A DNA stretch of 64,000 bases, from NCBI GenBank assembly GCA_004322365.1, contig SCTS01000005.1, positions 67,697-131,696 on the forward strand. The letters are read 5' to 3'. Source of the stretch: Patescibacteria group bacterium (GTDB lineage: Bacteria > Patescibacteriota > Minisyncoccia > Phycocordibacterales > Phycocordibacteraceae). Positions 1-64,000 of the stretch are shown piece by piece. The notes under the pieces are model-generated. The model was not told the DNA's origin, searched no databases, and saw nothing but the letters and a program-made list of their open reading frames with translations. Every line of letters starts with the position of its first letter. Positions within the stretch are counted from its first letter, which is position 1. The position numbers and the translations under genes are program-made.

Positions 1-2
1 CC

Positions 3-236
3 ATTATTGCACTCGGATGTATCATTAAAGGAGAAACTTCTCACGATCAATACATTGCCCACGCTACTGCAACTGGACTTACTGAAGTATCTCTCAAGGT
101 AGGTATACCGATAATATTTGGCGTACTCACTACAAACAACCTAAAACAGGCTAAAGTTCGGTCCACTGGGATAATGAACAAAGGGAAAGAGGCTGCAGAA
201 ACGGCCATCGAAATGGCGTCTCTGAATAAAACCTGA
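3..236 (+). CDS. ribH: 6,7-dimethyl-8-ribityllumazine synthase, C-terminal fragment (5' end outside the window)
   Basis: Frame-3 translation IIALGCIIKGETSHDQYIAHATATGLTEVSLKVGIPIIFGVLTTNNLKQAKVRSTGIMNKGKEAAETAIEMASLNKT* matches the conserved C-terminal half of lumazine synthase (G(A/E)TxHFDYV...GVLT motif). Stop TGA at 234-236. Confidence 0.8.
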   Translation: MIALGCIIKGETSHDQYIAHATATGLTEVSLKVGIPIIFGVLTTNNLKQAKVRSTGIMNKGKEAAETAIEMASLNKT

Positions 237-278
237 TAAAATTTTGAAATACTTTTGAAGTAATGTACGCATGGTATC

Positions 279-692
279 TTGTTCTTGAGGACTCATATGA
301 CTACATGGCATCAAAAACATACGCAAGCTTTAACTTTTGGCGATAGACTATCAAGCATATTGGCAACAGGGATGGGCTCGTGGAAATTCATCACCATCCA
401 AACAGTCTTTGTTGCTACATGGATAACCTTAAATATCATAGGAGTTGTTCAGCGTTGGGATGTCTACCCCTTCATACTTCTCAATCTTATCTTCTCAACT
501 CAAGCAGCATATGCCGCACCTATCATCATGATGGCGCAAAATCGCCAGTCAGAGCGCGACCGTCATCACGCCGAAGCAGACTACGAAACTAATACAAGAG
601 CTAAAGAAGAAATTGAGGCGTTACAAAAAAACCTCAGTCGAATAGAAATCGAAAAGCTGGATAAAATATTAGCTTTATTAGAAAAAAAATAA
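279..692 (+). CDS. DUF1003 family membrane protein
   Basis: YPFILLNLIFSTQAAYAAPIIMMAQNRQSERDRHHAEADYETN is the signature of DUF1003; two TM helices then a coiled-coil tail. Start could instead be M at 300. Confidence 0.6.
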   Translation: MFLRTHMTTWHQKHTQALTFGDRLSSILATGMGSWKFITIQTVFVATWITLNIIGVVQRWDVYPFILLNLIFSTQAAYAAPIIMMAQNRQSERDRHHAEADYETNTRAKEEIEALQKNLSRIEIEKLDKILALLEKK

Positions 693-1040
693 TCTATATT
701 CTATGGATTTCGTACAGTTATTTCAACAGTTTTTTTCTCTCATTGTACAAATAGTTCAATTTTTTATAAACCTCATTCTGTTCATTCTTTCACTTCTCAC
801 ACCTATCGTGAATGCCATACTTGCCGTATTCCAATAATACAAAACTATGTTTGATCTCTTCGGCATAAGAAAGCGGATGGCACGCGAAAAAGAGCTCTAC
901 CTTGAAGAGTTAGCAACTGTAGAAAATAGCACTACACAAGTAAATGAAAAGACAGACACTCAGTGGTCTACCGTAAATCAACTCGACGGACTAAAATAGA
1001 TTTTAGAAAAAACACTTTTTAAAAAATCTCCTGACGGAGC

Positions 1041-1415
1041 TTATGTTTTATGTATTTGTGATTCAAGAACGTGCGCATCAATACTATAAGGCTTTCTAAA
1101 TGTAACTAAATGATATAAAAAATAAGGCACCATGTCTAAAAAAAAGTGAGGAACAGCCATAACAAAAAATTTATTAAGGTTTCCAAAATCATAGTGAACC
1201 TCAACTAAGGAACCAGATTTTATTGCGTGAATATGTCTAAATGTCCCTGGCGTTCTATAGTTTGTTTTTCTGTTGAGTGCATGAAAAACCTTCACAAAAT
1301 GCACTTCGTATTCATCAAAAACTGTAGAATCAACAATCAGTAGCTCTCGATGAAAAATGCGAGATGCACCTATAGACTTTGCCTTTAACTCTCGGTATAC
1401 ATCGGTGGCATTCAT
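1041..1415 (-). CDS. hypothetical protein
   Basis: 124-aa ORF downstream of and co-directional with the 1484-2632 gene; no recognisable motif. Confidence 0.3.
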   Translation of the reverse strand: MNATDVYRELKAKSIGASRIFHRELLIVDSTVFDEYEVHFVKVFHALNRKTNYRTPGTFRHIHAIKSGSLVEVHYDFGNLNKFFVMAVPHFFLDMVPYFLYHLVTFRKPYSIDAHVLESQIHKT

Positions 1416-1483
1416 AGCGGTAGTGTCGATTCTATCACGAATACCATACCCACATCTCCTTTCCTGCTCTAGTGTAAATACAA

Positions 1484-2632
1484 CTACTGAGATTTATAAG
1501 CAGTAATGACCGAATTGATTACACTGCTCGGTATAGTTTCTGTCCCTTCAAACCAACCCCGAGCACGTTGAACCTCTTCCTTTGAAAGCGTTTTTTGAAG
1601 CTCATCAAAGAAATTACTAGCTTTCCCTGCATGAATATCAGTAAGAATTTTTTCTACGCTAGTGTGAGTATTTGACTCCTGCAACATTCCATCAACCGCA
1701 AGCATCGAAAGTGGAGCGAGCACATAATGTCCATACTGATAATCGAGATTCGGAGAGTTGGGCGCAACAATTACACTTTGTCTAATTTTCTCAAAAGCCT
1801 TTTGATCATTGAAAGGCGCTTCTTTGATCAGTGAAAAGTTTCCAGTTCTCACTGCTGTATGAACACCGTAGAGATACACAATACGCCCTGATCGCTCCGC
1901 GGAAGTGGTAAATGCTGTTTCTGCCCAAGTAGCCTCAACCTCCTGCCAATCTTCTTCTGCGAACGGCGACTGCAACTTTTGATACGGGAGTGCGCCACTC
2001 TGATGCCTGTTGTAAAGGTGCATTACTGCGTGAATGAAAAGTTCCTCTCCACGAAGACTATTCTGTGTGCGCACGAAAGCACTAACTCTTGCGCTTGGAT
2101 CTGGATACACATATGTAGCATCTTCGTCTGCATTTCCAGCAAGGCCTGCAGTAATAAGAACGACATGTTGAACTCGTTGTTCTTTAGGATCGTCATTAAA
2201 CAATTTCCCTGTGCGATTGAATGCATTCTCAATAATGGCAACATATCGCCGTATCGAACTTTCTGTTGTGGTTACGGGATATAAAATATCTACCTTATAC
2301 ATGCTCTGTTTTGGCTGAATACTCTGTAGTGTGAATGCATCGGAGCGAATAAGAACGCCTGTCAATTTCGTCTCAAATTTCGCCCACCCCGCCCCCGTCT
2401 CTATGGCACCAACAGCTTCCCAACCTTGAGGTACACACACTGGTCGGTTTTTGTGATCAAAACTTTTGAGTATGTCGCCAGACCAGATGCGATACCCTTG
2501 CGAGCCTGCAATAGGTTTTAAATAATCAGGAACTTTGTAGCACTCTCCCTTAAGAATAGGTACAAAATAAACAACTACTGCCAACAATGCGCATACAGCT
2601 GGCACGCCAATGATTACCAATACTTTCCTCAT
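1484..2632 (-). CDS. hypothetical membrane-anchored protein (N-terminal TM, HxxxH motif)
   Basis: 382-aa ORF with an N-terminal hydrophobic anchor and a FIHAVMHLY (HxxxH) motif. A TATACT -10-like box sits 7 nt upstream of the ATG, and the conserved 17-mer GTATACCCCGTGAGATA lies just upstream. Confidence 0.5.
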   Translation of the reverse strand: MRKVLVIIGVPAVCALLAVVVYFVPILKGECYKVPDYLKPIAGSQGYRIWSGDILKSFDHKNRPVCVPQGWEAVGAIETGAGWAKFETKLTGVLIRSDAFTLQSIQPKQSMYKVDILYPVTTTESSIRRYVAIIENAFNRTGKLFNDDPKEQRVQHVVLITAGLAGNADEDATYVYPDPSARVSAFVRTQNSLRGEELFIHAVMHLYNRHQSGALPYQKLQSPFAEEDWQEVEATWAETAFTTSAERSGRIVYLYGVHTAVRTGNFSLIKEAPFNDQKAFEKIRQSVIVAPNSPNLDYQYGHYVLAPLSMLAVDGMLQESNTHTSVEKILTDIHAGKASNFFDELQKTLSKEEVQRARGWFEGTETIPSSVINSVITAYKSQ

Positions 2633-2703
2633 ATAAAAAGTATACCCCGTGAGATAGGCTCAACAACAAAATTCAAGAATAACGCAAGGCGAGTCGTAAC
2701 CGA

Positions 2704-3249
2704 TTAGAGAGATCTAACCTCTATTTTATGCGGCCAAGGGAACGGCTCACCACCCTCTTCAAGTTCTAGGGTGCCTTCTGCCTGAAGACCTTTCACGCGT
2801 CCATCCAAATATTCTTTCCAAAGAATAAATTTCCCATTCTGAACTTTAGCAATGATTGCATCGCTTACCACCTCACGTTTGCCAGTTATTTTCTTTGTTG
2901 TGGCAAACTGCCACTCAACGGCAACGTCATCCCCGTTAACAACAATAGTATGGATGTACACTTTTGTATCTGTGTATGCATCCCTAAAAAACCGCAAATC
3001 TTCAAGTGTCTGCTCCTTACTCAATCGTCTTCCGGGATACGCAAAAACCATATTTTCATGCAACAACGAGGCCAATAATTCCTCATCTCCTGTCTGCCAT
3101 GCACGTGCATGCTTTGAAACCATTTGTACAATGATCTCACGGTGTATGTTCAATAATTGTTGATGGGCAAAGAAACCGAGCACACCAACAAGAACCAACG
3201 CCAATATGCTGTATACTATTTTTTTATTTTTCAGAGAATGTATATTCAT
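2704..3249 (-). CDS. SnoaL/NTF2-like (ketosteroid-isomerase-like) fold protein with N-terminal TM anchor
   Basis: 181 aa. N-terminal TM, then a ~130-aa region with the spacing typical of DUF4440/SnoaL_2 (WQTGDEELLASLLHENMVFAYPG...VEWQFATTK). Confidence 0.45.
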   Translation of the reverse strand: MNIHSLKNKKIVYSILALVLVGVLGFFAHQQLLNIHREIIVQMVSKHARAWQTGDEELLASLLHENMVFAYPGRRLSKEQTLEDLRFFRDAYTDTKVYIHTIVVNGDDVAVEWQFATTKKITGKREVVSDAIIAKVQNGKFILWKEYLDGRVKGLQAEGTLELEEGGEPFPWPHKIEVRSL

Positions 3250-3324
3250 GCCATATATTATTTCATACTTTTCTGAAGCATTGCAACTAACAATAGCTAG
3301 AGGGAGTCCTAATACTCAGACTAT

Positions 3325-3846
3325 CTACACTTCTCCTTGCGCTAGCATGGTCAGTGCGCGAGTTCGGTCGTGGTCAAGTTCAACTAAAAGAATCTGTTGC
3401 CATACTCCTCTAATCACCTTCCCGTTCTCAATAATAAGCGTCAGGTAGCTGGGAATAATTAACCCTTGTGCATGTGCATGCCCATTAACGCATTCTTGAC
3501 TCACTCCGTTTTCGTCAGGCACACAGAGATGCGTGTGTCGCTTCCCTTCTGGATTATTAACATCACGAATATCATTGTGACCATATGTTTCAGCAGGGCT
3601 AGCAAAACGGTCAAGCACTCGTTGTAAGTCAGGCACATACCCGAGGGTCGTGGCTGGTCCAATCAAATTTGGCTCATCTTCGTTCACCCACAAGCCACAC
3701 GTCGTGTGATGTGTTTGAAGTGTGAGTGTACCTGTCTGCACTCCTGAATCTGCAACAAATAAATCAACCTCGGGAGTAATATTGATAAACTCCAAACGAT
3801 GCTTTGTCTGATAGGTTAGAGTTTTCGTGACAGCTTTGTAGGACAT
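3325..3846 (-). CDS. YjbQ/UPF0047 family protein (secondary thiamine-phosphate synthase-like)
   Basis: INITPEVDLFVADSGVQTGTLTLQTHHTTCGLWVNEDEPNL matches the YjbQ family signature (I..T.EV......SG...G.......HTTA.L.INE.E..L). Confidence 0.7.
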   Translation of the reverse strand: MSYKAVTKTLTYQTKHRLEFINITPEVDLFVADSGVQTGTLTLQTHHTTCGLWVNEDEPNLIGPATTLGYVPDLQRVLDRFASPAETYGHNDIRDVNNPEGKRHTHLCVPDENGVSQECVNGHAHAQGLIIPSYLTLIIENGKVIRGVWQQILLVELDHDRTRALTMLAQGEV

Positions 3847-3912
3847 ATGTATTACACACTAAACCACAGTAAAGGCGTGTTGGTTTCATTACAAAGCTAC
3901 GCTTAAATAAAA

Positions 3913-4176
3913 ATGTATAATTCTACTATGCACTGGCAAGATATTGTTCTCTCAGTTGGTCAATATATTTTTGTTATTGCCCTACTCCCTTCTGTTTTTG
4001 GAAAAGATAAACCAGCTCTTTCTTCAAGCCTACTCACCGGCACTGTGCTTGCAGTTTTTAGTGTTGTCTATGCAACTCTTGGATTGTGGAACTCAACGGT
4101 CGCCTCAAGCATCGTTACTGCGACATGGTTTCTTTTAGCGTGGCAACAGTACAGAAAAAGAACAAGAAATAAATAA
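3913..4176 (+). CDS. small membrane protein
   Basis: 87 aa with two predicted TM helices; no homolog recognised. Confidence 0.3.
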   Translation: MYNSTMHWQDIVLSVGQYIFVIALLPSVFGKDKPALSSSLLTGTVLAVFSVVYATLGLWNSTVASSIVTATWFLLAWQQYRKRTRNK

Positions 4177-4177
4177 T

Positions 4178-4741
4178 CTACTCCATCAATCCCTCCAGCA
4201 CTCCTTCAAGAGTGACCTTAAGAAGGAGAACAGCTCCAACAGACGGCGGAGTAGTCATTGGCTCGCCCACCTTTCGCTCTGCAAAATTTATATGAAGCTC
4301 TTTTGAATCAGAGTATATTTCGGTTGATTGGGGCGCAATTCTATCGCCAACAAGAAACGCGTTGGTAGTTTTGTATCCCGCTCCAGTTTTGAGTGCAACA
4401 ACTGCGTAGTAAAAAAGTCCACTACCTCCAGTGTCTTGCGTAACGAGAAAAGCGACATCCTCTAAGCCGTCTCCATTCAAATCACCTCTCGCTTCGTTTC
4501 CAAAATACCGTGTCGTTGTTTTTGAAGCAGAGTCTGGCACCACTGAAACTTCTGAAACTCCCTGCACTAAAACCACTTCACTTCCCTCAATCGTGAAGCT
4601 GGTGTTTTTCCCGTTGAAAGTAGCGGTCTCTTCTGAGGATATCGTAGACACTACTTTATTAGTGTCTCTTGTAAGAAAGAAAATTCCCACAATGACTACG
4701 GCGATAACGACAACAAAACTGATGAGTGTTTTTTTATTCAT
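4178..4741 (-). CDS. secreted/membrane-anchored hypothetical protein
   Basis: N-terminal signal-anchor (LISFVVVIAVVIVGIFFL) and a GDLNGDGLEDVAF (FG-GAP/VCBS-like) motif. Confidence 0.45.
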   Translation of the reverse strand: MNKKTLISFVVVIAVVIVGIFFLTRDTNKVVSTISSEETATFNGKNTSFTIEGSEVVLVQGVSEVSVVPDSASKTTTRYFGNEARGDLNGDGLEDVAFLVTQDTGGSGLFYYAVVALKTGAGYKTTNAFLVGDRIAPQSTEIYSDSKELHINFAERKVGEPMTTPPSVGAVLLLKVTLEGVLEGLME

Positions 4742-4747
4742 ATTTAG

Positions 4748-5074
4748 TTACACTATCCATTTTTTCGTCACAGCATCATACTCTGAAACAATTTCGGGCC
4801 ACCCCAACTGAGGAACAACCATAATACTGGTCACGGATGATTTGCTACCATTTGGAAAATCCCCTTTTCTCTGATAGATGTACTCAGCGCTATCTCTTTC
4901 TATCTTACGAACTCCTTTAACTTCTAGAAGATATACTCCATCCTTGTCACGTAACTCCTTTATTATTGTAGGATTTTCGCAATAGGTACTAATAGCTGAA
5001 AGTATCTCTTGTCGGGTAAGAATATTTTCAAAACCTCTTTCCGCAGCATTGTCTTGAGGACCTTCAGTAGCCAT
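4748..5074 (-). CDS. hypothetical protein
   Basis: ORF downstream of mscL. Start moved to the internal Met (MATEGPQD) so it does not overlap the mscL stop at 5080. Confidence 0.3.
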   Translation of the reverse strand: MATEGPQDNAAERGFENILTRQEILSAISTYCENPTIIKELRDKDGVYLLEVKGVRKIERDSAEYIYQRKGDFPNGSKSSVTSIMVVPQLGWPEIVSEYDAVTKKWIV

Positions 5075-5079
5075 ACAAA

Positions 5080-5481
5080 TTAGGGTAGTACTTGCGTACA
5101 GAACGCACAGCGACGAGCACTTGCAGGTATTTTTGAAAGACACTCAGTGCATTTTTTTGTTGCAGGATCAGCTGGAGTGTCTTTAAGTGCATGAGCACTC
5201 AGCACATTCATCGGCTTAACCACAAAGAAAAATACCGAACCAGCCACAAGAATGAATGATATAAGAGTATTGATAAAATGCCCGTATCTAAACTGACTAC
5301 CATTGAGGGTAAATACCATTCCACCAAAATCAGGAACTTTCGCAATGGCAGCTATAAAAGGAGTAAGTAGGTCGGCCACCAAAGCAGTCACTATGCTTCC
5401 AAAGGCTGCTCCCACCACGACACCGACTGCCAAATCGACCACATTACCTCGCAAAAGAAATGCCTTGAATTCGTTAAACAT
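5080..5481 (-). CDS. mscL: large-conductance mechanosensitive channel
   Basis: MFNEFKAFLLRGNVVDLAVGVVVGAAFGSIVTALVADLLTPFI is the canonical MscL N-terminus. 133 aa. Confidence 0.85.
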   Translation of the reverse strand: MFNEFKAFLLRGNVVDLAVGVVVGAAFGSIVTALVADLLTPFIAAIAKVPDFGGMVFTLNGSQFRYGHFINTLISFILVAGSVFFFVVKPMNVLSAHALKDTPADPATKKCTECLSKIPASARRCAFCTQVLP

Positions 5482-5544
5482 ACAAGTTTGGATATATAAG
5501 TTAAATACCTCGTAATAATAACAGATTTCAAGTGTTTAGCTGAG

Positions 5545-5555
5545 CCCCCCCCCCC
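5545..5555. repeat. homopolymeric tract, 11 consecutive C (G11 on the minus strand), ~65 bp upstream of the mscL start
   Basis: Counted directly: tgagCCCCCCCCCCCgctac at 5545-5555. Confidence 0.9.
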
Positions 5556-5624
5556 GCTACACCAAAACCAAAAACCCCGCATCGATGATGTGAGGTTTTT
5601 CGTTTCTCTATTGTCCAATTTTTA

Positions 5625-5846
5625 CTAAGGAGCGGGTGTATCAGCTTTTGGAGCTGGGGTAACAGGATTAGGAATGGTCACATTAATAATGGCATCCTTC
5701 GGTACAGCGGATCTAAAAACACCATTCTGATATAAAATCACACCACCAACGAGCACTACAAGAATGAGTACGACTGCGACAACCCAACCGGCGCCACTAT
5801 CGCTACCATTAGTATTACTTGGAGGAGTATTAATTACTGTTGTCAT
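5625..5846 (-). CDS. small membrane protein with Pro/Thr-rich tail
   Basis: 73 aa with a single TM (WVVAVVLILVVLVGGVILY). Confidence 0.3.
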   Translation of the reverse strand: MTTVINTPPSNTNGSDSGAGWVVAVVLILVVLVGGVILYQNGVFRSAVPKDAIINVTIPNPVTPAPKADTPAP

Positions 5847-6018
5847 AATATATTTACTGCAAGGGTGTATTTAAATTATTAATATTTCACCCTACACACA
5901 AGAAGCCGTTCCAAAACAATAGGAATTACATACACACACGACCGCAATAAAGAAGTAATACTAACGACAATGAAACGGCTCCAGCTGGGGATGTAATTTA
6001 TTAACTTATATAACTAAC

Positions 6019-6180
6019 ATGTCATTACTTACTTTGTGCGAAATTGTTTTCTTTCTAGGATTTGGCATTAATCACTTTTATCCCAATAGAATACTTGGAA
6101 TCGTAGTGGCAGTAGCAGCCATAGCGATTGGTATCGTTCTTTTACTTACTACAGTCATAGGGCTGAAACTTAGTTAATAG
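6019..6180 (+). CDS. possible small membrane protein (53 aa, below the ORF-track cutoff)
   Basis: Manual translation MSLLTLCEIVFFLGFGINHFYPNRILGIVVAVAAIAIGIVLLLTTVIGLKLS*; two hydrophobic helices. No homology support. Confidence 0.2.
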
Positions 6181-6187
6181 TGAACAC

Positions 6188-6340
6188 CATGGATGCAACA
6201 GAGATAGACAAAGCGGCGGCAGAAGCTGATGAACAAGCGCGCCGTGCCGAAGAAAAAGCTCACCTTGCACATGAAGCTTCCGCCTTAGAACACGAGCGAC
6301 TAGCTGAAATAGAGAGGCAAAAAAGCGTTTCTCCATGAAT
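6188..6340 (+). CDS. possible small coiled-coil protein (50 aa)
   Basis: Manual translation MDATEIDKAAAEADEQARRAEEKAHLAHEASALEHERLAEIERQKSVSP*. It competes with the antisense ORF 6142-6363; neither is supported by homology. Confidence 0.2.
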
Positions 6341-6554
6341 GCACTTAGAGCTCCGATCCACATAGTGCGCTAAATCTTCCATTTGGTTTTTCGTGCACAA
6401 CTAGAAATGTTTGTAATAGTTATCGGGTATGTACGGCTATGAGAGTACAGTCTTAAAAAAACAAGCTTATTAGCCATAATACCGACAAAAGCAGCGCGCC
6501 GAAAGGAAAATATTTAATCGAAACCGGACCCCGAGTTAATAAAGCGTTGGAAAT

Positions 6555-7142
6555 ATGAGTGATACAAAAACAAACACAAATGGATCAAAAGAGTCCCAGG
6601 AGCTCGCCCTGCACTACATGAAAACACTCGTTGAAGTGGCGAGGGAGTCATTCTTAATTCTCGACTCCAATCTTCGGGTTGTTTCGGCAAATCCTACCTT
6701 TTATCAAAATTTCCAAGTATCTCCTGAACAGACAGAAGGTGTACTCCTCTACGAGCTTGGAAACGGGCAGTGGAACATCCCACTCCTCAAAAGCTTATTG
6801 GAAGAAATTCTGCCAATGAAAAAGGTAGTCAAAGACTATGAGGTAAAGCACTCATTCCAAAAAATCGGAGAAAAAACTATTCTGCTCAACGCCAGGCAAA
6901 TAGACATTGATACAGCACACATGATTGTCTTGGCCATGGAAGACATCACTGTTAGAAAGGAGTTGGAGCAAAAGCTGGCTGAATATACTACTGAGCTTGA
7001 ACTCAAGGTGGCGGAGCGCACTGGAGAGATTGCAGATAGGGTGCGAGACTTAGAATCTCTAAACAAGGTGATGGTTGGGAGAGAATTGAAGATGATAGAG
7101 TTAAAAAAGGAACTCGCTGCACTTAAAGCCTCATCGCACTAA
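6555..7142 (+). CDS. PAS-domain protein with C-terminal coiled coil (sensor module)
   Basis: PAS fold (ESFLILDSNLRVVSANPTFYQNF...LNARQI...MIVLAMEDITVRKELE) followed by a heptad-rich tail. In the same frame as the downstream kinase, separated by a single TAA at 7140-7142. Confidence 0.6.
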   Translation: MSDTKTNTNGSKESQELALHYMKTLVEVARESFLILDSNLRVVSANPTFYQNFQVSPEQTEGVLLYELGNGQWNIPLLKSLLEEILPMKKVVKDYEVKHSFQKIGEKTILLNARQIDIDTAHMIVLAMEDITVRKELEQKLAEYTTELELKVAERTGEIADRVRDLESLNKVMVGRELKMIELKKELAALKASSH

Positions 7143-7157
7143 TGTAGTCAGATTTCT

Positions 7158-8402
7158 ATGACACCCGTCATCGCAAACATTCTCATGGACAAAGAGTTAG
7201 CACATAAAAAAGAAATTGCAGATTCCCAAGCCGCCCTTCTTAATGTTTTAGATGATCAGAAAAGAGATTCAGAAAAAATACTCAAAAAGAAAGCCGTGGA
7301 CGAGGCGATACTCGCGAGCATCGGCGATGGACTCGTCGTCGTCGACAAGGAAGGAAAGATAACCTATGTAAACCAATCATTTGAAAAAATGCTCGGTTGG
7401 TCATCTAAAGAAGTTTTAGGTAAACGCATTGTTGCGGTGGTACCTCGAGAAGACGAAAAAGGCGAAGTAGTTCCTTTTAATGAAAGAATCCTAAACAGAG
7501 TGCTCCGCGGAGAAGTGGTGGTCGCAGACCTTACTAATCCCTTTTACTATATTCGCAAAGATAAAACCCGTTTTCCTTCAAGTAGCATCGTTAACTCAAT
7601 TGTGCTCGATGGTGAAATTATTGGAGTAGTTGAAACATTTCGAGACATTACAAAAGAAAAAGAAATCGACAAAGCAAAAACAGAGTTCGTCTCGCTTGCC
7701 TCTCATCAGCTCCGCACACCTCTCTCTACTATCAACTGGTACACGGAAATGCTTCTAACAGGTGATGTGGGAAAACTAAACGCTGAACAGGAAAAATACC
7801 TCAACGAGGTATACCGAGGTAATCAGCGCATGGTTGGGCTCGTGAATGCACTCTTAAGCGTCTCTCGTATGGATCTTGGGACATTCATCTTTGAGCCTGA
7901 GCCAACAGACATTCCCCTACTCGTTCGAAGTGTTCTGGACGAACAAATGCCTCATATTATTCAAAAAGGTATTACTGTTTTCCCAGCACTTGGAACAAAC
8001 ATTCCCCTCATACAAGTTGACCCTAAACTCCTACGAATGGTTGTACAAAACCTACTCTCAAACGCTATTAAATACACACCTGAAAAAGGAAAAATAGAAA
8101 TCTCCCTCACTCTTACCAATCAAAAGAAGTGCCTCCTGTTCACAATTACTGATACAGGCTATGGCATACCTAAAAATCAGCAACACAAGATATTTCAAAA
8201 ACTCTTCCGAGCAGACAATGTACGCGAAAAAGATACCGAAGGTACCGGCCTCGGACTCTATATCGCAAAAGCAATCATTGATAACTCTGGAGGAAAAATC
8301 TGGTTTGAATCGCCCTCCTCAAATTACGTCGAGGGAGAAGAAAACACAGGTACCACATTTTATGTGGAGTTGCCGTGCAAATTATTAGAAAAAAATAAAT
8401 AA
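7158..8402 (+). CDS. sensor histidine kinase (PAS-HisKA-HATPase_c)
   Basis: H-box ASHQLRTPLSTINWYTEMLL, N-box LLSNAIKYTPEKGKIEISL, G-boxes TDTGYGIP and GTGLGLYIAKAIID. Confidence 0.85.
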   Translation: MTPVIANILMDKELAHKKEIADSQAALLNVLDDQKRDSEKILKKKAVDEAILASIGDGLVVVDKEGKITYVNQSFEKMLGWSSKEVLGKRIVAVVPREDEKGEVVPFNERILNRVLRGEVVVADLTNPFYYIRKDKTRFPSSSIVNSIVLDGEIIGVVETFRDITKEKEIDKAKTEFVSLASHQLRTPLSTINWYTEMLLTGDVGKLNAEQEKYLNEVYRGNQRMVGLVNALLSVSRMDLGTFIFEPEPTDIPLLVRSVLDEQMPHIIQKGITVFPALGTNIPLIQVDPKLLRMVVQNLLSNAIKYTPEKGKIEISLTLTNQKKCLLFTITDTGYGIPKNQQHKIFQKLFRADNVREKDTEGTGLGLYIAKAIIDNSGGKIWFESPSSNYVEGEENTGTTFYVELPCKLLEKNK

Positions 8403-8414
8403 CATCTTTACTAT

Positions 8415-8879
8415 ATGAAGCGTACATCTAAAAAAAATAGAACGATATTAGTGCTCGAGGATGAACAATCTCTCCTTGGAGTCATTAAAGCTAAGCTCGA
8501 AAAAGAAGGCATCCGTGTTCTTACATCCCGAAGTGTCGAGAAAGCTTTTAGTTCTGACCTCAAGAAGAGCAAATCGGGAGGCATAACCTTGAATAGCGTC
8601 AAAACAGCACTCAAGCATGTCGAAGACTTAGAACAGGTTGACGCCATATGGCTCGACCACAATTTGGTTGGGGAAGAAAATGGACTTGATTTTGTGACAA
8701 AATTCAAAAGAAATGCTGGACACTGGAGCAAAATACCTATCTTTGTTGTCTCAAATACCGCAGACCCAGACTTAGTGAAAACCTACATACGGCTGGGGGT
8801 AAATAAATACTATGTGAAGGCAGAAAATCGACTCGACACCATTGTTGCCGATATACACTCCTCTCTCAGTCACGCATAA
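8415..8879 (+). CDS. stand-alone response-regulator receiver domain (atypical, with insertion)
   Basis: ILVLEDEQSL ... DAIWLDHNL (phospho-acceptor Asp) ... IPIFVVSNTADPD. A ~30-aa insert lies between beta2 and beta3; there is no output domain. Confidence 0.55.
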   Translation: MKRTSKKNRTILVLEDEQSLLGVIKAKLEKEGIRVLTSRSVEKAFSSDLKKSKSGGITLNSVKTALKHVEDLEQVDAIWLDHNLVGEENGLDFVTKFKRNAGHWSKIPIFVVSNTADPDLVKTYIRLGVNKYYVKAENRLDTIVADIHSSLSHA

Positions 8880-8881
8880 AA

Positions 8882-9283
8882 ATGACCACGGAAATTACAC
8901 GACAGACAATTTTAATTGTTGAGGATGAGATTTCACTTCGCAATGCACTTCGTGACAAATTCACACGGGAAGGCTTTCTTGTATTTGATGCCAAAGACGG
9001 TGAAATAGGGCTCGCCGTCGCCATTCGTGAACAACCACAATTAATTCTTCTTGATCTCATGATGCCAAAGATGGATGGCATGACCATGCTTCATAAACTA
9101 CGATCAGAAAACGAGTGGGGTAAGAGTGTTCCCGTTATACTCCTCACCAATCTTGGCGCTGATGATAAAATGATAATGAAAGAAATCGAAGAAGACACTT
9201 CGGCCTATTATTTGGTAAAATCAAACTGGTCAATGGATCAAATGGTAGACAAAGTTAAGGAAACCATTGCTTTGTCTTTATAA
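8882..9283 (+). CDS. CheY-like single-domain response regulator
   Basis: ILIVEDEISLRNAL ... LILLDLMMPKMDGMTM ... PVILLTNLGADD is a canonical receiver domain. Confidence 0.8.
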   Translation: MTTEITRQTILIVEDEISLRNALRDKFTREGFLVFDAKDGEIGLAVAIREQPQLILLDLMMPKMDGMTMLHKLRSENEWGKSVPVILLTNLGADDKMIMKEIEEDTSAYYLVKSNWSMDQMVDKVKETIALSL

Positions 9284-9764
9284 AATAACTTTATTCATGC
9301 ATGATATGCATCTAACCCCAGAACCTACAAAACGAGGATCAAAGAACCCCCTGCTTTACTATTTTATTGCAGTACCACTAACCCTGCTTATGATAATTCC
9401 TGTTGTCATCGCAGATATCTTTTTTGAGATATACCACCAAATAGCCTTCCCCATATACGGAATACCCTGTGTAAAGCGCTCTCGCTACATACGCATCACT
9501 GACAGAGAAAAGCTTCCGTATCTTTCATGGTTTGAAAAGTTAAACTGCGCCTACTGCGGATATGTGAATGGATGGTTACATTATGCGTCAACTATCGCAG
9601 GAAGAACCGAGAGTCATTTTTGCGCAATAGCCCATCTAGAAACGCGTGGCTATATTCCATCGGAACACGAAAAATCTTTCATGAAATACGGCGATGACTC
9701 TGCACTTAAGAAACGCTACGACTCACATCATTTGAAGTACAAAGATACGGAGTCTAGTTCATAA
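9267..9764 (+). CDS. hypothetical membrane protein with Cys/His cluster
   Basis: TM helix (LLYYFIAVPLTLLMIIPVVIADIFF) and a CAYCGY...HFCAIAH cluster. The true start is probably at one of the internal Mets (9297-9311). Confidence 0.35.
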   Translation: MLCLYKITLFMHDMHLTPEPTKRGSKNPLLYYFIAVPLTLLMIIPVVIADIFFEIYHQIAFPIYGIPCVKRSRYIRITDREKLPYLSWFEKLNCAYCGYVNGWLHYASTIAGRTESHFCAIAHLETRGYIPSEHEKSFMKYGDDSALKKRYDSHHLKYKDTESSS

Positions 9765-10490
9765 CCTTGGTTCGCAATATTCTCTTGCTTGAATTTCAAC
9801 AAGCGTACCAGAAGGCACTGAATCAAAAAGCTCTACAACATCTTTATTCTTCATTCGAATACATCCATGTGAGGCAGGGCTCCCAATAAGACCTTCCTCC
9901 TGTGTTCCATGTATATAAATATAGCGAGCGTGCGAATCAACGCCTTCTCCTTTATTTATGTTTGGTTCTTCACCTTGAAGCCACATGATGCGCGTGGTTA
10001 CTACATCTTCAGAAGTGTCGATAGGATTTTTTATGATATCAACCACACGATCAGTCTGCTCGCGTGCAACAAACACCGCTCCTTCAGGTGCTCCATCTCC
10101 TATCTTTTCTTTTATCCTGTGAGTTCCCCACGGCGTTCTCTCGCTTCCTTTTTGTGTACCGACACCATTTTTACTTGTTGATACTGGATATATTTCTATA
10201 ATCTTGTTGTTTTGTATAACATAGAGTTCCTGCTTTTCTGGATTCACGACAATGGCATTCTCCTCGGGTCGGAGTCCAAACTGCGATGTTAGTTTGTGAA
10301 GACTCTCAGTAATATCTTTTAATGCCTCTTCCTTCCGAGCGCTCTCATTTGCTGTACGCACTACTTTCTCACCAACGACTCCTACAGCAACAGCTCCAGC
10401 TGTCGCTAGACCCCAACCAAGAAACCTTCTTCTGTTAAATCCTTTCTTATCAAGAGACTCTTCACTTGGTGTAAAAGAATTTTTATCCAT
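9759..10490 (-). CDS. L,D-transpeptidase (YkuD domain) with Tat-type signal peptide
   Basis: RRRFLGWGLATAGAVAVG twin-arginine signal; catalytic HGTQEEGLIGSPASHGCIRM motif. Confidence 0.8.
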   Translation of the reverse strand: MDKNSFTPSEESLDKKGFNRRRFLGWGLATAGAVAVGVVGEKVVRTANESARKEEALKDITESLHKLTSQFGLRPEENAIVVNPEKQELYVIQNNKIIEIYPVSTSKNGVGTQKGSERTPWGTHRIKEKIGDGAPEGAVFVAREQTDRVVDIIKNPIDTSEDVVTTRIMWLQGEEPNINKGEGVDSHARYIYIHGTQEEGLIGSPASHGCIRMKNKDVVELFDSVPSGTLVEIQAREYCEPRL

Positions 10491-10499
10491 ACTATATTT

Positions 10500-11918
10500 T
10501 TACACAACCTGAATACTGCAGGTGTTTGTACTCCCTGTACTACCAAAAGGAAGTCCGGCAACCAGTATGAAGGTGTCCCCTTTCTTCGCACACTTTTGTG
10601 CAAGAAGCATTTGTTTTGCGAGCGCTATTGCATCTTCAAATTGCTTTACCCTACTTGTGTCCACAACAGGAATGACACTAAAGGAGATATTGAGTTGATG
10701 GGCAACAGCGACATGCGGAGTAAGTGCAACAATAGGAAGATGTGGTTTATGTCGAGCAAGCATGCGGGCAGTACTCCCCGTCTCAGTGAGAGCAACGATT
10801 GCCTTAGCACCAAGTAGATGTGCATCGTATGTTGCAGAGAGTGTTGTGACATCAGTCGCTGTAACTTCACTCATAGGGCGACGCTTTTCCATTGCTTCTC
10901 GGTAGAAATCGCTCGTCTCTGCCCGCATTGCAATGCTAGCCATAGTTCGAACAACAAGCGCGGGATCATCACCTACCGCAGATTCTTGCGAAAGCATCAC
11001 CGCATCAGTACCGTCAAAGACAGCATTGGCAACATCAGCAACTTCAGCTCTCGTTGGCACAGGACTCTCCGTCATTGAGTCGAGCATTTGCGTTGCGGTA
11101 ATAACCGGCTTGCCGAGCTTGCGACACATACGAATCATTCTCTTTTGAAGAAGTGGCACATCTTCTTTTGGTACTTCCACTGCTAAATCACCACGAGCAA
11201 TCATAATGCCATCGGTCACTGCGACAATCTCGTCTAAATTATCTATCGCCGCCTGCGTTTCAATTTTTGCAAAAATAAGAGCCTGACTTTTTTCCTTAAC
11301 AAGAATTTTACGGAGGTCAGTAATATCTTTTGCGGTTTGAACAAACGAAAGTGCCACCATGTCGACATTTTTGGTGAGTCCAAACGCAAGGTCACTTTTG
11401 TCTTTTGCGGTCATGGCACCAATAGGAAGCATTGCTCCGGGCACATTCACGCCCCGGCGACTTCGTATGTGACCACCCGCAACTACCTTTGTGTGAACAT
11501 CTGTTCCCTCAACCTTCACTACCTTGAGTATGTACTTACCATCTTCAAGCATAATGTTCATGCCAGCACGAACACAAGAAGGAAGAGACGAGAGACTCAC
11601 TGAAACAACCTCTTTATTCCCCACTACTTTTCGTGTGGTAATCGTAAACGCATCACCTTTCTTAAGTTCAACTGCACCTTCAGAAAAATCACCGATGCGA
11701 ATTTTAGGACCACAAAGGTCTTGAAGAATGGCAATAGGCTGGCCCGTTGAAGTGGCAGCACTCCGTGCATTATCTATCCTCTCTCCATGCTCTTGGTGGT
11801 CGCCGTGTGAAAAGTTAATGCGAGCAACATTCATTCCTGCATTGATCATGGCCTCAATGACTTTCGGGTGAGTACTCGCAGGACCAAGTGTTGCAACGAT
11901 TTTTGTTTGTTTAGTCAT
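10500..11918 (-). CDS. pyk: pyruvate kinase
   Basis: MTKQTKIVATLGPASTHPKVIEAMINAGMNVARINFSHGDH... full-length PK. The ORF-track start at 11945 was trimmed to the conserved MTKQTK. Confidence 0.9.
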   Translation of the reverse strand: MTKQTKIVATLGPASTHPKVIEAMINAGMNVARINFSHGDHQEHGERIDNARSAATSTGQPIAILQDLCGPKIRIGDFSEGAVELKKGDAFTITTRKVVGNKEVVSVSLSSLPSCVRAGMNIMLEDGKYILKVVKVEGTDVHTKVVAGGHIRSRRGVNVPGAMLPIGAMTAKDKSDLAFGLTKNVDMVALSFVQTAKDITDLRKILVKEKSQALIFAKIETQAAIDNLDEIVAVTDGIMIARGDLAVEVPKEDVPLLQKRMIRMCRKLGKPVITATQMLDSMTESPVPTRAEVADVANAVFDGTDAVMLSQESAVGDDPALVVRTMASIAMRAETSDFYREAMEKRRPMSEVTATDVTTLSATYDAHLLGAKAIVALTETGSTARMLARHKPHLPIVALTPHVAVAHQLNISFSVIPVVDTSRVKQFEDAIALAKQMLLAQKCAKKGDTFILVAGLPFGSTGSTNTCSIQVV

Positions 11919-12048
11919 GAAATGATTTTTTTTAATATACAACAAAACAACGTAACTATCTATTACTGCATACCATCTAGAAATGTATCCGAAGGTGACA
12001 TCTTTACTGAACGCGCAACAGACAAAATCACAATTTCCTCTGTATATT

Positions 12049-12097
12049 CCCCTGTATAGTATAATCTAACGGTCGTTAGATTATACTATACAGGGGG
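12049..12097. repeat. perfect ~48-bp hairpin/palindrome cccCTGTATAGTataatcTAACGgtCGTTAgattatACTATACAGggg (copy 1 of 2) in the pyk promoter region
   Basis: The two arms are exact reverse complements (23 bp each). A second copy with compensatory arm changes is at 30067-30106. Confidence 0.85.
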
Positions 12098-12122
12098 AAG
12101 CGTGTAGTTATCACTGAAAAAT

Positions 12123-12157
12123 AAAAAACCGCCCTCTGTTTGAGGGCGGTTTTTTTC
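12123..12157. terminator. bidirectional rho-independent terminator
   Basis: aaaaaaCCGCCCTCtgtttgAGGGCGGttttttt: an 8-bp GC stem with an A-run on one side and a T-run on the other. Confidence 0.75.
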
Positions 12158-12206
12158 TTATCAGGACTAGTGCTAGTTCGACTTGAGAACGCAGAACGCT
12201 TCGTGC

Positions 12207-12779
12207 CTAGTGAGCTGTGTGGCCTGTGTAGGATTTTGCTGCGGACTGGAAATATGTTTCTCCATTGTCCGACAAATGAGCGACGAATGATTGAGCTTTA
12301 TCTTTAAGCAATCCATATGTTCCCTTAAGTCCTCCCCAGACGACACCTTGCGCAACCGCTAGAGCAAAAGCTCCTGCAATAACTGGTGTCATCAATTGTG
12401 CTCCAACTCTTCCCCATGGAGTTTGCCACTCAGAAATCTTTGATACGACACCACCCACATACATTTTCTTTGCTTTTTCCATTTCTGAAATTATAGTCGC
12501 ACCAACGCGAACTAACCAATGAAACGGTGCCAACACAACATCACCAGTTGTACCAAGCGCGCGTGCAGTACCATTTGAGAATTCATTCATTCCAAAAGAT
12601 GTCTGCTGAACATTTACTCCGCCAGTTTCTCCTGGTCTATAAACCAAATTTTGAGCCCTCCTTCCTTCGGAACCAAGATACCGCGGTATTGCAATACTTT
12701 CAGCTCGTGCGATAGGAGTCATTCTTCGTCCTCCGTACACCTCGTCATTGGCACTGTTAAATCTTTCTGGTGTAGACAT
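12207..12779 (-). CDS. hypothetical protein
   Basis: 190-aa ORF with a C-terminal hydrophobic region; no recognisable motif. Confidence 0.4.
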   Translation of the reverse strand: MSTPERFNSANDEVYGGRRMTPIARAESIAIPRYLGSEGRRAQNLVYRPGETGGVNVQQTSFGMNEFSNGTARALGTTGDVVLAPFHWLVRVGATIISEMEKAKKMYVGGVVSKISEWQTPWGRVGAQLMTPVIAGAFALAVAQGVVWGGLKGTYGLLKDKAQSFVAHLSDNGETYFQSAAKSYTGHTAH

Positions 12780-13176
12780 AATGATTTTATAAATTATAAT
12801 TCTGCTTTTTTTGTTAAGGAAGTACTATACTCTCAACGTGTAGCCTGTCAAATGCAACCTGAGCATACGCCGTCACTCATAGAAACCTTTCCCGCATTCA
12901 CATCTAATAAAATAAAAGTACTCCTTAAGTTAAGGTGCTCCGACCTTTTCTTTTCAAGAAAAACTTATCGCAAAGGACACAAGCCAGCTGCGCACATTAT
13001 GCACTTTGGGTTATGTGCACATACGCACTTGCAATTACTCTCTGTCTCTACATTTGTTGATATGTTTTCCATGGATATTATTGTTCCATAATTGAACGGA
13101 AATGTCAATAGGTTTCGCTTCACCTAGAGACCGTGTTAGTGGCACACAAGTGATGAAGTAGATCCTTGCTGATATA

Positions 13177-14817
13177 TTAGGAAAAATGTAAGTTCGGCCA
13201 TTCGTCTTCAAGTTTTGAAACAAGAAAGTCGCCAGATACACGCTCCGGGAAAATAACATAGTCAGCTCCCGCTTCTTTAAGGGTCTGCTCTTGGTCAGCA
13301 TCTACTGTTCGAACTACCACTTGGGCTTTCACTTTTTTGATTTGGCACGCATCAAGAAGTGCCAAACTATCTCTCATTCCACTCGCGGTCGAAATGATAA
13401 GGTGCGCAGTTTCAAGTTGAAGATTTTCAATTATTTCAGGATCACTTATGTCACCATAGAGCGTGTGATATCCCTGATCTCTAAGTCGTCGAACCGTGGT
13501 TGGATTGTAATCTAGCACAAGCATTTCTATGTTCGCCTTTCTCAAATATTCAATAACTGCCTTGCCTACACGGTCTGCACCAATAACAACTACATGCTTT
13601 GAAAGCTGAGGAAGAATTGCATCAGGAAGCATGTCAACCGCTTCCCGACTTTGGAACCTCGCAACAAAAGGCTTCGTGAATCTATAGATGGACTCCGAAT
13701 GATTTATAAGTACAGACGAAATCATAATGGAGAGCACCGCGGAGCCCGCAATAACAGCAAGTGCCGACTCAGAAGCAAAGCCATGCTCAACAGCAAGGAG
13801 GACAATGATGAGGGAAAACTCCGACACCTGCGTCATATTTAAAGATGTATGGAAAAGAGTGCGTTTTCTGAATTTGAAAAAGCTTAATCCAAACAGATAC
13901 GCAAAAGGCTTCACGGAGAGCGCAAGTATTGTAAATCCAATAATCATCGGCAAGGAATCCCTAATACCCACAAGGTTGACTTGGGAGCCGATGTATATGA
14001 AGAACAACGCAACAAAAAAATCTCGGATTGGCTTTACTTTAGCTTGAATCTGGATTTGATATGGGGAAGAAGCAAGCGCAACGCCAGCAAGAAACGCACC
14101 AATAACAACAGAGAAACCAGCTAAAACCGCGACTGAAGTAAAAATGAAACACCAAGTAATCGCCGTTAAAAACAAAAGCTCAATGGATTTTGCAACGCCA
14201 TTAAATAATGTAGGTAGAATATAGCGAGATATAAGAAATGCGATACCAATCAACCCAGCTGCTTTGACTGCAAAGAGTGCAAGAGGTATCAGCACCGCTG
14301 TACTAAATCCATAGGAAATAATATTTTCCGTAATAGCAACCATTGCAATGATGGCAACCAAGTCTTCTATAAGAAGAATGCCTATGGAGAGCTTTCCATA
14401 GAGAGACGCTGTATCACGCTTTTCAGAAAGCATCTTCACGATGACAATCGTAGAAGCAAACGCGAGCGCGATACCTAAGACCCCAGCTTCTATTCCCGAA
14501 AAACCAAAAAATGTTGCGAGGGCAAAACCAGCCGCTGAAGAGAGAACAATCTGAAAAAGAGTTGCAAAAATAATCGGGCGACCCAAAGAGCGAATCTCAC
14601 TCAAATTGAGCTCCATCCCAATCAAAAACAAAACGAATGCAATACCTATCTCAGGCAGTGTATGGAGAATCGTTGAACCTGAAAAGCTCAACGCGGACAA
14701 TGCAACTCCTGCCAAGAGATACGCCATAACCAGAGGTAGTCGAAATCGCATCGCCACATACCCAATGACGCAGGCAAGCGAAAGCATAACGGCAAGCTCC
14801 ACAAAAACACTATCCAT
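13177..14817 (-). CDS. monovalent cation:proton antiporter (CPA2/Kef-type) with C-terminal RCK/TrkA-N domain
   Basis: ~12 TM helices followed by VVVIGADRVGKAVIEYLRKANIEMLVLDYNP (a Rossmann GxGxxG of TrkA-N). Confidence 0.8.
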   Translation of the reverse strand: MDSVFVELAVMLSLACVIGYVAMRFRLPLVMAYLLAGVALSALSFSGSTILHTLPEIGIAFVLFLIGMELNLSEIRSLGRPIIFATLFQIVLSSAAGFALATFFGFSGIEAGVLGIALAFASTIVIVKMLSEKRDTASLYGKLSIGILLIEDLVAIIAMVAITENIISYGFSTAVLIPLALFAVKAAGLIGIAFLISRYILPTLFNGVAKSIELLFLTAITWCFIFTSVAVLAGFSVVIGAFLAGVALASSPYQIQIQAKVKPIRDFFVALFFIYIGSQVNLVGIRDSLPMIIGFTILALSVKPFAYLFGLSFFKFRKRTLFHTSLNMTQVSEFSLIIVLLAVEHGFASESALAVIAGSAVLSIMISSVLINHSESIYRFTKPFVARFQSREAVDMLPDAILPQLSKHVVVIGADRVGKAVIEYLRKANIEMLVLDYNPTTVRRLRDQGYHTLYGDISDPEIIENLQLETAHLIISTASGMRDSLALLDACQIKKVKAQVVVRTVDADQEQTLKEAGADYVIFPERVSGDFLVSKLEDEWPNLHFS

Positions 14818-14911
14818 GTAGAGGATTATACTCTGAACAAGGCTCTATTAATACCTAAAGGTATGCAAAAGGAGTTTGCATTAACTCATTCGTCATTGGA
14901 GCGAACGCAGG

Positions 14912-15037
14912 TTACTTTCTTTTCTTTTTGCTTGTTTTTGCGGCGAGCATCACTTTCTTTGCCGCAAGGCGTTTTGCAGTTTTGTGAGGACTCTTGTGTT
15001 TCTTGAGCGAACTTACGCCATGACTGTTATTTCCCAT
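14912..15037 (-). CDS. possible 41-aa highly basic small protein
   Basis: Manual translation MGNNSHGVSSLKKHKSPHKTAKRLAAKKVMLAAKTSKKKRK*. Not assignable to a family, and it lies within the structured leader region. Confidence 0.2.
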   Translation of the reverse strand: MGNNSHGVSSLKKHKSPHKTAKRLAAKKVMLAAKTSKKKRK

Positions 15038-15072
15038 ATGTATTTTTTATTAGTAAGTATGCCCCATTGTAC

Positions 15073-15173
15073 TACCTGCGGAGCATTCGAGCGAAATGAA
15101 TCCCGATCTTGTATCGGGATTCATTTCCGAGGATGCGAACGCAGGCAACCTTAGTTACCTGCGGAGCATTCGA
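15073..15173 (-). promoter_or_regulatory. structured leader upstream of the antiporter gene: 18-nt direct repeat TACCTGCGGAGCATTCGA (x2) flanking a 15-bp-stem hairpin, with alternative CGCAGG/CCTGCG pairings
   Basis: Direct repeats at 15073-15090 and 15156-15173. Hairpin GAAATGAATCCCGAT-cttgta-TCGGGATTCATTTC at 15093-15127. GCGAACGCAGG occurs at 14899 and 15134 and is complementary to the ACCTGCG segments of the direct repeats. Confidence 0.3.
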
Positions 15174-15252
15174 TAAAAAAGACGAGGTGAGATCAGTCAC
15201 GATTTTATGCCTTGCTCCGCTTGCAAGCCATATTAGTTGCACATACTCAAGA

Positions 15253-18200
15253 CTATCGAGCGGAAGAGGATTGTGACAAAGGCTGAGCTACTAAGTTTTG
15301 TATGAAAGCTATCGTTGCGGTGCCAAGTATGCCAGTTCCACGAGTAAGACCAAGAGGCGCGAGAATATCAGTAGCGTGCGCTTCCTGGAACTTAACTAAC
15401 GCGTTATAGGTCATTGGACCAAAGTGGTTCGTCTCACTCCCTAATGCACCACTGCCTCGCGGTGCCAGTATGAAACCTTGCGCGTTGAGAAATTTTTGTA
15501 ACTGGCGTACATCTTCTCCAATAGAACCAGCACGCAGAGAACGAGTAAATAGTGCCGTCTGAGAATTTACCGCGACTATATGTTTTTCTGGTGTGCTCGT
15601 TGCGACAGTGTTAGAGACGCTGTCGTTGTTTGTGTTCTTTGGAACAGAATACAGAGGCAGTGTAGGAGCTACTGATCCCTGACAACCACCTTCAGGCAGG
15701 CTACTGTTCCATCCTGGTGACATTGGACCAGAACACCAAAGGAGCCCACCACTTGTACTAGTGCTCGAACTGCTCGACGATTCGGTCGTACCAAACAAAG
15801 CAAAATCTGAAAATGCGGTCGTGCTGCATGTAACTGTTTTAGCTCCCGTGTCGACCGAACAGTCAGAAAGCGCACTCCATGTGGAACTATCGTAACGGTA
15901 GATAAGAAGCGATGTCTCAGTAATTCCAACTACATCGCTCGATGTATAGGAAAGCGTTACAGTAAGAGCGGTTGAAAATGTAGCGAGTGTCGTCGTCGCA
16001 TCAGTGAGTGCAACAAGGTTATATACGGTACTTCCTGCACGCGTCTTACCGCTCACCGTACCCGCAGAAGCAAAGAAAGACGTGCCGTCTAAAAGATGCG
16101 CTTGGAACGTTGCTGAGCTTGATGTTGCAGTGAAGGACGTTGGTACAGTGAGCGTAAGCCTGCCTTCTGTGAGTGTGCCTCCTGCTGTAGTTGTAATAGT
16201 ACCCGCGCCAGTCGAAGATACTACCGCCCCTCCAGTGCAACCGATTGTGCGAAATGTCGCGGCACTACTGGTTGCTGTATTTGATGAAGCGTCGGTGCTC
16301 TCAACATTGTAGTAATATCGCGCGCACGCTTTGAGTCCAGTCAACGTTACAGAGTGGCTCGTTGTGCGTGGTGAGGTGTCCGTCTCTGGCGTCGAAGTTC
16401 CATAACTTGAGATAATGCCAAAATTTACTTTTGTTGAAGCAATTTCGTCAGTCGTCCAAGTAATCGTTGCGGTGGTAGAAGCTGTTGTTGTGGCAACAGC
16501 CGAAATAGCTGTGCTCACATTATCTACAGTAAACGAAACGCTAGTCGAAGTTGCGTAGTTACTTGAAGTATCACGAGCAACCGCAAATGCACTGTGACTA
16601 GCACTGGTGGTTGCCGTTGAATCCCACACAATGCCGTACGTTGATGTGGTATCTTCACTCCCCTGCAACACTCCGTCAACGTAAAACGATACTCCTGCCA
16701 CACCAATAGTGTCGGATGCAGTTGCGGTAAGTGAGACGCTCGCACCTGAAACAGTAGCGCTCGCTGTAGGCGCAGTAAGCGATACAGTGGGCGCCGTCGT
16801 ATCAACTGTCGCTCCATACTCGTACGCACCAATATCAACCGACGCAACTCGCGCGCCACCACGCTGGTCGAGCGTTGGTACCGATATTGATCCGTTTGTT
16901 CCTCCATATCCGCTGTTAACGGCAATAGAAGAAGCGCTGGTAATGGCAAGTGTCTGTGTTTTCAAGACACCATTATCTGCAAGAGTAGAATCTAAGCTGA
17001 GAGTGCCACTGCCACCATTTGAATTAGTAAACGTGCCATCTCCAGAACCTGATGATCCTTGCAAATCGACATAGGTACTGGTAGCTACCGTTATGTTTGA
17101 ACTTGAGTATTTCCCAAAAATGTTCGCGCCATTGTCAGTATAGGTTCCTGAACTGCCTTTGTAGATATCGTAGAAAGAACCAGTAAGTGCAACGCCAGAC
17201 TTATAGTTGCTCGAAATTATATTGTTCTTGAGCTGTACGGTATAGGAAGTATCTGGACTAAACCAAAGACCTGCTCCATTTGCCGTCCCGCCGTTTTGAA
17301 TATCGTTATACGCAATAGTGGAGTTGGTAATGCTACCGCTACCGCTCCTGTATGCCACACCACCACCGCCAACAGTGGCAGACGACGCTTGTTGTGTGTT
17401 GAATGCAACAGTTGAATTAGTAATGTTCATCGGGCCCGTAGTGGTGGTACCACTCCACAATCCACCTCCCTGAGAAACACCCGTGTTGTATGAAATCGTA
17501 CTGTCGATAACCGTGAGCGAACCACCGTTTGTAGAATCCTGCTGAGCTACGCCACCACCATACCCGTTAACATAATTGTTCGTGATGAGCGCTCGCTGTA
17601 TTGTTGTCGTGCCTTGACTATAGATACCACCACCCGCAGAACTTGAACTCGTGATACGTCCATGTCGGATAGTAACATCATTAAACGTAACCACTTTCCC
17701 AGTCGATGTCGTGAACACACGTCGATCACCGGTGGTAGAAGCGGTCGCAGACTGAATGATGGTACTGCTGGCGCTTTGTCCCTGAATAATCAACTCTTTG
17801 CCGATAGTATACCCACTAGTCGCTATGTCCCCTGTCTCTCCTGCATCCGTCCATGTGAATGTGCCCGTAAGATTGAGCGTGTCACCAGCGCTTGCGGATG
17901 TATATCCTTTGTGAAAGCTCGCATACGGGGTACCTGAAGAACCATCTCCCGTCGAATCGTTACCGGTCGAGCTGTTTATATAGAGCGTTGTAATAGTATG
18001 CGATGCTTGCGTGTTTGGGTTGTTCGACGCAGTCGCAGTCTGATATACCTCTGTTCCTGAGGTTACGCCGTTATACTCAAATACTTGAACGATATATGTT
18101 GTGGCACCAGTGAGCCCTGTCACCGTGACGCTCGAGCCTAGTCCTTCATATATTGCGTACCAACCAGACGAACCAATCTGTGTTCCTGAGCCAAAAACTG

Positions 18201-19590
18201 ACGATGCTGTGTATGCAGTGCCATCAACTGGTGACGCCGTACCACTTGATGCAGCTTTCATAAAAACAACACGGCGCGAACCATTGCCTGCAGTCCAACC
18301 CACAGTCATTCCGTAGTATTCAACTGAACTGAACGAGACACCGCTTGCCTGTGTAGAGGGAGCGCTGATAGTAAGTCCTGTCCCGTTGTACTCAAACGAA
18401 CCAATATCAGTCGCACCAGAACGCGATGCGCCACGTTGGTCAAGTGTGGGTACGGTTGACGTTGCACCATTGCTACCGGTTGAACCATTGTTGATAGCAA
18501 TCGAGCCTACAAGAAGTGCCCACGTAGGAGTTGATGTTGCGTTATCGTTTCTACTTGCACCAGTATCGAGATTGAGTGAGCCAGTCGTTCCTACACTATA
18601 CAAAGTATAGACACCATTACCGTCACTGTCCGTCCAATCGCCAGTTCCTGTAAATGATGTACCACCCGGTCGACCGATAATGTTGTATCCGTTGTCGGTA
18701 ATGGTGCCCGAGGATACACGGAGGTCATTATAAGTCGCACCATATGTTGTCGAGGTATTGCCGGCAATGAGTGTATTCTTGAGATACACGCCACCAGTCG
18801 TCTCCATACCAAGTCCACCACCGCCCGCAGCGGTGTTACCAACAATACTCACATTGGTAATACTCATCCAGCCACCACGTACATGCACGCCACCACCATT
18901 AAGGTAGCCACTCGTCGACGTTTGGCGATTCCCATAGATGGTTGAATTTTCCACAACAAAGTAACCGCCCGCAGCGATGTTGTAATCATTCAAAAGACCA
19001 CCGCCCATGTACGAAACGGTGTTGTTATAGACAGATATGCGCTGTGCGGTCGTTGTGCCGACGTTGTCGATACCGCCACCACCACCACCCGCAGTATTGT
19101 TGTTAATTTCACTGTCCGTGATCGTGAGCGTTCCACTATTAGCAATACCGCCACCGTAGTAACTGGTCGAAGTAATGCGACCATGCCGAATGTTCAACTT
19201 ACTCATCGTGACAACAACCCCTGTTGAAATTGTGAATACGCGCCGATCGGCGGTAGTAGAAGCGCTTGCCGCTTGAATATATGTTTGATCACTCCCTTGA
19301 CCCTCAAGAGTTAGGTTCTTCCCAAGTGTATACCCAGTTGTCGCCGCGTCCCCTGTTTCAGTTGCGTCTGTCCAAGTGAGAGTTCCAGTGAGATTGAGTG
19401 TATCTCCCGCACTCGCCATTGTGTAACCTTTATGAAAGCTTGCATATGGGGTACCTGATGAACCATTTCCTGTCGAATCGTTGCCCGTCGAACTATTAAT
19501 GTAAATCGTTGCCGCAGAAGCGACCGCGGGTACTACTATGCAAAATAAAAAAATTACAACAAAAACAACCGTTGCACGGAAGCGACGCAT
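15253..19590 (-). CDS. giant secreted cell-surface protein (1446 aa): signal peptide, two tandem ~500-aa right-handed beta-helix modules, FN3/Ig-like region, C-terminal peptidoglycan-binding (PG_binding_1) domain
   Basis: Start reassigned to MRRFRATVVFVVIFLFCIVVPAVASA (signal peptide) at 19590. Repeated blocks IYINSSTGNDSTGNGSSGTPYASFHKGYT...IRHGRITS and LYINSSTGNDSTGDGSSGTPYASFHKGYT...IRHGRITS. NNTAGGGGGGI-type beta-helix turns. C-terminal GEDVRQLQKFLNAQGF...MTYNALVKFQ is a PG-binding domain. Confidence 0.8.
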   Translation of the reverse strand: MRRFRATVVFVVIFLFCIVVPAVASAATIYINSSTGNDSTGNGSSGTPYASFHKGYTMASAGDTLNLTGTLTWTDATETGDAATTGYTLGKNLTLEGQGSDQTYIQAASASTTADRRVFTISTGVVVTMSKLNIRHGRITSTSYYGGGIANSGTLTITDSEINNNTAGGGGGGIDNVGTTTAQRISVYNNTVSYMGGGLLNDYNIAAGGYFVVENSTIYGNRQTSTSGYLNGGGVHVRGGWMSITNVSIVGNTAAGGGGLGMETTGGVYLKNTLIAGNTSTTYGATYNDLRVSSGTITDNGYNIIGRPGGTSFTGTGDWTDSDGNGVYTLYSVGTTGSLNLDTGASRNDNATSTPTWALLVGSIAINNGSTGSNGATSTVPTLDQRGASRSGATDIGSFEYNGTGLTISAPSTQASGVSFSSVEYYGMTVGWTAGNGSRRVVFMKAASSGTASPVDGTAYTASSVFGSGTQIGSSGWYAIYEGLGSSVTVTGLTGATTYIVQVFEYNGVTSGTEVYQTATASNNPNTQASHTITTLYINSSTGNDSTGDGSSGTPYASFHKGYTSASAGDTLNLTGTFTWTDAGETGDIATSGYTIGKELIIQGQSASSTIIQSATASTTGDRRVFTTSTGKVVTFNDVTIRHGRITSSSSAGGGIYSQGTTTIQRALITNNYVNGYGGGVAQQDSTNGGSLTVIDSTISYNTGVSQGGGLWSGTTTTGPMNITNSTVAFNTQQASSATVGGGGVAYRSGSGSITNSTIAYNDIQNGGTANGAGLWFSPDTSYTVQLKNNIISSNYKSGVALTGSFYDIYKGSSGTYTDNGANIFGKYSSSNITVATSTYVDLQGSSGSGDGTFTNSNGGSGTLSLDSTLADNGVLKTQTLAITSASSIAVNSGYGGTNGSISVPTLDQRGGARVASVDIGAYEYGATVDTTAPTVSLTAPTASATVSGASVSLTATASDTIGVAGVSFYVDGVLQGSEDTTSTYGIVWDSTATTSASHSAFAVARDTSSNYATSTSVSFTVDNVSTAISAVATTTASTTATITWTTDEIASTKVNFGIISSYGTSTPETDTSPRTTSHSVTLTGLKACARYYYNVESTDASSNTATSSAATFRTIGCTGGAVVSSTGAGTITTTAGGTLTEGRLTLTVPTSFTATSSSATFQAHLLDGTSFFASAGTVSGKTRAGSTVYNLVALTDATTTLATFSTALTVTLSYTSSDVVGITETSLLIYRYDSSTWSALSDCSVDTGAKTVTCSTTAFSDFALFGTTESSSSSSTSTSGGLLWCSGPMSPGWNSSLPEGGCQGSVAPTLPLYSVPKNTNNDSVSNTVATSTPEKHIVAVNSQTALFTRSLRAGSIGEDVRQLQKFLNAQGFILAPRGSGALGSETNHFGPMTYNALVKFQEAHATDILAPLGLTRGTGILGTATIAFIQNLVAQPLSQSSSAR

Positions 19591-19877
19591 GGGTAAAAGT
19601 ATAGCAAATTTTAAAAACAAAATTGAGGTATTGAAAGACTTAACAAGAGTGATTCCGATGCTCCACTTGCAAGCTTTTGTTTTGCTCCACAAAAGCTTCC
19701 CTGCAGGTCGAGTCCCGTGCTCCGCTCGTAAGCTCTGTTGTTTGCACAGAGCTTCCCCGCTGTCGCATCAAAGAAAAAGCGGGTAGGACTCGCCTCTCGC
19801 ACTCCTGTGCTCGAAACCTTCACTCCTTCACAGTCGTTGCGGCCCGCGGTTCGAGTCCGTACGCGCGCGGGTACGTA

Positions 19878-19919
19878 TGATTATAAAATCCCCTCTATAT
19901 AGAGGGGATTTTATAATCA
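19878..19919. terminator. 42-nt perfect palindrome TGATTATAAAATCCCCTCTAtaTAGAGGGGATTTTATAATCA immediately 3' of the tRNA (likely tRNA terminator)
   Basis: Exact 20-bp inverted repeat, seen directly. Confidence 0.6.
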
Positions 19920-19921
19920 AG

Positions 19922-20214
19922 CTCCGCGGGTAGGACTCGAACCTACAACCAACTCCTTACACGTGATCCCCTATTACGAAGGGCGTGGACTATATCATCA
20001 TCCGATCTGGATGCGAGGCGCTTCGACCTTTCGGTCTACTCCCTTTCGGGATAGTCTCTACACCTTCTCCAACAAATCGTCAGAGCTTGGCTCGGGATTG
20101 CCCATCCTTTTTATAGGATTAGGGTTTCCCCGAATTCACCTCGTTTTTCAATCCCGATTCCTCGGGAAGGCTGCCTTTGGACAGGGAGCTGCTCTACCAT
20201 TGAGCTACCGCGGA
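19922..20214 (-). tRNA. tRNA gene interrupted by a ~220-nt intervening sequence in the anticodon loop (putative group I intron). Anticodon probably GUU (Asn), alternatively UGU (Thr), depending on the splice junction.
   Basis: On the minus strand: 5' TCCGCGG-TA-GCTC-AATGGTA-GAGC-A-GCTCC-CTGT | ~221 nt | TAA-GGAGT-TGGTT-GTAGG-TTCGAGT-CCTAC-CCGCGGA-G 3'. The exon halves form a canonical cloverleaf. The intervening sequence contains P7-like AGACUA ... UAGUC elements and ends in G before the 3' exon. Confidence 0.6.
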
Positions 20215-20296
20215 ATGTACACAATCAACAGAGTTGATTGGTGATTATTATATACCCTGACTTGATGATTCAGCAAACTTAACACTAGGTGTTATA

Positions 20297-20647
20297 ATGT
20301 TGCAAATGATAAAGGAATGTAACAAGCACGGACAAACAAAACATTTTCCACGCCCTGATGGAGCTTTTCGGTGTGGTAAATGCGCTTCTCAGTGGGTAAT
20401 ACAAAATAGACGTCGAAAAAAAGAAAAACTAGTTGAGGAATTCGGTGGAAAATGCGCCATATGCGGATACAAAAAATATGCAGGGGCATTAGATTTTCAT
20501 CACCTAGACCGTAAAACAAAATCATTTGCCTTAAGTGTTAAAGGTCTATCCTATTCATGGGACAGTATTCTTCAAGAAGCTAAGAAATGTGTTTTAGTAT
20601 GCAAAAATTGCCACACCGAAATTGAAGCGGGCATTATAAAGCTCTAA
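20297..20647 (+). CDS. free-standing HNH endonuclease with N-terminal zinc ribbon
   Basis: CNKHG...CGKC zinc ribbon; HNH core CAICGYKKYAGALDFHHLDRKTK...VLVCKNCHTEIE. Divergent from the intron-containing tRNA, ~80 bp away. Confidence 0.7.
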   Translation: MLQMIKECNKHGQTKHFPRPDGAFRCGKCASQWVIQNRRRKKEKLVEEFGGKCAICGYKKYAGALDFHHLDRKTKSFALSVKGLSYSWDSILQEAKKCVLVCKNCHTEIEAGIIKL

Positions 20648-20662
20648 AAAGAGCTCCATTTA

Positions 20663-20929
20663 TTAGACCTTATGAAGCCAGTTCCAGATTTTTGCGAATA
20701 CAAAACCCACAACTCCGCCCACCACAAAAGTCATCAGTATTAGAGAAAGTGAAGCGATAAGATTGAAGGTGTCTACAAGATACACGGCACGAATCATGTG
20801 TAACCAGAAAATGAAATCAAGCACTGCTTGTGCTACTCCAAACGCCACAAGTGCTGACCAGAGAACATGTACACCCGCAAAGAAAACACCAAGAGTAAGT
20901 GCTGTTTTTTTAGGATTGAGTTGCGTCAT
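20663..20929 (-). CDS. small integral membrane protein
   Basis: 88 aa with three hydrophobic helices. Confidence 0.4.
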   Translation of the reverse strand: MTQLNPKKTALTLGVFFAGVHVLWSALVAFGVAQAVLDFIFWLHMIRAVYLVDTFNLIASLSLILMTFVVGGVVGFVFAKIWNWLHKV

Positions 20930-20970
20930 AGAGATATATAAAATTTTATAAAGCTCTTTTAATTATACCC

Positions 20971-21984
20971 CTATTCTCCCGTGTACTGCCCAAGCGCTGC
21001 GAGCGAGTTCATGTGGGCACGCTTGATAAATACTTCCTGTGCTGAGACTACATTCTCACTCTTCCCTGCCCAAAGTTTTAACGCGCTTGCTTGAAGTGCC
21101 CGACCATAGGAGAACGAAAGCTTCCAAGGGAATGCTCCCAGTTTATTCATTGCATTGAGATTTGCTGTTGCCTCTATCTCACTCTGACCTCCGGAGAGGA
21201 ATACCACACCAGGGAGATTCGATGGAAGTATTTGCTTAAATAATTCAGTAGTTGCTTTAGCAACTTCTTCAGGTGTTGCTACGACACCACTCTCCTTTCC
21301 AGGGACGATCATGTTTGGTTTCAGAATCATTCCTTCAATTGCAACACCTGCATTATTCAATTCCTCAAAAACAGCTTCGAGTGTGCGTTCCGTAACTGCT
21401 CGACACACCTCTTGTGTGTTTGACCAATCCATCAACACTTCAGGCTCAACGATAGGTACTATCCCTACTTCCTGACACATCAATGCATACGATGCGAGCT
21501 GTTTTGCATTCTCTCGAATCGCACTGTCTGTTGGTATGCCCTCTCCGATAGTGATGACACCACGCCATTTTGCAAAGCGTGCCCCGAGTGCTACATATTC
21601 AGGAAGTCTTGCCTTCAATCCTTCCAAGCCTTTTGTTACTGTTTCAACGGTATCACCAATCTTCTCTACTCCTTCATCAACCTTAATACCTGCAATCACG
21701 CCATTGTCGTTCAACACTTTCACTAAAGTACGCCCGTCTGAAGCATTTTGCCGAATAGTTTCGTCAAAAAGAATAACCCCAGAAATATACCTGCCTATAT
21801 CTGGTGCAGTAAATAACATCTCGCGGTACGCGCGACGATTATCTTCAGTTACTGGAATACCGAGTTTCTCAAATTTCTTATTAATATTTCCAAAACTTTC
21901 ATCCGCCGCGAGAATCCCTTTACCGGGAGCAATCATAGCAAGCGCTGTTTCTTTTAATTTTGCGAGTGTGTCGTTTGAAATCAT
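20971..21984 (-). CDS. fba: fructose-bisphosphate aldolase, class I
   Basis: GKGILAADES, IVEPEV, LSGGQS and SFSYGRALQ are the diagnostic class I (Schiff-base) FBA motifs. Confidence 0.85.
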   Translation of the reverse strand: MISNDTLAKLKETALAMIAPGKGILAADESFGNINKKFEKLGIPVTEDNRRAYREMLFTAPDIGRYISGVILFDETIRQNASDGRTLVKVLNDNGVIAGIKVDEGVEKIGDTVETVTKGLEGLKARLPEYVALGARFAKWRGVITIGEGIPTDSAIRENAKQLASYALMCQEVGIVPIVEPEVLMDWSNTQEVCRAVTERTLEAVFEELNNAGVAIEGMILKPNMIVPGKESGVVATPEEVAKATTELFKQILPSNLPGVVFLSGGQSEIEATANLNAMNKLGAFPWKLSFSYGRALQASALKLWAGKSENVVSAQEVFIKRAHMNSLAALGQYTGE

Positions 21985-22011
21985 ATATTTTAAAAATTAT
22001 ATCAATACAAT

Positions 22012-22974
22012 CTATGATGAATAAAACTCTCCGCGTGGGTCACGTCTATGATGCGTTGTCATGTAACGCACTGTGCCCGACTTTCCACGAATGACTAACG
22101 AATGTGTCACTGCTTTACTTTTTGTGAAGCGGACGCCATCTAAAAGTGGTCCATCAATGACGCCTGTTGCGGTAAAGGTAAAATCATCGCTCTTTACTAA
22201 ATCCTTAGTGCTATAGATTTTATTTTCATTCAATCCTGCTTTTTTAACTAACTTTCTCTGATGTTCATCTTTTGATTTGAACCTACACAACAACTCTCCA
22301 CCAAGTGCTTTAACGGCAGCAGCCGCAAGCACTGCCTCAGCAGAAGCACCAACACCCATAAGAATGTCGATTCCGGAATCAAACATCGAAGGTGCAATGG
22401 CACCAGCTACATCGCCATCAGTAATAAGACGAACTCGCGCACCAGATGCACGAATATCCTTTATAAGTTGCGTGTGTCTATCGCGATCAAGGACAACGAC
22501 AGTAATATCACCTACTTTCTTTCCAAGTGCTTTTGCTACTTTTTTGATATTTACTGACACACTAGCGTCAAGACGAATTACTTTCCGAGCCTTTGGTCCT
22601 ACTGCAATTTTTTCCATGTAGGTGTCAGGCGCTCCAAGCAATGTGCCCTTAGGTCCTGCCACAATAACGGAGAGTGCGTTGTATCTTCCATACGCAACAC
22701 TGTCGGTACACTCAAGTGGATCAACTGCAATGTCCAACACTGGTTTTCCGCCCTTGCCTAATTTCTCACCTGTATACAGCTCTGGCGCTTCGTCTTTACT
22801 TCCCTCTCCAATAACTACACGGCCAGTGAAATTAATTTCATTGAATGCATCACGCATCGCATCCACGGCGGCACCGTCAGCTTTAAGTTTGTCACCCTTA
22901 CCAATCCAATGCCCTGAGGCGACAGCGGCAGCTTCAGTTACTCGCACGAATTCAAGAGCTAGGTTTCTATCCAT
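22012..22974 (-). CDS. glpX: fructose-1,6-bisphosphatase class II (GlpX-type)
   Basis: MDRNLALEFVRVTEAAA...GKGDKLKADGAAVDAMR...DPLECT is the GlpX family signature. Confidence 0.85.
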   Translation of the reverse strand: MDRNLALEFVRVTEAAAVASGHWIGKGDKLKADGAAVDAMRDAFNEINFTGRVVIGEGSKDEAPELYTGEKLGKGGKPVLDIAVDPLECTDSVAYGRYNALSVIVAGPKGTLLGAPDTYMEKIAVGPKARKVIRLDASVSVNIKKVAKALGKKVGDITVVVLDRDRHTQLIKDIRASGARVRLITDGDVAGAIAPSMFDSGIDILMGVGASAEAVLAAAAVKALGGELLCRFKSKDEHQRKLVKKAGLNENKIYSTKDLVKSDDFTFTATGVIDGPLLDGVRFTKSKAVTHSLVIRGKSGTVRYMTTHHRRDPRGEFYSS

Positions 22975-23045
22975 GGGGAGCAGAGTTTAGGTAAAAATAA
23001 ATATGAAAAAAGAGTGGCACGGCAATCATACCATTGGCCTCTCAT

Positions 23046-24275
23046 TCAGGTAACTGCTCGGCGTTTGAAGAAAACAAAGAGGGTTGCCCATGCGAAAAGT
23101 GCAAGGGCCATGCCTACAACAAACGGCATGTGAAGTCCAAACAAGCCCGCACCAACACCCGCTACCACCGGAGCTACTCCCTGTGCTAGCGCTTGAAGAG
23201 ATCCATTAATTCCCATTGCTGCACCTTGTTTTTCTCCTGACACCCCCTTACTTATGAGAGCTGCGAGATTGGCAACAGAAAGTCCGTTACCTATAGCGAG
23301 CAATGGCAACACTACGTACAAAAGTGCACTGGTGGGCACAAAACCGTATGCAAAAATAGCTACACCAACCAAAATAAGCGATACACGAAGAATTGCTCGC
23401 TCGTTATAGTGCTTTGTAACAATACGGAGCACAACTACTTGGGTGAATATAATCCACGCTCCAGTAATACCAAAAAATATACCAACTGCGCTCGCAGTAA
23501 ATCCAAAACGACTTACTAGCAATATTCCAATAAATGCCGTAAAGAATCCGAAACCAAGCTGAAGCAAAAATGATGAGAGATACACAGGACGCGCATCTAC
23601 ATCTCTAAATGCAGTTTGAATGTTCCGAACACCTTTAAGAAAATGGAAATCATGAGAACTATCCCCTTTTCTTGTTTCAGGAAAGAACAGAGAAATAAAC
23701 ATCAAATTCACAACACCAAGCGCGCCCGCAAGCCAGAATGGCGCAGACGCTGCTCCTGTGATGTGTAAAATCCAACCTCCAAGAATTGGTCCAATAATAA
23801 AACCGAGCCCAAACGCTGCGCCAACGAGCCCGAAGTTTTTTGCTCTATCCCTCGGTTCAGTTACATCAGCAATAGCGGCTTGGGCTATTGAAAAATTGGC
23901 AGCGGCAAGCCCTGCGACTGCGCGCGATAAAAATAATAATGGCAATGAGCCAATAACAATAGCGAAACCAAACATGAGCTGTGCTACCGCAAGAACCCCA
24001 ACACCAAATGTAAGAAGACGTTTTCGCCCATACGCATCAGAAAATTCTCCCAAAATAGGTGCGGCAATAAACTGCATGAGTCCAAAAATGCCAGTGAGCA
24101 AACCTGCAATGAGATACTGCGCGCTAGTACCAAATCCATGAAGAAGAAACGAAGGTGACGAAGGATCGGTCAGAATGATAGGAATGATAGGAATGATCAT
24201 CCCGATGCCAATCATGTCGAGGAGCAATGTAACGAAAAGTATTGGAAGGACTCGTTTTGTTTTTACAACTGACAT
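23046..24275 (-). CDS. MFS transporter (drug:H+ antiporter-like)
   Basis: 12 TM helices and MFS motif A-like GRKRLL. Start trimmed to MSVVKTKR. Confidence 0.8.
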   Translation of the reverse strand: MSVVKTKRVLPILFVTLLLDMIGIGMIIPIIPIILTDPSSPSFLLHGFGTSAQYLIAGLLTGIFGLMQFIAAPILGEFSDAYGRKRLLTFGVGVLAVAQLMFGFAIVIGSLPLLFLSRAVAGLAAANFSIAQAAIADVTEPRDRAKNFGLVGAAFGLGFIIGPILGGWILHITGAASAPFWLAGALGVVNLMFISLFFPETRKGDSSHDFHFLKGVRNIQTAFRDVDARPVYLSSFLLQLGFGFFTAFIGILLVSRFGFTASAVGIFFGITGAWIIFTQVVVLRIVTKHYNERAILRVSLILVGVAIFAYGFVPTSALLYVVLPLLAIGNGLSVANLAALISKGVSGEKQGAAMGINGSLQALAQGVAPVVAGVGAGLFGLHMPFVVGMALALFAWATLFVFFKRRAVT

Positions 24276-24314
24276 TTTGAGAGTATAGCAAATCACCCTT
24301 TATACTGATGAAGT

Positions 24315-24941
24315 ATGTTTGATCTTACAAAACAAGAACTCGCTACTCTAAAAAAACTTTCAACACCAATTAAGATTCAGGATTTTTTGGATACCCTTCC
24401 TATTAACTACGAAAAGAAAGGAGAAACACATATGTCGCCACGGAGGGTACTTCGTGAGAAAAAAGCGCACTGCATCGAAGGAGCGCTCTTAGCGGCTACT
24501 GCACTCTGGATTCATGGTGAAGAACCACTCCTGATGGATCTCACTGCAGCGCCCGAAGATGATGACCATATTGTTGCTCTCTATAAAAAAAACGGTTACT
24601 GGGGTGCAATCTCAAAAACAAATCACGCAGTGCTTCGTTTTCGAGATCCTATATATAAAACACTTCGTGAACTCGCACTTTCCTACTTTCACGAATGGTT
24701 TCTCGATGAGAACGGACTCAAGATGCTTCGAAGTTATTCAAAACCACTTAATTTGGAACGACTCGGCACTACTTGGGTTACCGCAGAGGGAGATTTGTGG
24801 TATCTCGATAAACATTTAGACAACCTGCCACATTTTTCACTTGTACCGAAGGGCAATAAAAAACACCTTCGCCCTGCCGACAAAATGGAGAGAACGGTTG
24901 GCAACCTTCGTGAGTGGAAAAGGAAAAATAAGCGAACATAA
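24315..24941 (+). CDS. putative papain-like/transglutaminase-fold cysteine peptidase family protein
   Basis: Candidate Cys in KAHCIEGALLAATALW with downstream His/Asp candidates (DDDHIVALY); resembles C39-like/transglutaminase-like domains. Fold-level guess only. Confidence 0.4.
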   Translation: MFDLTKQELATLKKLSTPIKIQDFLDTLPINYEKKGETHMSPRRVLREKKAHCIEGALLAATALWIHGEEPLLMDLTAAPEDDDHIVALYKKNGYWGAISKTNHAVLRFRDPIYKTLRELALSYFHEWFLDENGLKMLRSYSKPLNLERLGTTWVTAEGDLWYLDKHLDNLPHFSLVPKGNKKHLRPADKMERTVGNLREWKRKNKRT

Positions 24942-25112
24942 AGTCGCTCATTCACAGCGGTATAAATACGTATCAGAGTGTTTATTTTTTGTAGCATGTA
25001 TACCCCGTGAGATAACGGATCAGAGAATACGTGCCAGCGAAAATCTTGATGGGAGAAAAATTCTAATCTTTTCCACACGAACATAATATCTTATGGGGTA
25101 TACTAGCCACTC

Positions 25113-25418
25113 ATGAGCGAACTACAATTTCCTGACATACAGCCAGACATTCTCATTCTTGATGATTCACAAGACGAAACGGTGCAATTAAAACAATTTA
25201 TCTTCCACGTTGAAAATGGCGATTACTTTGCCATGCTTGCAACACTCTTAGGATTCGTCGAAGAAACAGCAAGCAAACTTGAAGAAAAAGATGAAGCAAT
25301 GAAAATCGCTGAAGCGCAGATTGCTCGTCTACGCAAAAATTTACAGTACCTCCACGAAAACTACACCATCACACCAAAGAAGAAGCCTATTACAGCTGAA
25401 CCAACACTCGATATTTAA
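25113..25418 (+). CDS. hypothetical protein
   Basis: 101-aa acidic ORF, likely co-transcribed with the next gene. Confidence 0.35.
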   Translation: MSELQFPDIQPDILILDDSQDETVQLKQFIFHVENGDYFAMLATLLGFVEETASKLEEKDEAMKIAEAQIARLRKNLQYLHENYTITPKKKPITAEPTLDI

Positions 25419-25422
25419 AAAA

Positions 25423-25803
25423 ATGAAAGAAAGGTTGGAAGGAGGAGAGCGAATAACAAAAGAAGAAGCTCTGGCTGACCTTTTCACTATAGAGAAGAAA
25501 ACTCTTCGGGAGTGCTTAGTGTATCTTGCCTGGCTTGACCAGGAGATGGCAAGAATCCAAGAAATACCAAAAGATCGTGGAGCAGAAATAGAGGAAGAAG
25601 AATTTAAACTCACTCTAGAAGATGCTCAATTACGAACTCGCTCAGGACGAACGCAATCAGCACGAATAGCGTATGAAGATGCTTTATATAATGCAAAATA
25701 CAGTAAGCATCCTAAAATCATGGGGATGGTTGCTCAGATTGAGGATGCGATGAAGGCTCTTCCAGACAACAAAGGTGTGACAGAACGTCCTGACGATATC
25801 TAA
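25423..25803 (+). CDS. hypothetical protein
   Basis: Start placed at MKERLEGG; 126-aa charged helical protein. Confidence 0.4.
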   Translation: MKERLEGGERITKEEALADLFTIEKKTLRECLVYLAWLDQEMARIQEIPKDRGAEIEEEEFKLTLEDAQLRTRSGRTQSARIAYEDALYNAKYSKHPKIMGMVAQIEDAMKALPDNKGVTERPDDI

Positions 25804-25813
25804 AAATATCCTT

Positions 25814-26380
25814 TTAATATTTTCTAATCACGCCACGCACAATTGCGGTGATAGTGAGTTCATCTTCAGGATAAATTGGCTTGTATGCGCTGTTAGCTGG
25901 TTCCAAATAAGGCTTCCCTTTTTTCATACGGAAATATTTCATCGTCCATCCGCCATCAACTTCGGCAATAACTATCTCCCCTTCTTTTGCGACAGTTGCT
26001 CGCTCTGCAATAACCATGTCACCCTCTACAATACCTGCATCTTTCATAGAGTCACCTTTCACCCGAAGTAAATATGTCTGCTCACGGTCACGGATAAGAT
26101 AGTCATCTAATGAAATACTATCAAGTACCTCCTCTTCAGCAGTTGCAGGCATGCCGGCTTCTACAAGACCTAAGATTTTTATTTCTCCCAAAACTGTTGT
26201 AGGAATGAGGCGTCCTCGGCGGTCTTTCTTCAACTGCCCTCGACGCACTAAACGCTCAACCAATTTGAATACGGAATCCTTGGAGCGGAGACCTGTGATA
26301 TCCATTATTTCCGCGTACGACGGCATGCGCCAACGAGACCTATAAAACTGAAGAATCTCTCTCAAATACGATGTATCCAT
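25814..26380 (-). CDS. lexA: LexA-family transcriptional repressor (S24 peptidase)
   Basis: N-terminal winged HTH (SYAEIMDITGLRSKDSVFKLVERLVRRG), then a cleavage site and S24 catalytic VKGDSM ... K dyad. Start trimmed to the internal MDTSYLRE. Confidence 0.8.
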   Translation of the reverse strand: MDTSYLREILQFYRSRWRMPSYAEIMDITGLRSKDSVFKLVERLVRRGQLKKDRRGRLIPTTVLGEIKILGLVEAGMPATAEEEVLDSISLDDYLIRDREQTYLLRVKGDSMKDAGIVEGDMVIAERATVAKEGEIVIAEVDGGWTMKYFRMKKGKPYLEPANSAYKPIYPEDELTITAIVRGVIRKY

Positions 26381-26448
26381 ATACTTGCAGTATAAGCGAA
26401 CGAACGTTCGCCGTGCAAGATTAGTTATCCACTCCTCCCCTAACAACC

Positions 26449-27534
26449 TTAGTTAAAGACCTTAGAAACAAGCTTCTTGAGCTGGGTGCGGAAATTCACC
26501 GTGGGGATAGCTACGCCTACATAACGCTCAACACTACCCGCAAACATATCAGCTGAATGTTCCCACGAAAATGTAAGTGCTTTTTCACGACACTTCTCTC
26601 GCGAGAGTGTTAAACATTTTTTAGCAGCCTCAGTGAGATCATCGCTCAAAAATCCATCAACTCCATCTTCAATAACATCCTTTGGCCCCATAACATTGTG
26701 TGCGGCAACTGGAAGGCCACACGCAAGCGCCTCAAGTACCACTAAACCAAATGTTTCAGTACGCGAAGGGAAAACAAAAACATCAGACGCTGAAAGAATG
26801 TCGATGAGCTCCTGACCTCGCTTGTAACCAAGAAATACATTTTTCTTGCCATACCTTCGTTCTAATTTTTTTCGCTCAGGCCCATCCCCTACCACCAGTT
26901 TTGTGCCAGGAAGTTCCATGCTCAAAAATTCCTCAACACTCTTCTCTTTTGCAATCCTTCCAAAATATACAAAAATAGGGTGCTGAAATTTTACCTCCGC
27001 TCTCTTTTCTTCATTTGGCTTGAAAACAGAGGTATCAATACCTGGTGGCCATAGAACAACATTCTTAAAATTATGCGCCTCAAGTTCAGCCTTTAGTGTT
27101 TCATTACTTGCCATAACCGCCTCGGCCGCACTATGAAACCAAGACATGTACACTCGAGAGAAGACAGCAAGTAGTGTTCCCCCAAATATGTAATGAGGGA
27201 GGTATCGTGGAAAATTGGTGTGATATGAGGTAGTGAATGCAATACCTCTCCGCTTTAGTAATGATCGGGCTGAGAGCCCTAGTGTCCACTCAGTTGCAAT
27301 GTGTACATACTCTGGCTGGACTGAATCAAATATCTTTTTCATTTTCCTATCAGGAAAAAATGTCATAGAGATTTCTGGGTACAGTGGAAACGGGAACGCA
27401 ATAAAAAGTCCTGGATGCACAACAGTGACTTCAAAATCACGCTCTTTAAGATACGGAATAGTTCGCTCAAAGAGCGTTACCACTCCGTTCACCTGTGGCG
27501 CCCAAGCGTCAGTGACTATAATGAGTTTCTTCAT
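26449..27534 (-). CDS. glycosyltransferase family 4 (GT-B fold)
   Basis: MKKLIIVTDAWAPQVNGVVT N-terminus and C-terminal E-x7-E-like region (FVFPSRTETFGLVVLEALACGLPV). Confidence 0.8.
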   Translation of the reverse strand: MKKLIIVTDAWAPQVNGVVTLFERTIPYLKERDFEVTVVHPGLFIAFPFPLYPEISMTFFPDRKMKKIFDSVQPEYVHIATEWTLGLSARSLLKRRGIAFTTSYHTNFPRYLPHYIFGGTLLAVFSRVYMSWFHSAAEAVMASNETLKAELEAHNFKNVVLWPPGIDTSVFKPNEEKRAEVKFQHPIFVYFGRIAKEKSVEEFLSMELPGTKLVVGDGPERKKLERRYGKKNVFLGYKRGQELIDILSASDVFVFPSRTETFGLVVLEALACGLPVAAHNVMGPKDVIEDGVDGFLSDDLTEAAKKCLTLSREKCREKALTFSWEHSADMFAGSVERYVGVAIPTVNFRTQLKKLVSKVFN

Positions 27535-27659
27535 GCAGTAGAAATTATTTCAGAGAAAATACCGCCAACGGGTTTACTTATTCAATGATACCTTGAATTC
27601 TCTTAGAAAAAAACGATTAATCTTTCATTCCCAAACTCACCTATGTTACACTTCGATTA

Positions 27660-29063
27660 ATGTCTGACTTAGGAGAAAAGTGTGGCGTTTTTGGAGTTTA
27701 TGGGAAAGGAATGGAGGCTGCGCGTCTTACCTTCTTCGGACTCTACGCCCTCCAGCACCGAGGTCAAGAAAGTTCTGGGATTGCCACATCAAACGGAGAA
27801 ACTATTTTCTGTCATAAGAAAATGGGCCTCGTCGCTCAAGCATTTGCTGAAAAAGATATTCAACGCCTCGTGGGTCACATTGCTGTTGGACATAACCGCT
27901 ACTCAACTTCAAAATCTTCACAGCTGAAACACTCCCAACCTACACACATAGAAGATGTTGGCCTCACGCTAGTGCATAACGGCAATATTCCTTCTACTAC
28001 CCTCCTTGAAAATTTTCTTGCTTCAAAAAACATTGCCTATAAAACACTTTCCGACTCTGAAATGATTGCAGAGACCATTGCAGTCCACATGCGCGAAGGG
28101 TCTACCTTAGAAGACGCCGTTCCAAAAGCATTCCCCCTTCTCACAGGGGCGTTTTCTATTCTATTAATGGATAAACATAACCTCGTTGCTATCAGAGACA
28201 ATTACGGTATTCGCCCACTCTCTATAGGTACTTTAAATGGTGGGTTTGTTTTTTCATCGGAGACATGCGCATTCCATCCCATTGGAGCCGAGGAACTTCG
28301 TGATGTACGCCCTGGAGAAATGATTATAGTAAACGAGAGTGGCATGCGTTCTGTTCAAATTGCGATGGGCATTCAAAAGCTTGATATATTCGAATTCGTG
28401 TATTTTGCACGACCAGACTCAGTGCTTCTTGGTAAGTCAGTCTATAGTGTTCGAAAAAACTTCGGTATTGAGCTTGCAAAAGAGTTTCCATTAGACGCTG
28501 ATGTGATTATTCCAGTTCCAGAAACAGCAATGCCTGTTGCGATAGGCTACTCTCAAGCATTAGGGATTCCACTTGAAACAGGACTCATAAAAAATCGCTA
28601 CATACACCGCACATTCATTCAACCGGAACAACACATTCGCGAGCAAGGTGTAAAAATAAAACTCACTCCACTACCAGAGGTCATCAAAGGTAAGAAAGTT
28701 GTAATTATGGATGACTCTATAGTTCGCGGAACAACATCAAAACAAATTGTACAAATGGTTTTTGAAGCGGGAGCGAAGGAAGTAAACTTCCTCGTCAGCT
28801 CACCTCCTGTACGATTTCCTGATTTTTACGGCATTGATACTCCAACACAAAAAGAACTCATTGGGGCACAAAAAACACCTGAAGAAATACGAGAATACCT
28901 TGGTGCAACACGATTACACTTTCTTTCATATGACGGATTGATTCGAGCAACAGGTCTACACCCCGACATGTTTTGCACTTCATGCTTCACCGGCGAATAT
29001 CCAATAGATATTAAAGAGCGCGTCACTGAAATTCATTCACTCCCGACCGCAAAACTTTTTTAA
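27660..29063 (+). CDS. purF: amidophosphoribosyltransferase
   Basis: MSDLGEKCGVFGVYG (N-terminal nucleophile Cys), LQHRGQESSGIA, and a PRTase domain DDSIVRGTT. Confidence 0.9.
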   Translation: MSDLGEKCGVFGVYGKGMEAARLTFFGLYALQHRGQESSGIATSNGETIFCHKKMGLVAQAFAEKDIQRLVGHIAVGHNRYSTSKSSQLKHSQPTHIEDVGLTLVHNGNIPSTTLLENFLASKNIAYKTLSDSEMIAETIAVHMREGSTLEDAVPKAFPLLTGAFSILLMDKHNLVAIRDNYGIRPLSIGTLNGGFVFSSETCAFHPIGAEELRDVRPGEMIIVNESGMRSVQIAMGIQKLDIFEFVYFARPDSVLLGKSVYSVRKNFGIELAKEFPLDADVIIPVPETAMPVAIGYSQALGIPLETGLIKNRYIHRTFIQPEQHIREQGVKIKLTPLPEVIKGKKVVIMDDSIVRGTTSKQIVQMVFEAGAKEVNFLVSSPPVRFPDFYGIDTPTQKELIGAQKTPEEIREYLGATRLHFLSYDGLIRATGLHPDMFCTSCFTGEYPIDIKERVTEIHSLPTAKLF

Positions 29064-29073
29064 AAAGGAATCT

Positions 29074-29955
29074 CTAAACGCTCCAGCGAGCAAATATCCC
29101 CGCGGGCAGTAACCGACTGGTGCGTGCCTCCTCAATAGTTAGTTCACCCATCTCAACATCTCCTCCGTGCTTTTCAATAATTGATTCCAAATTGTGTGCA
29201 AACGCGAGCGATGAATAACCGGCGGCATACCCACTCACTAGCATAAATAGTGGCTTGTCTGACAAAAGCGCCCGGCAGAGTTTCATAAGCATTAGAAAGT
29301 TCTCCTCAATTTTCCACAATTCATCTTTTGGTCCATGACCAAAAGCAGGAGGGTCCATAATAATCGCGTCGTAGGTATTCTTTCGTTTTACTTCCCTCTC
29401 AACAAATTTCATGACATCTTCCGTGACCCAGCGGATTGGTTTTTCATTCAAACCAGAAAGTTTTGCATTCGCCTTTGCCCATTCGATTGCTGTTTTTGAT
29501 GCATCGACATGCGTAACTTGCGCACCAGCTTTTGCGGCAGCGAGCGTTGCCCCGCCCGTGTATGCGAAGAGGTTCAGGATCTTTATAGGTTCTAGGTTCG
29601 AGGTTCTAGGTTCCAGCTTCTCGGAGATCCATTGCCAATTGGGAACCTGCTCTGGGAAAAGACCGGTGTGCTTGAAGGAAGTAGGGCGAATCAGAAAATT
29701 CAGCCCACCAAGTTCAATGTGCCACTCTTTGGGAAAATCTTTCCCTGTGTGCCAATCACCTCCTTTTGCTTTGCGCTCATACCACGCATCTGCGGATTTC
29801 CACTCGTCATCGGCAAGATGTTTCTCCCACAATGCCTGTGGGTCAGGGCGTGAAAGAACAATGTCCCCATATCTCTCAAGCTTTTCTTCTCGACCAGAGT
29901 CAAGAAGTTCGTAATCCTTAGAGGGCTTCGTCGTCAATATGCTGTGCAACATTCC
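29074..29955 (-). CDS. class I SAM-dependent rRNA methyltransferase (RlmI/RlmK-like)
   Basis: LNLFAYTGGATLAAAKAGAQVTHVDAS (motif I), IIMDPPAF (motif IV). Contains an in-frame repeat-like insertion LEPRTSNLEPIKILN. Confidence 0.7.
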   Translation of the reverse strand, partial: GMLHSILTTKPSKDYELLDSGREEKLERYGDIVLSRPDPQALWEKHLADDEWKSADAWYERKAKGGDWHTGKDFPKEWHIELGGLNFLIRPTSFKHTGLFPEQVPNWQWISEKLEPRTSNLEPIKILNLFAYTGGATLAAAKAGAQVTHVDASKTAIEWAKANAKLSGLNEKPIRWVTEDVMKFVEREVKRKNTYDAIIMDPPAFGHGPKDELWKIEENFLMLMKLCRALLSDKPLFMLVSGYAAGYSSLAFAHNLESIIEKHGGDVEMGELTIEEARTSRLLPAGIFARWSV

Positions 29956-30066
29956 CTCCATGCTACCGCATGAACGCACCAATGGGTAGACATCTGGAAA
30001 TAATTAAATAAAAAAACATATACATATGAGTAGGATGTTTTGCCTCCTCATACGCACATAACATTC

Positions 30067-30106
30067 TGTATAGTTTAATTTAACGGTCGTTAACTTAAAC
30101 TATACA
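30067..30106. repeat. hairpin/palindrome TGTATAGTttaattTAACGgtCGTTAacttaaACTATACA (copy 2 of 2) in the divergent promoter region between the methyltransferase and ABC transporter genes
   Basis: Shares the outer CTGTATAGT/ACTATACA arms and the central TAACGGTCGTTA with the copy at 12049-12097. Inner arm positions differ but remain complementary, with one mismatch. Confidence 0.8.
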
Positions 30107-30167
30107 TGCATCTATTAGAAAAAATGAGAAAATAAAATGTGCACATGCTAAAGTAAGAAACAACAAT

Positions 30168-30926
30168 ATGAACGAACCAGCACTCAGCATAACTAACCTC
30201 ACAAAAACCTACGCGAGCGGAACGGTAGCACTTCAAGGTGTTTCTCTCACTATTCCCACGGGCGACTTCTTTGCGCTTTTAGGTCCAAACGGTGCAGGTA
30301 AAACAACCATCATTGGCATAACAACTGGCCTTGTAAACAAAACGACCGGAGAGGTAAAAATCTTTGGTGACGACATCACTACAAGTCCTGAAAAAGCAAA
30401 AACCCACATCGGGCTCGTGGGACAAGAAGTAAATTTCAATCCATTTGAAAAACCGTTCGACATTATAGTCAATCAAGCTGGGTACTATGGCATTCCCCGC
30501 TCTATTGCTATTCCACGAGCTGAAAAGCTTTTGAAAGACCTCGGTCTCTATGAAAAAAGAGACCAGCGTGCCATGACGCTTTCAGGGGGAATGAAACGCC
30601 GTTTGATGATCGCGCGTGCTCTCGTGCATGAACCAAAGTTTTTGATTCTCGATGAACCAACAGCGGGTGTTGATGTAGAACTTCGCCGTAGCATGTGGGA
30701 GTACTTAAAAGGCCTCACTGCAAAAGGGGTAACCATCCTTTTAACAACGCACTACCTTGAAGAAGCGGAGCAACTTTGCAAACATGTTGCCATCATAAAC
30801 AAAGGCTCCATTGTCGCCTCAGGAACTATGACTGAAATTCTTGCCATGCATGATGATGGCCCCAGAGACGGTGCCTACCGTGCAGGAAAACTTGAGGAAG
30901 TATTCATTAAGCTCACGCAAAATTAA
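30168..30926 (+). CDS. ABC transporter ATP-binding protein
   Basis: Walker A GPNGAGKTT, signature LSGGMKRRL, Walker B ILDEPTAGVD. Confidence 0.85.
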   Translation: MNEPALSITNLTKTYASGTVALQGVSLTIPTGDFFALLGPNGAGKTTIIGITTGLVNKTTGEVKIFGDDITTSPEKAKTHIGLVGQEVNFNPFEKPFDIIVNQAGYYGIPRSIAIPRAEKLLKDLGLYEKRDQRAMTLSGGMKRRLMIARALVHEPKFLILDEPTAGVDVELRRSMWEYLKGLTAKGVTILLTTHYLEEAEQLCKHVAIINKGSIVASGTMTEILAMHDDGPRDGAYRAGKLEEVFIKLTQN

Positions 30927-30927
30927 C

Positions 30928-31704
30928 ATGCCACTCAAAAGCACTTGGATATCCTTTTACACAATACTCCGCAAAGATGTGATGCGAATCTTTCGTATAT
31001 GGCCACAAACATTTCTTCCCTCTATCGTTACCTCAGTTCTCTACTTTTTAGTGTTTGGCACTATTATTGGGTCACGACTTGGAGACTTTAATGGCGTTTC
31101 ATATATTCACTTTATTATTCCAGGACTTGTTCTGCTTGCGGTAGTAACAAATGCATTCACTAATACTGCATCGACATTCTTTCAGGCAAAGTTCTTCTCA
31201 CGAAATATCGATGAAATTCTCGTCTCCCCAACTCCACCATGGGTCATCATTGGTGGCTTTGTTGCAGGAGGAATGGTGCGTGGGATTTTAGTGGGACTCC
31301 TCGTTCTCACTGTGTCGGTATTCTTTGCGCTCCCTCCTCTCATGCATCCTTTTGTGATTCTCCTCTTTCTCATTCTTTCTAGCATGATCTTTGCTTTGGC
31401 AGGATTAGTAAACGGAATCTATGCAAAAAGTTTTGATGGCATTACCATTATTCCAACATTCGTCCTTACGCCACTCATTTACTTAGGCGGTGTTTTTTAT
31501 TCAGTCGCATCATTGCCTGATGTCTTTAAAGCATTCACACTCGTCAATCCAATTTTCTATCTTGTGAACGGCTTCCGTTACGGTTTCTTAGGGTTTTCTG
31601 ATGTATCTCTCTCACTTTCAATTGCAGTACTTCTTGCGCTCACCGCAGTTCTCGTTGCAATCAACTGGTATCTATTGAGAACAGGTCTTGGACTCAAACA
31701 ATAA
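30928..31704 (+). CDS. ABC-2 type transporter permease
   Basis: Six TM helices and ABC-2 family architecture. Start trimmed to MPLKSTW, directly after the ATPase stop. Confidence 0.75.
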   Translation: MPLKSTWISFYTILRKDVMRIFRIWPQTFLPSIVTSVLYFLVFGTIIGSRLGDFNGVSYIHFIIPGLVLLAVVTNAFTNTASTFFQAKFFSRNIDEILVSPTPPWVIIGGFVAGGMVRGILVGLLVLTVSVFFALPPLMHPFVILLFLILSSMIFALAGLVNGIYAKSFDGITIIPTFVLTPLIYLGGVFYSVASLPDVFKAFTLVNPIFYLVNGFRYGFLGFSDVSLSLSIAVLLALTAVLVAINWYLLRTGLGLKQ

Positions 31705-31730
31705 ATTGCATACTGTTACACTAACAAGGC

Positions 31731-32135
31731 ATGCATCGAAAATCTTTGTATCGCTTCATTCGCTACATTACTGTTGGAGTTTCAACGTTCCTCTTTGATC
31801 TTGTAATCCTCTTTGCGCTCACTCACTTCTTCAATGTTCCCTACACAGTTGCGGTCGCCATAGGATTCATCATCGGCATGACGCTCAACTACGCCATCTC
31901 ACGAGCATGGGTATTTCGTGGGACTGAACGACACATTCATCATGGATATGCCTATTTCTTAGGCGGAGGATTAGTAAGCCTCACTGCAATACTCACACTA
32001 GTTACCGTCTTTGTAGAGCGTCTTGGTATACCACTTCTGTTTGCCCGTGTACTCGTTTCTGGAATTGTGGGGTGTGGTAATTACCTCTTTAATCTCTATC
32101 TCAATTTCAAAGTAGCAGGAAAGCATATACACTAG
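31731..32135 (+). CDS. GtrA-family membrane protein
   Basis: FIRYITVGVSTFLFDLVILFALTHFF...AISRAWVFRG is typical of GtrA. Confidence 0.65.
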   Translation: MHRKSLYRFIRYITVGVSTFLFDLVILFALTHFFNVPYTVAVAIGFIIGMTLNYAISRAWVFRGTERHIHHGYAYFLGGGLVSLTAILTLVTVFVERLGIPLLFARVLVSGIVGCGNYLFNLYLNFKVAGKHIH

Positions 32136-32141
32136 ATACAC

Positions 32142-32738
32142 ATGCTCCCCGACTTACCATCTCTTATACAAACAATTGGCTACGTCGGCATCACCGCCAT
32201 AGTATTTGCAGAATCAGGACTTTTCTTTGGGTTCTTTTTACCTGGCGACAGTCTTCTCTTCACAGCAGGATTCCTAGCCTCACAAGGATTCCTCAACATT
32301 TTTATTCTTATTGCACTCACAACAACTGCAGCTATTCTCGGCGACTCGGTAGGATATTGGTTCGGGAAAAAGGTAGGCCCTTTTATATTTTCACGACCTG
32401 ATTCATTCTTGTTCAGCCATAAGCGGGTCGAAGACGCCAGCGCCTTCTTTGCTAAACATGGCCCAAAAAGTCTCATTCTTGCACGCTTCATTCCAGCGGT
32501 GCGCACCTTCACACCAATTCTAGCAGGAGTGGGTCAAATGAATTACCACACTTTTCTTAAATACAATGTTATTGGCGGTATCCTTTGGGGCACTGGTCTA
32601 CCTATTCTTGGATACTTCTTGGGTCGCCTCGTTCCCCACCCCGACCGCTACATAATCCCTATCGTTCTTCTCATCATTGTAGTTTCAATACTTCCTGTCC
32701 TTCGAGAGGTATTTCGTAAAAAGAAAACAAATACTTGA
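32142..32738 (+). CDS. DedA/SNARE-associated (TVP38) family membrane protein
   Basis: AESGLFFGFFLPGDSLLFTAGFLA is the DedA core motif. Confidence 0.75.
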   Translation: MLPDLPSLIQTIGYVGITAIVFAESGLFFGFFLPGDSLLFTAGFLASQGFLNIFILIALTTTAAILGDSVGYWFGKKVGPFIFSRPDSFLFSHKRVEDASAFFAKHGPKSLILARFIPAVRTFTPILAGVGQMNYHTFLKYNVIGGILWGTGLPILGYFLGRLVPHPDRYIIPIVLLIIVVSILPVLREVFRKKKTNT

Positions 32739-32811
32739 CTTTTGTAACCTTTTTGTTGTGATTTAGGTATTGTATATAGGTCGATGTTACAAACCAATAT
32801 ACAAATTTTAT

Positions 32812-32994
32812 ATGAGTAGAGAAGCAATCAAAGTAAAACTTGTTGGGATGTCATCGGAAGAAAGAGCGATGTTTGATACATTACCAGCGGGAGTTAGAAA
32901 AGATTTAATAAAAGCATATTTTGACGCACGGGATATTGGTGGAGCAGCTTTTGAAAAAGCAAAAGGAATGCTACTTGCTCATGACGGGGACTAA
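32812..32994 (+). CDS. small hypothetical protein
   Basis: 60-aa ORF from MSREAIKV; no support beyond ORF length. Confidence 0.2.
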   Translation: MSREAIKVKLVGMSSEERAMFDTLPAGVRKDLIKAYFDARDIGGAAFEKAKGMLLAHDGD

Positions 32995-33200
32995 GGTGAC
33001 GGCAGAAAACACCCCTTTCTAGGCACATAGTTACCCACAAGGAATCCTCGTGCATTGCATTTATATGACTTTCGTGTCATCATACTAGTAAGGGTACGAT
33101 TGTCTTCAACTCTCCATGGAAGCGCTCACGGAAGGCGCTTAAAAGGTTAGGCTAAGCATCAAGCTCTTGCATTAATTAGGTTAGTATAGAAAAAAATATT

Positions 33201-33524
33201 GTGGCTAAGAAATTATATTTCGGTGGCTTGTCTTACGACACCACTGATGACAGTTTAAAAGCAGCGTGTGACCAATTTGGCGCCGTATCATCTGCAAAGG
33301 TGATCATGGACCGCGAAACAGGTCGCTCACGAGGTTTCGGTTTCGTCGAAATGTCTTCGGACGATGAGGCGATGGCAGTTATCTCAGGGCTTGATGGTAA
33401 AGATGTTGATGGACGCACTGTTCGCGTTTCTGAGGCTCGTCCTCAGGAAGAGGGTGGTGGCAACCGTGGCGGTGGAAACCGTGGCGGAGGTTTTGGTGGC
33501 GGAGACCGCCGAAACAGCTGGTAG
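33201..33524 (+). CDS. RRM-type RNA-binding protein with Gly/Arg-rich tail (GTG start)
   Basis: RNP-2 LYFGGL and RNP-1 RGFGFVEM, with a C-terminal GGGNRGGGNRGGGFGGG tail. The first codon is GTG. Confidence 0.8.
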   Translation: MAKKLYFGGLSYDTTDDSLKAACDQFGAVSSAKVIMDRETGRSRGFGFVEMSSDDEAMAVISGLDGKDVDGRTVRVSEARPQEEGGGNRGGGNRGGGFGGGDRRNSW

Positions 33525-33552
33525 GATTTTTGATCCTTTCCTAAAAATTAAA

Positions 33553-33584
33553 AACCCGAGCATTCCGAGCTCGGGTTTTTTCTT
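33553..33584. terminator. bidirectional rho-independent terminator between convergent genes
   Basis: aaaaaCCCGAGCattccGAGCTCGGGtttttt. Confidence 0.7.
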
Positions 33585-33593
33585 ATACTAGAG

Positions 33594-34178
33594 CTAATCA
33601 CCTTCAAATTTTTCCGCACCAGGGCACCCTGGAAACCCAAGATTCTTTGCGGAATAAAATTCATTCACGAAGTATGGTACGTTCACATCGGCAACAAGGG
33701 TGCAAATATCAGCATTAGAAATACCAAGTTTCTCTATAAGGTTCTTAGTTGCACTTCTCCGTACTTCACCTATAGGCTCTTTAAGAATGACCACAATAAA
33801 AAATGTGCCTTCAGGAGAATACAAAATTTCATAAGCGGATTCAGCGGTGGTAGTGCTGACTTCTGAATTAGGAAACCACGATAGAAAAGAACTCGGTGGT
33901 GTGGTGGAGGCAACACCAATATCTTTTGTAAACTCTCGAACGAGAATAGGACCGTTACTGCTCGCTATTTCAAGAGTATTTGGAGGTGGATTCCCTGTCC
34001 CCGCAGGTGTTGTGTTGCCACCTGCCCGAGGGTTCGTACCAAGAAGAGTGCTGACAGGCGGAGTATCGCTTGGCCGAGCAGATGGTACTTGTGCAAGAAA
34101 ATACAAAGTGCCAGTAAACCCTATGAGTGCGAGAGTTGCTACTGCGAGAACTAAGGTGAGTATGTTTTGTTGATTCAT
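33594..34178 (-). CDS. secreted hypothetical protein
   Basis: Start trimmed to MNQQNILTLVLAVATLALIG (signal anchor); Pro/Thr-rich linker. Confidence 0.45.
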   Translation of the reverse strand: MNQQNILTLVLAVATLALIGFTGTLYFLAQVPSARPSDTPPVSTLLGTNPRAGGNTTPAGTGNPPPNTLEIASSNGPILVREFTKDIGVASTTPPSSFLSWFPNSEVSTTTAESAYEILYSPEGTFFIVVILKEPIGEVRRSATKNLIEKLGISNADICTLVADVNVPYFVNEFYSAKNLGFPGCPGAEKFEGD

Positions 34179-34192
34179 GTTTTTATAAAAAA

Positions 34193-35152
34193 TTAGAATA
34201 CGCAGAGACTGTTTACCTGTATGTCCCAATGGGGCTGTGAACCAAATTCTTTGGCGTACACATTGCCACATCGGTCGTTATAGAGTACCGCCCTTTGCCC
34301 TCCCCACGGAATAGCGACACCTCTAGGTGTCCTAGGGTCATACTGAAAATTTTGCTCAATGTAATTATTGAGAGCAGGGTTGTTGTTGCTACGAACATCC
34401 ACTTTAAAACCTGTTGCGTGAGCACCACCAGCGCGCACAGCTGAAGTCACGGTAAATTGACACCCACATCCCTGATGAAGCTCAATCAATTGATCAACGG
34501 TCCGCACTCGTATACCTGCAAGTGATGCACCTCGACTCTGTGGTGCGAAGCATGGAACGGCACCTCCACACACACCAGCTCGTTCGAGTTGTCGAATCGC
34601 TTGGTCGTGAGTGTATACACCCCCTACTGATGCCGTTGGAGAAGGCTGTCCCGCTCCTCCTCGCGTACCACCTGTGACTTGAGGACGAGGGGCAGGTGCA
34701 CCTGGTGCATCTGGGAATGCACCAGAAACAGGAGCAGAAATACAATCAATGTGAGTCCAGATGGTAATATTTTTCCCCGTTAACACCGAAAAAGTAATAT
34801 TCACCAGAAGCCATGCGGTAAGCACAATACATAAGCCAACGAATACATTAATGAACACCCCGTGTGCTTTCTTTACTTGGTCTGGTTTGCTTGCTGCGGT
34901 TACATACAGGATGCCTGCATAGGCAAACATGAGTGTGGCAACAATGACAGAGAAGGCAACAGCGAAGTTAATGACATTGTTTGCAAGTTCAGAAATATCG
35001 CACGCCTTGCACTCTGCCCCCTCACACTGAGGAACTAATCCCCCACCACTCCCACTTAAGAGTGCTGAAGGGTCTTGTTGAACTGCAGCAAATGCCACGA
35101 GTGGCATGAAAAACAATATCGGAAGAAGGAGTATTAATATCTTTTTCATCAC
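34193..35152 (-). CDS. fusion protein: pilin-like N-terminus (signal peptide plus two TM helices, TrbC/VirB2-like topology) and C-terminal M15-family zinc D,D-peptidase (VanY/endolysin-like) domain
   Basis: Signal peptide MMKKILILLLPILFFMPLVAFA, two TM helices, a Pro/Gly linker, then H-x6-D (GGAHATGFKVDV) and a PHWD (xxHxH-like) zinc-ligand motif as in the Hedgehog/DD-peptidase fold. Confidence 0.5.
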   Translation of the reverse strand: MMKKILILLLPILFFMPLVAFAAVQQDPSALLSGSGGGLVPQCEGAECKACDISELANNVINFAVAFSVIVATLMFAYAGILYVTAASKPDQVKKAHGVFINVFVGLCIVLTAWLLVNITFSVLTGKNITIWTHIDCISAPVSGAFPDAPGAPAPRPQVTGGTRGGAGQPSPTASVGGVYTHDQAIRQLERAGVCGGAVPCFAPQSRGASLAGIRVRTVDQLIELHQGCGCQFTVTSAVRAGGAHATGFKVDVRSNNNPALNNYIEQNFQYDPRTPRGVAIPWGGQRAVLYNDRCGNVYAKEFGSQPHWDIQVNSLCVF

Positions 35153-35325
35153 ACAATGAGTATACCCTTGAAAAGCAACTATGAATCTCTACATATGGCT
35201 CTGTGTGATACTTTTTAACCATTCCACACACCTCGAAGAACCGCATATTGACTTTCCTCATAGGAAGCACATGATTTAGAGAGATAGCGCATGATTATTG
35301 GTTTTCTAAACAGAAACTGAAACAT

Positions 35326-35751
35326 ATGGATCGAGATCCAAAGATATCTTTTACACGAAAAGCGAAAGGATTGGGTCTTGCGTTTTTAGGAGCTCTTTCG
35401 ATTGGCTTTGCAGATAATGCGGGTGCGCAGAGTGCACCACGAAGATCTTGGGAATATGGAGACATGAGTCCTGCAAATGCAGAATACTGCCGAAGAGCCG
35501 CAGAAACGGAAACTAGAGTGGCAAGAGAAGGTAGACATCCCAATATGGGTAACTTGTGTAGTTTTTATGATTTACCTGCGGATTTACGCTCAAGAGATGA
35601 GGCACTCTATGCTAGAGAAGCTGCAGCAGAGAGCCCGGCAGATAGAGCGCGCAGACAAGCTCAAGATGCGAAACTGCAGAAAGAGGAAGACGAACTTTTT
35701 AGGTACTGTGAAAGCGTAAACTTCGTAGGCGAGAGGTGCCGTGGTTTATAA
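35326..35751 (+). CDS. small secreted hypothetical protein
   Basis: Signal peptide LGLAFLGALSIGFADNAGA; Arg/Glu-rich with four Cys. Confidence 0.4.
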   Translation: MDRDPKISFTRKAKGLGLAFLGALSIGFADNAGAQSAPRRSWEYGDMSPANAEYCRRAAETETRVAREGRHPNMGNLCSFYDLPADLRSRDEALYAREAAAESPADRARRQAQDAKLQKEEDELFRYCESVNFVGERCRGL

Positions 35752-35770
35752 AACTTTCATTAGTTGCTGT

Positions 35771-37153
35771 TTATTTAAGAGGAGGCTTCGTGGCAGTCTT
35801 CCGAATTGCGTTAATCAAGCTAGCCGAATCAAAATAGTTAGACAGCTTGTTTTCCCATCCAACTTTCGATGTATCTACATCTGGGTCAACTCCCCTACCT
35901 TCAACGGGCTGATTATCTTCCCGAAGTGTAATGGAGTTCACGAGAAGCAGTGAGTAGCTAGTAGTAGGATCTATAACGGTCTTCAATGGATACGTATTTT
36001 CAACAGTACCCCACCCTCGTGTGGTCCCACCAACCACATGGGCGCGGTTAAATTTCTTGAATGTTGCCGCAGTTAATTCTGCAGTGGACTGTGTCATTGC
36101 ATCGGTAATAATAGCGATTTCAGTGTAGCGCTCTACAAGTGGGAATTTTTCTTGAGTTGTCCGCTCCACCTGATACTCTCCTTGATGAAATAAATCAAAA
36201 GTATATTGATTGGCTCCCACAAAAAGACCAAAGAAAGCAGGCAGAAAATCCAGTGATCCTCCAATATTCCCCCTCAAATCTAAAACCATACTACTGAGAC
36301 CTGGCGTTGTTGATGCCGCATCAACCGCAAGACCAAATTCCCGAAGAGTTGTTGGGGATATTTTATTAATATGAAGATAGAGCGTAGAGCCGAGCGTATG
36401 CGGAAATACTGTAGGTTCTATACCTGCAGAGTCATACAATGCCTTTGAATTATTATTAGTGAGGACTGACTGTGCGTAGGTTGCCACTGCAAGCGCTGCC
36501 TTATCTTCGGTTGAAGTTGCATTTGCAAAAATCGCCGCCTTCTTCTTATATGCCGCCGTCACCTCCGCAGACGTAGCACCTTTTTTGAGTCCAAGATTTT
36601 GATATAAATCTTTTGATGAATCAATGTTGCTCACATTTTCTCTAAGTGCCACCTCTTCTTTTTTTGAAAGAATGCCATCGCGACCTGCAGGAGGGAGGTT
36701 ATACAAAACAACGGCACCAATATTCAGAGCTATTTGTCGTTTATTTTCAGTGGAAGTTGCCGATCTAAAGGCGACCTCAAGCATCTTTGAGGTGCCCGCC
36801 CTATCAGGAGTAACTAATACTGTTGTTGTGGCTGTAACTTTCTCAACGGATAGTCGAAACAACTCTGGCAACTTTAAATCCTCAGGCCTCATCCAATAAT
36901 TAGTAGTTATGGAGTCGTATACCTCCATATCAAAACGAACAAACACATCTACTTCTTCTGGTGTTTGGTACTGTATTGCTGACTCAGACGACTTCGCATG
37001 CGTCCACACATATGCGCCACTAGAGGAAAGTGCAATAACTATTCCCACCAATATGAGAACCAACTGATGTCGGAGAATAAATAATCTCACTGTATGTAGT
37101 TCTGGAATATTAAAGCCCATCTGTGAGATACTACCATGTGAATCATGGACCAT
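35771..37153 (-). CDS. S41-family C-terminal processing peptidase (tail-specific protease-like)
   Basis: MVLDLRGNIGGSLD and TQSTAELTAATFK match the S41 catalytic region. N-terminal TM; a J-domain-like fragment DLYQNLGLKKGATSAEVTAAYKKKA. Confidence 0.7.
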   Translation of the reverse strand: MVHDSHGSISQMGFNIPELHTVRLFILRHQLVLILVGIVIALSSSGAYVWTHAKSSESAIQYQTPEEVDVFVRFDMEVYDSITTNYWMRPEDLKLPELFRLSVEKVTATTTVLVTPDRAGTSKMLEVAFRSATSTENKRQIALNIGAVVLYNLPPAGRDGILSKKEEVALRENVSNIDSSKDLYQNLGLKKGATSAEVTAAYKKKAAIFANATSTEDKAALAVATYAQSVLTNNNSKALYDSAGIEPTVFPHTLGSTLYLHINKISPTTLREFGLAVDAASTTPGLSSMVLDLRGNIGGSLDFLPAFFGLFVGANQYTFDLFHQGEYQVERTTQEKFPLVERYTEIAIITDAMTQSTAELTAATFKKFNRAHVVGGTTRGWGTVENTYPLKTVIDPTTSYSLLLVNSITLREDNQPVEGRGVDPDVDTSKVGWENKLSNYFDSASLINAIRKTATKPPLK

Positions 37154-37978
37154 TCTTCAAATAGAGCAGTGGAAAAAGAATTTCTTCTTCGAGAAAAATA
37201 TAACGGCGTAAAAAATTCAGAGTATGAGGCTGATGTGATGCGAATAGAGAATGGTGAACCACTCGCATATGTGATTGGCTTTGTTCCATTTTTAGATTGC
37301 AAAATATTCTTGGACTCACACCCACTGATTCCCCGACCTGAAACAGAATTTTGGGTAGAGAAAGTTATTGAAAAGCTGAAAACTGAAAGCTGGCACCCCC
37401 CAAGGGGACTGCAATTTGTATCCAATCGCTTTGCTCTTGGACAAATCGGGAGCCTTAAAGCTATCCAAAAACCACTTCGGGTTTTGGATTTGTTTGCAGG
37501 TTCGGGATGTGTTGGTGTGGCATTGCTCAAGCATATCCCTGATGCTCAAGTTGATTTCGGAGAAATCGATACAAATCACTTTTCTACAATTACAAAAAAC
37601 ATACGCGAGAATGGCATCGAAGAAATACGAACCGCTGTGATACGCACCGATGTTTGGGATGGCATCACTAATTTATATGACATTGTGTGCGCAAATCCCC
37701 CCTACCTGTCAGAGAGTCGCCTTAACTTAATTGGACCCTCAGTGCTCGCCTATGAGCCTAAAAAAGCACTGTTTGCTGACGAGGATGGCTTTGCTCTCAT
37801 ACGAAGATTAATTCTCAAAGCGGGGGCGCACCTAAACCCTAAGGGACTTATGTATATCGAGCATGAACCTGAACATGCAGAAATGATTCAAAAATGCGCC
37901 AAAGAACATGGCTTCAGTGCGGAAAATAAACAAGATCAATATGGAGTGTTGCGGTATAGCGTTTTGAGTAGGTTTTAG
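37145..37978 (+). CDS. prmC: release factor glutamine N5-methyltransferase (HemK/PrmC)
   Basis: DLFAGSGCVGVAL (motif I) and NPPY (VCANPPYL). Confidence 0.8.
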   Translation: MDHSSNRAVEKEFLLREKYNGVKNSEYEADVMRIENGEPLAYVIGFVPFLDCKIFLDSHPLIPRPETEFWVEKVIEKLKTESWHPPRGLQFVSNRFALGQIGSLKAIQKPLRVLDLFAGSGCVGVALLKHIPDAQVDFGEIDTNHFSTITKNIRENGIEEIRTAVIRTDVWDGITNLYDIVCANPPYLSESRLNLIGPSVLAYEPKKALFADEDGFALIRRLILKAGAHLNPKGLMYIEHEPEHAEMIQKCAKEHGFSAENKQDQYGVLRYSVLSRF

Positions 37979-38088
37979 GTGCTAGGGACTAGGTGCTAGA
38001 TGACGCTTCATTAGGTCCGTAGAAATCAACGAGGTGCTAGCTTTTTGAACTGAAACCTAACACCCAGAAGCTAGTACCTAGCACCTCA
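37972..38088. repeat. intergenic palindromic repeat element, CTAGGTGCTAG family (copy A)
   Basis: ggtgctagggactaggtgctag ... gaggtgctagcttttt ... agctagtacctagcacctc; the arms are mutually complementary. Confidence 0.8.
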
Positions 38089-38107
38089 TTCATGGCATAA
38101 TAGTTTT

Positions 38108-38326
38108 ATGCCTCCAGTAACCACACTGCCTACAGATGTTGGAATGATATTTTGGTTTTTCTTTGCAATTGCTCTGGTAGTAACCGTGTACTTCGTTTTT
38201 GCGGAACTCTTCCACTGGCTCCGCTTTGGGTTCATGTATCCTTTAGTGTGGATTGCTATACCGGTATACCTGATAGGTATTGTCATACTCATCGGCGGCA
38301 TGCTCACAGGTATTGGAGCTCTATAA
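38108..38326 (+). CDS. small membrane protein
   Basis: 72 aa with two TM helices, immediately upstream of the bPH_2 protein. Confidence 0.3.
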   Translation: MPPVTTLPTDVGMIFWFFFAIALVVTVYFVFAELFHWLRFGFMYPLVWIAIPVYLIGIVILIGGMLTGIGAL

Positions 38327-38329
38327 CAT

Positions 38330-38896
38330 ATGTCATACAACCCCTTTGAACTCAAAGATTTTAGAGATGGCGAGCGTGTCGTCATGTTAGTCCGTCATCA
38401 TTGGTTTGTATTATTCCGTGAAGTTTTCTGGCTCGGTATTCTATTTATTGCTCCATTCTTTTTAATACCAATAGCATTTGGAATTTCTGCGCAAGGAGGA
38501 GGACTTCCATCCGTACCACCTGGCGTAGTAATCTTTTTTGCTTCCCTTTGGACACTTATCATTTGGCATCTCTTATTTGCACGCTGGACAGATTATTACT
38601 ATGACCTCTGGATAATCACCAACTGGCGCATTATTGATATAGACCAAATCGGATTTTTCAATCGCAATGTTGCGACACTTCTAACCCTTGATCATATTCA
38701 AGATATAGAAACGCACGTTGATGGTATTGTGGGCACCATACTCAATTTCGGAAGTATCAAAGTGCAAACAGCCGCGGCAAAAGCGGAATTTCTCATGAGC
38801 GAAATCCCAAACCCTGTCGGTATAGAGAAAATTATTCGAGAGGCGCAAGAAGAAAAAATTCGTGTATTCGGCGCAAAACCTGCGACACACGGATAA
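38330..38896 (+). CDS. membrane protein with bacterial PH-like (bPH_2/YdbT-like) domain
   Basis: Two N-terminal TM helices, then YYYDLWIITNWRIIDIDQIGFFNRNVATLLTLDHIQDIE typical of bPH_2. Confidence 0.5.
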   Translation: MSYNPFELKDFRDGERVVMLVRHHWFVLFREVFWLGILFIAPFFLIPIAFGISAQGGGLPSVPPGVVIFFASLWTLIIWHLLFARWTDYYYDLWIITNWRIIDIDQIGFFNRNVATLLTLDHIQDIETHVDGIVGTILNFGSIKVQTAAAKAEFLMSEIPNPVGIEKIIREAQEEKIRVFGAKPATHG

Positions 38897-38902
38897 ATTA
38901 AG

Positions 38903-40114
38903 ATGACTATCGACCCTTACAAAGGCGTTCGGGATTTTTATCCCGAAGACGAACGGATACAGAAACACATTTTTGGTGCCATGCGTCGTGCGTCAGAGTC
39001 TTTTGGCTATGAAGAGTACAATGCCTCTATTTTGGAGTCGACAGAACTCTATATGGCAAAAACAAGCGAAGAAATAGTAAATGAACAAACATATACATTC
39101 ACTGACCGTGGCGACCGTTCCGTTACTCTGCGCCCTGAAATGACACCAACAGTTGCGCGTATGGTAGCGAGTCGTAAACGAGAACTTGGCTTCCCTCTTC
39201 GTTGGTACTCAATTCAAAACTTCTTCCGCTACGAGCGACCACAGCGAGGACGCTTGCGTGAGTTTTGGCAGTTGAACGCTGATCTTTTTGGTGTCACCGG
39301 AGTAGAGGCCGATGTGGAAATAATCGCCCTTGCCTATCGCGTCATGATGGAACTCGGCGCATCCGACACTGACTTCGTAATAAAAATTGGGAGCAGATCA
39401 GCACTGAACGCCGAACTTGCTCGTCGTGATATCCCCGCAATAAACCACAAAAAAATCGCTGCGCTCATGGACAGGAAAGGAAAAATTCCTAACGAGGAAT
39501 ATGATGATGAAATGAGCGCTCTTGCCGGTGGTGCATTTGAGATTCATGAGAGTCCCGACATTGTAGAAACTCGGAGGCTTCTGGCGACACTCGGTATCAC
39601 TAACACTGAATTCAATCCTGAAATTGTGCGCGGCTTTCAGTACTACACGGGAATCGTTTTTGAAGTGTTCGATACAAATCCAGAAAACAAACGCTCTATG
39701 TTTGGCGGTGGCAGATATGACAACCTTGTAGGTCAATACGGCTCCGAAGAAGTACCTGCTGTTGGTTTTGCTATGGGGGATGTCATTGCAAGAGATTTCT
39801 TAGAAACGCACAACCTCATGCCCAACATCACTTCCGCAACACATCTCTATCTTGCGCCAGCAAGCGACAATGAAGTCGAGGGTGTTGCAAATATTGCAAA
39901 CACTCTCCGAAAGAACGGAGTAAATGTTGCCACTGGCATGAAGCACAACAAAATAGGCGACCACATAAAAACAGCACTGAAGCTTGCTATACCTTACTTT
40001 GCAGTCTACGGAGAAAAAGAAAAGGAATCTGACACGCTCACCATCAAAACCCTCGCTACTAGTTCCGAACAAACCCTCCCTCTTTCCGATGTTGCTTCGT
40101 ATTTAAAAAGCTAG
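38903..40114 (+). CDS. hisS: histidine--tRNA ligase
   Basis: Class II aaRS motifs: GVRDFYPED, FRYERPQRGRLREFWQ, GGGRYDNL. Confidence 0.9.
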   Translation: MTIDPYKGVRDFYPEDERIQKHIFGAMRRASESFGYEEYNASILESTELYMAKTSEEIVNEQTYTFTDRGDRSVTLRPEMTPTVARMVASRKRELGFPLRWYSIQNFFRYERPQRGRLREFWQLNADLFGVTGVEADVEIIALAYRVMMELGASDTDFVIKIGSRSALNAELARRDIPAINHKKIAALMDRKGKIPNEEYDDEMSALAGGAFEIHESPDIVETRRLLATLGITNTEFNPEIVRGFQYYTGIVFEVFDTNPENKRSMFGGGRYDNLVGQYGSEEVPAVGFAMGDVIARDFLETHNLMPNITSATHLYLAPASDNEVEGVANIANTLRKNGVNVATGMKHNKIGDHIKTALKLAIPYFAVYGEKEKESDTLTIKTLATSSEQTLPLSDVASYLKS

Positions 40115-40140
40115 AAGCTAGAACCTAGCACCTAGCACCC
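40108..40140. repeat. CTAGGTGCTAG-family repeat, half element (copy B)
   Basis: aaaagctagaagctagaacctagcacctagcacc overlapping the hisS stop. Confidence 0.7.
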
Positions 40141-40156
40141 GTAACCTTCTTTTCTT

Positions 40157-40729
40157 ATGCGCCGAATCACTCTCGACATTGAAACCACAAATGCCGCCAT
40201 AGGTGGCGCATTTGACCCATCAACCATGAACCTCACGGTGGCCTGTATTCACGATACAGAAACGGATTTGTTTACTTCATACGAGGTGGAAGAATTACCC
40301 AAACTCTGGCCCATTCTAGAGCGTGCAGATTTACTTATCGGCTACAACTCAGACCATTTTGATATTCCAATTCTCAATAGATACTATGCGGGCGACCTTA
40401 CTAAAATCAGAAGCTTAGATTTACTCGCAGAAATAAAAAATGTACTCGGAAGACGCATCAAACTTGATTCAGTCGCTTCGGGAACCTTGGGCAAAAAGAA
40501 AAGCGGTAACGGGCTCGATGCCATAAAATGGTGGAACGAGGGCAAGAAAGAAAAAGTAATTAAATACTGTATTGATGATGTACGCATCACAAAAGATATT
40601 TACGAATATGCACTCAAGAATGGGAAAGTAACCTACTCGGACTTCGGAAAGAAAAAGGATATCACTCTCGATACCAGCGGATGGGAATCAAAAAAGGCCT
40701 CTTCTATTACGCATACATTGCCGTTTTAG
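40157..40729 (+). CDS. DEDD-type 3'-5' exonuclease (RNase H-like fold)
   Basis: ITLDIETT (Exo I), GYNSDHFDIPIL (Exo II), YCIDDVRIT (Exo III-like). Confidence 0.6.
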   Translation: MRRITLDIETTNAAIGGAFDPSTMNLTVACIHDTETDLFTSYEVEELPKLWPILERADLLIGYNSDHFDIPILNRYYAGDLTKIRSLDLLAEIKNVLGRRIKLDSVASGTLGKKKSGNGLDAIKWWNEGKKEKVIKYCIDDVRITKDIYEYALKNGKVTYSDFGKKKDITLDTSGWESKKASSITHTLPF

Positions 40730-40784
40730 GTAGCTGTCAGCTTGTAATTAAAGCTTTAAAGCAACAGCTAAAAATTTTACGACT

Positions 40785-41762
40785 CTAGCGACTGGTGGTT
40801 GATTGAGAACCAGCAGGCAAATCTACATTCGAGACATGGGTTTCGGCAGTGAAGTAAAAGGATCCTATGGCAAGACCGAGGAGCAATAATCCTCCGCCAA
40901 TCACTCCCAAATATTGCACTTTCACATGCATAAATATAGCGAGGAAAAGCAAGAGCGCTATGAGTCCTATCAAACCACCGAGTATGGAGAGGAGCGTTTG
41001 ATTCGGTGATGCCGCGGCAGATACAAGACCTTCTACAATTGGATTATTTGCTATCACAGGTAGAGATGGACCGGTTTCAGAACCTAAAACATTTGAAGAT
41101 ACCTTATCGGAGGTGGCAAGCTCTGTTGCAGGCACAGTCTTTGCGGGAATTGTTTTTGTTGAAACAGGAGTCGAAGCTGATTTTGCCCCCGATGCAGGGG
41201 TGGCAAAAAACTGAACAACGAAGGTAACATCTTTTCCTTCATACACTCCTTGAGCTGTGCCGATGCCAATGCGTGTAAATTCAGACTTTACAATGTTTGC
41301 TCGATGCGTTGGCGACTTCATCCATGCCTCCTCAACATCTTTAGATTCGGTAAAGTTAACGGCCAAGTTCTCGCCTGCATATGAGTAGTTATACCCAACA
41401 AGATCAAGCCAATGCCATGGAGTTGTTCCATCTGGCGCTACATGAGCAAAATACCCCTTTTCAGCCATGTCAGCCGCTTTCTTTTGCGCTGCGACGGTAA
41501 GAAGTGGCTCTTCAATAAGCGTGCCGACGCCGTTTTTCGCACGATCATCATTGGTGAGTGCCGTAAGTACCCCCGGCAACACCGCCGCCAAGAATCCTGT
41601 CTTATTAAAGACAAGAGTCGTATGAACAAAATATCCTATTTGAAGAAACACTAAAAGAGCGCCGACGGCTATCGCTGTTTCTTTCCTGAAAAAATGAGGG
41701 TGATACTTATTTCCAGCTGTCGGGATAAAGTAGTTTCTGATGTGCCAGAAGAATTTTTTCAT
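40785..41762 (-). CDS. CAP/SCP (PR-1-like, YkwD-type) domain protein with N- and C-terminal TM segments
   Basis: GYFAHVAPDGTTPWHWL ... GENLA ... WMKSPTHRANIV ... TRIGIG are CAP-domain motifs. Confidence 0.65.
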   Translation of the reverse strand: MKKFFWHIRNYFIPTAGNKYHPHFFRKETAIAVGALLVFLQIGYFVHTTLVFNKTGFLAAVLPGVLTALTNDDRAKNGVGTLIEEPLLTVAAQKKAADMAEKGYFAHVAPDGTTPWHWLDLVGYNYSYAGENLAVNFTESKDVEEAWMKSPTHRANIVKSEFTRIGIGTAQGVYEGKDVTFVVQFFATPASGAKSASTPVSTKTIPAKTVPATELATSDKVSSNVLGSETGPSLPVIANNPIVEGLVSAAASPNQTLLSILGGLIGLIALLLFLAIFMHVKVQYLGVIGGGLLLLGLAIGSFYFTAETHVSNVDLPAGSQSTTSR

Positions 41763-41772
41763 TTTTTTTTAA

Positions 41773-43707
41773 TTATGGCAATGACTTGCCGAGTGACGCG
41801 CTAACATTTGCAATCACAGTAGCATCTGCGCCAAACGACTGGAGAAGCTCAAGTATTGCCGATACCTGAGTATCACTGAGTGTTTGTGTATGTACTGGTG
41901 TTTTCTGTACCACTCCCTTATTTAGGACCTCACGTGTCATTGGGCCGACAATGCCGACAGCAGGAAGCGCGTTCTTTTCCTGATACGCCTTCACACCTGC
42001 TTTTGTTGCGGTGCCGAAATAGGAAGTTACGAGTCCAGAATATACACCTTCACTCGTGAGCCTCTCTTGAAGAGCTTTCACATCATCACCTTTAGAACCC
42101 ACTCTAAGAGTACGGGTAAAATTATAGGTAGATGCACCTAAGACACTACCAATGTTTTCTGTGACTGGAACAGTTTCTACTGGTGTCGCTATGACCGCGA
42201 CCGGAGTGGCTACAATCGAGGAACTAGTATTTAGTATAGACACACTAACACCACCGATAATTCCGCCACCGCCACCACCGCCACCGCCACTTGGTGCAGG
42301 TGTGGGAGCAGGTACATGCACGCTAGCAAAGTAAGATGCTTTTGTTGCTTGAAATGAACAGAGACCGTTTGCCACTATACAGGTTGAGGAAACGAGCCCG
42401 TCTTGTGTCCAACCACTAGCGAGCGCGAGCGAGCGATACACCGTAAGCGTTGTCCCGTTAAGAGCTGTACCAACATACATGTTGATTGTTATGGCTTGTG
42501 AAAATTCGAGCCCTATCCCAGAGATCCCCCATTGCAGTGCGCCGTCAATCACAACACCTGTTGCTACATTCGAAAGTGTACCGCCATCAATGCGCGCTAA
42601 AGAAATATCTCCTGTAGATAGCGCCGTGACATCACTCCTCGTTATGGAAGTACCTACGGGAATTGCGATTGTCGATGTACCGACACCTGAAGCAACGGAG
42701 AGTGTTGTCGTGGCGGTTTGATCAATAGGTAAAAGAACTAAAGGGGAGGAAGATGCAACAAACGAAAGAAGTGGATTGGCGAACGCAACAGTAAACGCCG
42801 AGGAACTCGCTGAAGTGTTACCAGCTGAGTCAAGAGCGTTCACCGTAAATGTGTGATTCCCTCCCGTAAGCCCCCCAATAAGGGATACACAGTCGGCCAG
42901 AGATACGCCATCAAGTACACATCCAAGAGTAACGGTATTTGCGTCAGTTGCAGACACGCTCGGGGTTAGTGTTTGACCCGTGGTCGTAGCGTTTTCAGGT
43001 GTAGTGATTGAAATAAGTGGTACAGCGGTATCAATATTTGCTACAGCAACAGCATTTGCGCCAGTGTTTCCTAACGAATCAGTGAAGGTAAACGTAAACG
43101 AGCCGTTAGTCGTAAACAGATGTGCGTTGGTATTAATAGGTGAAAAAACTTCTGTTGTGGTTGTTGAAAGAAGAGCACACACAACTTTGTTTGTCGGAGT
43201 AGTGGAACTGTATGAAAGAAATTCCGCTGAACGACTTACACACTCAGTTGAGTTAGTGGCACTTGGAAGAAGAAAGAATACAAACTCGGGTGTCGATGCA
43301 ATGGTCTGCTTTGTTACCGTGACTGAAAGGGCTGCTAATACATTCCCTTGAGTTGCAACAGTTCCTAAAGAAACGGTAATGACGCCGTCAACAAGCGATG
43401 TTGTATCAAAGGACAGTGAATATGTTTTAGAATCGAGCGAAGTAAAGACTTTTTCACCAGTGAGTATGGTTCCCACAGAATCTACCAAAGTCACTGTAGA
43501 AGTTCCTGAGCGAAATGTGCCACTAATGCCATCCAAGCCAGAATTTCCACTTATCACTATTGTGGTTTGATTGAGAGAGGTAATGGTGTTTGATCCCCCA
43601 TCAACCACCAATGATGGTGTGGCAGCAAATGTTGGAGTTGCAACGAAACAGAGAATAAGCGCGGAGCCAAAAGCTCCATATACAACCATTCGACGGAAGC
43701 CGTGCAT
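41773..43707 (-). CDS. large secreted cell-surface protein with Ig-like repeats, poly-Gly linker and C-terminal peptidoglycan-binding domain
   Basis: Signal peptide; SGGGGGGGGIIGG linker; C-terminal RVGSKGDDVKALQERLTSEGVY...AGVKAYQEKNALP is a PG_binding_1 domain. Confidence 0.65.
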   Translation of the reverse strand: MHGFRRMVVYGAFGSALILCFVATPTFAATPSLVVDGGSNTITSLNQTTIVISGNSGLDGISGTFRSGTSTVTLVDSVGTILTGEKVFTSLDSKTYSLSFDTTSLVDGVITVSLGTVATQGNVLAALSVTVTKQTIASTPEFVFFLLPSATNSTECVSRSAEFLSYSSTTPTNKVVCALLSTTTTEVFSPINTNAHLFTTNGSFTFTFTDSLGNTGANAVAVANIDTAVPLISITTPENATTTGQTLTPSVSATDANTVTLGCVLDGVSLADCVSLIGGLTGGNHTFTVNALDSAGNTSASSSAFTVAFANPLLSFVASSSPLVLLPIDQTATTTLSVASGVGTSTIAIPVGTSITRSDVTALSTGDISLARIDGGTLSNVATGVVIDGALQWGISGIGLEFSQAITINMYVGTALNGTTLTVYRSLALASGWTQDGLVSSTCIVANGLCSFQATKASYFASVHVPAPTPAPSGGGGGGGGGIIGGVSVSILNTSSSIVATPVAVIATPVETVPVTENIGSVLGASTYNFTRTLRVGSKGDDVKALQERLTSEGVYSGLVTSYFGTATKAGVKAYQEKNALPAVGIVGPMTREVLNKGVVQKTPVHTQTLSDTQVSAILELLQSFGADATVIANVSASLGKSLP

Positions 43708-43779
43708 ATATGGAATAGTAGCAAACTGGAGACAAAAGTAGTAGATAGAAACCGCTATGGAGGGGTATACAATATAAGA

Positions 43780-44625
43780 ATGAGACGTGTCTTAATTTCA
43801 GCAAGTGCAGTGATACTCATTGCACTATTTTCAAGTCCTCTGTACGCCGTGGCTGAAACCGCTTCTGCGGGGATTCCTGCAGGGAACATCTGGCTTTCAA
43901 AAAATGCCGTAATCGAAAAAGAATCGGTGCGTATATTTTTACCTGTATACAACGCGAGTGCAACAAAAATTTCTGGTGACGCAATCTTTTCTGTCGATAC
44001 GATACAAGTCGGTACTGCACACTTTGAACTTGATGCTGGAAACTCCACAATAGTATCGAGCACGTGGACTACAACAAAAGGAGCTCACTCGATAACAGCA
44101 CGACTTGAAGGTACAGTTGATGCAAAAACAGGTACTGAAATTTCTGTATCAGCAAACACACAAACACTTGCCGTTGATATAGCAGAACGTCCACCAGCAC
44201 CTGCATTAGTTCAGGCACTTGGGATTGTTGCGAGTGTTGCACAAAATACAGTATCTGTAGCACTTCCTGTTGTTGCATCGGTTGCGAATACCGTATTTAA
44301 AGAAACAGAGCAACTAAGAGAAAGTGCGGTGGTCGCGCTTGAAAATTCACTAAACGGAACTACCGCTTCATCTGACGCAACTCCATCACAAGGATTAGTC
44401 TTAGGAGCTGAAACATTCCGTGCACCTGCAAATAATGATGGACTAATGGCCACAGCAATTACTGCACCTACCTCAGAGGGCGTTATGCGGATACTCCAAA
44501 CAATTTTATTATTCCTTGTGAGCTATCAATGGATCTTCTATCCCCTTCTATTACTCATTCTTCTCGGACTATTATTTTTGATTGGAAAAGGAATGTCCCG
44601 CAAGCAGACACCGAAAAGGGGCTAG
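43780..44625 (+). CDS. secreted hypothetical protein with C-terminal TM anchor
   Basis: Start trimmed to MRRVLISASAVILIALF (signal); C-terminal ILLFLVSYQWIFYPLLLLILLGLLFLIG. Confidence 0.4.
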   Translation: MRRVLISASAVILIALFSSPLYAVAETASAGIPAGNIWLSKNAVIEKESVRIFLPVYNASATKISGDAIFSVDTIQVGTAHFELDAGNSTIVSSTWTTTKGAHSITARLEGTVDAKTGTEISVSANTQTLAVDIAERPPAPALVQALGIVASVAQNTVSVALPVVASVANTVFKETEQLRESAVVALENSLNGTTASSDATPSQGLVLGAETFRAPANNDGLMATAITAPTSEGVMRILQTILLFLVSYQWIFYPLLLLILLGLLFLIGKGMSRKQTPKRG

Positions 44626-44629
44626 TTTT

Positions 44630-44696
44630 TAGGTGCTAGGTGCTAGCTTGAATTTCTGAAAGCTAAAACCTGAAAGCTGACAGCTGAAACCTTCCT
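44630..44696. repeat. CTAGGTGCTAG-family repeat (copy C) between convergent genes
   Basis: ggctagtttttaggtgctaggtgctagcttgaatttctgaaagctaaaacctgaaagctgacagctgaaacc. Confidence 0.75.
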
Positions 44697-44697
44697 T

Positions 44698-45522
44698 TTA
44701 AAGAGGTGTCAAAAACATCAATATCGTAACGGCAAGAAGTACCCGGTACACCGCAAATACATACAGCGGGTGGGTTCGAAGGAATTTTAAAAGTATATAG
44801 ATGGCAAGAAGACCGCTCACAAAAGCAACAACACTTCCAAGAATGAGTGGGACGCCAATAGTGCCAAGAGCACCTGTTCCGGCAAGCTCTAAAAACTTCT
44901 TAGATCCTGCACCAAGAATAATGGGAACCGAAAGAAGAAAACCGAAGCGTGCAGATGCTTCACGCGATAGTCCGAGGAACAGGCCACCTGAAATGGTCAT
45001 GCCCGAGCGACTCATGCCAGGGATTAAGGCAAGGGCCTGAAAAAGACCAATGAGTATTGCCTTCCAAAAACCTACCGCCTCCATACCTGTCTGTGTTCTG
45101 TAACGTTTTGAAATATACTCAGCCAAAAGAAAAACTGCTGAACCTGCAATGAGCGCGTACGCAACAAGGTGTGTATTTCGAAACACAGTGTCCATCGTGC
45201 TTTCCAACAGAATGCCTAAAATTACAGCTGGAACAGTACCTACAATAAGTGCAAGCAGCAGTCGCCCATCTTCCACTGCGACAGGTTTTCCCATCACCTT
45301 CTTAAGTGCTGTGTGTGCCAAAGTGAGTAAATCTTTAGAAAAATACACAACAACCGCAAGGATGGTTCCTAACTGTAAAACCGAGTCAACAGCAAGGCTA
45401 TTCGTCCCCGTGGCACCAAGGAGCTCACGAGCGATTATAAGATGCCCTGACGAAGAGATGGGAAGAAACTCAGTGATACCTTCAACGAGGCCTAAAATAC
45501 TAAAAATCACCCAGTCGTACAT
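44698..45522 (-). CDS. uppP: undecaprenyl-diphosphate phosphatase
   Basis: ILGLVEGITEFLPISSSGHL is the BacA/UppP signature. Confidence 0.85.
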   Translation of the reverse strand: MYDWVIFSILGLVEGITEFLPISSSGHLIIARELLGATGTNSLAVDSVLQLGTILAVVVYFSKDLLTLAHTALKKVMGKPVAVEDGRLLLALIVGTVPAVILGILLESTMDTVFRNTHLVAYALIAGSAVFLLAEYISKRYRTQTGMEAVGFWKAILIGLFQALALIPGMSRSGMTISGGLFLGLSREASARFGFLLSVPIILGAGSKKFLELAGTGALGTIGVPLILGSVVAFVSGLLAIYILLKFLRTHPLYVFAVYRVLLAVTILMFLTPL

Positions 45523-45576
45523 GATATTCTGTATGATATCCTATCATTTAATACTAACTAGAGAACCTCTTAATTT

Positions 45577-46266
45577 ATGGAACAAAAACAAAACCTTTCA
45601 ATCCCTGTCGCTATCGTACTTGCTGGAGCTTTAATTGGTGGCGCTCTCTTTTTTATCGGACGCACTGACACGCCAACCACAAATACAAACACACCGACCG
45701 TTGCACAAAAAGATATTCCCGCAGTCACTTCTGCAGACCACATTATTGGAAGCATTGACGCACCAATAGTCATTGTTGAATACACCGACCTCGAGTGTCC
45801 GTTTTGTAAACAGTTTGACGGCACAATGAAGCAAGTGGTCAAAGCATATGGCGGTAAGGTTGCGTGGGTTGTTCGTAACTTTCCCCTTCAACAGCTCCAC
45901 CCTAACGCACCAAAAATTGCTCTCGGGGCAGAGTGTGCGGCGGCGCTTGGTGGCAATGCAACATACTTCAAATTCATTGATTCTGTATTTACGCAAGCAC
46001 CAATAAATACATTTTTCGACATAACAAAACTTACCGTAACAGCAGAAGGAGTTGGAGTTGATGCGAAGAAATTTAATGCCTGCGTTATCGCTGGAACCTA
46101 TCAAGATAAGATAAGTAAAGAATTCAACGATGCAGTTGCTGCAGGAGGTCAAGGAACTCCCTTCTCAGTCGCCATTACAAAGGATGGAAAACAATACCCT
46201 ATTCCTGGCTCTCAGCCGTTGGAACAACTCAAAACAATCATTGATGGAATCTTAGCGGGAAAATAA
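45577..46266 (+). CDS. DsbA-like thiol:disulfide oxidoreductase (thioredoxin fold)
   Basis: N-terminal TM and an ECPFCKQF (CxxC) active site. Confidence 0.75.
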   Translation: MEQKQNLSIPVAIVLAGALIGGALFFIGRTDTPTTNTNTPTVAQKDIPAVTSADHIIGSIDAPIVIVEYTDLECPFCKQFDGTMKQVVKAYGGKVAWVVRNFPLQQLHPNAPKIALGAECAAALGGNATYFKFIDSVFTQAPINTFFDITKLTVTAEGVGVDAKKFNACVIAGTYQDKISKEFNDAVAAGGQGTPFSVAITKDGKQYPIPGSQPLEQLKTIIDGILAGK

Positions 46267-46272
46267 AGAAGA

Positions 46273-46350
46273 AGGTGCTAGGGACTAGGTTCTAGGTGTT
46301 AGCTTTAACTTCCGAAAGCTAGAACCTAGCACCTATAACCTAAAACCTGT
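46273..46350. repeat. CTAGGTGCTAG-family palindromic repeat (copy D) between convergent genes
   Basis: ggtgctagggactaggttctaggtgttagctttaacttccgaaagctagaacctagcacctataacctaaaacc; aggtgctaggttctagcttt is the reverse complement of aaagctagaacctagcacct. Confidence 0.85.
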
Positions 46351-46353
46351 CTT

Positions 46354-47178
46354 TCAGAGCCCAAGGCGGTAAATGTCGAAGGAGTTTTCACCTTCAAACA
46401 TGTCGGAAGGGTTTGGGAGATACATACGCTCCCGTAGTATTTCTGCGCTCGCATCGTTAATGAGGCGATGAAATACTTCAAAGTCTTCTGCACATTCTTT
46501 AAAGTCCAATACATACCGACGCATTTGAGATGAACCATCGACGTTCTTTCTTTTTTTACACTCATAGACAATGAAGCGTCGAACTGGCTTGCCAAAAAGA
46601 GCACCAACGGTGTAGTAATTAAACATTGCCTGCAACACAAACAAAGGTTTCGAAGCACCGCTTTTACTGAACGAATCAACAAATTTATGATCAACAATAT
46701 CAACCGCCCCTTTTTCAACTCGAGATTCCACCACCAAGTCAGAAATCGCTTTCACTGGGAGCGGTAGTCCTGGAACTTCTGCCATACCCATGACTTCAAT
46801 TCCTAAAACCTTATGTTTGGGAGGTCTCTCTAAGTAAAAAGATACTGCCTGCAGGTAGTCCTTCTCCATACTCTGTCGCTTCTCTTTCTGCGCTCGCTTG
46901 CTTTTAGCTTTCCCAAATTGCACTTCAAAGTCTGCAATGTTTCGTAGATACTCGAGCCCTAATGCAACAGACGCTTCTTTTGAAAGCCCACTATAAAAAT
47001 GCTGAAGCGCTACATGCCCAGAGCGTCCAATGATGCCGGCCGGTGTAGACGGTGTGTCTCTTACATTTTCAACATACCGCTTGTACCACGCCAAAGGATT
47101 TCGCAAAAACGAAATGAGAGACGAGTGGCTCCAGTGTTTAATTGGATATTTTGATTTCTTACTCGAAGCCTTTTTCAC
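46354..47178 (-). CDS. PD-(D/E)XK nuclease superfamily protein (RecB/Cas4-like exonuclease fold)
   Basis: N-terminal HWSHSSLISFLRNPLAWYKRYV (RecB-family N-motif) and a core ISDLVVE ... VDIVDHK matching D...(D/E)xK. Confidence 0.55.
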   Translation of the reverse strand: MKKASSKKSKYPIKHWSHSSLISFLRNPLAWYKRYVENVRDTPSTPAGIIGRSGHVALQHFYSGLSKEASVALGLEYLRNIADFEVQFGKAKSKRAQKEKRQSMEKDYLQAVSFYLERPPKHKVLGIEVMGMAEVPGLPLPVKAISDLVVESRVEKGAVDIVDHKFVDSFSKSGASKPLFVLQAMFNYYTVGALFGKPVRRFIVYECKKRKNVDGSSQMRRYVLDFKECAEDFEVFHRLINDASAEILRERMYLPNPSDMFEGENSFDIYRLGL

Positions 47179-47216
47179 TCACTCATTATACCTGGAGTGC
47201 TTTTATCGGCATTTTT

Positions 47217-47432
47217 CTACCTCCCCATCAGACGGTCTCCGACACCCGCCACTAACATGAAAACGGTTGCTCCAGTAGCTAGAATAGTTACGATAAAAAG
47301 TGGGATGGTACACCCAACAGCGAACAACACCTTATTACGATACTTACCACTTACACGTTCCGAAGCGATGGTAGAGATTCCAGAAACAAGAGGCTGGCGA
47401 CCATCCGATCCTCCTTCAATAAGGCGAGACAT
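47217..47432 (-). CDS. possible small membrane protein
   Basis: 71-aa ORF with one strong TM; it competes with the overlapping plus-strand ORF 47197-47439. Confidence 0.2.
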   Translation of the reverse strand: MSRLIEGGSDGRQPLVSGISTIASERVSGKYRNKVLFAVGCTIPLFIVTILATGATVFMLVAGVGDRLMGR

Positions 47433-47481
47433 ACTATAAAATCAGTAGTAGATTCTAGAAAATATACTTGCTAGAGAATTA

Positions 47482-48768
47482 TCAATAGCTCCTTAATTTC
47501 TTTGCTTTACCGTGGGTGCGGATTTTTTCGAGGGCTTTTGCTTCAATCTGACGAATGCGTTCACGAGTAACTCCGAACTCCTGTCCTACTTCTTCAAGGG
47601 TGTGGTAAATGCCGTCTTCAAGACCATGGCGCATGGCGAGAATCTTTCTTTCTTTTGGTGTGAGATCACCTAAGATTTCATGGAGCTGTTCAACAAGAAT
47701 ACGATGTGCTGTTTCTTGGTCAGGTGTTGGCAGAGAATGGTCTGCCACGAAGTCACCGCGAGCTGATGCATCGTCATCATCTGATGAGCTGATAGGTGCT
47801 TCCAGAGAAAGTGTTTCTTGGTTGATTTGCTCAATCTGGTAGACCTTTTCAACATCCACACCCATTTCTGCAGAAATTTCTTCAGGCATTGGATCACGAC
47901 CCAAGTCTTGCTCGAGTCGTCGAACTATCTGCTTGTACTTAGCAATCGTTTCCACCATGTGCACAGGAATACGGATAGTGCGTGATTGATCAGCAAGAGC
48001 ACGAGTAATAGCTTGCCTAATCCACCATGTGGCATAGGTTGAAAACTTGAAGCCTTTTTCGTAATCAAATTTATCGACTGCTTTAAAGAGGCCTAAGTTC
48101 CCTTCTTGAATAAGGTCGAGAAGCGACAAGTCAGATGAGCGAGATGCGTACTTCTTCGCAATGGAAACCACGAGGCGGAGGTTTGCACGAGCAAGCAAGT
48201 TTTTTGCTTCCTCATCACCTTCGGTAATTCTTTTTGCAAGAGCTCGCTCTTCAGGGCCAGTGAGAAGTGGGTACTGACCAATTTCACGGAGGTACATTTG
48301 TATGGAGTCGTGTGCCGAGCCTTCTCCACGGTAGCCTCCACGCATCACGACTTCGTCAGGAACTTCTTCGAGCATTCCGCCTGACTCCAAGACATCAATG
48401 CCTGACGTTGAAAGACGCTCGTAGAGCTCTTCAAGAAAGAAAACATTCTCTTCAATAGTAGGAAATTCTTTTAAGATTTCGTTGTAGGTCACATACCCTC
48501 GCTCCTTACCTTTTGCAACAAGGCGTACTGCTTTTGTTTCCAAAAGTACTAAGCTCTTTTTTGAGACTGCTTTTGCAGGCTTTGGTGCCTTCACTTTCGC
48601 AACCTTCTTTGGAGCAGGCTTTGCCTTACGAGCAGCTACCTTCTTAGAGGACTTTGGCTTTTGTTTTGACTTTGAAGTGGATTTAGAAGCCTTACGTAAA
48701 GGCGCCTTCTTACGGGCGACTGGTTTTACTGACTTCTTTGCCTTCTTTATTGTTTTTTTCTTTGCCAT
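47482..48768 (-). CDS. rpoD: RNA polymerase sigma-70 factor with Lys/Ala/Pro-rich histone-H1-like N-terminal extension
   Basis: Region 2 ([35 protein letters not shown]), region 3 and region 4 ([20 protein letters not shown]). Confidence 0.9.
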
Positions 48769-48792
48769 ATCAAATATTAGTAGACTTTATCC

Positions 48793-50559
48793 TTAGTGGA
48801 GCTTCAACGCAAGCGCGTTTAACTCCTTCATAAGTGCTTCCGTTTGAACTCCGTCATGTGCTGTTTCAGCCACTCGAAGCAGTGCCACCACTTCACGATA
48901 CCGTTCATGTCGTGACTCCTTCAATAGTGCCTCGTACACTTCCTTGACTGCCTCCCTGCGGATAGCTTCATCGGCGTGACTTTCGAGAAAAAAGTCGGCC
49001 TCGAATAATGCCGCGCTGGTATCGAGAGACCGCCCCAGCAATTCTTCTGTACGCTCTTCGCCAAGAGCTCCCTTAAGGGCACCGAGGGCTGTATCAGCTG
49101 AAACTACATCTTTCTTTTCTTTAAAAAGAAGGAAGAGTCCGTAGACAAGACGCTCGAGTACATCACTCCGTGACAAGAATGGTTCTCTTGATGCGTTAGT
49201 GGGGAGCAGTCTGGAGTTAGTGGAAACGCTCTGGTCCTTTGGTGCGACCTGTACACCATCTACCTTCTTCAGCTCTGCAATCACCGCATCCTCTCCAACC
49301 TGCAATACTTCTGCAACCCTCTTTATAAAATGTGCCTGATCTATTTTATGTGGAATCATTGCAACATACGGCAGTACCGTGCGTGATACTTCTAGGCGAA
49401 ATGTGCGTGGGTCATACTTAGCATCTGCGATGTGTGCAAGATAAAAATCCACCACATGGAGTGCACTTTTTACTGCACCCCTAAACACATCCTTGTTTTC
49501 AAGCAGAATGTCAGCTGGGTCTCTCTCGGGAGGAAGTTTTACAATCTTCACGTTCATACCTGCTTGAAGTGCAATGCTTGCAGCACGACCTGCAGCTGAA
49601 ATGCCAGCCCTATCACCGTCATACGCTATAAGGAGGTTCTGAGTGTAACGCTTAATAATCTCCACATGAGGAAGTGTGAAAGCGGTACCCGAAGTCGCAA
49701 CCGTGTTATGGTAACCCGCCTGATGCGCCATAAGGAGATCTAACTGCCCTTCTACAAGAAGCGCTGCCCCTAGCTCCCGAATACCCTCACGAGCCTTATC
49801 AAGTCCATAGAGCACGCGTGATTTATCGAACACTGGAGTCTCCGGAGAGTTCAAATATTTTGCCTGAGGATGCTTTTCATCATCTTCAAAAATACGGCCA
49901 GAAAACCCAATGACTCTCCCTGAAATATCTTTAATCGGGAACATAATCCGACCACGGAAACGATCATAAAGCCTTGAGTCAGCAGTTTTTTCTGCTACCT
50001 GCACACTGCCTTCTGCATTTTCTTGCTTCTTAACAAGTCCCGCTCGTTCTAAAAGAACATCATCAAATTTCTTTCCAAGCAAAAAATCACGAAGCGCGTG
50101 CCATGCATTTGGCGCATACCCCAAAGACCAGTGAGATATAGTTTCTTCAGTCAAACCACGAGTCTTAAGATACGAAAGTGCTTCGGGTTTTTCTTTTAAT
50201 GTTTCAGAGAAAAAACTGCTCGCTGAGGCGAGGGCGGAATACAACTGCTCACGCAAATCTCGCTCTCCTGGTTTTTCATCTTCTAGTGGGATACCCGCTT
50301 TCTCTGCCAACATCTTTAATGAACCACGAAAATCAACGCCTTCCATTTCCTGTAAGAATGTAAACATGTCTCCCCCCTTACCAGATGAGAAACAATGATA
50401 GAGCCCGCGGTCAGGAGAAACAAAAAATGATGGGGTTCTTTCTTTGGTGAACGGCGACAGTCCTTTGTAGTACTTCCCCGCTCGCGTAAGCTTCACATAC
50501 TGCTGTACCACCTCAACAATGGTCAGCCTATCTTTTATTTTGTTTACGGTGTCGCTCAT
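48793..50559 (-). CDS. dnaG: DNA primase
   Basis: Zinc ribbon (GLSPFTKERTPSFFV...YHCFSSGKGGD) and TOPRIM (LLVEGQLD, DGDRAG). Confidence 0.9.
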   Translation of the reverse strand: MSDTVNKIKDRLTIVEVVQQYVKLTRAGKYYKGLSPFTKERTPSFFVSPDRGLYHCFSSGKGGDMFTFLQEMEGVDFRGSLKMLAEKAGIPLEDEKPGERDLREQLYSALASASSFFSETLKEKPEALSYLKTRGLTEETISHWSLGYAPNAWHALRDFLLGKKFDDVLLERAGLVKKQENAEGSVQVAEKTADSRLYDRFRGRIMFPIKDISGRVIGFSGRIFEDDEKHPQAKYLNSPETPVFDKSRVLYGLDKAREGIRELGAALLVEGQLDLLMAHQAGYHNTVATSGTAFTLPHVEIIKRYTQNLLIAYDGDRAGISAAGRAASIALQAGMNVKIVKLPPERDPADILLENKDVFRGAVKSALHVVDFYLAHIADAKYDPRTFRLEVSRTVLPYVAMIPHKIDQAHFIKRVAEVLQVGEDAVIAELKKVDGVQVAPKDQSVSTNSRLLPTNASREPFLSRSDVLERLVYGLFLLFKEKKDVVSADTALGALKGALGEERTEELLGRSLDTSAALFEADFFLESHADEAIRREAVKEVYEALLKESRHERYREVVALLRVAETAHDGVQTEALMKELNALALKLH

Positions 50560-50563
50560 GATG

Positions 50564-50612
50564 AATAGCTTACAGCTTTCAGGTGCCAGGTTTCAGCTTT
50601 TTTAATACCAAC
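50564..50612. repeat. degenerate CTAGGTGCTAG-family repeat (copy E)
   Basis: atagcttacagctttcaggtgccaggtttcagctttttt. Confidence 0.5.
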
Positions 50613-50620
50613 AGTTTTCA

Positions 50621-51241
50621 TTATGTGACAAGTTTTACAATATCTTCGAAATCTTGGAAACAGTAATCGGCTTCGGGTGAAGTATTCCACATGAGCGCCG
50701 TTAAAAGCCCGAGACTTTTTGCAGGCTTCAGCTCTTTTTCAACACTATCCCCAACAAACAGTATATTCTCTGCAGGAAGATTCGAAAGCTCAATCATGAG
50801 CTTGAATCCATCAAGTGCTGGCTTGGGATTTTTTACTTCTTTAGGCCCTAAAATATAAGTGAACCACGCACTCTCTATTCCAAGGGCTGGAAAAAACTTT
50901 TCTGCCATCACATTGGAGAATATAGAAATAGGCACAATCTCTCGGAGACGATTCAACACATCAGGAATGTTCGGATTTGCAAGCTTTAAGAGAGCGCTCG
51001 GGTCTGCCGAAGCATATCTCTCCGACCAGTAGCCGTCTGGAAGCCCAAGTGAAGCGAAGATTGCCGAGTGACTCTTATGTACTTTGAATAGCGATTCATA
51101 CTCCTCAACTAATTCCGGGGTGACCGCTTTTCCAACAATCTCCGCGTATGAACCATAACGCAATTTTTCATGCGCCTGTTTATCGAGACGAATAATAGTC
51201 TCACTAAAATCAAACCAAATATGTTTGATAGATTGCTTCAT
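50621..51241 (-). CDS. HAD-superfamily hydrolase-like protein
   Basis: Motif I-like IWFDFSETI and motif IV-like LFVGDSVEKEL. Confidence 0.5.
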   Translation of the reverse strand: MKQSIKHIWFDFSETIIRLDKQAHEKLRYGSYAEIVGKAVTPELVEEYESLFKVHKSHSAIFASLGLPDGYWSERYASADPSALLKLANPNIPDVLNRLREIVPISIFSNVMAEKFFPALGIESAWFTYILGPKEVKNPKPALDGFKLMIELSNLPAENILFVGDSVEKELKPAKSLGLLTALMWNTSPEADYCFQDFEDIVKLVT

Positions 51242-51242
51242 G

Positions 51243-51322
51243 ACTAGGTGTTAGGTGCTAGCTTCTAGGTGCTAGCTTTCAGATTTGAAAAGCTAGAACC
51301 TAGTCCCTAAAACCTATAAGCT
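51243..51322. repeat. CTAGGTGCTAG-family palindromic repeat (copy F) between the HAD-like gene and rpoC
   Basis: gactaggtgttaggtgctagcttctaggtgctagctttcagatttgaaaagctagaacctagtccctaaaacctataagc. Confidence 0.85.
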
Positions 51323-51326
51323 CTGT

Positions 51327-54300
51327 TTACGCTATATCTGAGATCCTCTCCCGTGCTTCGTCTCGTTCCATTTCAAGTTCCATTTCTTTTGCACGCTTCT
51401 CCTGGAATGCAGCAACACGTGCATGCTTCTTACTACCTACGAATCCTGTACCTGCAGGAATGAGTCGTCCAACAATGACGTTCTCTTTAAGTCCTGCGAG
51501 AAGGTCAACGGTACCCTTAAGTGATGCAGTAATGAGAGTTCGTGTTGTGTGCTGGAAGGATGCTGCTGAAAGGAAGCTTTTACGATTCAACGAGATTTCA
51601 GTAATACCCAATACTAAGCGATCGTATTTAAGAGGTTCCTTTCCTGCTTCTTCAAGTTCACGGTTGGTGCTGTGTGCTGTACGCATTTCGAGAGCCTCAC
51701 CCTTAACAAACGAGCTGTCTCCTGGATCAGTAACTCGAACTCGTGAGAACATTTGGCGGATGATGACTTCCATGTGCTTGTGAGAAACTGGAGCACCCTG
51801 AAGATCGTAAATCTTAGCCACCTCGTCAATCATGTAGTCTTGGAGTCTCTGCGCACCTGCGAGCTTAAAGAGCTCATCAAGGTCCATAGAACCGTCAGTA
51901 AGCGCATCACCCTTTCCAACATGCATACCTTCTCTCACTACAGAAACGCGTCTTGCAGGAACTTCATATTCAATCTTGTCTTTTTTGTCTGATGTTTGAT
52001 CAGGAAGAAGTACGATTGTTTTGACACCCATGTCATCACGAACTTCTATGATGTCTCCTGCAACTTCAGCGAGAATAGCTGCAGCCTTTGGCGGTCGTTT
52101 ATCGAACAACTCTTCAATACGTGGGAGTCCGTTCGTAATGTCGCCACCGATAGTTGCAACACCTCCAGTGTGGAAAGTACGCATAGTAAGCTGTGTACCT
52201 GGTTCACCGATAGCTTGCGCTGCAATTGTTCCAACGGCTTCGCCGATATCAATGATTTCACGAGTTGCGAGGTCGGAACCGTAACACTTCTGACAGATAC
52301 CTTTCTCTGAAGCACATGACATTGGAGAACGCACAGTTGCTTCTTCAACACCGAGAGCTGCAATTTCTATTGCGTCTTCTTTCAAAATAAAGGCACCTCG
52401 TTTCCATACTTTGTCTCCTACTGCAATTTCTTTTGCAAGCACTCGTCCAACAATAAGTTTTCCGAGGTCAGCCTCCATACCAGTAGAGCGCATACGGTTG
52501 ATAACAAGACCGAGCTTGGTACCACAGTCAGCTTCAGAAACCATGATGTCTTGGGCAACATCGAACAGTCTTCGAGTAAGGTATCCGGCGTGCGCGGTTT
52601 TGAGTGCGGTGTCAGTCAAACCTTTTCGAGAACCGTGTGTAGTTGTGAAGTATTCAGTTGGTGTAAGACCTTCTTTCATTGAAGAGACCACAGGGAATTC
52701 AATGACACCTCCTGCAGTGTTGGTCACGAGTCCTTTCATACCAGCCATCTGAGAGAGCTGTCTGACGGAGCCTCGGGCACCTGACACCACCATGGTGTAT
52801 ACAGACGAAAGAGTGTTGAGCGATGGAAGAATTTCTTTTTCAATGTCTCCAATCGCCTTCTGCCATATTTCAATGGTCAAACGCAATTTTTCTTCTGCAG
52901 TAAGCAAACCATTTTCATACTGCACAGTCATTTCTTGAACTTCCTTGCGAGCTGCATCAACAATTACCTTCTTTCCTTTTGGAACAGCGAGGTCATCGAA
53001 GCTAAACGAAACACCTGACTTCGTTGCAAATTGGAAACCAAAGTGTTTAATTTTGTCGAGAATAGCCGGCGTCTTTTCAAGACCGTAGATAAAGATAATG
53101 TCATCAACCAACTTACTGAGCTGAGTCTTCTTTATTTCAGAATTAATGAAGAGATAATCTTTTGGAAGAATTGAATTGAAGAGAAGTCGGCCTACCGTTG
53201 TTTCAAAACGCTCTCCTTTAAATGCGGCGTACTTAGGGTTGTCTTTTGTTGGCTCAACAGAAATTTTTGCATGTATACCAACATCACCGAAGTCGTACGC
53301 AAGAATAGCAGCGTTTGGACTCTGGAAGTACTTGCCATCGCCCTTTTCATTTGGAATATCTCTGGTCATCCAGTAAATACCAAGTGCAATGTCGAGTGGC
53401 TTCTCAAAGATAACCGGCTGTCCTGATCCCGGCTTCAATACGTTCTTAGCTGCAGACATGATGGTCTCAGCTTCCATTTGTGCTTCAGCTGAAAGTGGCA
53501 CGTGGACGGCCATTTGGTCACCGTCGAAGTCAGCATTGAATGCAGGACAAACTAATGGATGAAGTTGGATAGCGTTACCTTCAATGAGTCGTGGGCGGAA
53601 TGCCTGAATACCTTGGCGGTGAAGTGTAGGAGCACGGTTCAAAAGAACATGCTTGCCTTGAATCACCTCTTCAAGAATTGCCCACACTTCAGGAATACCT
53701 TCTTCAATGAGTCTACCTGCACCACGAATGTTGTGCGCAAGTTCACGTTCCAAGAGTTTTGCAATAATGAATGGACGGAACAATTCCAATGCCATCTTCT
53801 TTGGAAGACCACACTCGTCGAGTTTCAATTCTGGTCCGACAACAATAACTGAACGGCCTGAGTAGTCGACACGCTTACCAAGAAGGTTGAAGCGGAAGTA
53901 TCCCTGTTTTGATTTCAAATAGTCAGCGAGAGATTTCAATGGACGACGCTGTGACTGACTTGCAGCTGAAAATGCTGCACCACCACGGCGAATTGAGTTG
54001 TCGAGAAGTGCGTCAACAGCTTCCTGAAGAATTCTTTTTTCGTTACGAAGAATAACTTCTGGTGCGAAGATATCGCGAAGTTTTACAAGGCGGTTATTGC
54101 GGTTGATGACACGGCGATACAAGTCGTTCACATCAGATGTCGCATGACGACCTGATTCAAGAGCAACCATTGGGCGAAGTGCTGGAGGTGTAACTGGAAT
54201 GCGCGTAAGGAACATCCACTCAGGGCGAACGCCTGCTTTAATCATTGAACGAATGAGTGAGAGTCTCTTGCCCAATTTTTCTCGTTCAGCTGCACCTGCT

Positions 54301-55034
54301 TTTAGAAGCTGTGTTTCAAGCTCTTTGACGAGCTTGTCCATATCGAGCGACTTGAAAATCTTGTAGATAGCTTCAGCGCCAATGCCAGCCTCGAAGAATG
54401 TACCGTATTTCACCGAGAAGCGATGGTATTCAATTTCATCCAAGACGACACCTGGCTGAATGCGGTCAATGTCCGCCTTCGCTGCGCTCATAAGCGCTTT
54501 CAATTCTGTTTGTGCTTTATCGTTAGTGACTGCTTTGAATTTTGTTTTGAATTCGCTTTCGAGTTCACGAAGAAGACGATCACGCTCTTCAGTATTTACC
54601 TTCGTAACAATGTAGCCAGCAAAGTAGACAACCTTCTCTGCGTCAGTTGCTGATACGCCAAGAATAAGTGCAATTCTTGAAGGAACTGACCGCAAGAACC
54701 AGATGTGCGCAACAGGACTTGCGAGCTCAATGTGGCCCATGCGCTCACGACGAACAATTGCGCGAGTTACTTCAACGCTACATTTTTCACAGACAATCCC
54801 ACGGAAGCGAGGACCTTTGTACTTACCGCAGTAACACTCGAAGTCACGCTCAGGACCGAAAATGCGTTCATCGAAAAGACCATCCTTTTCAGATCGTTGT
54901 GTACGGTAGTTAATTGTTTCAGGTTTTCTGATCTCTCCCCATGACCAATCCAAAATGCGCTCAGGACTTGCGACCTTAAGACCAACCCAATCGAAATTGG
55001 ATGTATCAATGACTTTTCCTCTTTTTTGATCCAT
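51327..55034 (-). CDS. rpoC: DNA-directed RNA polymerase subunit beta'
   Basis: 1235 aa with the NADFDGDQMAVH catalytic motif, zinc-binding Cys clusters, bridge helix and trigger loop. Confidence 0.95.
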   Translation of the reverse strand: MDQKRGKVIDTSNFDWVGLKVASPERILDWSWGEIRKPETINYRTQRSEKDGLFDERIFGPERDFECYCGKYKGPRFRGIVCEKCSVEVTRAIVRRERMGHIELASPVAHIWFLRSVPSRIALILGVSATDAEKVVYFAGYIVTKVNTEERDRLLRELESEFKTKFKAVTNDKAQTELKALMSAAKADIDRIQPGVVLDEIEYHRFSVKYGTFFEAGIGAEAIYKIFKSLDMDKLVKELETQLLKAGAAEREKLGKRLSLIRSMIKAGVRPEWMFLTRIPVTPPALRPMVALESGRHATSDVNDLYRRVINRNNRLVKLRDIFAPEVILRNEKRILQEAVDALLDNSIRRGGAAFSAASQSQRRPLKSLADYLKSKQGYFRFNLLGKRVDYSGRSVIVVGPELKLDECGLPKKMALELFRPFIIAKLLERELAHNIRGAGRLIEEGIPEVWAILEEVIQGKHVLLNRAPTLHRQGIQAFRPRLIEGNAIQLHPLVCPAFNADFDGDQMAVHVPLSAEAQMEAETIMSAAKNVLKPGSGQPVIFEKPLDIALGIYWMTRDIPNEKGDGKYFQSPNAAILAYDFGDVGIHAKISVEPTKDNPKYAAFKGERFETTVGRLLFNSILPKDYLFINSEIKKTQLSKLVDDIIFIYGLEKTPAILDKIKHFGFQFATKSGVSFSFDDLAVPKGKKVIVDAARKEVQEMTVQYENGLLTAEEKLRLTIEIWQKAIGDIEKEILPSLNTLSSVYTMVVSGARGSVRQLSQMAGMKGLVTNTAGGVIEFPVVSSMKEGLTPTEYFTTTHGSRKGLTDTALKTAHAGYLTRRLFDVAQDIMVSEADCGTKLGLVINRMRSTGMEADLGKLIVGRVLAKEIAVGDKVWKRGAFILKEDAIEIAALGVEEATVRSPMSCASEKGICQKCYGSDLATREIIDIGEAVGTIAAQAIGEPGTQLTMRTFHTGGVATIGGDITNGLPRIEELFDKRPPKAAAILAEVAGDIIEVRDDMGVKTIVLLPDQTSDKKDKIEYEVPARRVSVVREGMHVGKGDALTDGSMDLDELFKLAGAQRLQDYMIDEVAKIYDLQGAPVSHKHMEVIIRQMFSRVRVTDPGDSSFVKGEALEMRTAHSTNRELEEAGKEPLKYDRLVLGITEISLNRKSFLSAASFQHTTRTLITASLKGTVDLLAGLKENVIVGRLIPAGTGFVGSKKHARVAAFQEKRAKEMELEMERDEARERISDIA

Positions 55035-55054
55035 ATATTTTTTGGGGTTAAGGC

Positions 55055-58000
55055 TTAGGAGCGATCAGTCCTATTTCTATTAAATTTTCGTGCCGGTGCG
55101 GAATCAGGATCTGAGCCATCATTGCGTCCTAAAATCACATCGAGACAGAGTCCACGAAGATGGTTGACGAGCACATTGAATGCAGCTGGTGTATGAGTGT
55201 GCTCAATTGGACGACGCTTCACAATGGCATCGAATGCTGCTGAGCGTCCTTGAATATCGTCAGACTTAATAGTGAGCATTTCTCTCAAGGTATACGCAGC
55301 GCCGTATCCGAGGAGTGCCCACACTTCCATTTCTCCGAATCTCTGACCTCCGTTCTGAGCTTTACCGCCGAGTGGCTGTTGCGTAATCAAAGAGTACGGA
55401 CCGATTGAACGCATGTGGATTTTATCTTCCACCATGTGATGAAGTTTCAAGATATACATGTACCCAACTGCAATGTCCTGTGCAAATTGTTCACCTGTGC
55501 GACCGTCAAAGAGTTTCATGGTTCCTGATTCTGCAAAACCTGCAGTCTTCAACTCTCCGCGTATTTCTTTTTCAGTAACACCAGAGAATGAAGGAACGAT
55601 TGCTTGATACTGCAAGGCATTCGCAGCAAGACCTAAGTGCATTTCAAGAACCTGACCCAAGTTCATACGAGAAGGAATACCGAGTGGGGTCAAGATGACA
55701 TCAATTGGCTCTCCGTCAGCGCCGTATGGCATGTCTTCAACTGGCAACACTCTTGAGATAACACCCTTGTTACCGTGGCGACCAGCGAGCTTGTCACCCA
55801 CAGAAACATTTCGAAGCTGTGCGATAGTAATGTAAATTTTCTTGATAGTTCCTGACTCCAAGCTGTTTCCGCGCTCGCGCGAGAACACTTGCACGCCGAT
55901 AACGCGACCACGCTTTCCTCCTTCCATGCGGAGTGATGTGTCTTTAACATCTTTAGCTTTGTCGCCGAAGATCGAGCGGAGCAAACGCTCTTCAGGAGTG
56001 AGTTGTGTTTCACCCTTTGGTGTTACTTTTCCAACAAGAATGTCTCCCGGTCTTACTTCTGCACCAACACGAACAATTCCTTCTTCGTCGAGGTTGCGGA
56101 GTTTTACTTCAGAGACATTAGGAATGTCTGGGGTTGTAATTTCAGGTCCAAGCTTAGTGTCGCGAACTGCTACATCGAATTCCTCGATGTGAATTGTTGA
56201 GAATTTGTTGTTCTGAACCAAACGCTCAGAAATGATGATGGCGTCTTCGTAGTTGTTACCGCTCCAACTCATGAATGCAACTTTGACGTTCTGTCCAAGC
56301 GCAAGCTGTCCGTTGTCTGAAGACGATGTGTCTGCCAAGAGGTCACCACGCTTCACTTTCTGATTCAAAGATACTGATGGGCGGTGATTGAAGCATGAGA
56401 ACTCGTTGGTCATAGAAAATGGCTCCAACTTGTACTCAAGCGACTTCCCTTTTTCATCTTTCACAACAATGCGCTGAGAATCAACAGTAGTAACGGTACC
56501 TGCTTCCTTTGAGTAGATGAGTCGGCCGGTGTCGCGTGCTGCCATTTCTTCAATACCAGTTGCAACGATAGGTGCTTCAGGCTGAACACATGGTGTTGCC
56601 TGCTTTTGCATGTTCGAACCCATGAGCGCTCTGTTTGCGTCATCGTTCTCAACGAATGGAATCATGGATGTAGCGATCGAGAACATCTGGTTCGTTGCGA
56701 TGTCCATGAATTTAATTTCATCTTTTGCAACCAATACTGGTTCACCATGGCGACGAGCTTCTACATAGTCATCAGTGAGTGTGTTGCCGTCGAGCGCAAC
56801 AGCTGCGTGTGCAATTGGATACTGCGCTTCCTCAAATGCGTTCATGTACACAATTTCATCAGTCACCTTGCCCTTCACTACTTTTGCGTACGGAGTTTCG
56901 ATGATACCGAAATCATTAATGCGAGCGTAGGTAGCAAGGCGCAAAATAAGACCGATGTTCTGACCTTCAGGAGTTTGAATTGGACAAAGGCGTCCGTAGT
57001 GTGAGGTGTGAACATCGCGAACTTCAAAGCCTGCGCGTTCACGAGTAAGACCTCCGGGACCGAGTGCTGAAACGGTACGAAGGTTTTCAAGCTCATCCAA
57101 AATGTTTTGCTGAGCTGCGAGCTGTGAAAGCTGGTTTGCAGTAAAGAATTCTTTAATTGCAGCTGCGAGAGGTCGTGGATTTACCAGCTGAGTTGGAAGT
57201 GTTGTTTCAACATCGATTGTCGACATTCTGTCCTGAATGTTTCGCTTCATGCGTGACAAACCAACGCGAACGCGTGCTTCCAAAAGTTCACCAATCTGAC
57301 GAACACGGCGGAAACCGAGGTGGTCGATGTCATCTCCTTCAGCTCCTGGAGTGTTATTGAGTTCAATGATGTGGGAGACAATCAAAACGATGTCGTCCAT
57401 AGAAAGAGTGCGGATATCAAGCTCCTTCTTATCCATCGAAAGGTTGAAGCGTTGATTAAAGCGGTGTCGTCCAGGGTATGAAAGGTCGTATCGTTCTGGA
57501 GAAAAGATGCTTTTCACATATTCACGGGCAGTATCAGGAGTTGCGAGGTCGCCATCGCGGAGTCTTCGGTAGATCTCTATATATGCCTGCTCAATAGCCT
57601 TTGCTGAGTCTTTCTCAAGAGTTGCCTGAATTGCAGCCTTGCCTCCAGGGACACGCTCAAAAAGCGTGACGAGGTCACGGTCAAACGATGCACCAAGAAC
57701 GCGAAGCAATGTGGTGACAGGAAACTTTCGCTTGCGGTCAATCTTCACGAAAATAGCACCGTCAGCTTCTGAATCGATTTCAATCCATGCACCTCGTGCT
57801 GGAATAATTTTTGCACCGAAGCAAACCTTTCCGCGCATTTCACCTGCTGAAAAGAACACGCCGAAAGAACGCGCAAGCTGGGGAATGATGACACGCTCAA
57901 CACCATTGATGATAAAGGTGCCGTGTTCGGTCATTATAGGAAAATCAGCAAGGAAAATTGGTTGCTCTTTTTTAGAGCCGAGCATTTTATTAGTGAGACG

Positions 58001-58273
58001 AACCGTAGCCTTGAGTGGCGCGTCGTAGGTCATCTTCTGCTCCTTTGCTCCGTACTCGTCAATTTTTGGTTCACCCAATTCAAAAGAAACGAGTTCGAGT
58101 TCGAACTTCTTTTTTGAATAGTCGACGATTGGGGAAAATTCTTTGAAAAGTTCTTTCAATCCCTCAGAAATGAATTCACGGAAACTCGCCACCTGTGGTG
58201 CAACGAGGTCTGGCATAGGAACACGAGGCGCGCGGTACTTAGAGAATTTTTTCTGAGGTAGTGATTTTGCCAT
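55055..58273 (-). CDS. rpoB: DNA-directed RNA polymerase subunit beta
   Basis: 1072 aa with the conserved rif-cluster region and C-terminal GGQRFGEMEVWAL. Confidence 0.95.
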   Translation of the reverse strand: MAKSLPQKKFSKYRAPRVPMPDLVAPQVASFREFISEGLKELFKEFSPIVDYSKKKFELELVSFELGEPKIDEYGAKEQKMTYDAPLKATVRLTNKMLGSKKEQPIFLADFPIMTEHGTFIINGVERVIIPQLARSFGVFFSAGEMRGKVCFGAKIIPARGAWIEIDSEADGAIFVKIDRKRKFPVTTLLRVLGASFDRDLVTLFERVPGGKAAIQATLEKDSAKAIEQAYIEIYRRLRDGDLATPDTAREYVKSIFSPERYDLSYPGRHRFNQRFNLSMDKKELDIRTLSMDDIVLIVSHIIELNNTPGAEGDDIDHLGFRRVRQIGELLEARVRVGLSRMKRNIQDRMSTIDVETTLPTQLVNPRPLAAAIKEFFTANQLSQLAAQQNILDELENLRTVSALGPGGLTRERAGFEVRDVHTSHYGRLCPIQTPEGQNIGLILRLATYARINDFGIIETPYAKVVKGKVTDEIVYMNAFEEAQYPIAHAAVALDGNTLTDDYVEARRHGEPVLVAKDEIKFMDIATNQMFSIATSMIPFVENDDANRALMGSNMQKQATPCVQPEAPIVATGIEEMAARDTGRLIYSKEAGTVTTVDSQRIVVKDEKGKSLEYKLEPFSMTNEFSCFNHRPSVSLNQKVKRGDLLADTSSSDNGQLALGQNVKVAFMSWSGNNYEDAIIISERLVQNNKFSTIHIEEFDVAVRDTKLGPEITTPDIPNVSEVKLRNLDEEGIVRVGAEVRPGDILVGKVTPKGETQLTPEERLLRSIFGDKAKDVKDTSLRMEGGKRGRVIGVQVFSRERGNSLESGTIKKIYITIAQLRNVSVGDKLAGRHGNKGVISRVLPVEDMPYGADGEPIDVILTPLGIPSRMNLGQVLEMHLGLAANALQYQAIVPSFSGVTEKEIRGELKTAGFAESGTMKLFDGRTGEQFAQDIAVGYMYILKLHHMVEDKIHMRSIGPYSLITQQPLGGKAQNGGQRFGEMEVWALLGYGAAYTLREMLTIKSDDIQGRSAAFDAIVKRRPIEHTHTPAAFNVLVNHLRGLCLDVILGRNDGSDPDSAPARKFNRNRTDRS

Positions 58274-58430
58274 ATATTATAGTAGCCGAAATAAATAATA
58301 AGAGCGCAGACGACACGCAAAAAGCGCGCCCTGCGTTTTTCTTCTATGGGGTACTAAAAATCAAAACCCACTAACCCAATACACAATCAAAAGTGGTTAC
58401 AAAAGAGTATAGCTGAAGGCTCTGGAGCGG

Positions 58431-59282
58431 TCAAGCCAGAGCCTCTGGAGAAATGGCTTTTGGCTCCACGACCTCAAATGTCAGAGGGTCGTAATAGATA
58501 CGGTCGTAGATTTCAAAGGGTTTGCCAACGAGACCACCCTTCCCTTCTGGCGTTCCATCGAGCTTCCATTTGTCATAGTACGCAAGATAGTTGCCTCCAC
58601 CATCTTTCCCGAGCGTCAGTTTGTATCCACCCATAATGCCGTTTTGCCTATCCTCGTTATACATTCCGCCAACATTCTGAGCACGCATCTCATCATCATA
58701 TGAAGCTCGTTCAACAGCCCGCTGTATGGTTACACCCTCAGGTTTCTTAAACCACCTCCGATCTTCTTCAGTGATTCCACTTTTGAAACCTTTGATTTGG
58801 TAATAGTAAATATCGTCCGTACTTTTTTCTGGTTTAAAATCAGAAATACCAAAAGTATCGTGAAGCTGCGGGAGACCAAGATACATACGCCATGCGTCCA
58901 TATTTTTTAGATTCGCTGTGGCGGTAATTCCTGCATCCTTCCCAAGGAAATGCGTTGCTGCATCCTTCAGACGAGAAGCCAATTCTCCAAGCGACTCTGG
59001 GTAATTCAAATCAGGATTAATTCCTTGAGCCAACGCTTCGCTAATTTCAGGCTTATACGCAGTGCGTTGAAAGTCTGTGATGCCATTCATATGTAGCTGT
59101 TCCGCCGCATTAAAACGCTCAGCAAATGTACCGAGTGGTTGCTTCACTGATTCTCTAGAAGAGCCAGCGAGACCAGAAACCAAAACTGCGGCACCGAGTT
59201 TAAGTGTTCTCCTCTTTTTTGGATCCCTAGGTTCCTCATCCGATGATGACTTCTCTCGTGGAGCACCGCCGAACAATTTCAT
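58431..59282 (-). CDS. secreted hypothetical protein (Tat/Sec-like N-terminus)
   Basis: KKRRTLKLGAAVLVSGLAGS N-terminal signal; no domain recognised. A hairpin GGCTCTGGagcggtcaaGCCAGAGCC overlaps its stop. Confidence 0.4.
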   Translation of the reverse strand: MKLFGGAPREKSSSDEEPRDPKKRRTLKLGAAVLVSGLAGSSRESVKQPLGTFAERFNAAEQLHMNGITDFQRTAYKPEISEALAQGINPDLNYPESLGELASRLKDAATHFLGKDAGITATANLKNMDAWRMYLGLPQLHDTFGISDFKPEKSTDDIYYYQIKGFKSGITEEDRRWFKKPEGVTIQRAVERASYDDEMRAQNVGGMYNEDRQNGIMGGYKLTLGKDGGGNYLAYYDKWKLDGTPEGKGGLVGKPFEIYDRIYYDPLTFEVVEPKAISPEALA

Positions 59283-59309
59283 AGCATCATTTTATCACCT
59301 ACCTCAATC

Positions 59310-59336
59310 AATGTGGGACATCGTATGTCCCACATT
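59310..59336. repeat. 27-bp perfect palindrome AATGTGGGACATcgtATGTCCCACATT (intergenic copy)
   Basis: 12-bp arms are exact reverse complements. Same core as 59742-59766. Confidence 0.9.
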
Positions 59337-59428
59337 TACATGGTGTTCCTAGTCGTCCCTCCTAAAACCTGCCTCGTGGACGAGACATCGGAAATTCCGG
59401 CTTCGCGGGATCGAAAAAAAACAGAAAA

Positions 59429-60112
59429 CTATTTCTGTTTTTTCCATTCTTCAATTTTTTTATGATCTCCAGATAACAAAACTTTTGGGACACGGAGCTT
59501 CTTACCTTTCCACACCAGCACCTCTGGACGCGTGTACACCTCAGAACTTGAGATACGCTCCTCTTCTATTGATTCAAAGGTACCTAAGACTCCTGGGATT
59601 TGCCGTGCCACGGCATCAATAACCACCATTGCTGGCAACTCCCCTCCTGTAAGCGTATAAGAACCAATGGAAATCTTCTTGGCTTTCAATATTTTCTGAA
59701 CCCGAGCATCAATACCTTCATAGTGCCCGCATATCAACACTATGTGGGACATCGTATGTCCCACATGTGAGTGCTTCGCAAGAGTGCGTGCATCAGCGTT
59801 CGTGAATTGTTTTCCTGATGCATCAAAAAAATACACAATGCCTTTTTTCATTCCTAAAGCTTTCGTGACTGCTTTTAAAAATGGCTCCGCCTGAAGCACC
59901 ATACCAGGGCCTCCGCCGTACGGACGACCATCTACTTTTATGTACGGCTTTTCGGTTTTTTTAGTAACTTTTACAAAATCGCGAGGATTATAAAACTTAA
60001 CCGACACATGCTTTTCACGAATTGCTCGTCCAACAATTGACGAAGCGAGGTACGACTCAAACGCCTCCGGGAAAAGCGTAACTACATGAAAAGTTAGTGC
60101 GGTTTTTTTCAT
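59429..60112 (-). CDS. trmD: tRNA (guanine37-N1)-methyltransferase
   Basis: VLICGHYEGIDARV and SIGSYTLTGGELPAMVVIDAVARQIPGVLG are TrmD SPOUT-knot motifs. Confidence 0.9.
   Translation of the reverse strand: MKKTALTFHVVTLFPEAFESYLASSIVGRAIREKHVSVKFYNPRDFVKVTKKTEKPYIKVDGRPYGGGPGMVLQAEPFLKAVTKALGMKKGIVYFFDASGKQFTNADARTLAKHSHVGHTMSHIVLICGHYEGIDARVQKILKAKKISIGSYTLTGGELPAMVVIDAVARQIPGVLGTFESIEEERISSSEVYTRPEVLVWKGKKLRVPKVLLSGDHKKIEEWKKQK
59742..59766. repeat. 25-bp palindrome ATGTGGGACATcgtATGTCCCACAT embedded in-frame inside trmD
   Basis: 11-bp arms perfect. It translates as ...HVGHTMSHI..., an insertion relative to the usual TrmD region just upstream of the LICGHYEG motif. Confidence 0.85.
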
Positions 60113-60120
60113 CTCAAAAA

Positions 60121-60315
60121 CTAAACATCTATATCAAGCCTTCCACCCCAATTTGGACCTGGGTCAGATCGTTTTCTTTTGGGCTTTGAAGTATCCGTAG
60201 GTTTTTCTACTTTTGGAGTAGGGTATTTTGGTGCGTGGCCACGAGGCTTACGACCTGGAAACCAAGTGCCTTCTGCTGGTCCTATTTTCCATACCATTTT
60301 TAAATTATACAACAA
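60121..60315 (-). CDS. possible small basic Pro/Lys-rich protein
   Basis: 64-aa ORF between the KH-protein terminator and trmD; low complexity and no homology support. Confidence 0.15.
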   Translation of the reverse strand: MLYNLKMVWKIGPAEGTWFPGRKPRGHAPKYPTPKVEKPTDTSKPKRKRSDPGPNWGGRLDIDV

Positions 60316-60345
60316 AACAAAAGAAACACAAAACCTTCAAATAAA

Positions 60346-60380
60346 AAACGCCCCGATTAATCGGGGCGTTTTTGTGTTCG
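60346..60380. terminator. bidirectional rho-independent terminator
   Basis: aaaaACGCCCCGATtaaTCGGGGCGTttttt: a 10-bp perfect stem. Confidence 0.8.
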
Positions 60381-60394
60381 ATGCGAGATAGATA

Positions 60395-60811
60395 TTAGAG
60401 GCGGAGATCTTCAAGTGCTTCATCGACAGAGCGAGATGCTGCACCTTGCTCTCCCCTGTCTACTGGAGCGGAGAAAGAAGGAGCACTCATTGGAGAGCTT
60501 GAGCCAGAACTTCCCATGGATGAGCTTCCCATAAAGCCAGTGCCCATAGGGCGACTACCACCTGCTGGTTCATTAATTTTCAAATTGACTCGCGCATTGT
60601 TTTTCATGCCAACGACACGAAGAAGAATACGAATTGCCTTTGCGGTGTTGCCTGAGCGACCGATCACCTTACCCATGTCTGCTGGATTTACATCCATCGT
60701 AAGTAAAACACCCATCTCGTCTACCTGACGGTTAACCTTCACATCGCTTGGATTATCGACAAGCATCTTAACTACATATTCCAGAAATTCCTGATCCTGA
60801 TTGTTATCCAT
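60395..60811 (-). CDS. KH-domain RNA-binding protein (KhpA/YlqC-like) with Gly/Ser-rich C-terminal extension
   Basis: LEYVVKMLVDNPSDVKV...MGKVIGRSGNTAKAIRILL is the UPF0109 KH core. Confidence 0.7.
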   Translation of the reverse strand: MDNNQDQEFLEYVVKMLVDNPSDVKVNRQVDEMGVLLTMDVNPADMGKVIGRSGNTAKAIRILLRVVGMKNNARVNLKINEPAGGSRPMGTGFMGSSSMGSSGSSSPMSAPSFSAPVDRGEQGAASRSVDEALEDLRL

Positions 60812-60988
60812 AGCGGGATATTTATCTTTGTAAATCAGCCTAAATCAGCTGTTAAAAACAGTATCATCCATAAGCACTAAATGGTCAACTCATTCGGTCG
60901 TATAGCTCTATACGCCCTTGAATATGCGCTTAATCGAGGCGAAAACTCAACCCTGGCTCTTGCATCCTAAACTCGATACACTAGCACT

Positions 60989-62389
60989 ATGTCTTCCCCA
61001 ACCACCTTTATTGTTTTTGGTGCTACTGGGGATCTTGCTGCGAAGAAAGTAATTCCTGCTCTTTTTTATCTATTTGAAAAGGGCAAACTCCCTGCGGGCT
61101 TTAACATTGTTGGCGTATCACGAAAAGCAATGGAGCAGAGTGAATTCCGGGAACGCATGGGTAGCATAATCCGGAAATATTCACGCGGAAATGTAGATCA
61201 ACGTGCACTTGATCGTTTTGTTGACCTCTTCACATTTAGTGCGGTGCAATTTGATGAAGAATCAGGATATCAAGAACTTGCAAGTGCACTCGACACAAAA
61301 GATCGCTCACAAGGAAAAACAAATCGCCTTCTGTATCTTGCTCTCCCTCCAAAAACATTACCGTCAATTTTCACACACTCCGGTTTTCAAAATATTGTGA
61401 GACAGGGAGTTGTCGGCGGACTCCTCTCAAGAGTCATCGTTGAAAAACCTTTTGGTGTGGATGCCGAGTCCGCTGAAGTGCTCGAAAAAAGTCTCACCAC
61501 TTGTTTTACCGAGGAGCAAATATACCGGGTTGACCATTATCTTGCGAAAGACATTCTGCAGAGTGTTACCGATTTCCGTTTCGACAACAACTTGCTCGAG
61601 CATGAATGGAATAGTGATTCAATAGAATCAATACGCGTTCGCCTATGGGAAACCTTGGGCGTAGAAAGTCGCGGAGAATTTTATGACCACACAGGAGCAT
61701 TTCGAGATGTCGGACAAAGCCACATGCTTGAGATGCTCGCTCTGATAACTATGGAAAAGCCTGACAGTTACGGCGCCAAAGACTTGCGCCTCAAGCGCCT
61801 AGAAATACTTCGCGCATTAAAGACACCCGCTTCTGATACAGCAACCCGATCGACATTCCGAGCCCAACATACTGGCTACCGTTCAATTGCAGGTATAGAC
61901 CCTGAATCAACTACCGAGACATATTTTAGTCTCCGTACCGAAATCGACACCCCTCGTTGGAAAGGCGTGCCAATGTACTTGGAAGCAGGAAAACGAATGC
62001 ATGAGGCAAGAAAAGAGATTGTTATTTCATTCAAAGCTCCTTATAAAAATAAGGTCGTCTTTAGATTAGAGCCCGAAGAAGAAATCGTGATTGATTTTAT
62101 TACGAAGAAACCTGGTGTTCTTGAAAGTGGAATCGAAAAACGAGCGTTCACATTCAAGCTGTATGAAACCCCTTCGCGAACACAATACATTGCTGAATAC
62201 GCAAAGATGATACTCGATGCAATCGATGGCGACCAAAAACTTTTCGTGAGTGCAGACGAGGTACGAGCAACATGGAAATTTACCGATGCTGTGCGCGCGC
62301 TCTGGAAAAACAACCTTGTTCCCCTTGCCTCGTACGCACCAGATACTGATGAAGCAGTTGTTCAAGCGAATGCTATTATTTTGAAATGA
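60989..62389 (+). CDS. zwf: glucose-6-phosphate 1-dehydrogenase
   Basis: FGATGDLAAKK (NADP site), VEKPFG, RVDHYLAKD (active site). Confidence 0.9.
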   Translation: MSSPTTFIVFGATGDLAAKKVIPALFYLFEKGKLPAGFNIVGVSRKAMEQSEFRERMGSIIRKYSRGNVDQRALDRFVDLFTFSAVQFDEESGYQELASALDTKDRSQGKTNRLLYLALPPKTLPSIFTHSGFQNIVRQGVVGGLLSRVIVEKPFGVDAESAEVLEKSLTTCFTEEQIYRVDHYLAKDILQSVTDFRFDNNLLEHEWNSDSIESIRVRLWETLGVESRGEFYDHTGAFRDVGQSHMLEMLALITMEKPDSYGAKDLRLKRLEILRALKTPASDTATRSTFRAQHTGYRSIAGIDPESTTETYFSLRTEIDTPRWKGVPMYLEAGKRMHEARKEIVISFKAPYKNKVVFRLEPEEEIVIDFITKKPGVLESGIEKRAFTFKLYETPSRTQYIAEYAKMILDAIDGDQKLFVSADEVRATWKFTDAVRALWKNNLVPLASYAPDTDEAVVQANAIILK

Positions 62390-63300
62390 AAAAAGAAATC
62401 GCAATAGTTGGTTTGGGAAAGATGGGTGGTGCGATGGCTCGCCGAATGATGGAAAAAGGATGGAAGGTAGTTGGTCTTGATTACAATCCAGAGACCGCAG
62501 AAAAACTTCGAAACGAAGGGGTTGTGCCCGTAAAAACTTATACGGAAATGGCAACTTCCCTAACTCCTCAAAGAATTGCGTGGCTTTTGGTACCAGCAGG
62601 TAAAGCGGTTGATGAGGCACTCTTTGGCCAAGGTGGAATTGCAGAATCATTTTCGGCAGGCGACATTGTTATTGACGGAGGAAACTCATTTTATAAAGAT
62701 GCTGCAGCTCGTGCAGAACGCCTCAAAGAAAAAGGTATTCACTTTATTGATGTTGGTACATCAGGCGGACCCGCAGGAGCCAGAAACGGAGCCTGTCTTA
62801 TGATTGGAGGATCTAAAGAAGGGTTTGAAAATATTGAAGGGCTCTTTAAAGATTTCGCAAAAGAAGGCGGGTACCAGTTTTTTGAAGGAGCTGGTGCTGG
62901 GCATTTTGTGAAGATGGTTCACAACGGTATTGAATACGGAATGATGCAAGCGTTAGGTGAAGGGTTTGAAGTTATGGAGAAGTCAGAATTTAATCTTGAC
63001 CTTCCTCGTGTTGCAAAGATTTATAACAACGGGTCAGTCATTGAATCTCGCCTCGTAGGATGGCTTGAGAGTGCATTCAAAGACCACGGCCCAACACTTG
63101 AAGGCGTTTCAAGCACCGTCTCACACACAGGCGAAGGCGAATGGACAATAAAGACTGCAAACGAAATGGGTATAGATGTACCCGTCATCCGTGAATCCTT
63201 TGATTACCGAGTTCAATCAGCAAACAATCCTCGCTACACAGGGAAAGTGGTATCAGCTTTGCGTGAGCAATTTGGAGGTCACGATGTAAGGGCGCTCTAA
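62386..63300 (+). CDS. gnd: 6-phosphogluconate dehydrogenase (decarboxylating), short form
   Basis: IAIVGLGKMGGAMARR (Rossmann), GAGHFVKMVHNGIEYGMMQALGEGF. Overlaps the zwf stop by 4 nt (ATGA). Confidence 0.85.
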   Translation: MKKEIAIVGLGKMGGAMARRMMEKGWKVVGLDYNPETAEKLRNEGVVPVKTYTEMATSLTPQRIAWLLVPAGKAVDEALFGQGGIAESFSAGDIVIDGGNSFYKDAAARAERLKEKGIHFIDVGTSGGPAGARNGACLMIGGSKEGFENIEGLFKDFAKEGGYQFFEGAGAGHFVKMVHNGIEYGMMQALGEGFEVMEKSEFNLDLPRVAKIYNNGSVIESRLVGWLESAFKDHGPTLEGVSSTVSHTGEGEWTIKTANEMGIDVPVIRESFDYRVQSANNPRYTGKVVSALREQFGGHDVRAL

Positions 63301-63371
63301 GATTCGCTCCCTTTCTGACATCCTCGACTCGGCACTACTAAAGAAACTTTCATAGTGCCCTCGTTCTACGT

Positions 63372-63402
63372 CGTCAGTTAAAGAAAAATCCGCCTTAGGC
63401 GG
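63372..63402. terminator. bidirectional rho-independent terminator
   Basis: aaaaATCCGCCttagGCGGATttttt. Confidence 0.75.
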
Positions 63403-63407
63403 ATTTT

Positions 63408-63575
63408 TTATTGACCGCTCGTTCGGCGAGCAATCTCCTTTTCAAGATCGTCAATCACATCTTGCCATCCTAGTGTAGGAGGCGGAACTGATTGCGTTCT
63501 GAGTTTCTTACGTGCATCTGCAAGCTGTTGACGAAGATCGGCAAGAGTTGGTTCTGGATGAACTTCAAAGGCCAT
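63408..63575 (-). CDS. possible small protein (55 aa, below the ORF-track cutoff)
   Basis: Manual translation MAFEVHPEPTLADLRQQLADARKKLRTQSVPPPTLGWQDVIDDLEKEIARRTSGQ*. Confidence 0.2.
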   Translation of the reverse strand: MAFEVHPEPTLADLRQQLADARKKLRTQSVPPPTLGWQDVIDDLEKEIARRTSGQ

Positions 63576-63669
63576 AAAAAAGATTTTAATTAAGAATTGA
63601 CGAAACTTTTACTCTTACTCTAATATTTTATTAAAAACGCAGAAAAATAAACCACCTCGGATTAGTTTT

Positions 63670-63876
63670 TTAATACAACTCATGTCTACCCTGACGGGAT
63701 AGTTCCTCTTCGAGAACTGTTTTATGCCTTATACCAATGTCTGACCAAGCGTTCGCTCTATTCGTATTTCCATTTCTGCGCGCTTTTCTCATCATGCTTA
63801 TTGCATAAGCTAGACGAGCCCTAAGAGAGTCTAGGTGGCGTTCGCTTCCATGGTAACTGTTTCTTTCCGCTACCAT
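63670..63876 (-). CDS. possible small basic protein
   Basis: 68-aa Arg-rich ORF immediately downstream of the partial gene at the window edge; unassigned. Confidence 0.25.
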   Translation of the reverse strand: MVAERNSYHGSERHLDSLRARLAYAISMMRKARRNGNTNRANAWSDIGIRHKTVLEEELSRQGRHELY

Positions 63877-63893
63877 AATAACAAATCTTGAAA

Positions 63894-64000
63894 TTAAGCA
63901 GCAGGAGTTTCTTCAACTGCGGTTTCAGCAGGAACTTCAGCAGGTGCCTCAGGAGCAACGACTTCGGCCTTTACTTCAACAACTGATTCTTCTTTTTTGA
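63894..64000 (-). CDS. 3' end of an unidentified gene with Glu/Ala/Pro/Val-rich C-terminal tail (5' part outside the window)
   Basis: Minus-strand reading frame ...KKEESVVEVKAEVVAPEAPAEVPAETAVEETPAA* ending at a TAA at 63894-63896. Confidence 0.4.
   Translation of the reverse strand, partial: KKEESVVEVKAEVVAPEAPAEVPAETAVEETPAA

Follow-up and report, generated by a model that had tools for sequence, protein, structure and literature searches.

A fast-changing family of tandem heptanucleotide elements beside stop codons in a Patescibacteria genome

The gene spacers of a streamlined CPR (Patescibacteria) genome carry short elements made up of tandem 7-base units, mostly arranged as hairpins just past stop codons; the family is real and changes fast. 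A typical element occupies the spacer directly 3' of a stop codon and consists of four to five G/T-rich units, a short loop and then complementary C/A-rich units. The window, that is, the whole 64-kb stretch of DNA analysed, derives from a Patescibacteria MAG, in agreement with the small streamlined genome surmised in the initial annotation, and scanning it revealed eight loci within 22 kb, six of them intergenic and two within coding regions; four are inverted arrays, two are single arms directly 5' of start codons, and two are the intracoding arrays. We believe that the family is best read as a new heptanucleotide long SSR of the STRR-like class, with a resemblance to REP elements in position and dynamics.

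Repeat unit and genomic setting

The repeat period is 7 nt, with a consensus of AGSTKYY and AGGTGCT as the commonest unit; CTAG is found at the junctions between units, where TTAG or CAG also occur. The initial annotation had proposed an 11-mer unit, which has to be replaced by the heptamer since TRF called period-7 arrays at every site and autocorrelation at lag 7 gave nine arrays, against 0-5 at lags 4-12, the higher of these at coding-type multiples of 3. With at most one mismatch, the three-unit pattern AGSTNNYAGSTNNYAGST matched 34 times where shuffles led us to expect 0.37 and never yielded more than three, and CTAGNNNCTAG matched 13 times against an expected 0.40. Altogether, 11 arms lie at seven loci, with one degenerate locus in addition, between 29.6 and 51.3 kb. 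Pairs of sites align significantly, as with the 60 nt over which sites 1 and 4 show 82% complementarity, and an nhmmer profile derived from the arms returned just the 11 arms (E <= 3e-6), a recovery that holds by construction, plus one weak extra match, while the rest of the 64-kb window contained no further scoring match. Genome-wide CTAG richness, which the annotation had named as a possible trivial cause, is contradicted by the depletion of CTAG across the window (102 observed, 128 Markov-expected and 242 mononucleotide-expected); 26 of the 102 fall in arrays, which take up 0.76% of the window.

The phase profile of 55 units reads A (53), G (55), S, T (51), K, Y, Y; in 9 of the 11 arms an AGCTT-type unit (AGCTTTY or one base away from it) lies next to the loop; and the rare unit AGGGACT is found in a matching context at three loci. 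Given this shared phase profile, the AGCTT-type loop-proximal unit and the recurrence of AGGGACT, the copies are homologous multi-unit elements rather than independent products of slippage.

The four inverted arrays have no assigned strand. Site 1 (37970-38086), with a G/T arm at 37970-38001, a C/A arm at 38052-38086 and an inner stem from 38032, lies directly 3' of prmC, the stop codon of which, TAG at 37976-37978, is array sequence; it folds at -43.8 kcal/mol (z -2.8) on the plus strand and at -42.0 (z -3.65) on the minus strand. Site 3 (44617-44695; G/T arm 44617-44649, C/A arm 44659-44692) occupies the spacer between uppP and the convergent ORF 43702-44625, whose TAG stop is again array sequence, and its fold is weak (-26.1, z -1.4 on the plus strand; z -0.07 on the minus strand). 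Site 4 (46273-46348; G/T arm 46273-46306, C/A arm 46314-46348), between a convergent thioredoxin-like gene and a PD-(D/E)XK nuclease gene, gives folds of -38.1 (z -5.8) and -35.8 (z -4.1). Site 6 (51246-51322; G/T arm 51246-51280, C/A arm 51289-51322) gives folds of -31.8 (z -3.05) and -29.0 (z -3.0) and occupies the 85-nt spacer from the stop codon of rpoC to the start codon of a HAD gene, both on the minus strand; this site is within an apparent operon, and its 3' arm stops 4 nt ahead of the next start codon.

The two single arms are of the C/A type. Site 2 (40107-40147, plus strand), detected by TRF, pattern and profile, reads AGAAGCT, AGAACCT, AGCACCT, AGCACCC; the arm overlaps the stop codon of hisS, ends 10 nt 5' of the start of an RNase_H-like gene at 40157, and showed no significant hairpin on folding. 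Site 5 (50567-50600, minus strand), detected by pattern and profile, reads AGCTTAC, AGCTTTC, AGGTGCC, AGGTTTC, AGCTTTT on the plus strand and is thus C/A-type on the sense (minus) strand; it separates the HAD stop codon from the dnaG start codon and likewise gave no hairpin on folding (z about 0). The initial annotation was right that all six of these sites carry repeats, that the occupied spacers lie 3' of genes or separate convergent or tandem ones, and that the neighbours include prmC, hisS, uppP, a thioredoxin/DsbA-like gene, dnaG and rpoC; its description of every site as a long imperfect hairpin is true of sites 1, 3, 4 and 6 but not of the single arms at 40107-40147 and 50567-50600. The overlap with stop codons that it reported is also borne out, the TAGs of prmC, hisS and ORF 43702-44625 all being contributed by arrays. 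Intergenic arrays hold stops in all six frames, while in intracoding arrays one frame stays open on the coding strand.

Two intracoding loci had been missed. The first is a five-unit array at 29587-29621 (AGGTTCT, AGGTTCG, AGGTTCT, AGGTTCC, AGCTTCT on the plus strand; nhmmer E 8e-9, TRF and pattern match) within the minus-strand SAM-methyltransferase gene 29074-29982, where it encodes the loop EKLEPRTSNLEPIK immediately ahead of the SAM-binding motif; the encoded segment aligns with a loop of PDB 2igt that is three residues shorter there. The second is a degenerate array at 37370-37399 (AAAGCTG, AAAACTG, AAAGCTG on the plus strand; TRF, pattern match and a weak profile match, E 0.13) inside prmC, at the point where a hypervariable insert begins. 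At the same point of prmC the relative L121 has AGGTGCT, AGGTGCT, AGGTTCC, AGCTTCT in frame, and its protein is 19 residues shorter. With the array at 29.6 kb, the earlier placing of the family in the second half of the window, at 38-51 kb, holds only approximately, as the family spans 29.6-51.3 kb. Arrays also lie inside prmC, dnaG and a methyltransferase gene, where they cannot be signals of transcript ends.

Turnover at fixed sites in close relatives

Our comparative series comprises six relatives of 86% to 97% identity, in which the same spacers hold heptamer arrays, often made of other units (AGGGTTT, AGCTTTC). In L206 (97.3% identical) the difference at site 2 amounts to exactly one unit of 7 nt, and single-unit gains and losses in the arrays are consistent with replication slippage. 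Larger changes are seen as well, with whole arms or hairpins copied, flipped and swapped among sites and among strains. Site 4 of L206 is an AGCTGTC/AGCTTTC hairpin, i.e. the whole cassette has been replaced; site 4 of L149 is the window's own arm in flipped orientation; and AGGGTTT/AGTGGTT/AGCGTTT arrays stand at sites 1, 2, 3 and 4 in L121 and/or L127 (site 3 in L127 only, site 4 in both), with the flanks of replaced sites 90-97% identical throughout. Because of this copying, flipping and swapping, unit types and their order are common to different loci of one genome, yet one locus differs between relatives. Site 6 is identical in L121 and nearly so in L206, and L150 has, where site 4 would be, a textbook bidirectional terminator together with one heptamer arm. 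Site 5 is missing from L149 and L150, in which the HAD-dnaG spacer measures just 3-10 nt, so the arrays are dispensable. The near-identical cluster members of prmC and dnaG, at 98-100% identity, are too alike to be informative.

Hairpin potential persists at fixed positions despite the replacement of sequence: site 1 of L121 folds at -48.4 kcal/mol (z -4.5), site 4 at -37.7 (z -3.8) in L121 and at -36.6 (z -2.6) in L127, and the rpoC-HAD spacer of L149 at -43.6 (z -5.6); the rpoC-HAD spacer of L127 showed no significant hairpin (z -0.4). Template switching between the arms of a quasi-palindrome is an established mutational mechanism, and this persistence could come from it and not from selection.

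Known repeat classes and arm polarity

Several properties place the family among the long SSRs: head-to-tail 7-nt units beyond chance, dispersed and mostly intergenic loci in the 64-kb window, and strain differences of one unit. Of the long SSRs in prokaryotes, heptamers are reported to be the most frequent, and a generic mutational process has been proposed for them (Mrazek et al., 2007, as cited in PMC4679880 and PMC4692102), while a 2015 study noted no detailed literature on prokaryotic heptanucleotide repeats (PMC4692102). That study describes the GGGAATC SSRs of Xanthomonas and the GGGGAYT SSRs of Nostoc at dozens of intergenic loci, 0-50 bp from ORF ends (Rehm et al., 2015, PMC4692102). 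In Xanthomonas, 70-75 convergent inverted pairs of GGGAATC arrays per genome sit at conserved intergenic positions and are capable of forming stem-loops, and the loci keep the same gene neighbours in sister species with extensive variation in length and sequence (PMC4692102). Our arrays are alike in their tandem 7-nt units, their intergenic position near ORF ends, their inverted pairs and their variation at fixed loci. They differ in that the Xanthomonas and Nostoc unit is G4-forming whereas ours is AG.T-phased with CTAG junctions, that the host is a member of the Patescibacteria, and that inverted pairs predominate, units are positionally differentiated, cassettes are swapped and arrays are also intracoding.

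A second resemblance is to the cyanobacterial STRR heptanucleotide repeats (Mazel et al., 1990, as cited in PMC4692102) and to the TAACTGA arrays of Beggiatoaceae, cyanobacteria and Bacteroidetes, which lie directly 5' of start codons without ribosome-binding sites and overlap stops (MacGregor, 2015, PMC4679880). With these our family shares dispersed, mostly intergenic tandem heptamers, the scattering of one heptamer over distant phyla, a position directly 5' of start codons without Shine-Dalgarno sequences (window sites 2, 5 and 6), and an overlap with stop codons that arises because the arrays close all frames. The unit is different, and no hairpin architecture has been described for STRR or TAACTGA repeats; nearly all TAACTGA sets are direct repeats, with 1 of 170 inverted (PMC4679880).

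The likeness to REP/BIME elements drawn in the initial annotation is well founded as regards position and dynamics, since spacers hold different elements in relatives, but it does not extend to the sequence. Short palindromes in spacers past stop codons and separating convergent and tandem genes, polymorphic occupancy and a proposed stabilisation of mRNA are shared with REP/BIME/REPIN elements; those, however, lack internal heptamer periodicity and are defined by a GTAG/CGTC tag and a cognate RAYT. Among our arms no single terminal GTAG/CGTC tag was found, and periodic AG.T units take its place; by the definition given in PMC3733652, a REP is a palindrome of 20-40 bp that carries a conserved GTAG or CGTC tetranucleotide at one terminus. 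An Rfam covariance scan at gathering and permissive thresholds assigned the sites to no family, the best overlap being a miRNA at a chance-level 25.5 bits against a gathering threshold of 69. A full-text literature search on the repeat sequence returned unrelated papers only, and one on heptamer repeats in CPR, Gemmatimonas or Pseudoalteromonas returned nothing specific. Palindromes are also known from the reduced genome of Rickettsia, where Rickettsia palindromic elements (RPEs) occur also in frame within genes where the fold tolerates them; RPEs are elements of 100-150 bp with unique sequence, unlike the tandem heptamers found here.

Heptamer-array hairpins of the same architecture are present in many phyla. 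At the cross-phylum loci the G/T-rich arm is 5' in 24 pairs and 3' in none, and the same holds for every hairpin of this lineage, whichever strand is read. In the other phyla at least one ORF 3' end faces 21 of the 23 resolved hairpins, and of the ORF ends that single arrays face, 90 are 3' and 30 are 5'; the arrays favour neither strand with respect to the genes beside them (48 vs 42). The strict polarity is common to this lineage and to distant phyla, and a hairpin at the cistron end leaves it unexplained. We rejected two simple sources of it: a G/U-rich array in each convergent 3' UTR does not fit the 48 vs 42 split of single arrays, and seeding by stop codons fails on reasoning, as CTAG gives TAG on both strands in either orientation. 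A special status or horizontal spread of AGGTGCT itself was not supported either, as the unit occurs at 13 loci in viral contigs against 14 and 27 for two composition-matched shuffled heptamers. In genomes with AGGTGCT arrays, period 7 dominates the short tandem repeats, with many unrelated units.

Possible origins and roles

The explanation that we favour, to which we give about an even chance, is that these are lineage-specific dispersed tandem-heptanucleotide elements which turn over by slippage and cassette exchange and would form transcript hairpins at cistron ends. Recombination or gene conversion, together with template switching between arms, may account for how arms and hairpins are copied, flipped and swapped. 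Once transcribed, the paired arrays are predicted to fold into long imperfect hairpins marking cistron ends, and this is probably their role; such hairpins could block 3'-to-5' decay or serve as processing sites, and would at most cause weak termination independent of a U-tract. Single C/A-rich arms may provide an unstructured leader, without a Shine-Dalgarno sequence, ahead of the next start codon. We dropped the idea that AGGUG mimics a Shine-Dalgarno sequence because 0 of 38 genes have one. Should the hairpins define where transcripts end, or protect mRNAs, they would rank as a principal kind of gene punctuation in genomes that show few classical terminators and no Shine-Dalgarno sequences here; if not, they mark a strong polymerase-linked mutational bias that reshapes even the loops of prmC, dnaG and the methyltransferase. 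The family adds a CPR example to a poorly understood heptanucleotide class, with an unusually clear comparative series in which slippage by single units, exchange of cassettes, flipping and loss can be followed at fixed spacers. In practical terms, the arrays will break assemblies and are usable as strain markers for CPR populations.

Less probable, though a possibility to be taken seriously, is that the arrays are neutral or selfish by-products with no function, that they arise and turn over by polymerase slippage and template switching at the few tolerant noncoding or loop-coding positions, and that the hairpins are products of quasi-palindrome correction. The gain, loss and replacement of arrays between close relatives is as this would have it, as are intracoding-loop arrays that alter protein length only, the finding that AGGTGCT is no commoner than shuffled heptamers in viral contigs, and the dominance of period 7 with many unrelated units, which points to a generic mutational process. 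However, in a genome of very short spacers a structured element has been kept in the same spacers through full replacement of its sequence, the polarity is 24:0, the loop-proximal unit is positionally differentiated, and ORF 3' ends are faced three times as often as 5' ends; none of these is predicted by pure drift.

Invariant polarity is not explained by plain slippage, and we consider it rather unlikely, but worth stating, that the hairpins across phyla, G/T arm 5' on both strands, often with an inner stem between the arms and adjoining stop codons, constitute one conserved class whose polarity is set by a dedicated reader or writer. A single-strand-binding protein, loading onto whichever arm emerges first and thereby gating formation of the hairpin, would be a candidate reader; a candidate writer would be a templated process that lays down units beside gene ends.

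Slightly less probable is the proposal that a trans-acting protein binds the arrays, one heptamer to each subunit, so that occupancy of the first-made G/U-rich arm would control hairpin formation. At the level of DNA, a candidate reader is a ribbon-helix-helix protein comparable to omega, the repressor of inc18 plasmids, which binds 7-bp heptads arrayed in direct and inverted orientation. For RNA or single-stranded DNA the candidates are the RRM glycine-rich protein at 33201-33524, a cold-shock-type protein, or S1. The AG and T fixed in phase in 51-55 of 55 units, with other positions variable, would suit such a reader, as would a G/T arm that is always 5' on either strand and hence first to emerge. 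An RRM_1 protein (E 3.5e-19) has its gene 4 kb upstream, and a KhpA/B protein is encoded at 60395-60811, while a search of the window with the motif G[FYW]GF[IL] revealed no cold-shock domain protein. CspB is known to bind heptamer repeats, one protein each (reviewed in PMC4679880). Against this, the unrelated units AGGTGCT, AGGGTTT and AGCTTTC interchange at one locus and coexist in one genome, which is hard to reconcile with a single sequence-specific reader, and single arrays favour neither strand with respect to the genes beside them.

The initial annotation had suggested terminators among other roles; that the hairpins are classical intrinsic (Rho-independent) ones we regard as improbable. 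Arrays do adjoin stop codons, a terminator-like position, they lie directly past the stops of convergent and tandem genes with the bidirectional placement expected between convergent ones, and the site 4 position holds a canonical terminator in L150. Yet no site combines a G+C-rich stem with a T-run; the scan gave only two marginal matches of 5-6 bp inside arrays, and the window has clear terminators elsewhere, at 12123-12155, 33550-33580 and 60339-60373. The canonical ones have a 5' A-run and C-rich arm followed by a G-rich arm and T-run, whereas the heptamer hairpins have the opposite purine/pyrimidine polarity and no U-tract. Site 6, moreover, lies in an apparent operon with its 3' arm 4 nt from a start codon.

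Least probable of all is that the sites are REP/REPIN- or MITE-type elements whose movement depends on a transposase encoded elsewhere in the genome, a RAYT (TnpA_REP) or another, acting in trans. The dispersed, palindromic family at gene ends would suit this, as would the flipped element of L149, and REPINs too hold their two halves in a fixed relative orientation; BIMEs, like the sites here, show different element types in one spacer among relatives. However, the sole constant of our family is the periodic AG.T and not a GTAG/CGTC tag, and no Y1 (HUH)/RAYT or other transposase was found when approximately 55 window ORFs were searched with Pfam and NCBIfam. Where occupied sites were aligned with replaced ones (L121, L127, L149, L206), neither target-site duplications nor a unique core came to light, so the MITE-like character first suggested gives way to that of SSR/STRR-type tandem heptanucleotide arrays. 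Finally, copy number changes in steps of exactly 7 nt, and in other phyla the two arms can be of very unequal length, for example 4 and 10 units in L117, which fits slippage and not transposition.

Heptamer arrays and their gene context

The window belongs to a Patescibacteria (Paceibacterota/Parcubacteria) metagenome-assembled genome (135-kb contig, proteins TAK59008-TAK59036), for which the gene identities of the initial annotation were confirmed. That annotation described palindromic repeats at six intergenic sites, and its motifs are present at all six. Underlying them is a heptamer: every site is called as a period-7 array by Tandem Repeats Finder, which adds two more at 29586-29621 and 37369-37392. 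With up to one mismatch, the three-unit pattern AGSTNNYAGSTNNYAGST has 34 matches in the window against 0.37 expected from dinucleotide-preserving shuffles, and CTAGNNNCTAG has 13 against 0.40, while an autocorrelation scan of the window gave nine arrays at lag 7, none at lags 8 and 10 and one to five at other lags. CTAG, found at the unit junctions, is under-represented in the window (102 observed, 128 Markov-expected), with 26 of the 102 inside arrays that occupy 0.76% of the sequence; this scarcity and concentration rule out a CTAG-rich composition, an explanation raised at the outset. The heptamer family is real and not a by-product of base composition.

Alignment of 11 arms in register gave 55 units, in which position 1 is A in 53, position 2 G in all 55 and position 4 T in 51, with G/C, T/G, pyrimidine and pyrimidine at positions 3, 5, 6 and 7. 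Nine of the 11 arms have an AGCTT-type unit (AGCTTTY or a one-base variant) beside the loop, and at three loci the rare unit AGGGACT has the same surroundings. A profile built from the arms recovers, by construction, the arms themselves (E <= 3e-6), with one weak extra match in the window (37372-37397) and none in its 1-29 kb or 51.4-64 kb. Given the shared unit phase, loop-adjacent unit, AGGGACT context and profile search, sequence comparison establishes the copies as homologous multi-unit elements.

Hairpins had been proposed at all six sites. Inverted arrays occur at four, after prmC (site 1, 37970-38086), in the uppP spacer (site 3, 44617-44695), between thioredoxin-like and nuclease genes (site 4, 46273-46348) and between rpoC and a HAD gene (site 6, 51246-51322), whereas the hisS end (site 2, 40107-40147) and the HAD-dnaG spacer (site 5, 50567-50600) carry single arms with no significant fold. 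On both strands, three of the four inverted loci form significantly more stable folds than shuffled sequences (z -2.8 to -5.8), and site 3 folds weakly by this comparison. The constant CTAG junctions provide most of the pairing, and the variable triplets form internal loops. Both single arms are C/A-rich on the mRNA and stop 7-10 nt short of the following start codon; site 6 is alike in its 3' arm, which stops 4 nt short of the HAD start codon. All six reading frames are closed in the intergenic arrays and, in line with the reported overlap with stop codons, three genes terminate at an array-derived TAG.

Turnover among relatives

We compared orthologous DNA from six relatives (L121, L127, L149, L150, L151 and L206). 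L206 is 97.3% identical to the window across 17.6 kb and almost the same at sites 0, 1, 3, 5 and 6; at its site 2 a single 7-nt unit makes up the exact difference, and its site 4 is wholly replaced by a hairpin of AGCTGTC/AGCTTTC units. At about 86-97% identity, L121 (sites 1, 2 and 4) and L127 (sites 3, 4 and 6) carry AGGGTTT, AGTGGTT, AGCGTTT or AGTAGTT arrays in the same spacers, and L121 has a short AGCTTTC-type remnant at site 3 and is identical to the window at sites 5 and 6. At site 4 of L149, the window's left arm (AGGTGCT AGGGACT AGGTTCT AGGTGTT AGCTTTAA) adjoins the opposite flanking gene, the element being flipped. Site 5 is absent from L149 and L150, and L149 has an additional array in the rpoB-rpoC spacer. 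Relatives at 69% protein identity or below have few or no arrays. Replaced sites keep a strong fold: L121 sites 1 and 4 fold at -48.4 (z -4.5) and -37.7 kcal/mol (z -3.8), and the rpoC-HAD spacer of L149 at -43.6 kcal/mol (z -5.6). That spacer shows no significant fold in L127 (z -0.4) and holds a long palindrome of non-heptamer make-up in L150, where a single heptamer arm and a textbook bidirectional terminator occupy the site 4 position. At fixed positions, alignment shows the family changing both in single-unit steps and through exchange of entire cassettes.

Two arrays lie within coding regions, each with exactly one open frame, on the coding strand. The methyltransferase-gene array encodes a loop preceding the SAM-binding motif, three residues longer than its counterpart in PDB 2igt, and the prmC array is positioned where a variable insert begins. 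The array positions in prmC (37370-37480; L121 1167-1204) and dnaG (49960-50020; L121 15145-15185) are hypervariable, heptamer-built segments that alter protein length, even between relatives about 93% identical: DnaG, 588 residues long in the window, is longer in L149 (598) and L150 (595), and its alignment with L121 shows a 9-residue insert in the latter.

Other palindromic inserts accompany the arrays in relatives. A 21-bp perfect palindrome (AGTGATTTGATATATCATATCA...), another unrelated insert, adjoins the site 3 remnant of L121 (9055-9105), and a double-hairpin element, GATCCCTTCGGATCCGACG(G)AAGCGTCGCC, with two 5-bp stems and tetraloops, lies within or beside heptamer arrays in three relatives (L127 11655-11685; L149 7915-7945 and 12710-12745; L150 16565-16600) and is missing from the window.

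Heptamer arrays and arm polarity in other phyla

Heptanucleotide repeats are described as the most abundant class of long prokaryotic SSRs, with polymerase slippage as their proposed cause (Mrazek et al. 2007, as cited in PMC4679880 and PMC4692102). About 190 GGGAATC arrays are present in Xanthomonas, with 70-75 loci forming convergent inverted pairs near ORF ends; in sister species these have the same flanking genes but variable length and sequence (PMC4692102). TAACTGA arrays of Beggiatoaceae, cyanobacteria and Bacteroidetes are dispersed across phyla, overlap stop codons and lie directly 5' of start codons without ribosome-binding sites (PMC4679880). Our literature search found no paper on an AGGTGCT-type unit or on heptamer repeats in CPR, and an Rfam search of the window repeats gave no family matches. 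The window family brings a new phylum and a new unit to this known, functionally unexplained class, and with them a comparative series of value and a strict, unexplained polarity.

The commonest unit, searched as an exact 17-mer, has at least 120 matches in species-representative genomes, the source genome not being among the loci listed. The matches listed include Vibrionaceae, Pseudoalteromonas, Shewanella, Gemmatimonadaceae, Planctomycetota, Acidobacteriota, Bacteroidota, Chloroflexota, Treponema, Bacillota, other CPR and more. Among them, period 7 prevails among the short tandem repeats (224 arrays; periods 6 and 8 have 8 and 12, respectively), with unrelated units in about 106 of the 224. 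Since the AGGTGCT unit occurs at 13 loci in viral contigs, against 14 and 27 for two composition-matched shuffled heptamers, its sequence is not itself special. On these counts, the general phenomenon is the heptamer array and not AGGTGCT.

Among the matches listed, inverted pairs occur at 24 loci, all 24 with the G/T-rich arm 5' and the C/A-rich arm 3', as in every hairpin of the window and its relatives. These hairpins adjoin ORF ends, in convergent (9), tandem (12) or divergent (2) contexts, and some enclose an inner G+C-rich stem. Among the same matches, single arrays facing an ORF 3' end outnumber those facing a 5' end three to one, with no strand bias. Sequence comparison shows polarity and gene-end position to be common to several phyla. 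We rejected the idea that the polarity arises from every 3' UTR carrying a G/U-rich array, since single arrays lack strand bias, and also an origin in stop-codon seeding, by reasoning from the CTAG palindrome; the strict polarity is not accounted for by any model tested.

One 83-kb contig filed as viral (IMGVR_UViG_3300049215_000802; stretches L155, L158 and L161, about 54-66% G+C) has many heptamer hairpins with mirrored nesting, AGGTGCT outside and CGGGTAT inside, followed by their complements, again with the G/T arm 5'. Aliivibrio fischeri ES114 has a long, near-perfect, single-orientation (AGGTGCT)n array (chromosome I, about 199.8 kb; L032 7794-7898), and Shewanella, Pseudoalteromonas and Ferrimonas have comparable loci (10-18 units across these genomes). 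Such cultured marine Gammaproteobacteria would lend themselves to experimental work on the arrays.

Possible roles and other features of the window

We infer that paired arrays would serve as RNA hairpins at cistron ends, in protection, processing or weak termination, and that single C/A-rich arms would act as unstructured leaders. The serious rival is that the arrays are neutral products of slippage and template switching, without function. The initial annotation likened the family to REP/BIME or MITE elements, and a dispersed, mostly palindromic family at gene ends is indeed what we find; membership of REP/RAYT or MITE families is opposed by the absence of a tag and of target duplication, by the lack of any transposase in the window and by change in exact 7-nt steps. 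The initial observation is confirmed, and its interpretation holds in part. The array hairpins are poor candidates for classical terminators, as they lack a U-tract, have reversed arm polarity and, at site 6, lie within an apparent operon, and none of the window's classical terminators, flanked by A- and T-runs (12123-12155, 33550-33580 and 60339-60373), coincides with an array site.

The strong terminator at 33550-33580 lies 3' of an ORF (33201-33524, plus strand) whose 107-residue product is an RNA-binding protein of the RRM_1 family (Pfam E 3.5e-19) ending in a glycine/arginine-rich tail. Bacteria seldom have RRM proteins, and this one is a candidate reader of G/U-rich heptamers.

None of 38 window genes has a Shine-Dalgarno sequence, and several, such as rpoB and the genes at 46354-47178 and 13177-14817, have a TATAAT-like box a few bases upstream of the start codon, a pattern suggestive of initiation that is leaderless or independent of a Shine-Dalgarno sequence. 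ARAGORN called no tRNA in the window; a tRNA gene at 19900-20260 (minus strand) is interrupted by a group I intron (Rfam RF00028, 68 bits, E 4e-17), with exon halves TCCGCGGTAGCTCAATGGTAGAGCAGCTCCCT and AAGGAGTTGGTTGTAGGTTCGAGTCCTACCCGCGGAGC discernible and followed by a hairpin terminator. Finally, a perfect 23-bp palindrome, CCCCTGTATAGTATAATCTAACG/CGTTAGATTATACTATACAGGGG, occurs again in a copy 88% identical (12049-12096 and 30066-30106); both lie in promoter-like spacers, the second between divergent genes, and the palindrome looks like an operator for a regulator.

What the first reader, a model, noticed from the sequence alone, without database searches (positions are those of the whole stretch)
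59310..59766. 25-27-bp perfect palindrome present intergenically and in-frame inside the essential trmD gene
AATGTGGGACATcgtATGTCCCACATT at 59310-59336 lies between trmD and the upstream secreted-protein gene. ATGTGGGACATcgtATGTCCCACAT recurs at 59742-59766 inside the trmD reading frame. There it encodes HVGHTMSHI, which looks like a short insertion just N-terminal to the conserved LICGHYEGID motif. A near-identical palindrome twice within 460 bp, one copy tolerated in-frame in a SPOUT methyltransferase, is unusual. It could be a protein-binding operator pair allowing DNA looping or autoregulation of the trmD operon. It could be a miniature palindromic insertion element. It could be a target site for a sequence-specific nuclease. 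The asymmetric CGT centre is identical in both copies.
Basis: seen in the sequence. Interest (0 to 1): 0.65.

Follow-up and report, generated by a model that had tools for sequence, protein, structure and literature searches.

The report
In-frame REP-like palindrome in trmD
The 25-base palindrome seen twice around trmD belongs to a family of short hairpin repeats in Patescibacteria that travels with its own hairpin-specific (RAYT-type) transposase and, unusually, mostly sits in frame inside essential genes.

Summary
ATGTGGGACAT-CGT-ATGTCCCACAT occurs exactly twice in the window. One copy lies between trmD and the next gene. The other lies in frame inside trmD, where it is read as HVGHTMSH in a loop that most TrmD proteins lack.

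It is not a trmD-specific operator. The same palindrome occurs in at least 13 Patescibacteria/Paceibacterota genomes. At least 24 of 43 copies lie inside Pfam-verified housekeeping genes, and 19 of those 24 are read as VGHxMSH.

In two of these genomes the palindrome brackets, and also sits inside, a gene for a Y1 HUH transposase. That protein's predicted fold best matches the E. coli REP-associated tyrosine transposase (RAYT) bound to its hairpin. Among 80 metagenomic relatives of this gene, many are bracketed by a perfect palindrome specific to their own lineage.

Orthologous trmD genes carry different but perfect palindromes at the same site: 7 of 11 stem pairs show compensatory changes and none shows a G-U wobble. 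Close relatives have an empty site.

Best reading: a REP/RAYT-type selfish hairpin element, tolerated in a surface loop of TrmD. Intragenic REPs have been reported before, so this is a new variant of a known kind. No RAYT gene lies in the window, and mobilisation is inferred, not shown.

The parts
59742..59766 (.). Intragenic copy of the repeat: the perfect palindrome ATGTGGGACAT-CGT-ATGTCCCACAT (11-3-11). It lies in frame inside trmD and encodes H-VGHTMSH-I on the minus strand.
   Evidence: There is a gap at this point in PDB TrmD alignments. The segment is absent from most orthologues and from the syntenic loci L038 and L039. The single-stranded DNA hairpin has a free energy of -13 kcal/mol, z = -5.8. 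In the AF2 model it lies at the end of a helix and the following loop, before strand 123-127.
59310..59336 (.). Intergenic copy of the same repeat (12-3-12, AATGTGGGACAT-CGT-ATGTCCCACATT). It lies between the trmD stop codon and the ribosome-binding site and start of the next minus-strand gene.
   Evidence: The position is conserved in relatives. L035 has a 5'-truncated copy, GGACAT-CCG-ATGTCCCACATT. L040 has a compensated variant, CAATGTAGGACAT-CGT-ATGTCCTACATTG. L038 and L039 have none. The hairpin free energy is -11.9 kcal/mol, z = -6.5.
59429..60112 (-). trmD (tRNA m1G37 methyltransferase), the host gene of the in-frame copy.
   Evidence: Pfam PF01746, E 1.1e-38. PDB TrmD hits reach E 1e-40 over residues 8-225, with conserved motifs on both sides of the insert. 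The same protein, at 100% identity, is on record as Patescibacteria TrmD (P0001).
58431..59282 (-). Downstream 283-aa ORF of unknown function. Its start lies 27 nt past the intergenic copy. It is given here as context only.
   Evidence: no Pfam hit. A syntenic 286-aa gene is present in L035, L038 and L124.

Best explanation
The two palindromes are copies of a REP-like (repetitive palindromic) element family of Patescibacteria/Paceibacterota. Its partner enzyme is a RAYT-like Y1 HUH tyrosine transposase.

When the DNA is single-stranded, for example on the lagging-strand template, each 25-mer folds into an 11-bp hairpin with a 3-nt loop. Hairpins of this kind are what Y1 transposases bind and cut next to. 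The enzyme gene is itself bracketed by the same hairpins.

The arms of this palindrome contain no stop codon in any frame. A copy that lands in, or replaces, a surface loop with a net length change that is a multiple of three is therefore simply translated. In trmD it adds H-VGHTMSH between a helix and the strand that leads into the catalytic knot, and the enzyme tolerates it.

In these tiny, gene-dense genomes such intragenic positions are where most copies persist. The arms stay perfectly complementary while their sequence drifts and tracks the lineage's transposase, so the constraint acts on the DNA hairpin and not on the peptide.

Shown: the repeat family, its in-frame position in many verified genes, filled versus empty trmD sites, compensatory evolution, and linkage to the Y1 transposase gene across many lineages.

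Inferred: that the transposase makes or maintains the copies, that this happens on single-stranded DNA, and that the trmD copy is translated and harmless.
For: (1) Family. An exact-arm scan of one genome per species found 34 loci in about 13 MAGs, all Patescibacteria-type, with up to 9 copies per fragmentary MAG.

(2) Intragenic position. The copies lie inside Pfam-verified TatD, MurD and Mur ligases, formyltransferase, an RlmI-like methyltransferase, DnaX, HolB-like protein, transketolase, KsgA, HhH-GPD, TsaD, CarA, aminotransferase V and PheT. 19 of 24 are read as VGHxMSH (P = 5.5e-6).

(3) Transposase link. In L021 and L018 the palindrome sits at the 5' end, just after the stop, and in frame inside a 216-255-aa gene. 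That gene has HUH (NHYHLL) and Tyr (YIHLNP) motifs. It matches Pfam Y1_Tnp at 35.3 bits, above the 23-bit cut-off, and its best NCBIfam hit is 'REP-associated tyrosine transposase'. An AF2 model (pLDDT 89.6) best matches 4er8_A, the E. coli RAYT bound to a REP hairpin (E 3.2e-5, 179 columns), ahead of the ISDra2 and IS608 TnpA structures.

(4) Generality. Of 80 metagenomic loci of this transposase family, 55 have a perfect palindrome with arms of at least 9 nt within 300 nt. 23 have the same core in at least two of the upstream, internal and downstream positions. Each lineage has its own sequence.

(5) The trmD site. Nine orthologous palindromes differ in sequence, but 98 of 99 stem cells are Watson-Crick paired, 7 of 11 pairs changed on both sides, and none changed on one side only. 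No shuffle out of 500 reached this.

(6) Gain and loss. Syntenic relatives L038 and L039 (TrmD 89% and 84% identical) lack both copies. The NJ tree shows an empty sub-lineage inside the REP-bearing clade and a second, distant REP-bearing lineage.

(7) Loop triplet. It is genome-specific: CCG/CGG nine times, ACT/AGT seven times, and GAT/ATC as inverted, REPIN-like doublets.
Against: No RAYT homologue lies in the 64-kb window, and the rest of the source genome could not be read, so the partner enzyme is unconfirmed for this organism.

The transposase scores below NCBIfam's curated RAYT cut-off (37.9 against 80 bits). A sequence profile of the family finds no PDB entry.

The repeat unit is 25 nt, which is not a multiple of three. 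Net length changes are +18 or +21 nt in trmD and about 0 in the transposase gene's own internal copy, so a simple fixed-length insertion does not describe the events.

Classical REPs are extragenic and carry an unpaired GTAG head. Here most copies are intragenic and the GTGG lies within the stem.

No transposition or cleavage has been observed. Translation through the element is inferred from the reading frame only.
Confidence: 0.8

Rival explanations
1. Pair of operator sites. A dimeric regulator binds the two duplex palindromes 431 bp apart and loops the DNA to control the trmD operon or the downstream gene.
For: There are two identical inverted-repeat sites in one operon, one of them just upstream of the next gene's ribosome-binding site.
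Against: The same sequence lies inside about 20 unrelated housekeeping genes in other genomes. At the trmD site the arm sequence differs between close relatives while symmetry is kept. Three different variants coexist within 200 bp in L017. L038 and L039 run the same operon with neither site.
Confidence: 0.03
2. The hairpin acts primarily in RNA, as an mRNA stabiliser, a processing site, or a translation or transcription pause element inside and after trmD. Its spread and conservation reflect that function.
For: Classical REPs downstream of genes can stabilise mRNA (stated in PMC3733652). The intergenic copy lies between two co-directional genes. The 11-bp stem is stable.
Against: Across 99 stem cells there is not a single G-U intermediate. 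Every change is a full Watson-Crick replacement, as expected if both DNA strands must pair. The loop occurs in both orientations relative to the host genes. Copies lie at arbitrary positions in genes on either strand. No Rfam family matches.
Confidence: 0.07
3. The encoded peptide is the selected unit: a His-rich VGHxMSH loop, for example a metal-binding loop, recruited into many proteins.
For: 19 of 24 intragenic copies are read in the VGHxMSH frame, a strong bias (P = 5.5e-6).
Against: At the same trmD site relatives encode VGPRRSH, VGPTRSN, VGFRKPN, VGFRKPY and YERPTRSF. These are unrelated peptides, but each is encoded by a perfect palindrome. Copies also occur in the other two frames and between genes. 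The segment is low-confidence loop in both AF2 models.
Confidence: 0.03
4. Self-maintaining palindromes without an enzyme. Template switching during replication (quasi-palindrome correction) keeps the arms perfect and creates new copies. The transposase linkage is a secondary association.
For: Perfect symmetry with no intermediates except one G.A mismatch (L037) fits arm-to-arm correction. No RAYT gene lies in the window.
Against: This does not explain identical 25-mers in many genes and many genomes. It does not explain genome-specific loop triplets. It does not explain why the transposase genes of many lineages are each bracketed by their own palindrome in a fixed upstream, internal and downstream layout.
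Confidence: 0.07

Closest known systems
REP / REPIN elements with RAYT (TnpA_REP) transposases of Proteobacteria (E. coli RAYT-REP complex, PDB 4ER8; Pseudomonas REPINs)
   Same: Both are short palindromic repeats dispersed in the genome. In both, a Y1 HUH transposase gene is bracketed by its own repeat. The repeat sequence differs between transposase lineages. Inverted doublets form longer hairpins (L006, L023, L028, L032). A GTGG/GTAG tetranucleotide is present. The predicted fold of the enzyme is closest to 4er8.
   Different: Here the palindromes are perfect 11-3-11 units, not imperfect GC-rich stems with an unpaired GTAG head. Most copies are inside genes and in frame. The transposase gene carries a copy of its own repeat in frame 15-24 codons before the HUH motif. 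The host is a Patescibacteria lineage. The protein is below NCBIfam's RAYT cut-off.
Intragenic REPs described by Di Nocera et al. 2013 (PMC3733652): GTAG/CGTC REPs inside genes of Opitutus terrae, Rickettsia conorii (RPE-4, RPE-6) and others
   Same: REP-type hairpins and their dimers are found in frame inside known proteins, many of them DNA replication or repair and RNA-related genes, and are judged neutral decorations.
   Different: In that study they are a minority of a mainly extragenic population. Here at least 24 of 43 copies are in verified genes. No Patescibacteria were covered, and no internal copy in the transposase gene was reported in the passages read.
Rickettsia palindromic elements (RPE-1; Ogata et al. 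2000; my own knowledge, and cited in PMC3733652)
   Same: Both are selfish palindromic DNA inserted in frame into essential protein-coding genes of a reduced genome, tolerated on protein surfaces.
   Different: RPE-1 is roughly 100-150 bp, has no known transposase and is restricted to Rickettsia. The element here is 25 nt and is linked to a Y1 transposase.
IS200/IS605 insertion sequences and their transposase-less derivatives (PATEs)
   Same: The enzyme superfamily is the same (Pfam Y1_Tnp). In both, hairpins next to the gene are the recognition elements. ISDra2 and IS608 TnpA are the next-best structural matches.
   Different: IS200/IS605 ends are two different imperfect hairpins, and the whole IS is the multicopy unit. 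Here the same perfect hairpin lies on both sides, and it is the solo 25-mer that is multicopy.

Membership tests
REP/RAYT system | Short (about 20-40 bp) palindromic repeat able to form a stem-loop | tested here: met
   25-27-nt perfect palindromes. DNA hairpin free energy -11.9 to -14.4 kcal/mol, z from -5.8 to -8.6.
REP/RAYT system | Many copies dispersed within one genome | tested here: inconclusive
   Only 2 copies in the 64-kb window. There are 9 exact-arm copies in MAG DATMZK, 7 in JAGWIS and 6 or more in JBAYJU. The source genome as a whole could not be read.
REP/RAYT system | A Y1 HUH tyrosine transposase gene flanked by the same repeat | tested here: met
   L021 and L018 have the TGTGGGACAT palindrome at the 5' end, inside the gene and just after its stop. 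Among 80 metagenomic loci, 23 have the same core in two or more of the upstream, internal and downstream positions. This is not met inside the window itself, which has no homologue.
REP/RAYT system | The protein belongs to the RAYT branch rather than generic IS200 TnpA | tested here: inconclusive
   Pfam Y1_Tnp passes (35.3 bits against a cut-off of 23). NCBIfam REP_Tyr_transpos is the best hit but falls below its cut-off (37.9 against 80). The Foldseek top hit is 4er8_A, the RAYT-REP complex, aligned over 179 columns against about 130 for the IS608 and ISDra2 structures. The PDB sequence profile search found nothing.
REP/RAYT system | Conserved GTAG/GTGG tetranucleotide at the 5' foot of the hairpin | tested here: inconclusive
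   GTGG (with variants GTAG and GTTG) is present at positions 3-6 of the arm, but it is base-paired within the palindrome. Other lineages of the same transposase family have unrelated arm sequences.
REP/RAYT system | Extragenic location of the repeats | tested here: not met
   At least 24 of 43 copies lie inside Pfam-verified ORFs, in frame.
REP/RAYT system | The transposase binds and cleaves the repeat as single-stranded DNA; the gene is single-copy and vertically inherited | not testable with these tools
   This needs biochemistry and complete genomes.
Rickettsia palindromic elements (RPE) | In-frame insertion into functional protein-coding genes | tested here: met
   TrmD motifs are conserved on both sides and the reading frame is kept. 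The same holds for about 20 other genes.
Rickettsia palindromic elements (RPE) | Element of roughly 100-150 bp, sequence family of Rickettsia, no transposase | tested here: not met
   The unit is 25 nt, the hosts are Patescibacteria, and it is linked to a Y1 transposase.
Transcription-factor operator | Sites confined to promoter or regulatory regions of a regulon, with the half-site sequence conserved | tested here: not met
   The sites lie inside coding regions of unrelated genes. The half-site sequence varies between orthologous sites while symmetry is kept.

The most novel reading that the evidence does not exclude
This may be a distinct REP/RAYT lineage adapted to life inside genes. The transposase gene keeps a 'master' copy of its hairpin in frame within its own coding sequence.

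Copies at orthologous sites in host genes would be re-written to the genome's current hairpin and loop by enzyme-driven conversion or replacement, not by classical insertion. That would explain three observations: a net length change of about zero in the RAYT gene, identical 25-mers at the same site in proteins only 36% identical, and genome-specific loops.

If so, the system continuously recodes surface loops of essential proteins in CPR bacteria.
Probability: 0.3. Interest if true: 0.7.

Novelty: new variant of a known kind. Interest (0 to 1): 0.6.

Why it matters
REP/RAYT systems are treated as extragenic residents of mostly proteobacterial genomes, and the way they copy themselves is still unsettled.

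Here the same logic appears in ultra-small, gene-dense Patescibacteria. In these genomes the hairpins mostly live in frame inside essential genes, including trmD, dnaX, the mur ligases, tsaD and ksgA, and inside the transposase gene itself.

This gives a natural system with three useful properties:
- Selection at the DNA-hairpin level can be separated from selection on the peptide.
- Filled, empty and compensated states of one site can be compared across relatives.
- Insertion can be tested against conversion.

Practically, these 7-19-residue inserts will confuse orthologue alignments, domain calls and structure models for CPR proteins. They could also serve as strain markers.

Tried and rejected
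- Exact look-up of the window's TrmD, as a window reference and as P0001, found no contig on record. The source genome and its possible RAYT gene could therefore not be inspected.
- tblastn with the two RAYT proteins found no homologue in the window or in other palindrome loci.
- A PDB sequence search with the RAYT profile gave no hit. The fold search was needed instead.
- A viral-contig scan for the palindrome gave 0 matches, so there is no sign of phage carriage.
- Literature searches covered the sequence itself, palindromes and hairpins in Patescibacteria or Parcubacteria, and RAYT/REPIN together with CPR. None found a description of this family.
- Rfam found no family at the site.
- A search for decayed copies in the window turned up only unrelated near-palindromes and terminators.
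- I looked for a target-site motif in the flanks. Only the AT dinucleotides that complete the 25-mer are conserved, with weak extra complementarity at the third position out (20 of 43).
- I considered whether the element is stop-free in all six frames. The arms are, but AGT and GAT loops create a stop in one frame, so the claim was dropped.
- The operator, peptide-module and RNA-only readings were considered and rejected or down-weighted (see the rival explanations).

Full report
**1. The observation**

The 25-mer ATGTGGGACATCGTATGTCCCACAT is present exactly at window 59311-59335 and 59742-59766. No match appeared in 100 shuffles, and the 11-nt half-site occurs nowhere else in the 64 kb. The first copy extends to a 27-nt palindrome at 59310-59336.

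trmD is the minus-strand ORF 59429..60112 (Pfam tRNA_m1G_MT, E 1.1e-38; PDB TrmD hits to E 1e-40). So the 'intergenic' copy is downstream of trmD and 27 nt upstream of the next co-directional ORF. That ORF has no Pfam hit.

On the coding strand the second copy reads H-V-G-H-T-M-S-H-I, directly before VLICGHYEGID. The alignment to solved TrmDs has a 7-residue gap exactly there. Among 120 Paceibacterota orthologues the common state is LAKKxKDIVLICGHYEG, without the segment. In an AlphaFold model the segment forms the end of a helix and the loop before strand 123-127.

**2. It is a dispersed repeat, not a trmD feature**

I scanned one genome per species with TGTGGGACATNNNATGTCCCACA. This returned 34 loci from about 13 MAGs, all labelled Patescibacteria, Paceibacterota or Parcubacteria apart from one labelled Saccharibacteria. 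Some fragmentary MAGs hold up to nine copies.

Most copies lie in long ORFs. Pfam confirms these as real housekeeping genes:
- TatD, in two genomes at different sites
- MurD and Mur ligases
- formyltransferase, and def-fmt
- an RlmI-like SAM methyltransferase
- DnaX domain III and a HolB-like protein
- transketolase
- KsgA, an HhH-GPD glycosylase, TsaD and a GT1 glycosyltransferase
- CarA, a beta-lactamase-fold protein, a class-V aminotransferase and the PheT B5 domain

At least 24 of 43 copies are therefore intragenic and in frame. Because the palindrome has a 3-nt centre, each frame gives the same peptide on either strand. 19 of the 24 are read as xVGHxMSHx (binomial P = 5.5e-6 against one third).

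The loop triplet is genome-specific up to orientation: CCG/CGG nine times in DATMZK, ACT/AGT seven times in JAGWIS, AGT/ACT four times in JAJYJQ, and GAT/ATC in JBAYJU. In JBAYJU nearly all copies are inverted doublets 28 nt apart that form 55-57-nt palindromes, the architecture of REPINs.

Flank statistics define the unit as AT + GTGGGACAT-N3-ATGTCCCAC + AT, 25 nt in all.

**3. The partner gene**

Loci L021 and L018 each have three copies within 800 bp, and these bracket one gene. One copy lies at its 5' end, one directly after its stop codon, and one in frame inside it.

The proteins (216-255 aa, 44% identical to each other) carry an HUH motif (NHYHLL / NHAHLL), a catalytic-Tyr motif (YIHLNP / YVHLNG) and YRWSS. 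The L021 protein matches Pfam Y1_Tnp above its cut-off (35.3 against 23 bits). Its best NCBIfam hit is 'REP-associated tyrosine transposase', though below the curated cut-off (37.9 against 80 bits).

The family has more than 4,700 relatives at E < 1e-5. The sources that name any of the best 120 call them Patescibacteria, Paceibacterota, Parcubacteria, Kaiserbacteria or simply 'bacterium'.

An AlphaFold model built on 40 family members has a mean pLDDT of 89.6, with the hairpin-encoded loop (about residues 41-55) at low confidence. Its best PDB match is 4er8_A, the E. coli RAYT bound to a REP hairpin (E 3.2e-5, 179 aligned columns), ahead of ISDra2 and IS608 TnpA. A sequence-only profile search of the PDB found nothing.

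**4. The linkage is general**

A metagenome scan with the family alignment gave 80 loci.
- In 55 of them a perfect palindrome with arms of at least 9 nt lies within 300 nt of the gene.
- In 23 the same core occurs in at least two of the upstream, internal and downstream positions.
- Each lineage has its own sequence, for example ATGATGGACTT-ACG-AAGTCCATCAT, ATGTCGGGACGT-CGT-ACGTCCCGACAT, ATGATGGGTTT-ACG-AAACCCATCAT and GATTGAAGT-TCG-ACTTCAATC.

In the 14 loci checked, the downstream copy, where one was found, usually starts within about 10 nt of the stop codon. The internal copy lies 15-24 codons before the HUH motif in all 14. This is the REP/RAYT relationship, in which each transposase is flanked by its own hairpin class, with the addition of an in-frame copy inside the transposase gene.

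**5. The trmD site across relatives**

DNA from syntenic loci shows a perfect palindrome at the same codon position in each relative, but with different arms:

| Locus (TrmD identity to the window) | Palindrome at the trmD site |
|---|---|
| window | ATGTGGGACAT-ACG-ATGTCCCACAT |
| L035 (94%) | ATGTGGGACCT-CGG-AGGTCCCACAT |
| L037 | ATGTGGGACCT-ACG-AGGTCCAACAT (one G.A mismatch) |
| L042 (76%) | ATGTTGGACCT-ACG-AGGTCCAACAT |
| L040 | ATGTTGGGTTT-CGT-AAACCCAACAT |
| L043 | ATGTAGGGTTT-CGT-AAACCCTACAT |
| L124 | TATGAACGACCT-ACG-AGGTCGTTCATA |
| L041, first | TATTCTGGGTTT-CGT-AAACCCAGAATA |
| L041, second | GGCAGACAT-ACG-ATGTCTGCC |

Pair counting over these nine palindromes gives 98 of 99 cells Watson-Crick paired and 7 of 11 pairs changed on both sides. 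None changed on one side only, so there are no G-U pairs. None of 500 shuffles reached this, and versions with one arm slid by 1-3 columns pair at only 30-47%.

The encoded peptides (VGHTMSH, VGPRRSH, VGPTRSN, VGFRKPN, YERPTRSF) are unrelated. The constraint is therefore on a DNA-level hairpin, not on the peptide. The absence of wobble pairs argues against a purely RNA-level constraint.

L038 and L039 (TrmD 89% and 84% identical) have an empty site (AAG AAA GAA AAA AAT ATT GTA) and also lack the intergenic copy. An NJ tree places this empty lineage inside the palindrome-bearing clade. It also shows a second, distant palindrome-bearing lineage, P0016/P0020. So there has been at least one loss or one second gain.

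The intergenic copy is also positionally conserved. It is 5'-truncated with a different loop in L035, and it is a compensated variant, CAATGTAGGACAT-CGT-ATGTCCTACATTG, in L040.

In the window the two copies are identical in arms and loop. In the 94% relative they differ from each other. This points to recent homogenisation or re-copying in the window's lineage, which is an inference.

**6. Mechanism**

The best-supported reading is a REP-like hairpin element maintained or mobilised by a RAYT-like Y1 HUH enzyme acting on single-stranded DNA. The 25-mer folds with a free energy of -12 to -14 kcal/mol (z from -5.8 to -8.6). Copies survive inside genes when the net change keeps the reading frame and the peptide falls in a tolerant loop.

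The steps in sections 1-5 are shown. Catalysis, single-strandedness and translation through the element are inferred.

Four points remain unexplained:
- The unit is 25 nt, yet net changes are +18 or +21 nt in trmD and about 0 in the transposase gene.
- The same orthologous site is occupied in genomes whose host proteins are only 36-70% identical, and each copy carries its own genome's loop. This means either strong target specificity or concerted evolution.
- The frame bias towards VGHxMSH has no established cause.
- The role of the internal copy in the transposase gene is unknown.

**7. Comparison with known systems and novelty**

REP/RAYT systems, and intragenic REPs in particular, are already described. 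Di Nocera et al. 2013 (PMC3733652) report REPs inside genes of several species, with the highest numbers in Opitutus terrae and Rickettsia conorii. RPEs are the classic in-frame palindromes. RAYT surveys (PMC5581495, PMC6006769) do not mention Patescibacteria in the passages searched, and no paper found describes this family.

The element fails one defining REP feature, extragenic location, and is ambiguous on the GTAG head and on the curated RAYT score. I therefore file it as a new variant of a known kind, not as a plain member.

'Nuclease target' is right in the sense of a HUH transposase. 'Operator pair' is not supported.

No RAYT gene is present in the window, and the rest of the source genome could not be read. 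This is the main gap.

Noticed in passing
window 19921-20214 (- strand); Rfam hit 19967-20245: A tRNA-Thr(UGU) gene is interrupted in the anticodon loop by a 221-nt group I intron (Rfam RF00028, 68 bits). ARAGORN finds the tRNA only when long introns are allowed. With default settings no tRNA is called anywhere in the window.
   Followed up: partly
window 19878-19919: A 42-nt perfect palindrome, TGATTATAAAATCCCCTCTATAT/ATATAGAGGGGATTTTATAATCA, ends 2 nt from the low-coordinate end of the intron-bearing tRNA gene (its 3' side on the minus strand).
   Followed up: no
window 12049-12096 and 30066-30106: A 48-nt perfect palindrome (23-nt arms, 2-nt spacer) has an 88%-identical second copy 18 kb away. 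This is another palindromic repeat family in the same genome.
   Followed up: no
window 37970-38099, 40114-40153, 44617-44698, 46273-46354, 51246-51328: Five blocks of degenerate CTAG-rich short repeats (AGGTGCTAGG... / AAAGCTAGAACCTAGCACCT...) lie between genes. Each block has an inverted-repeat character.
   Followed up: no
window 59340-59428 (- strand); L035, L124, L041:10765-11059: The stretch between the trmD stop and the intergenic palindrome (TAGTTTTCTG...GGCAGGTTTTAGGAGGGACGA) is conserved in relatives and is present three times in tandem in L041. It may be a small structured RNA or a terminator unit. It has no Rfam match.
   Followed up: partly
L006:4958, L007:6214 and 7453, L019:1697, L028:7189, L025:2907; RAYT loci L067, L085, L088, L090: A second palindrome class, ..GAGGT-TNA-ACCTC.. 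/ ..CGAGGTT-G/C-AACCTCG.., occurs inside ORFs of the same MAGs. The related CGAGGTT-type form brackets another lineage of the same transposase family, so it may be that lineage's repeat. If so, some genomes hold more than one repeat class.
   Followed up: partly
L051, L058, L060, L064, L067-L070, L075, L077, L078, L085, L092, L111, L018, L021: The transposase genes carry their own cognate palindrome in frame 15-24 codons before the HUH motif. The encoded loop is low-confidence in the AF2 model.
   Followed up: partly
L026:2786-4210: Peptide deformylase and formyltransferase domains lie in one 475-codon open frame, with the palindrome (DVGHAMSHT) exactly between them. The element may fuse, or bridge, def and fmt.
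   Followed up: no
L017:4033-4230: Three different variants of the palindrome (TGTAGGACCT, TGTTGGGTTT with 23-nt arms, and TGTGGGACAT) sit side by side within 200 bp of intergenic DNA upstream of secA in Parcubacteria bacterium Greene0714_7.
   Followed up: no
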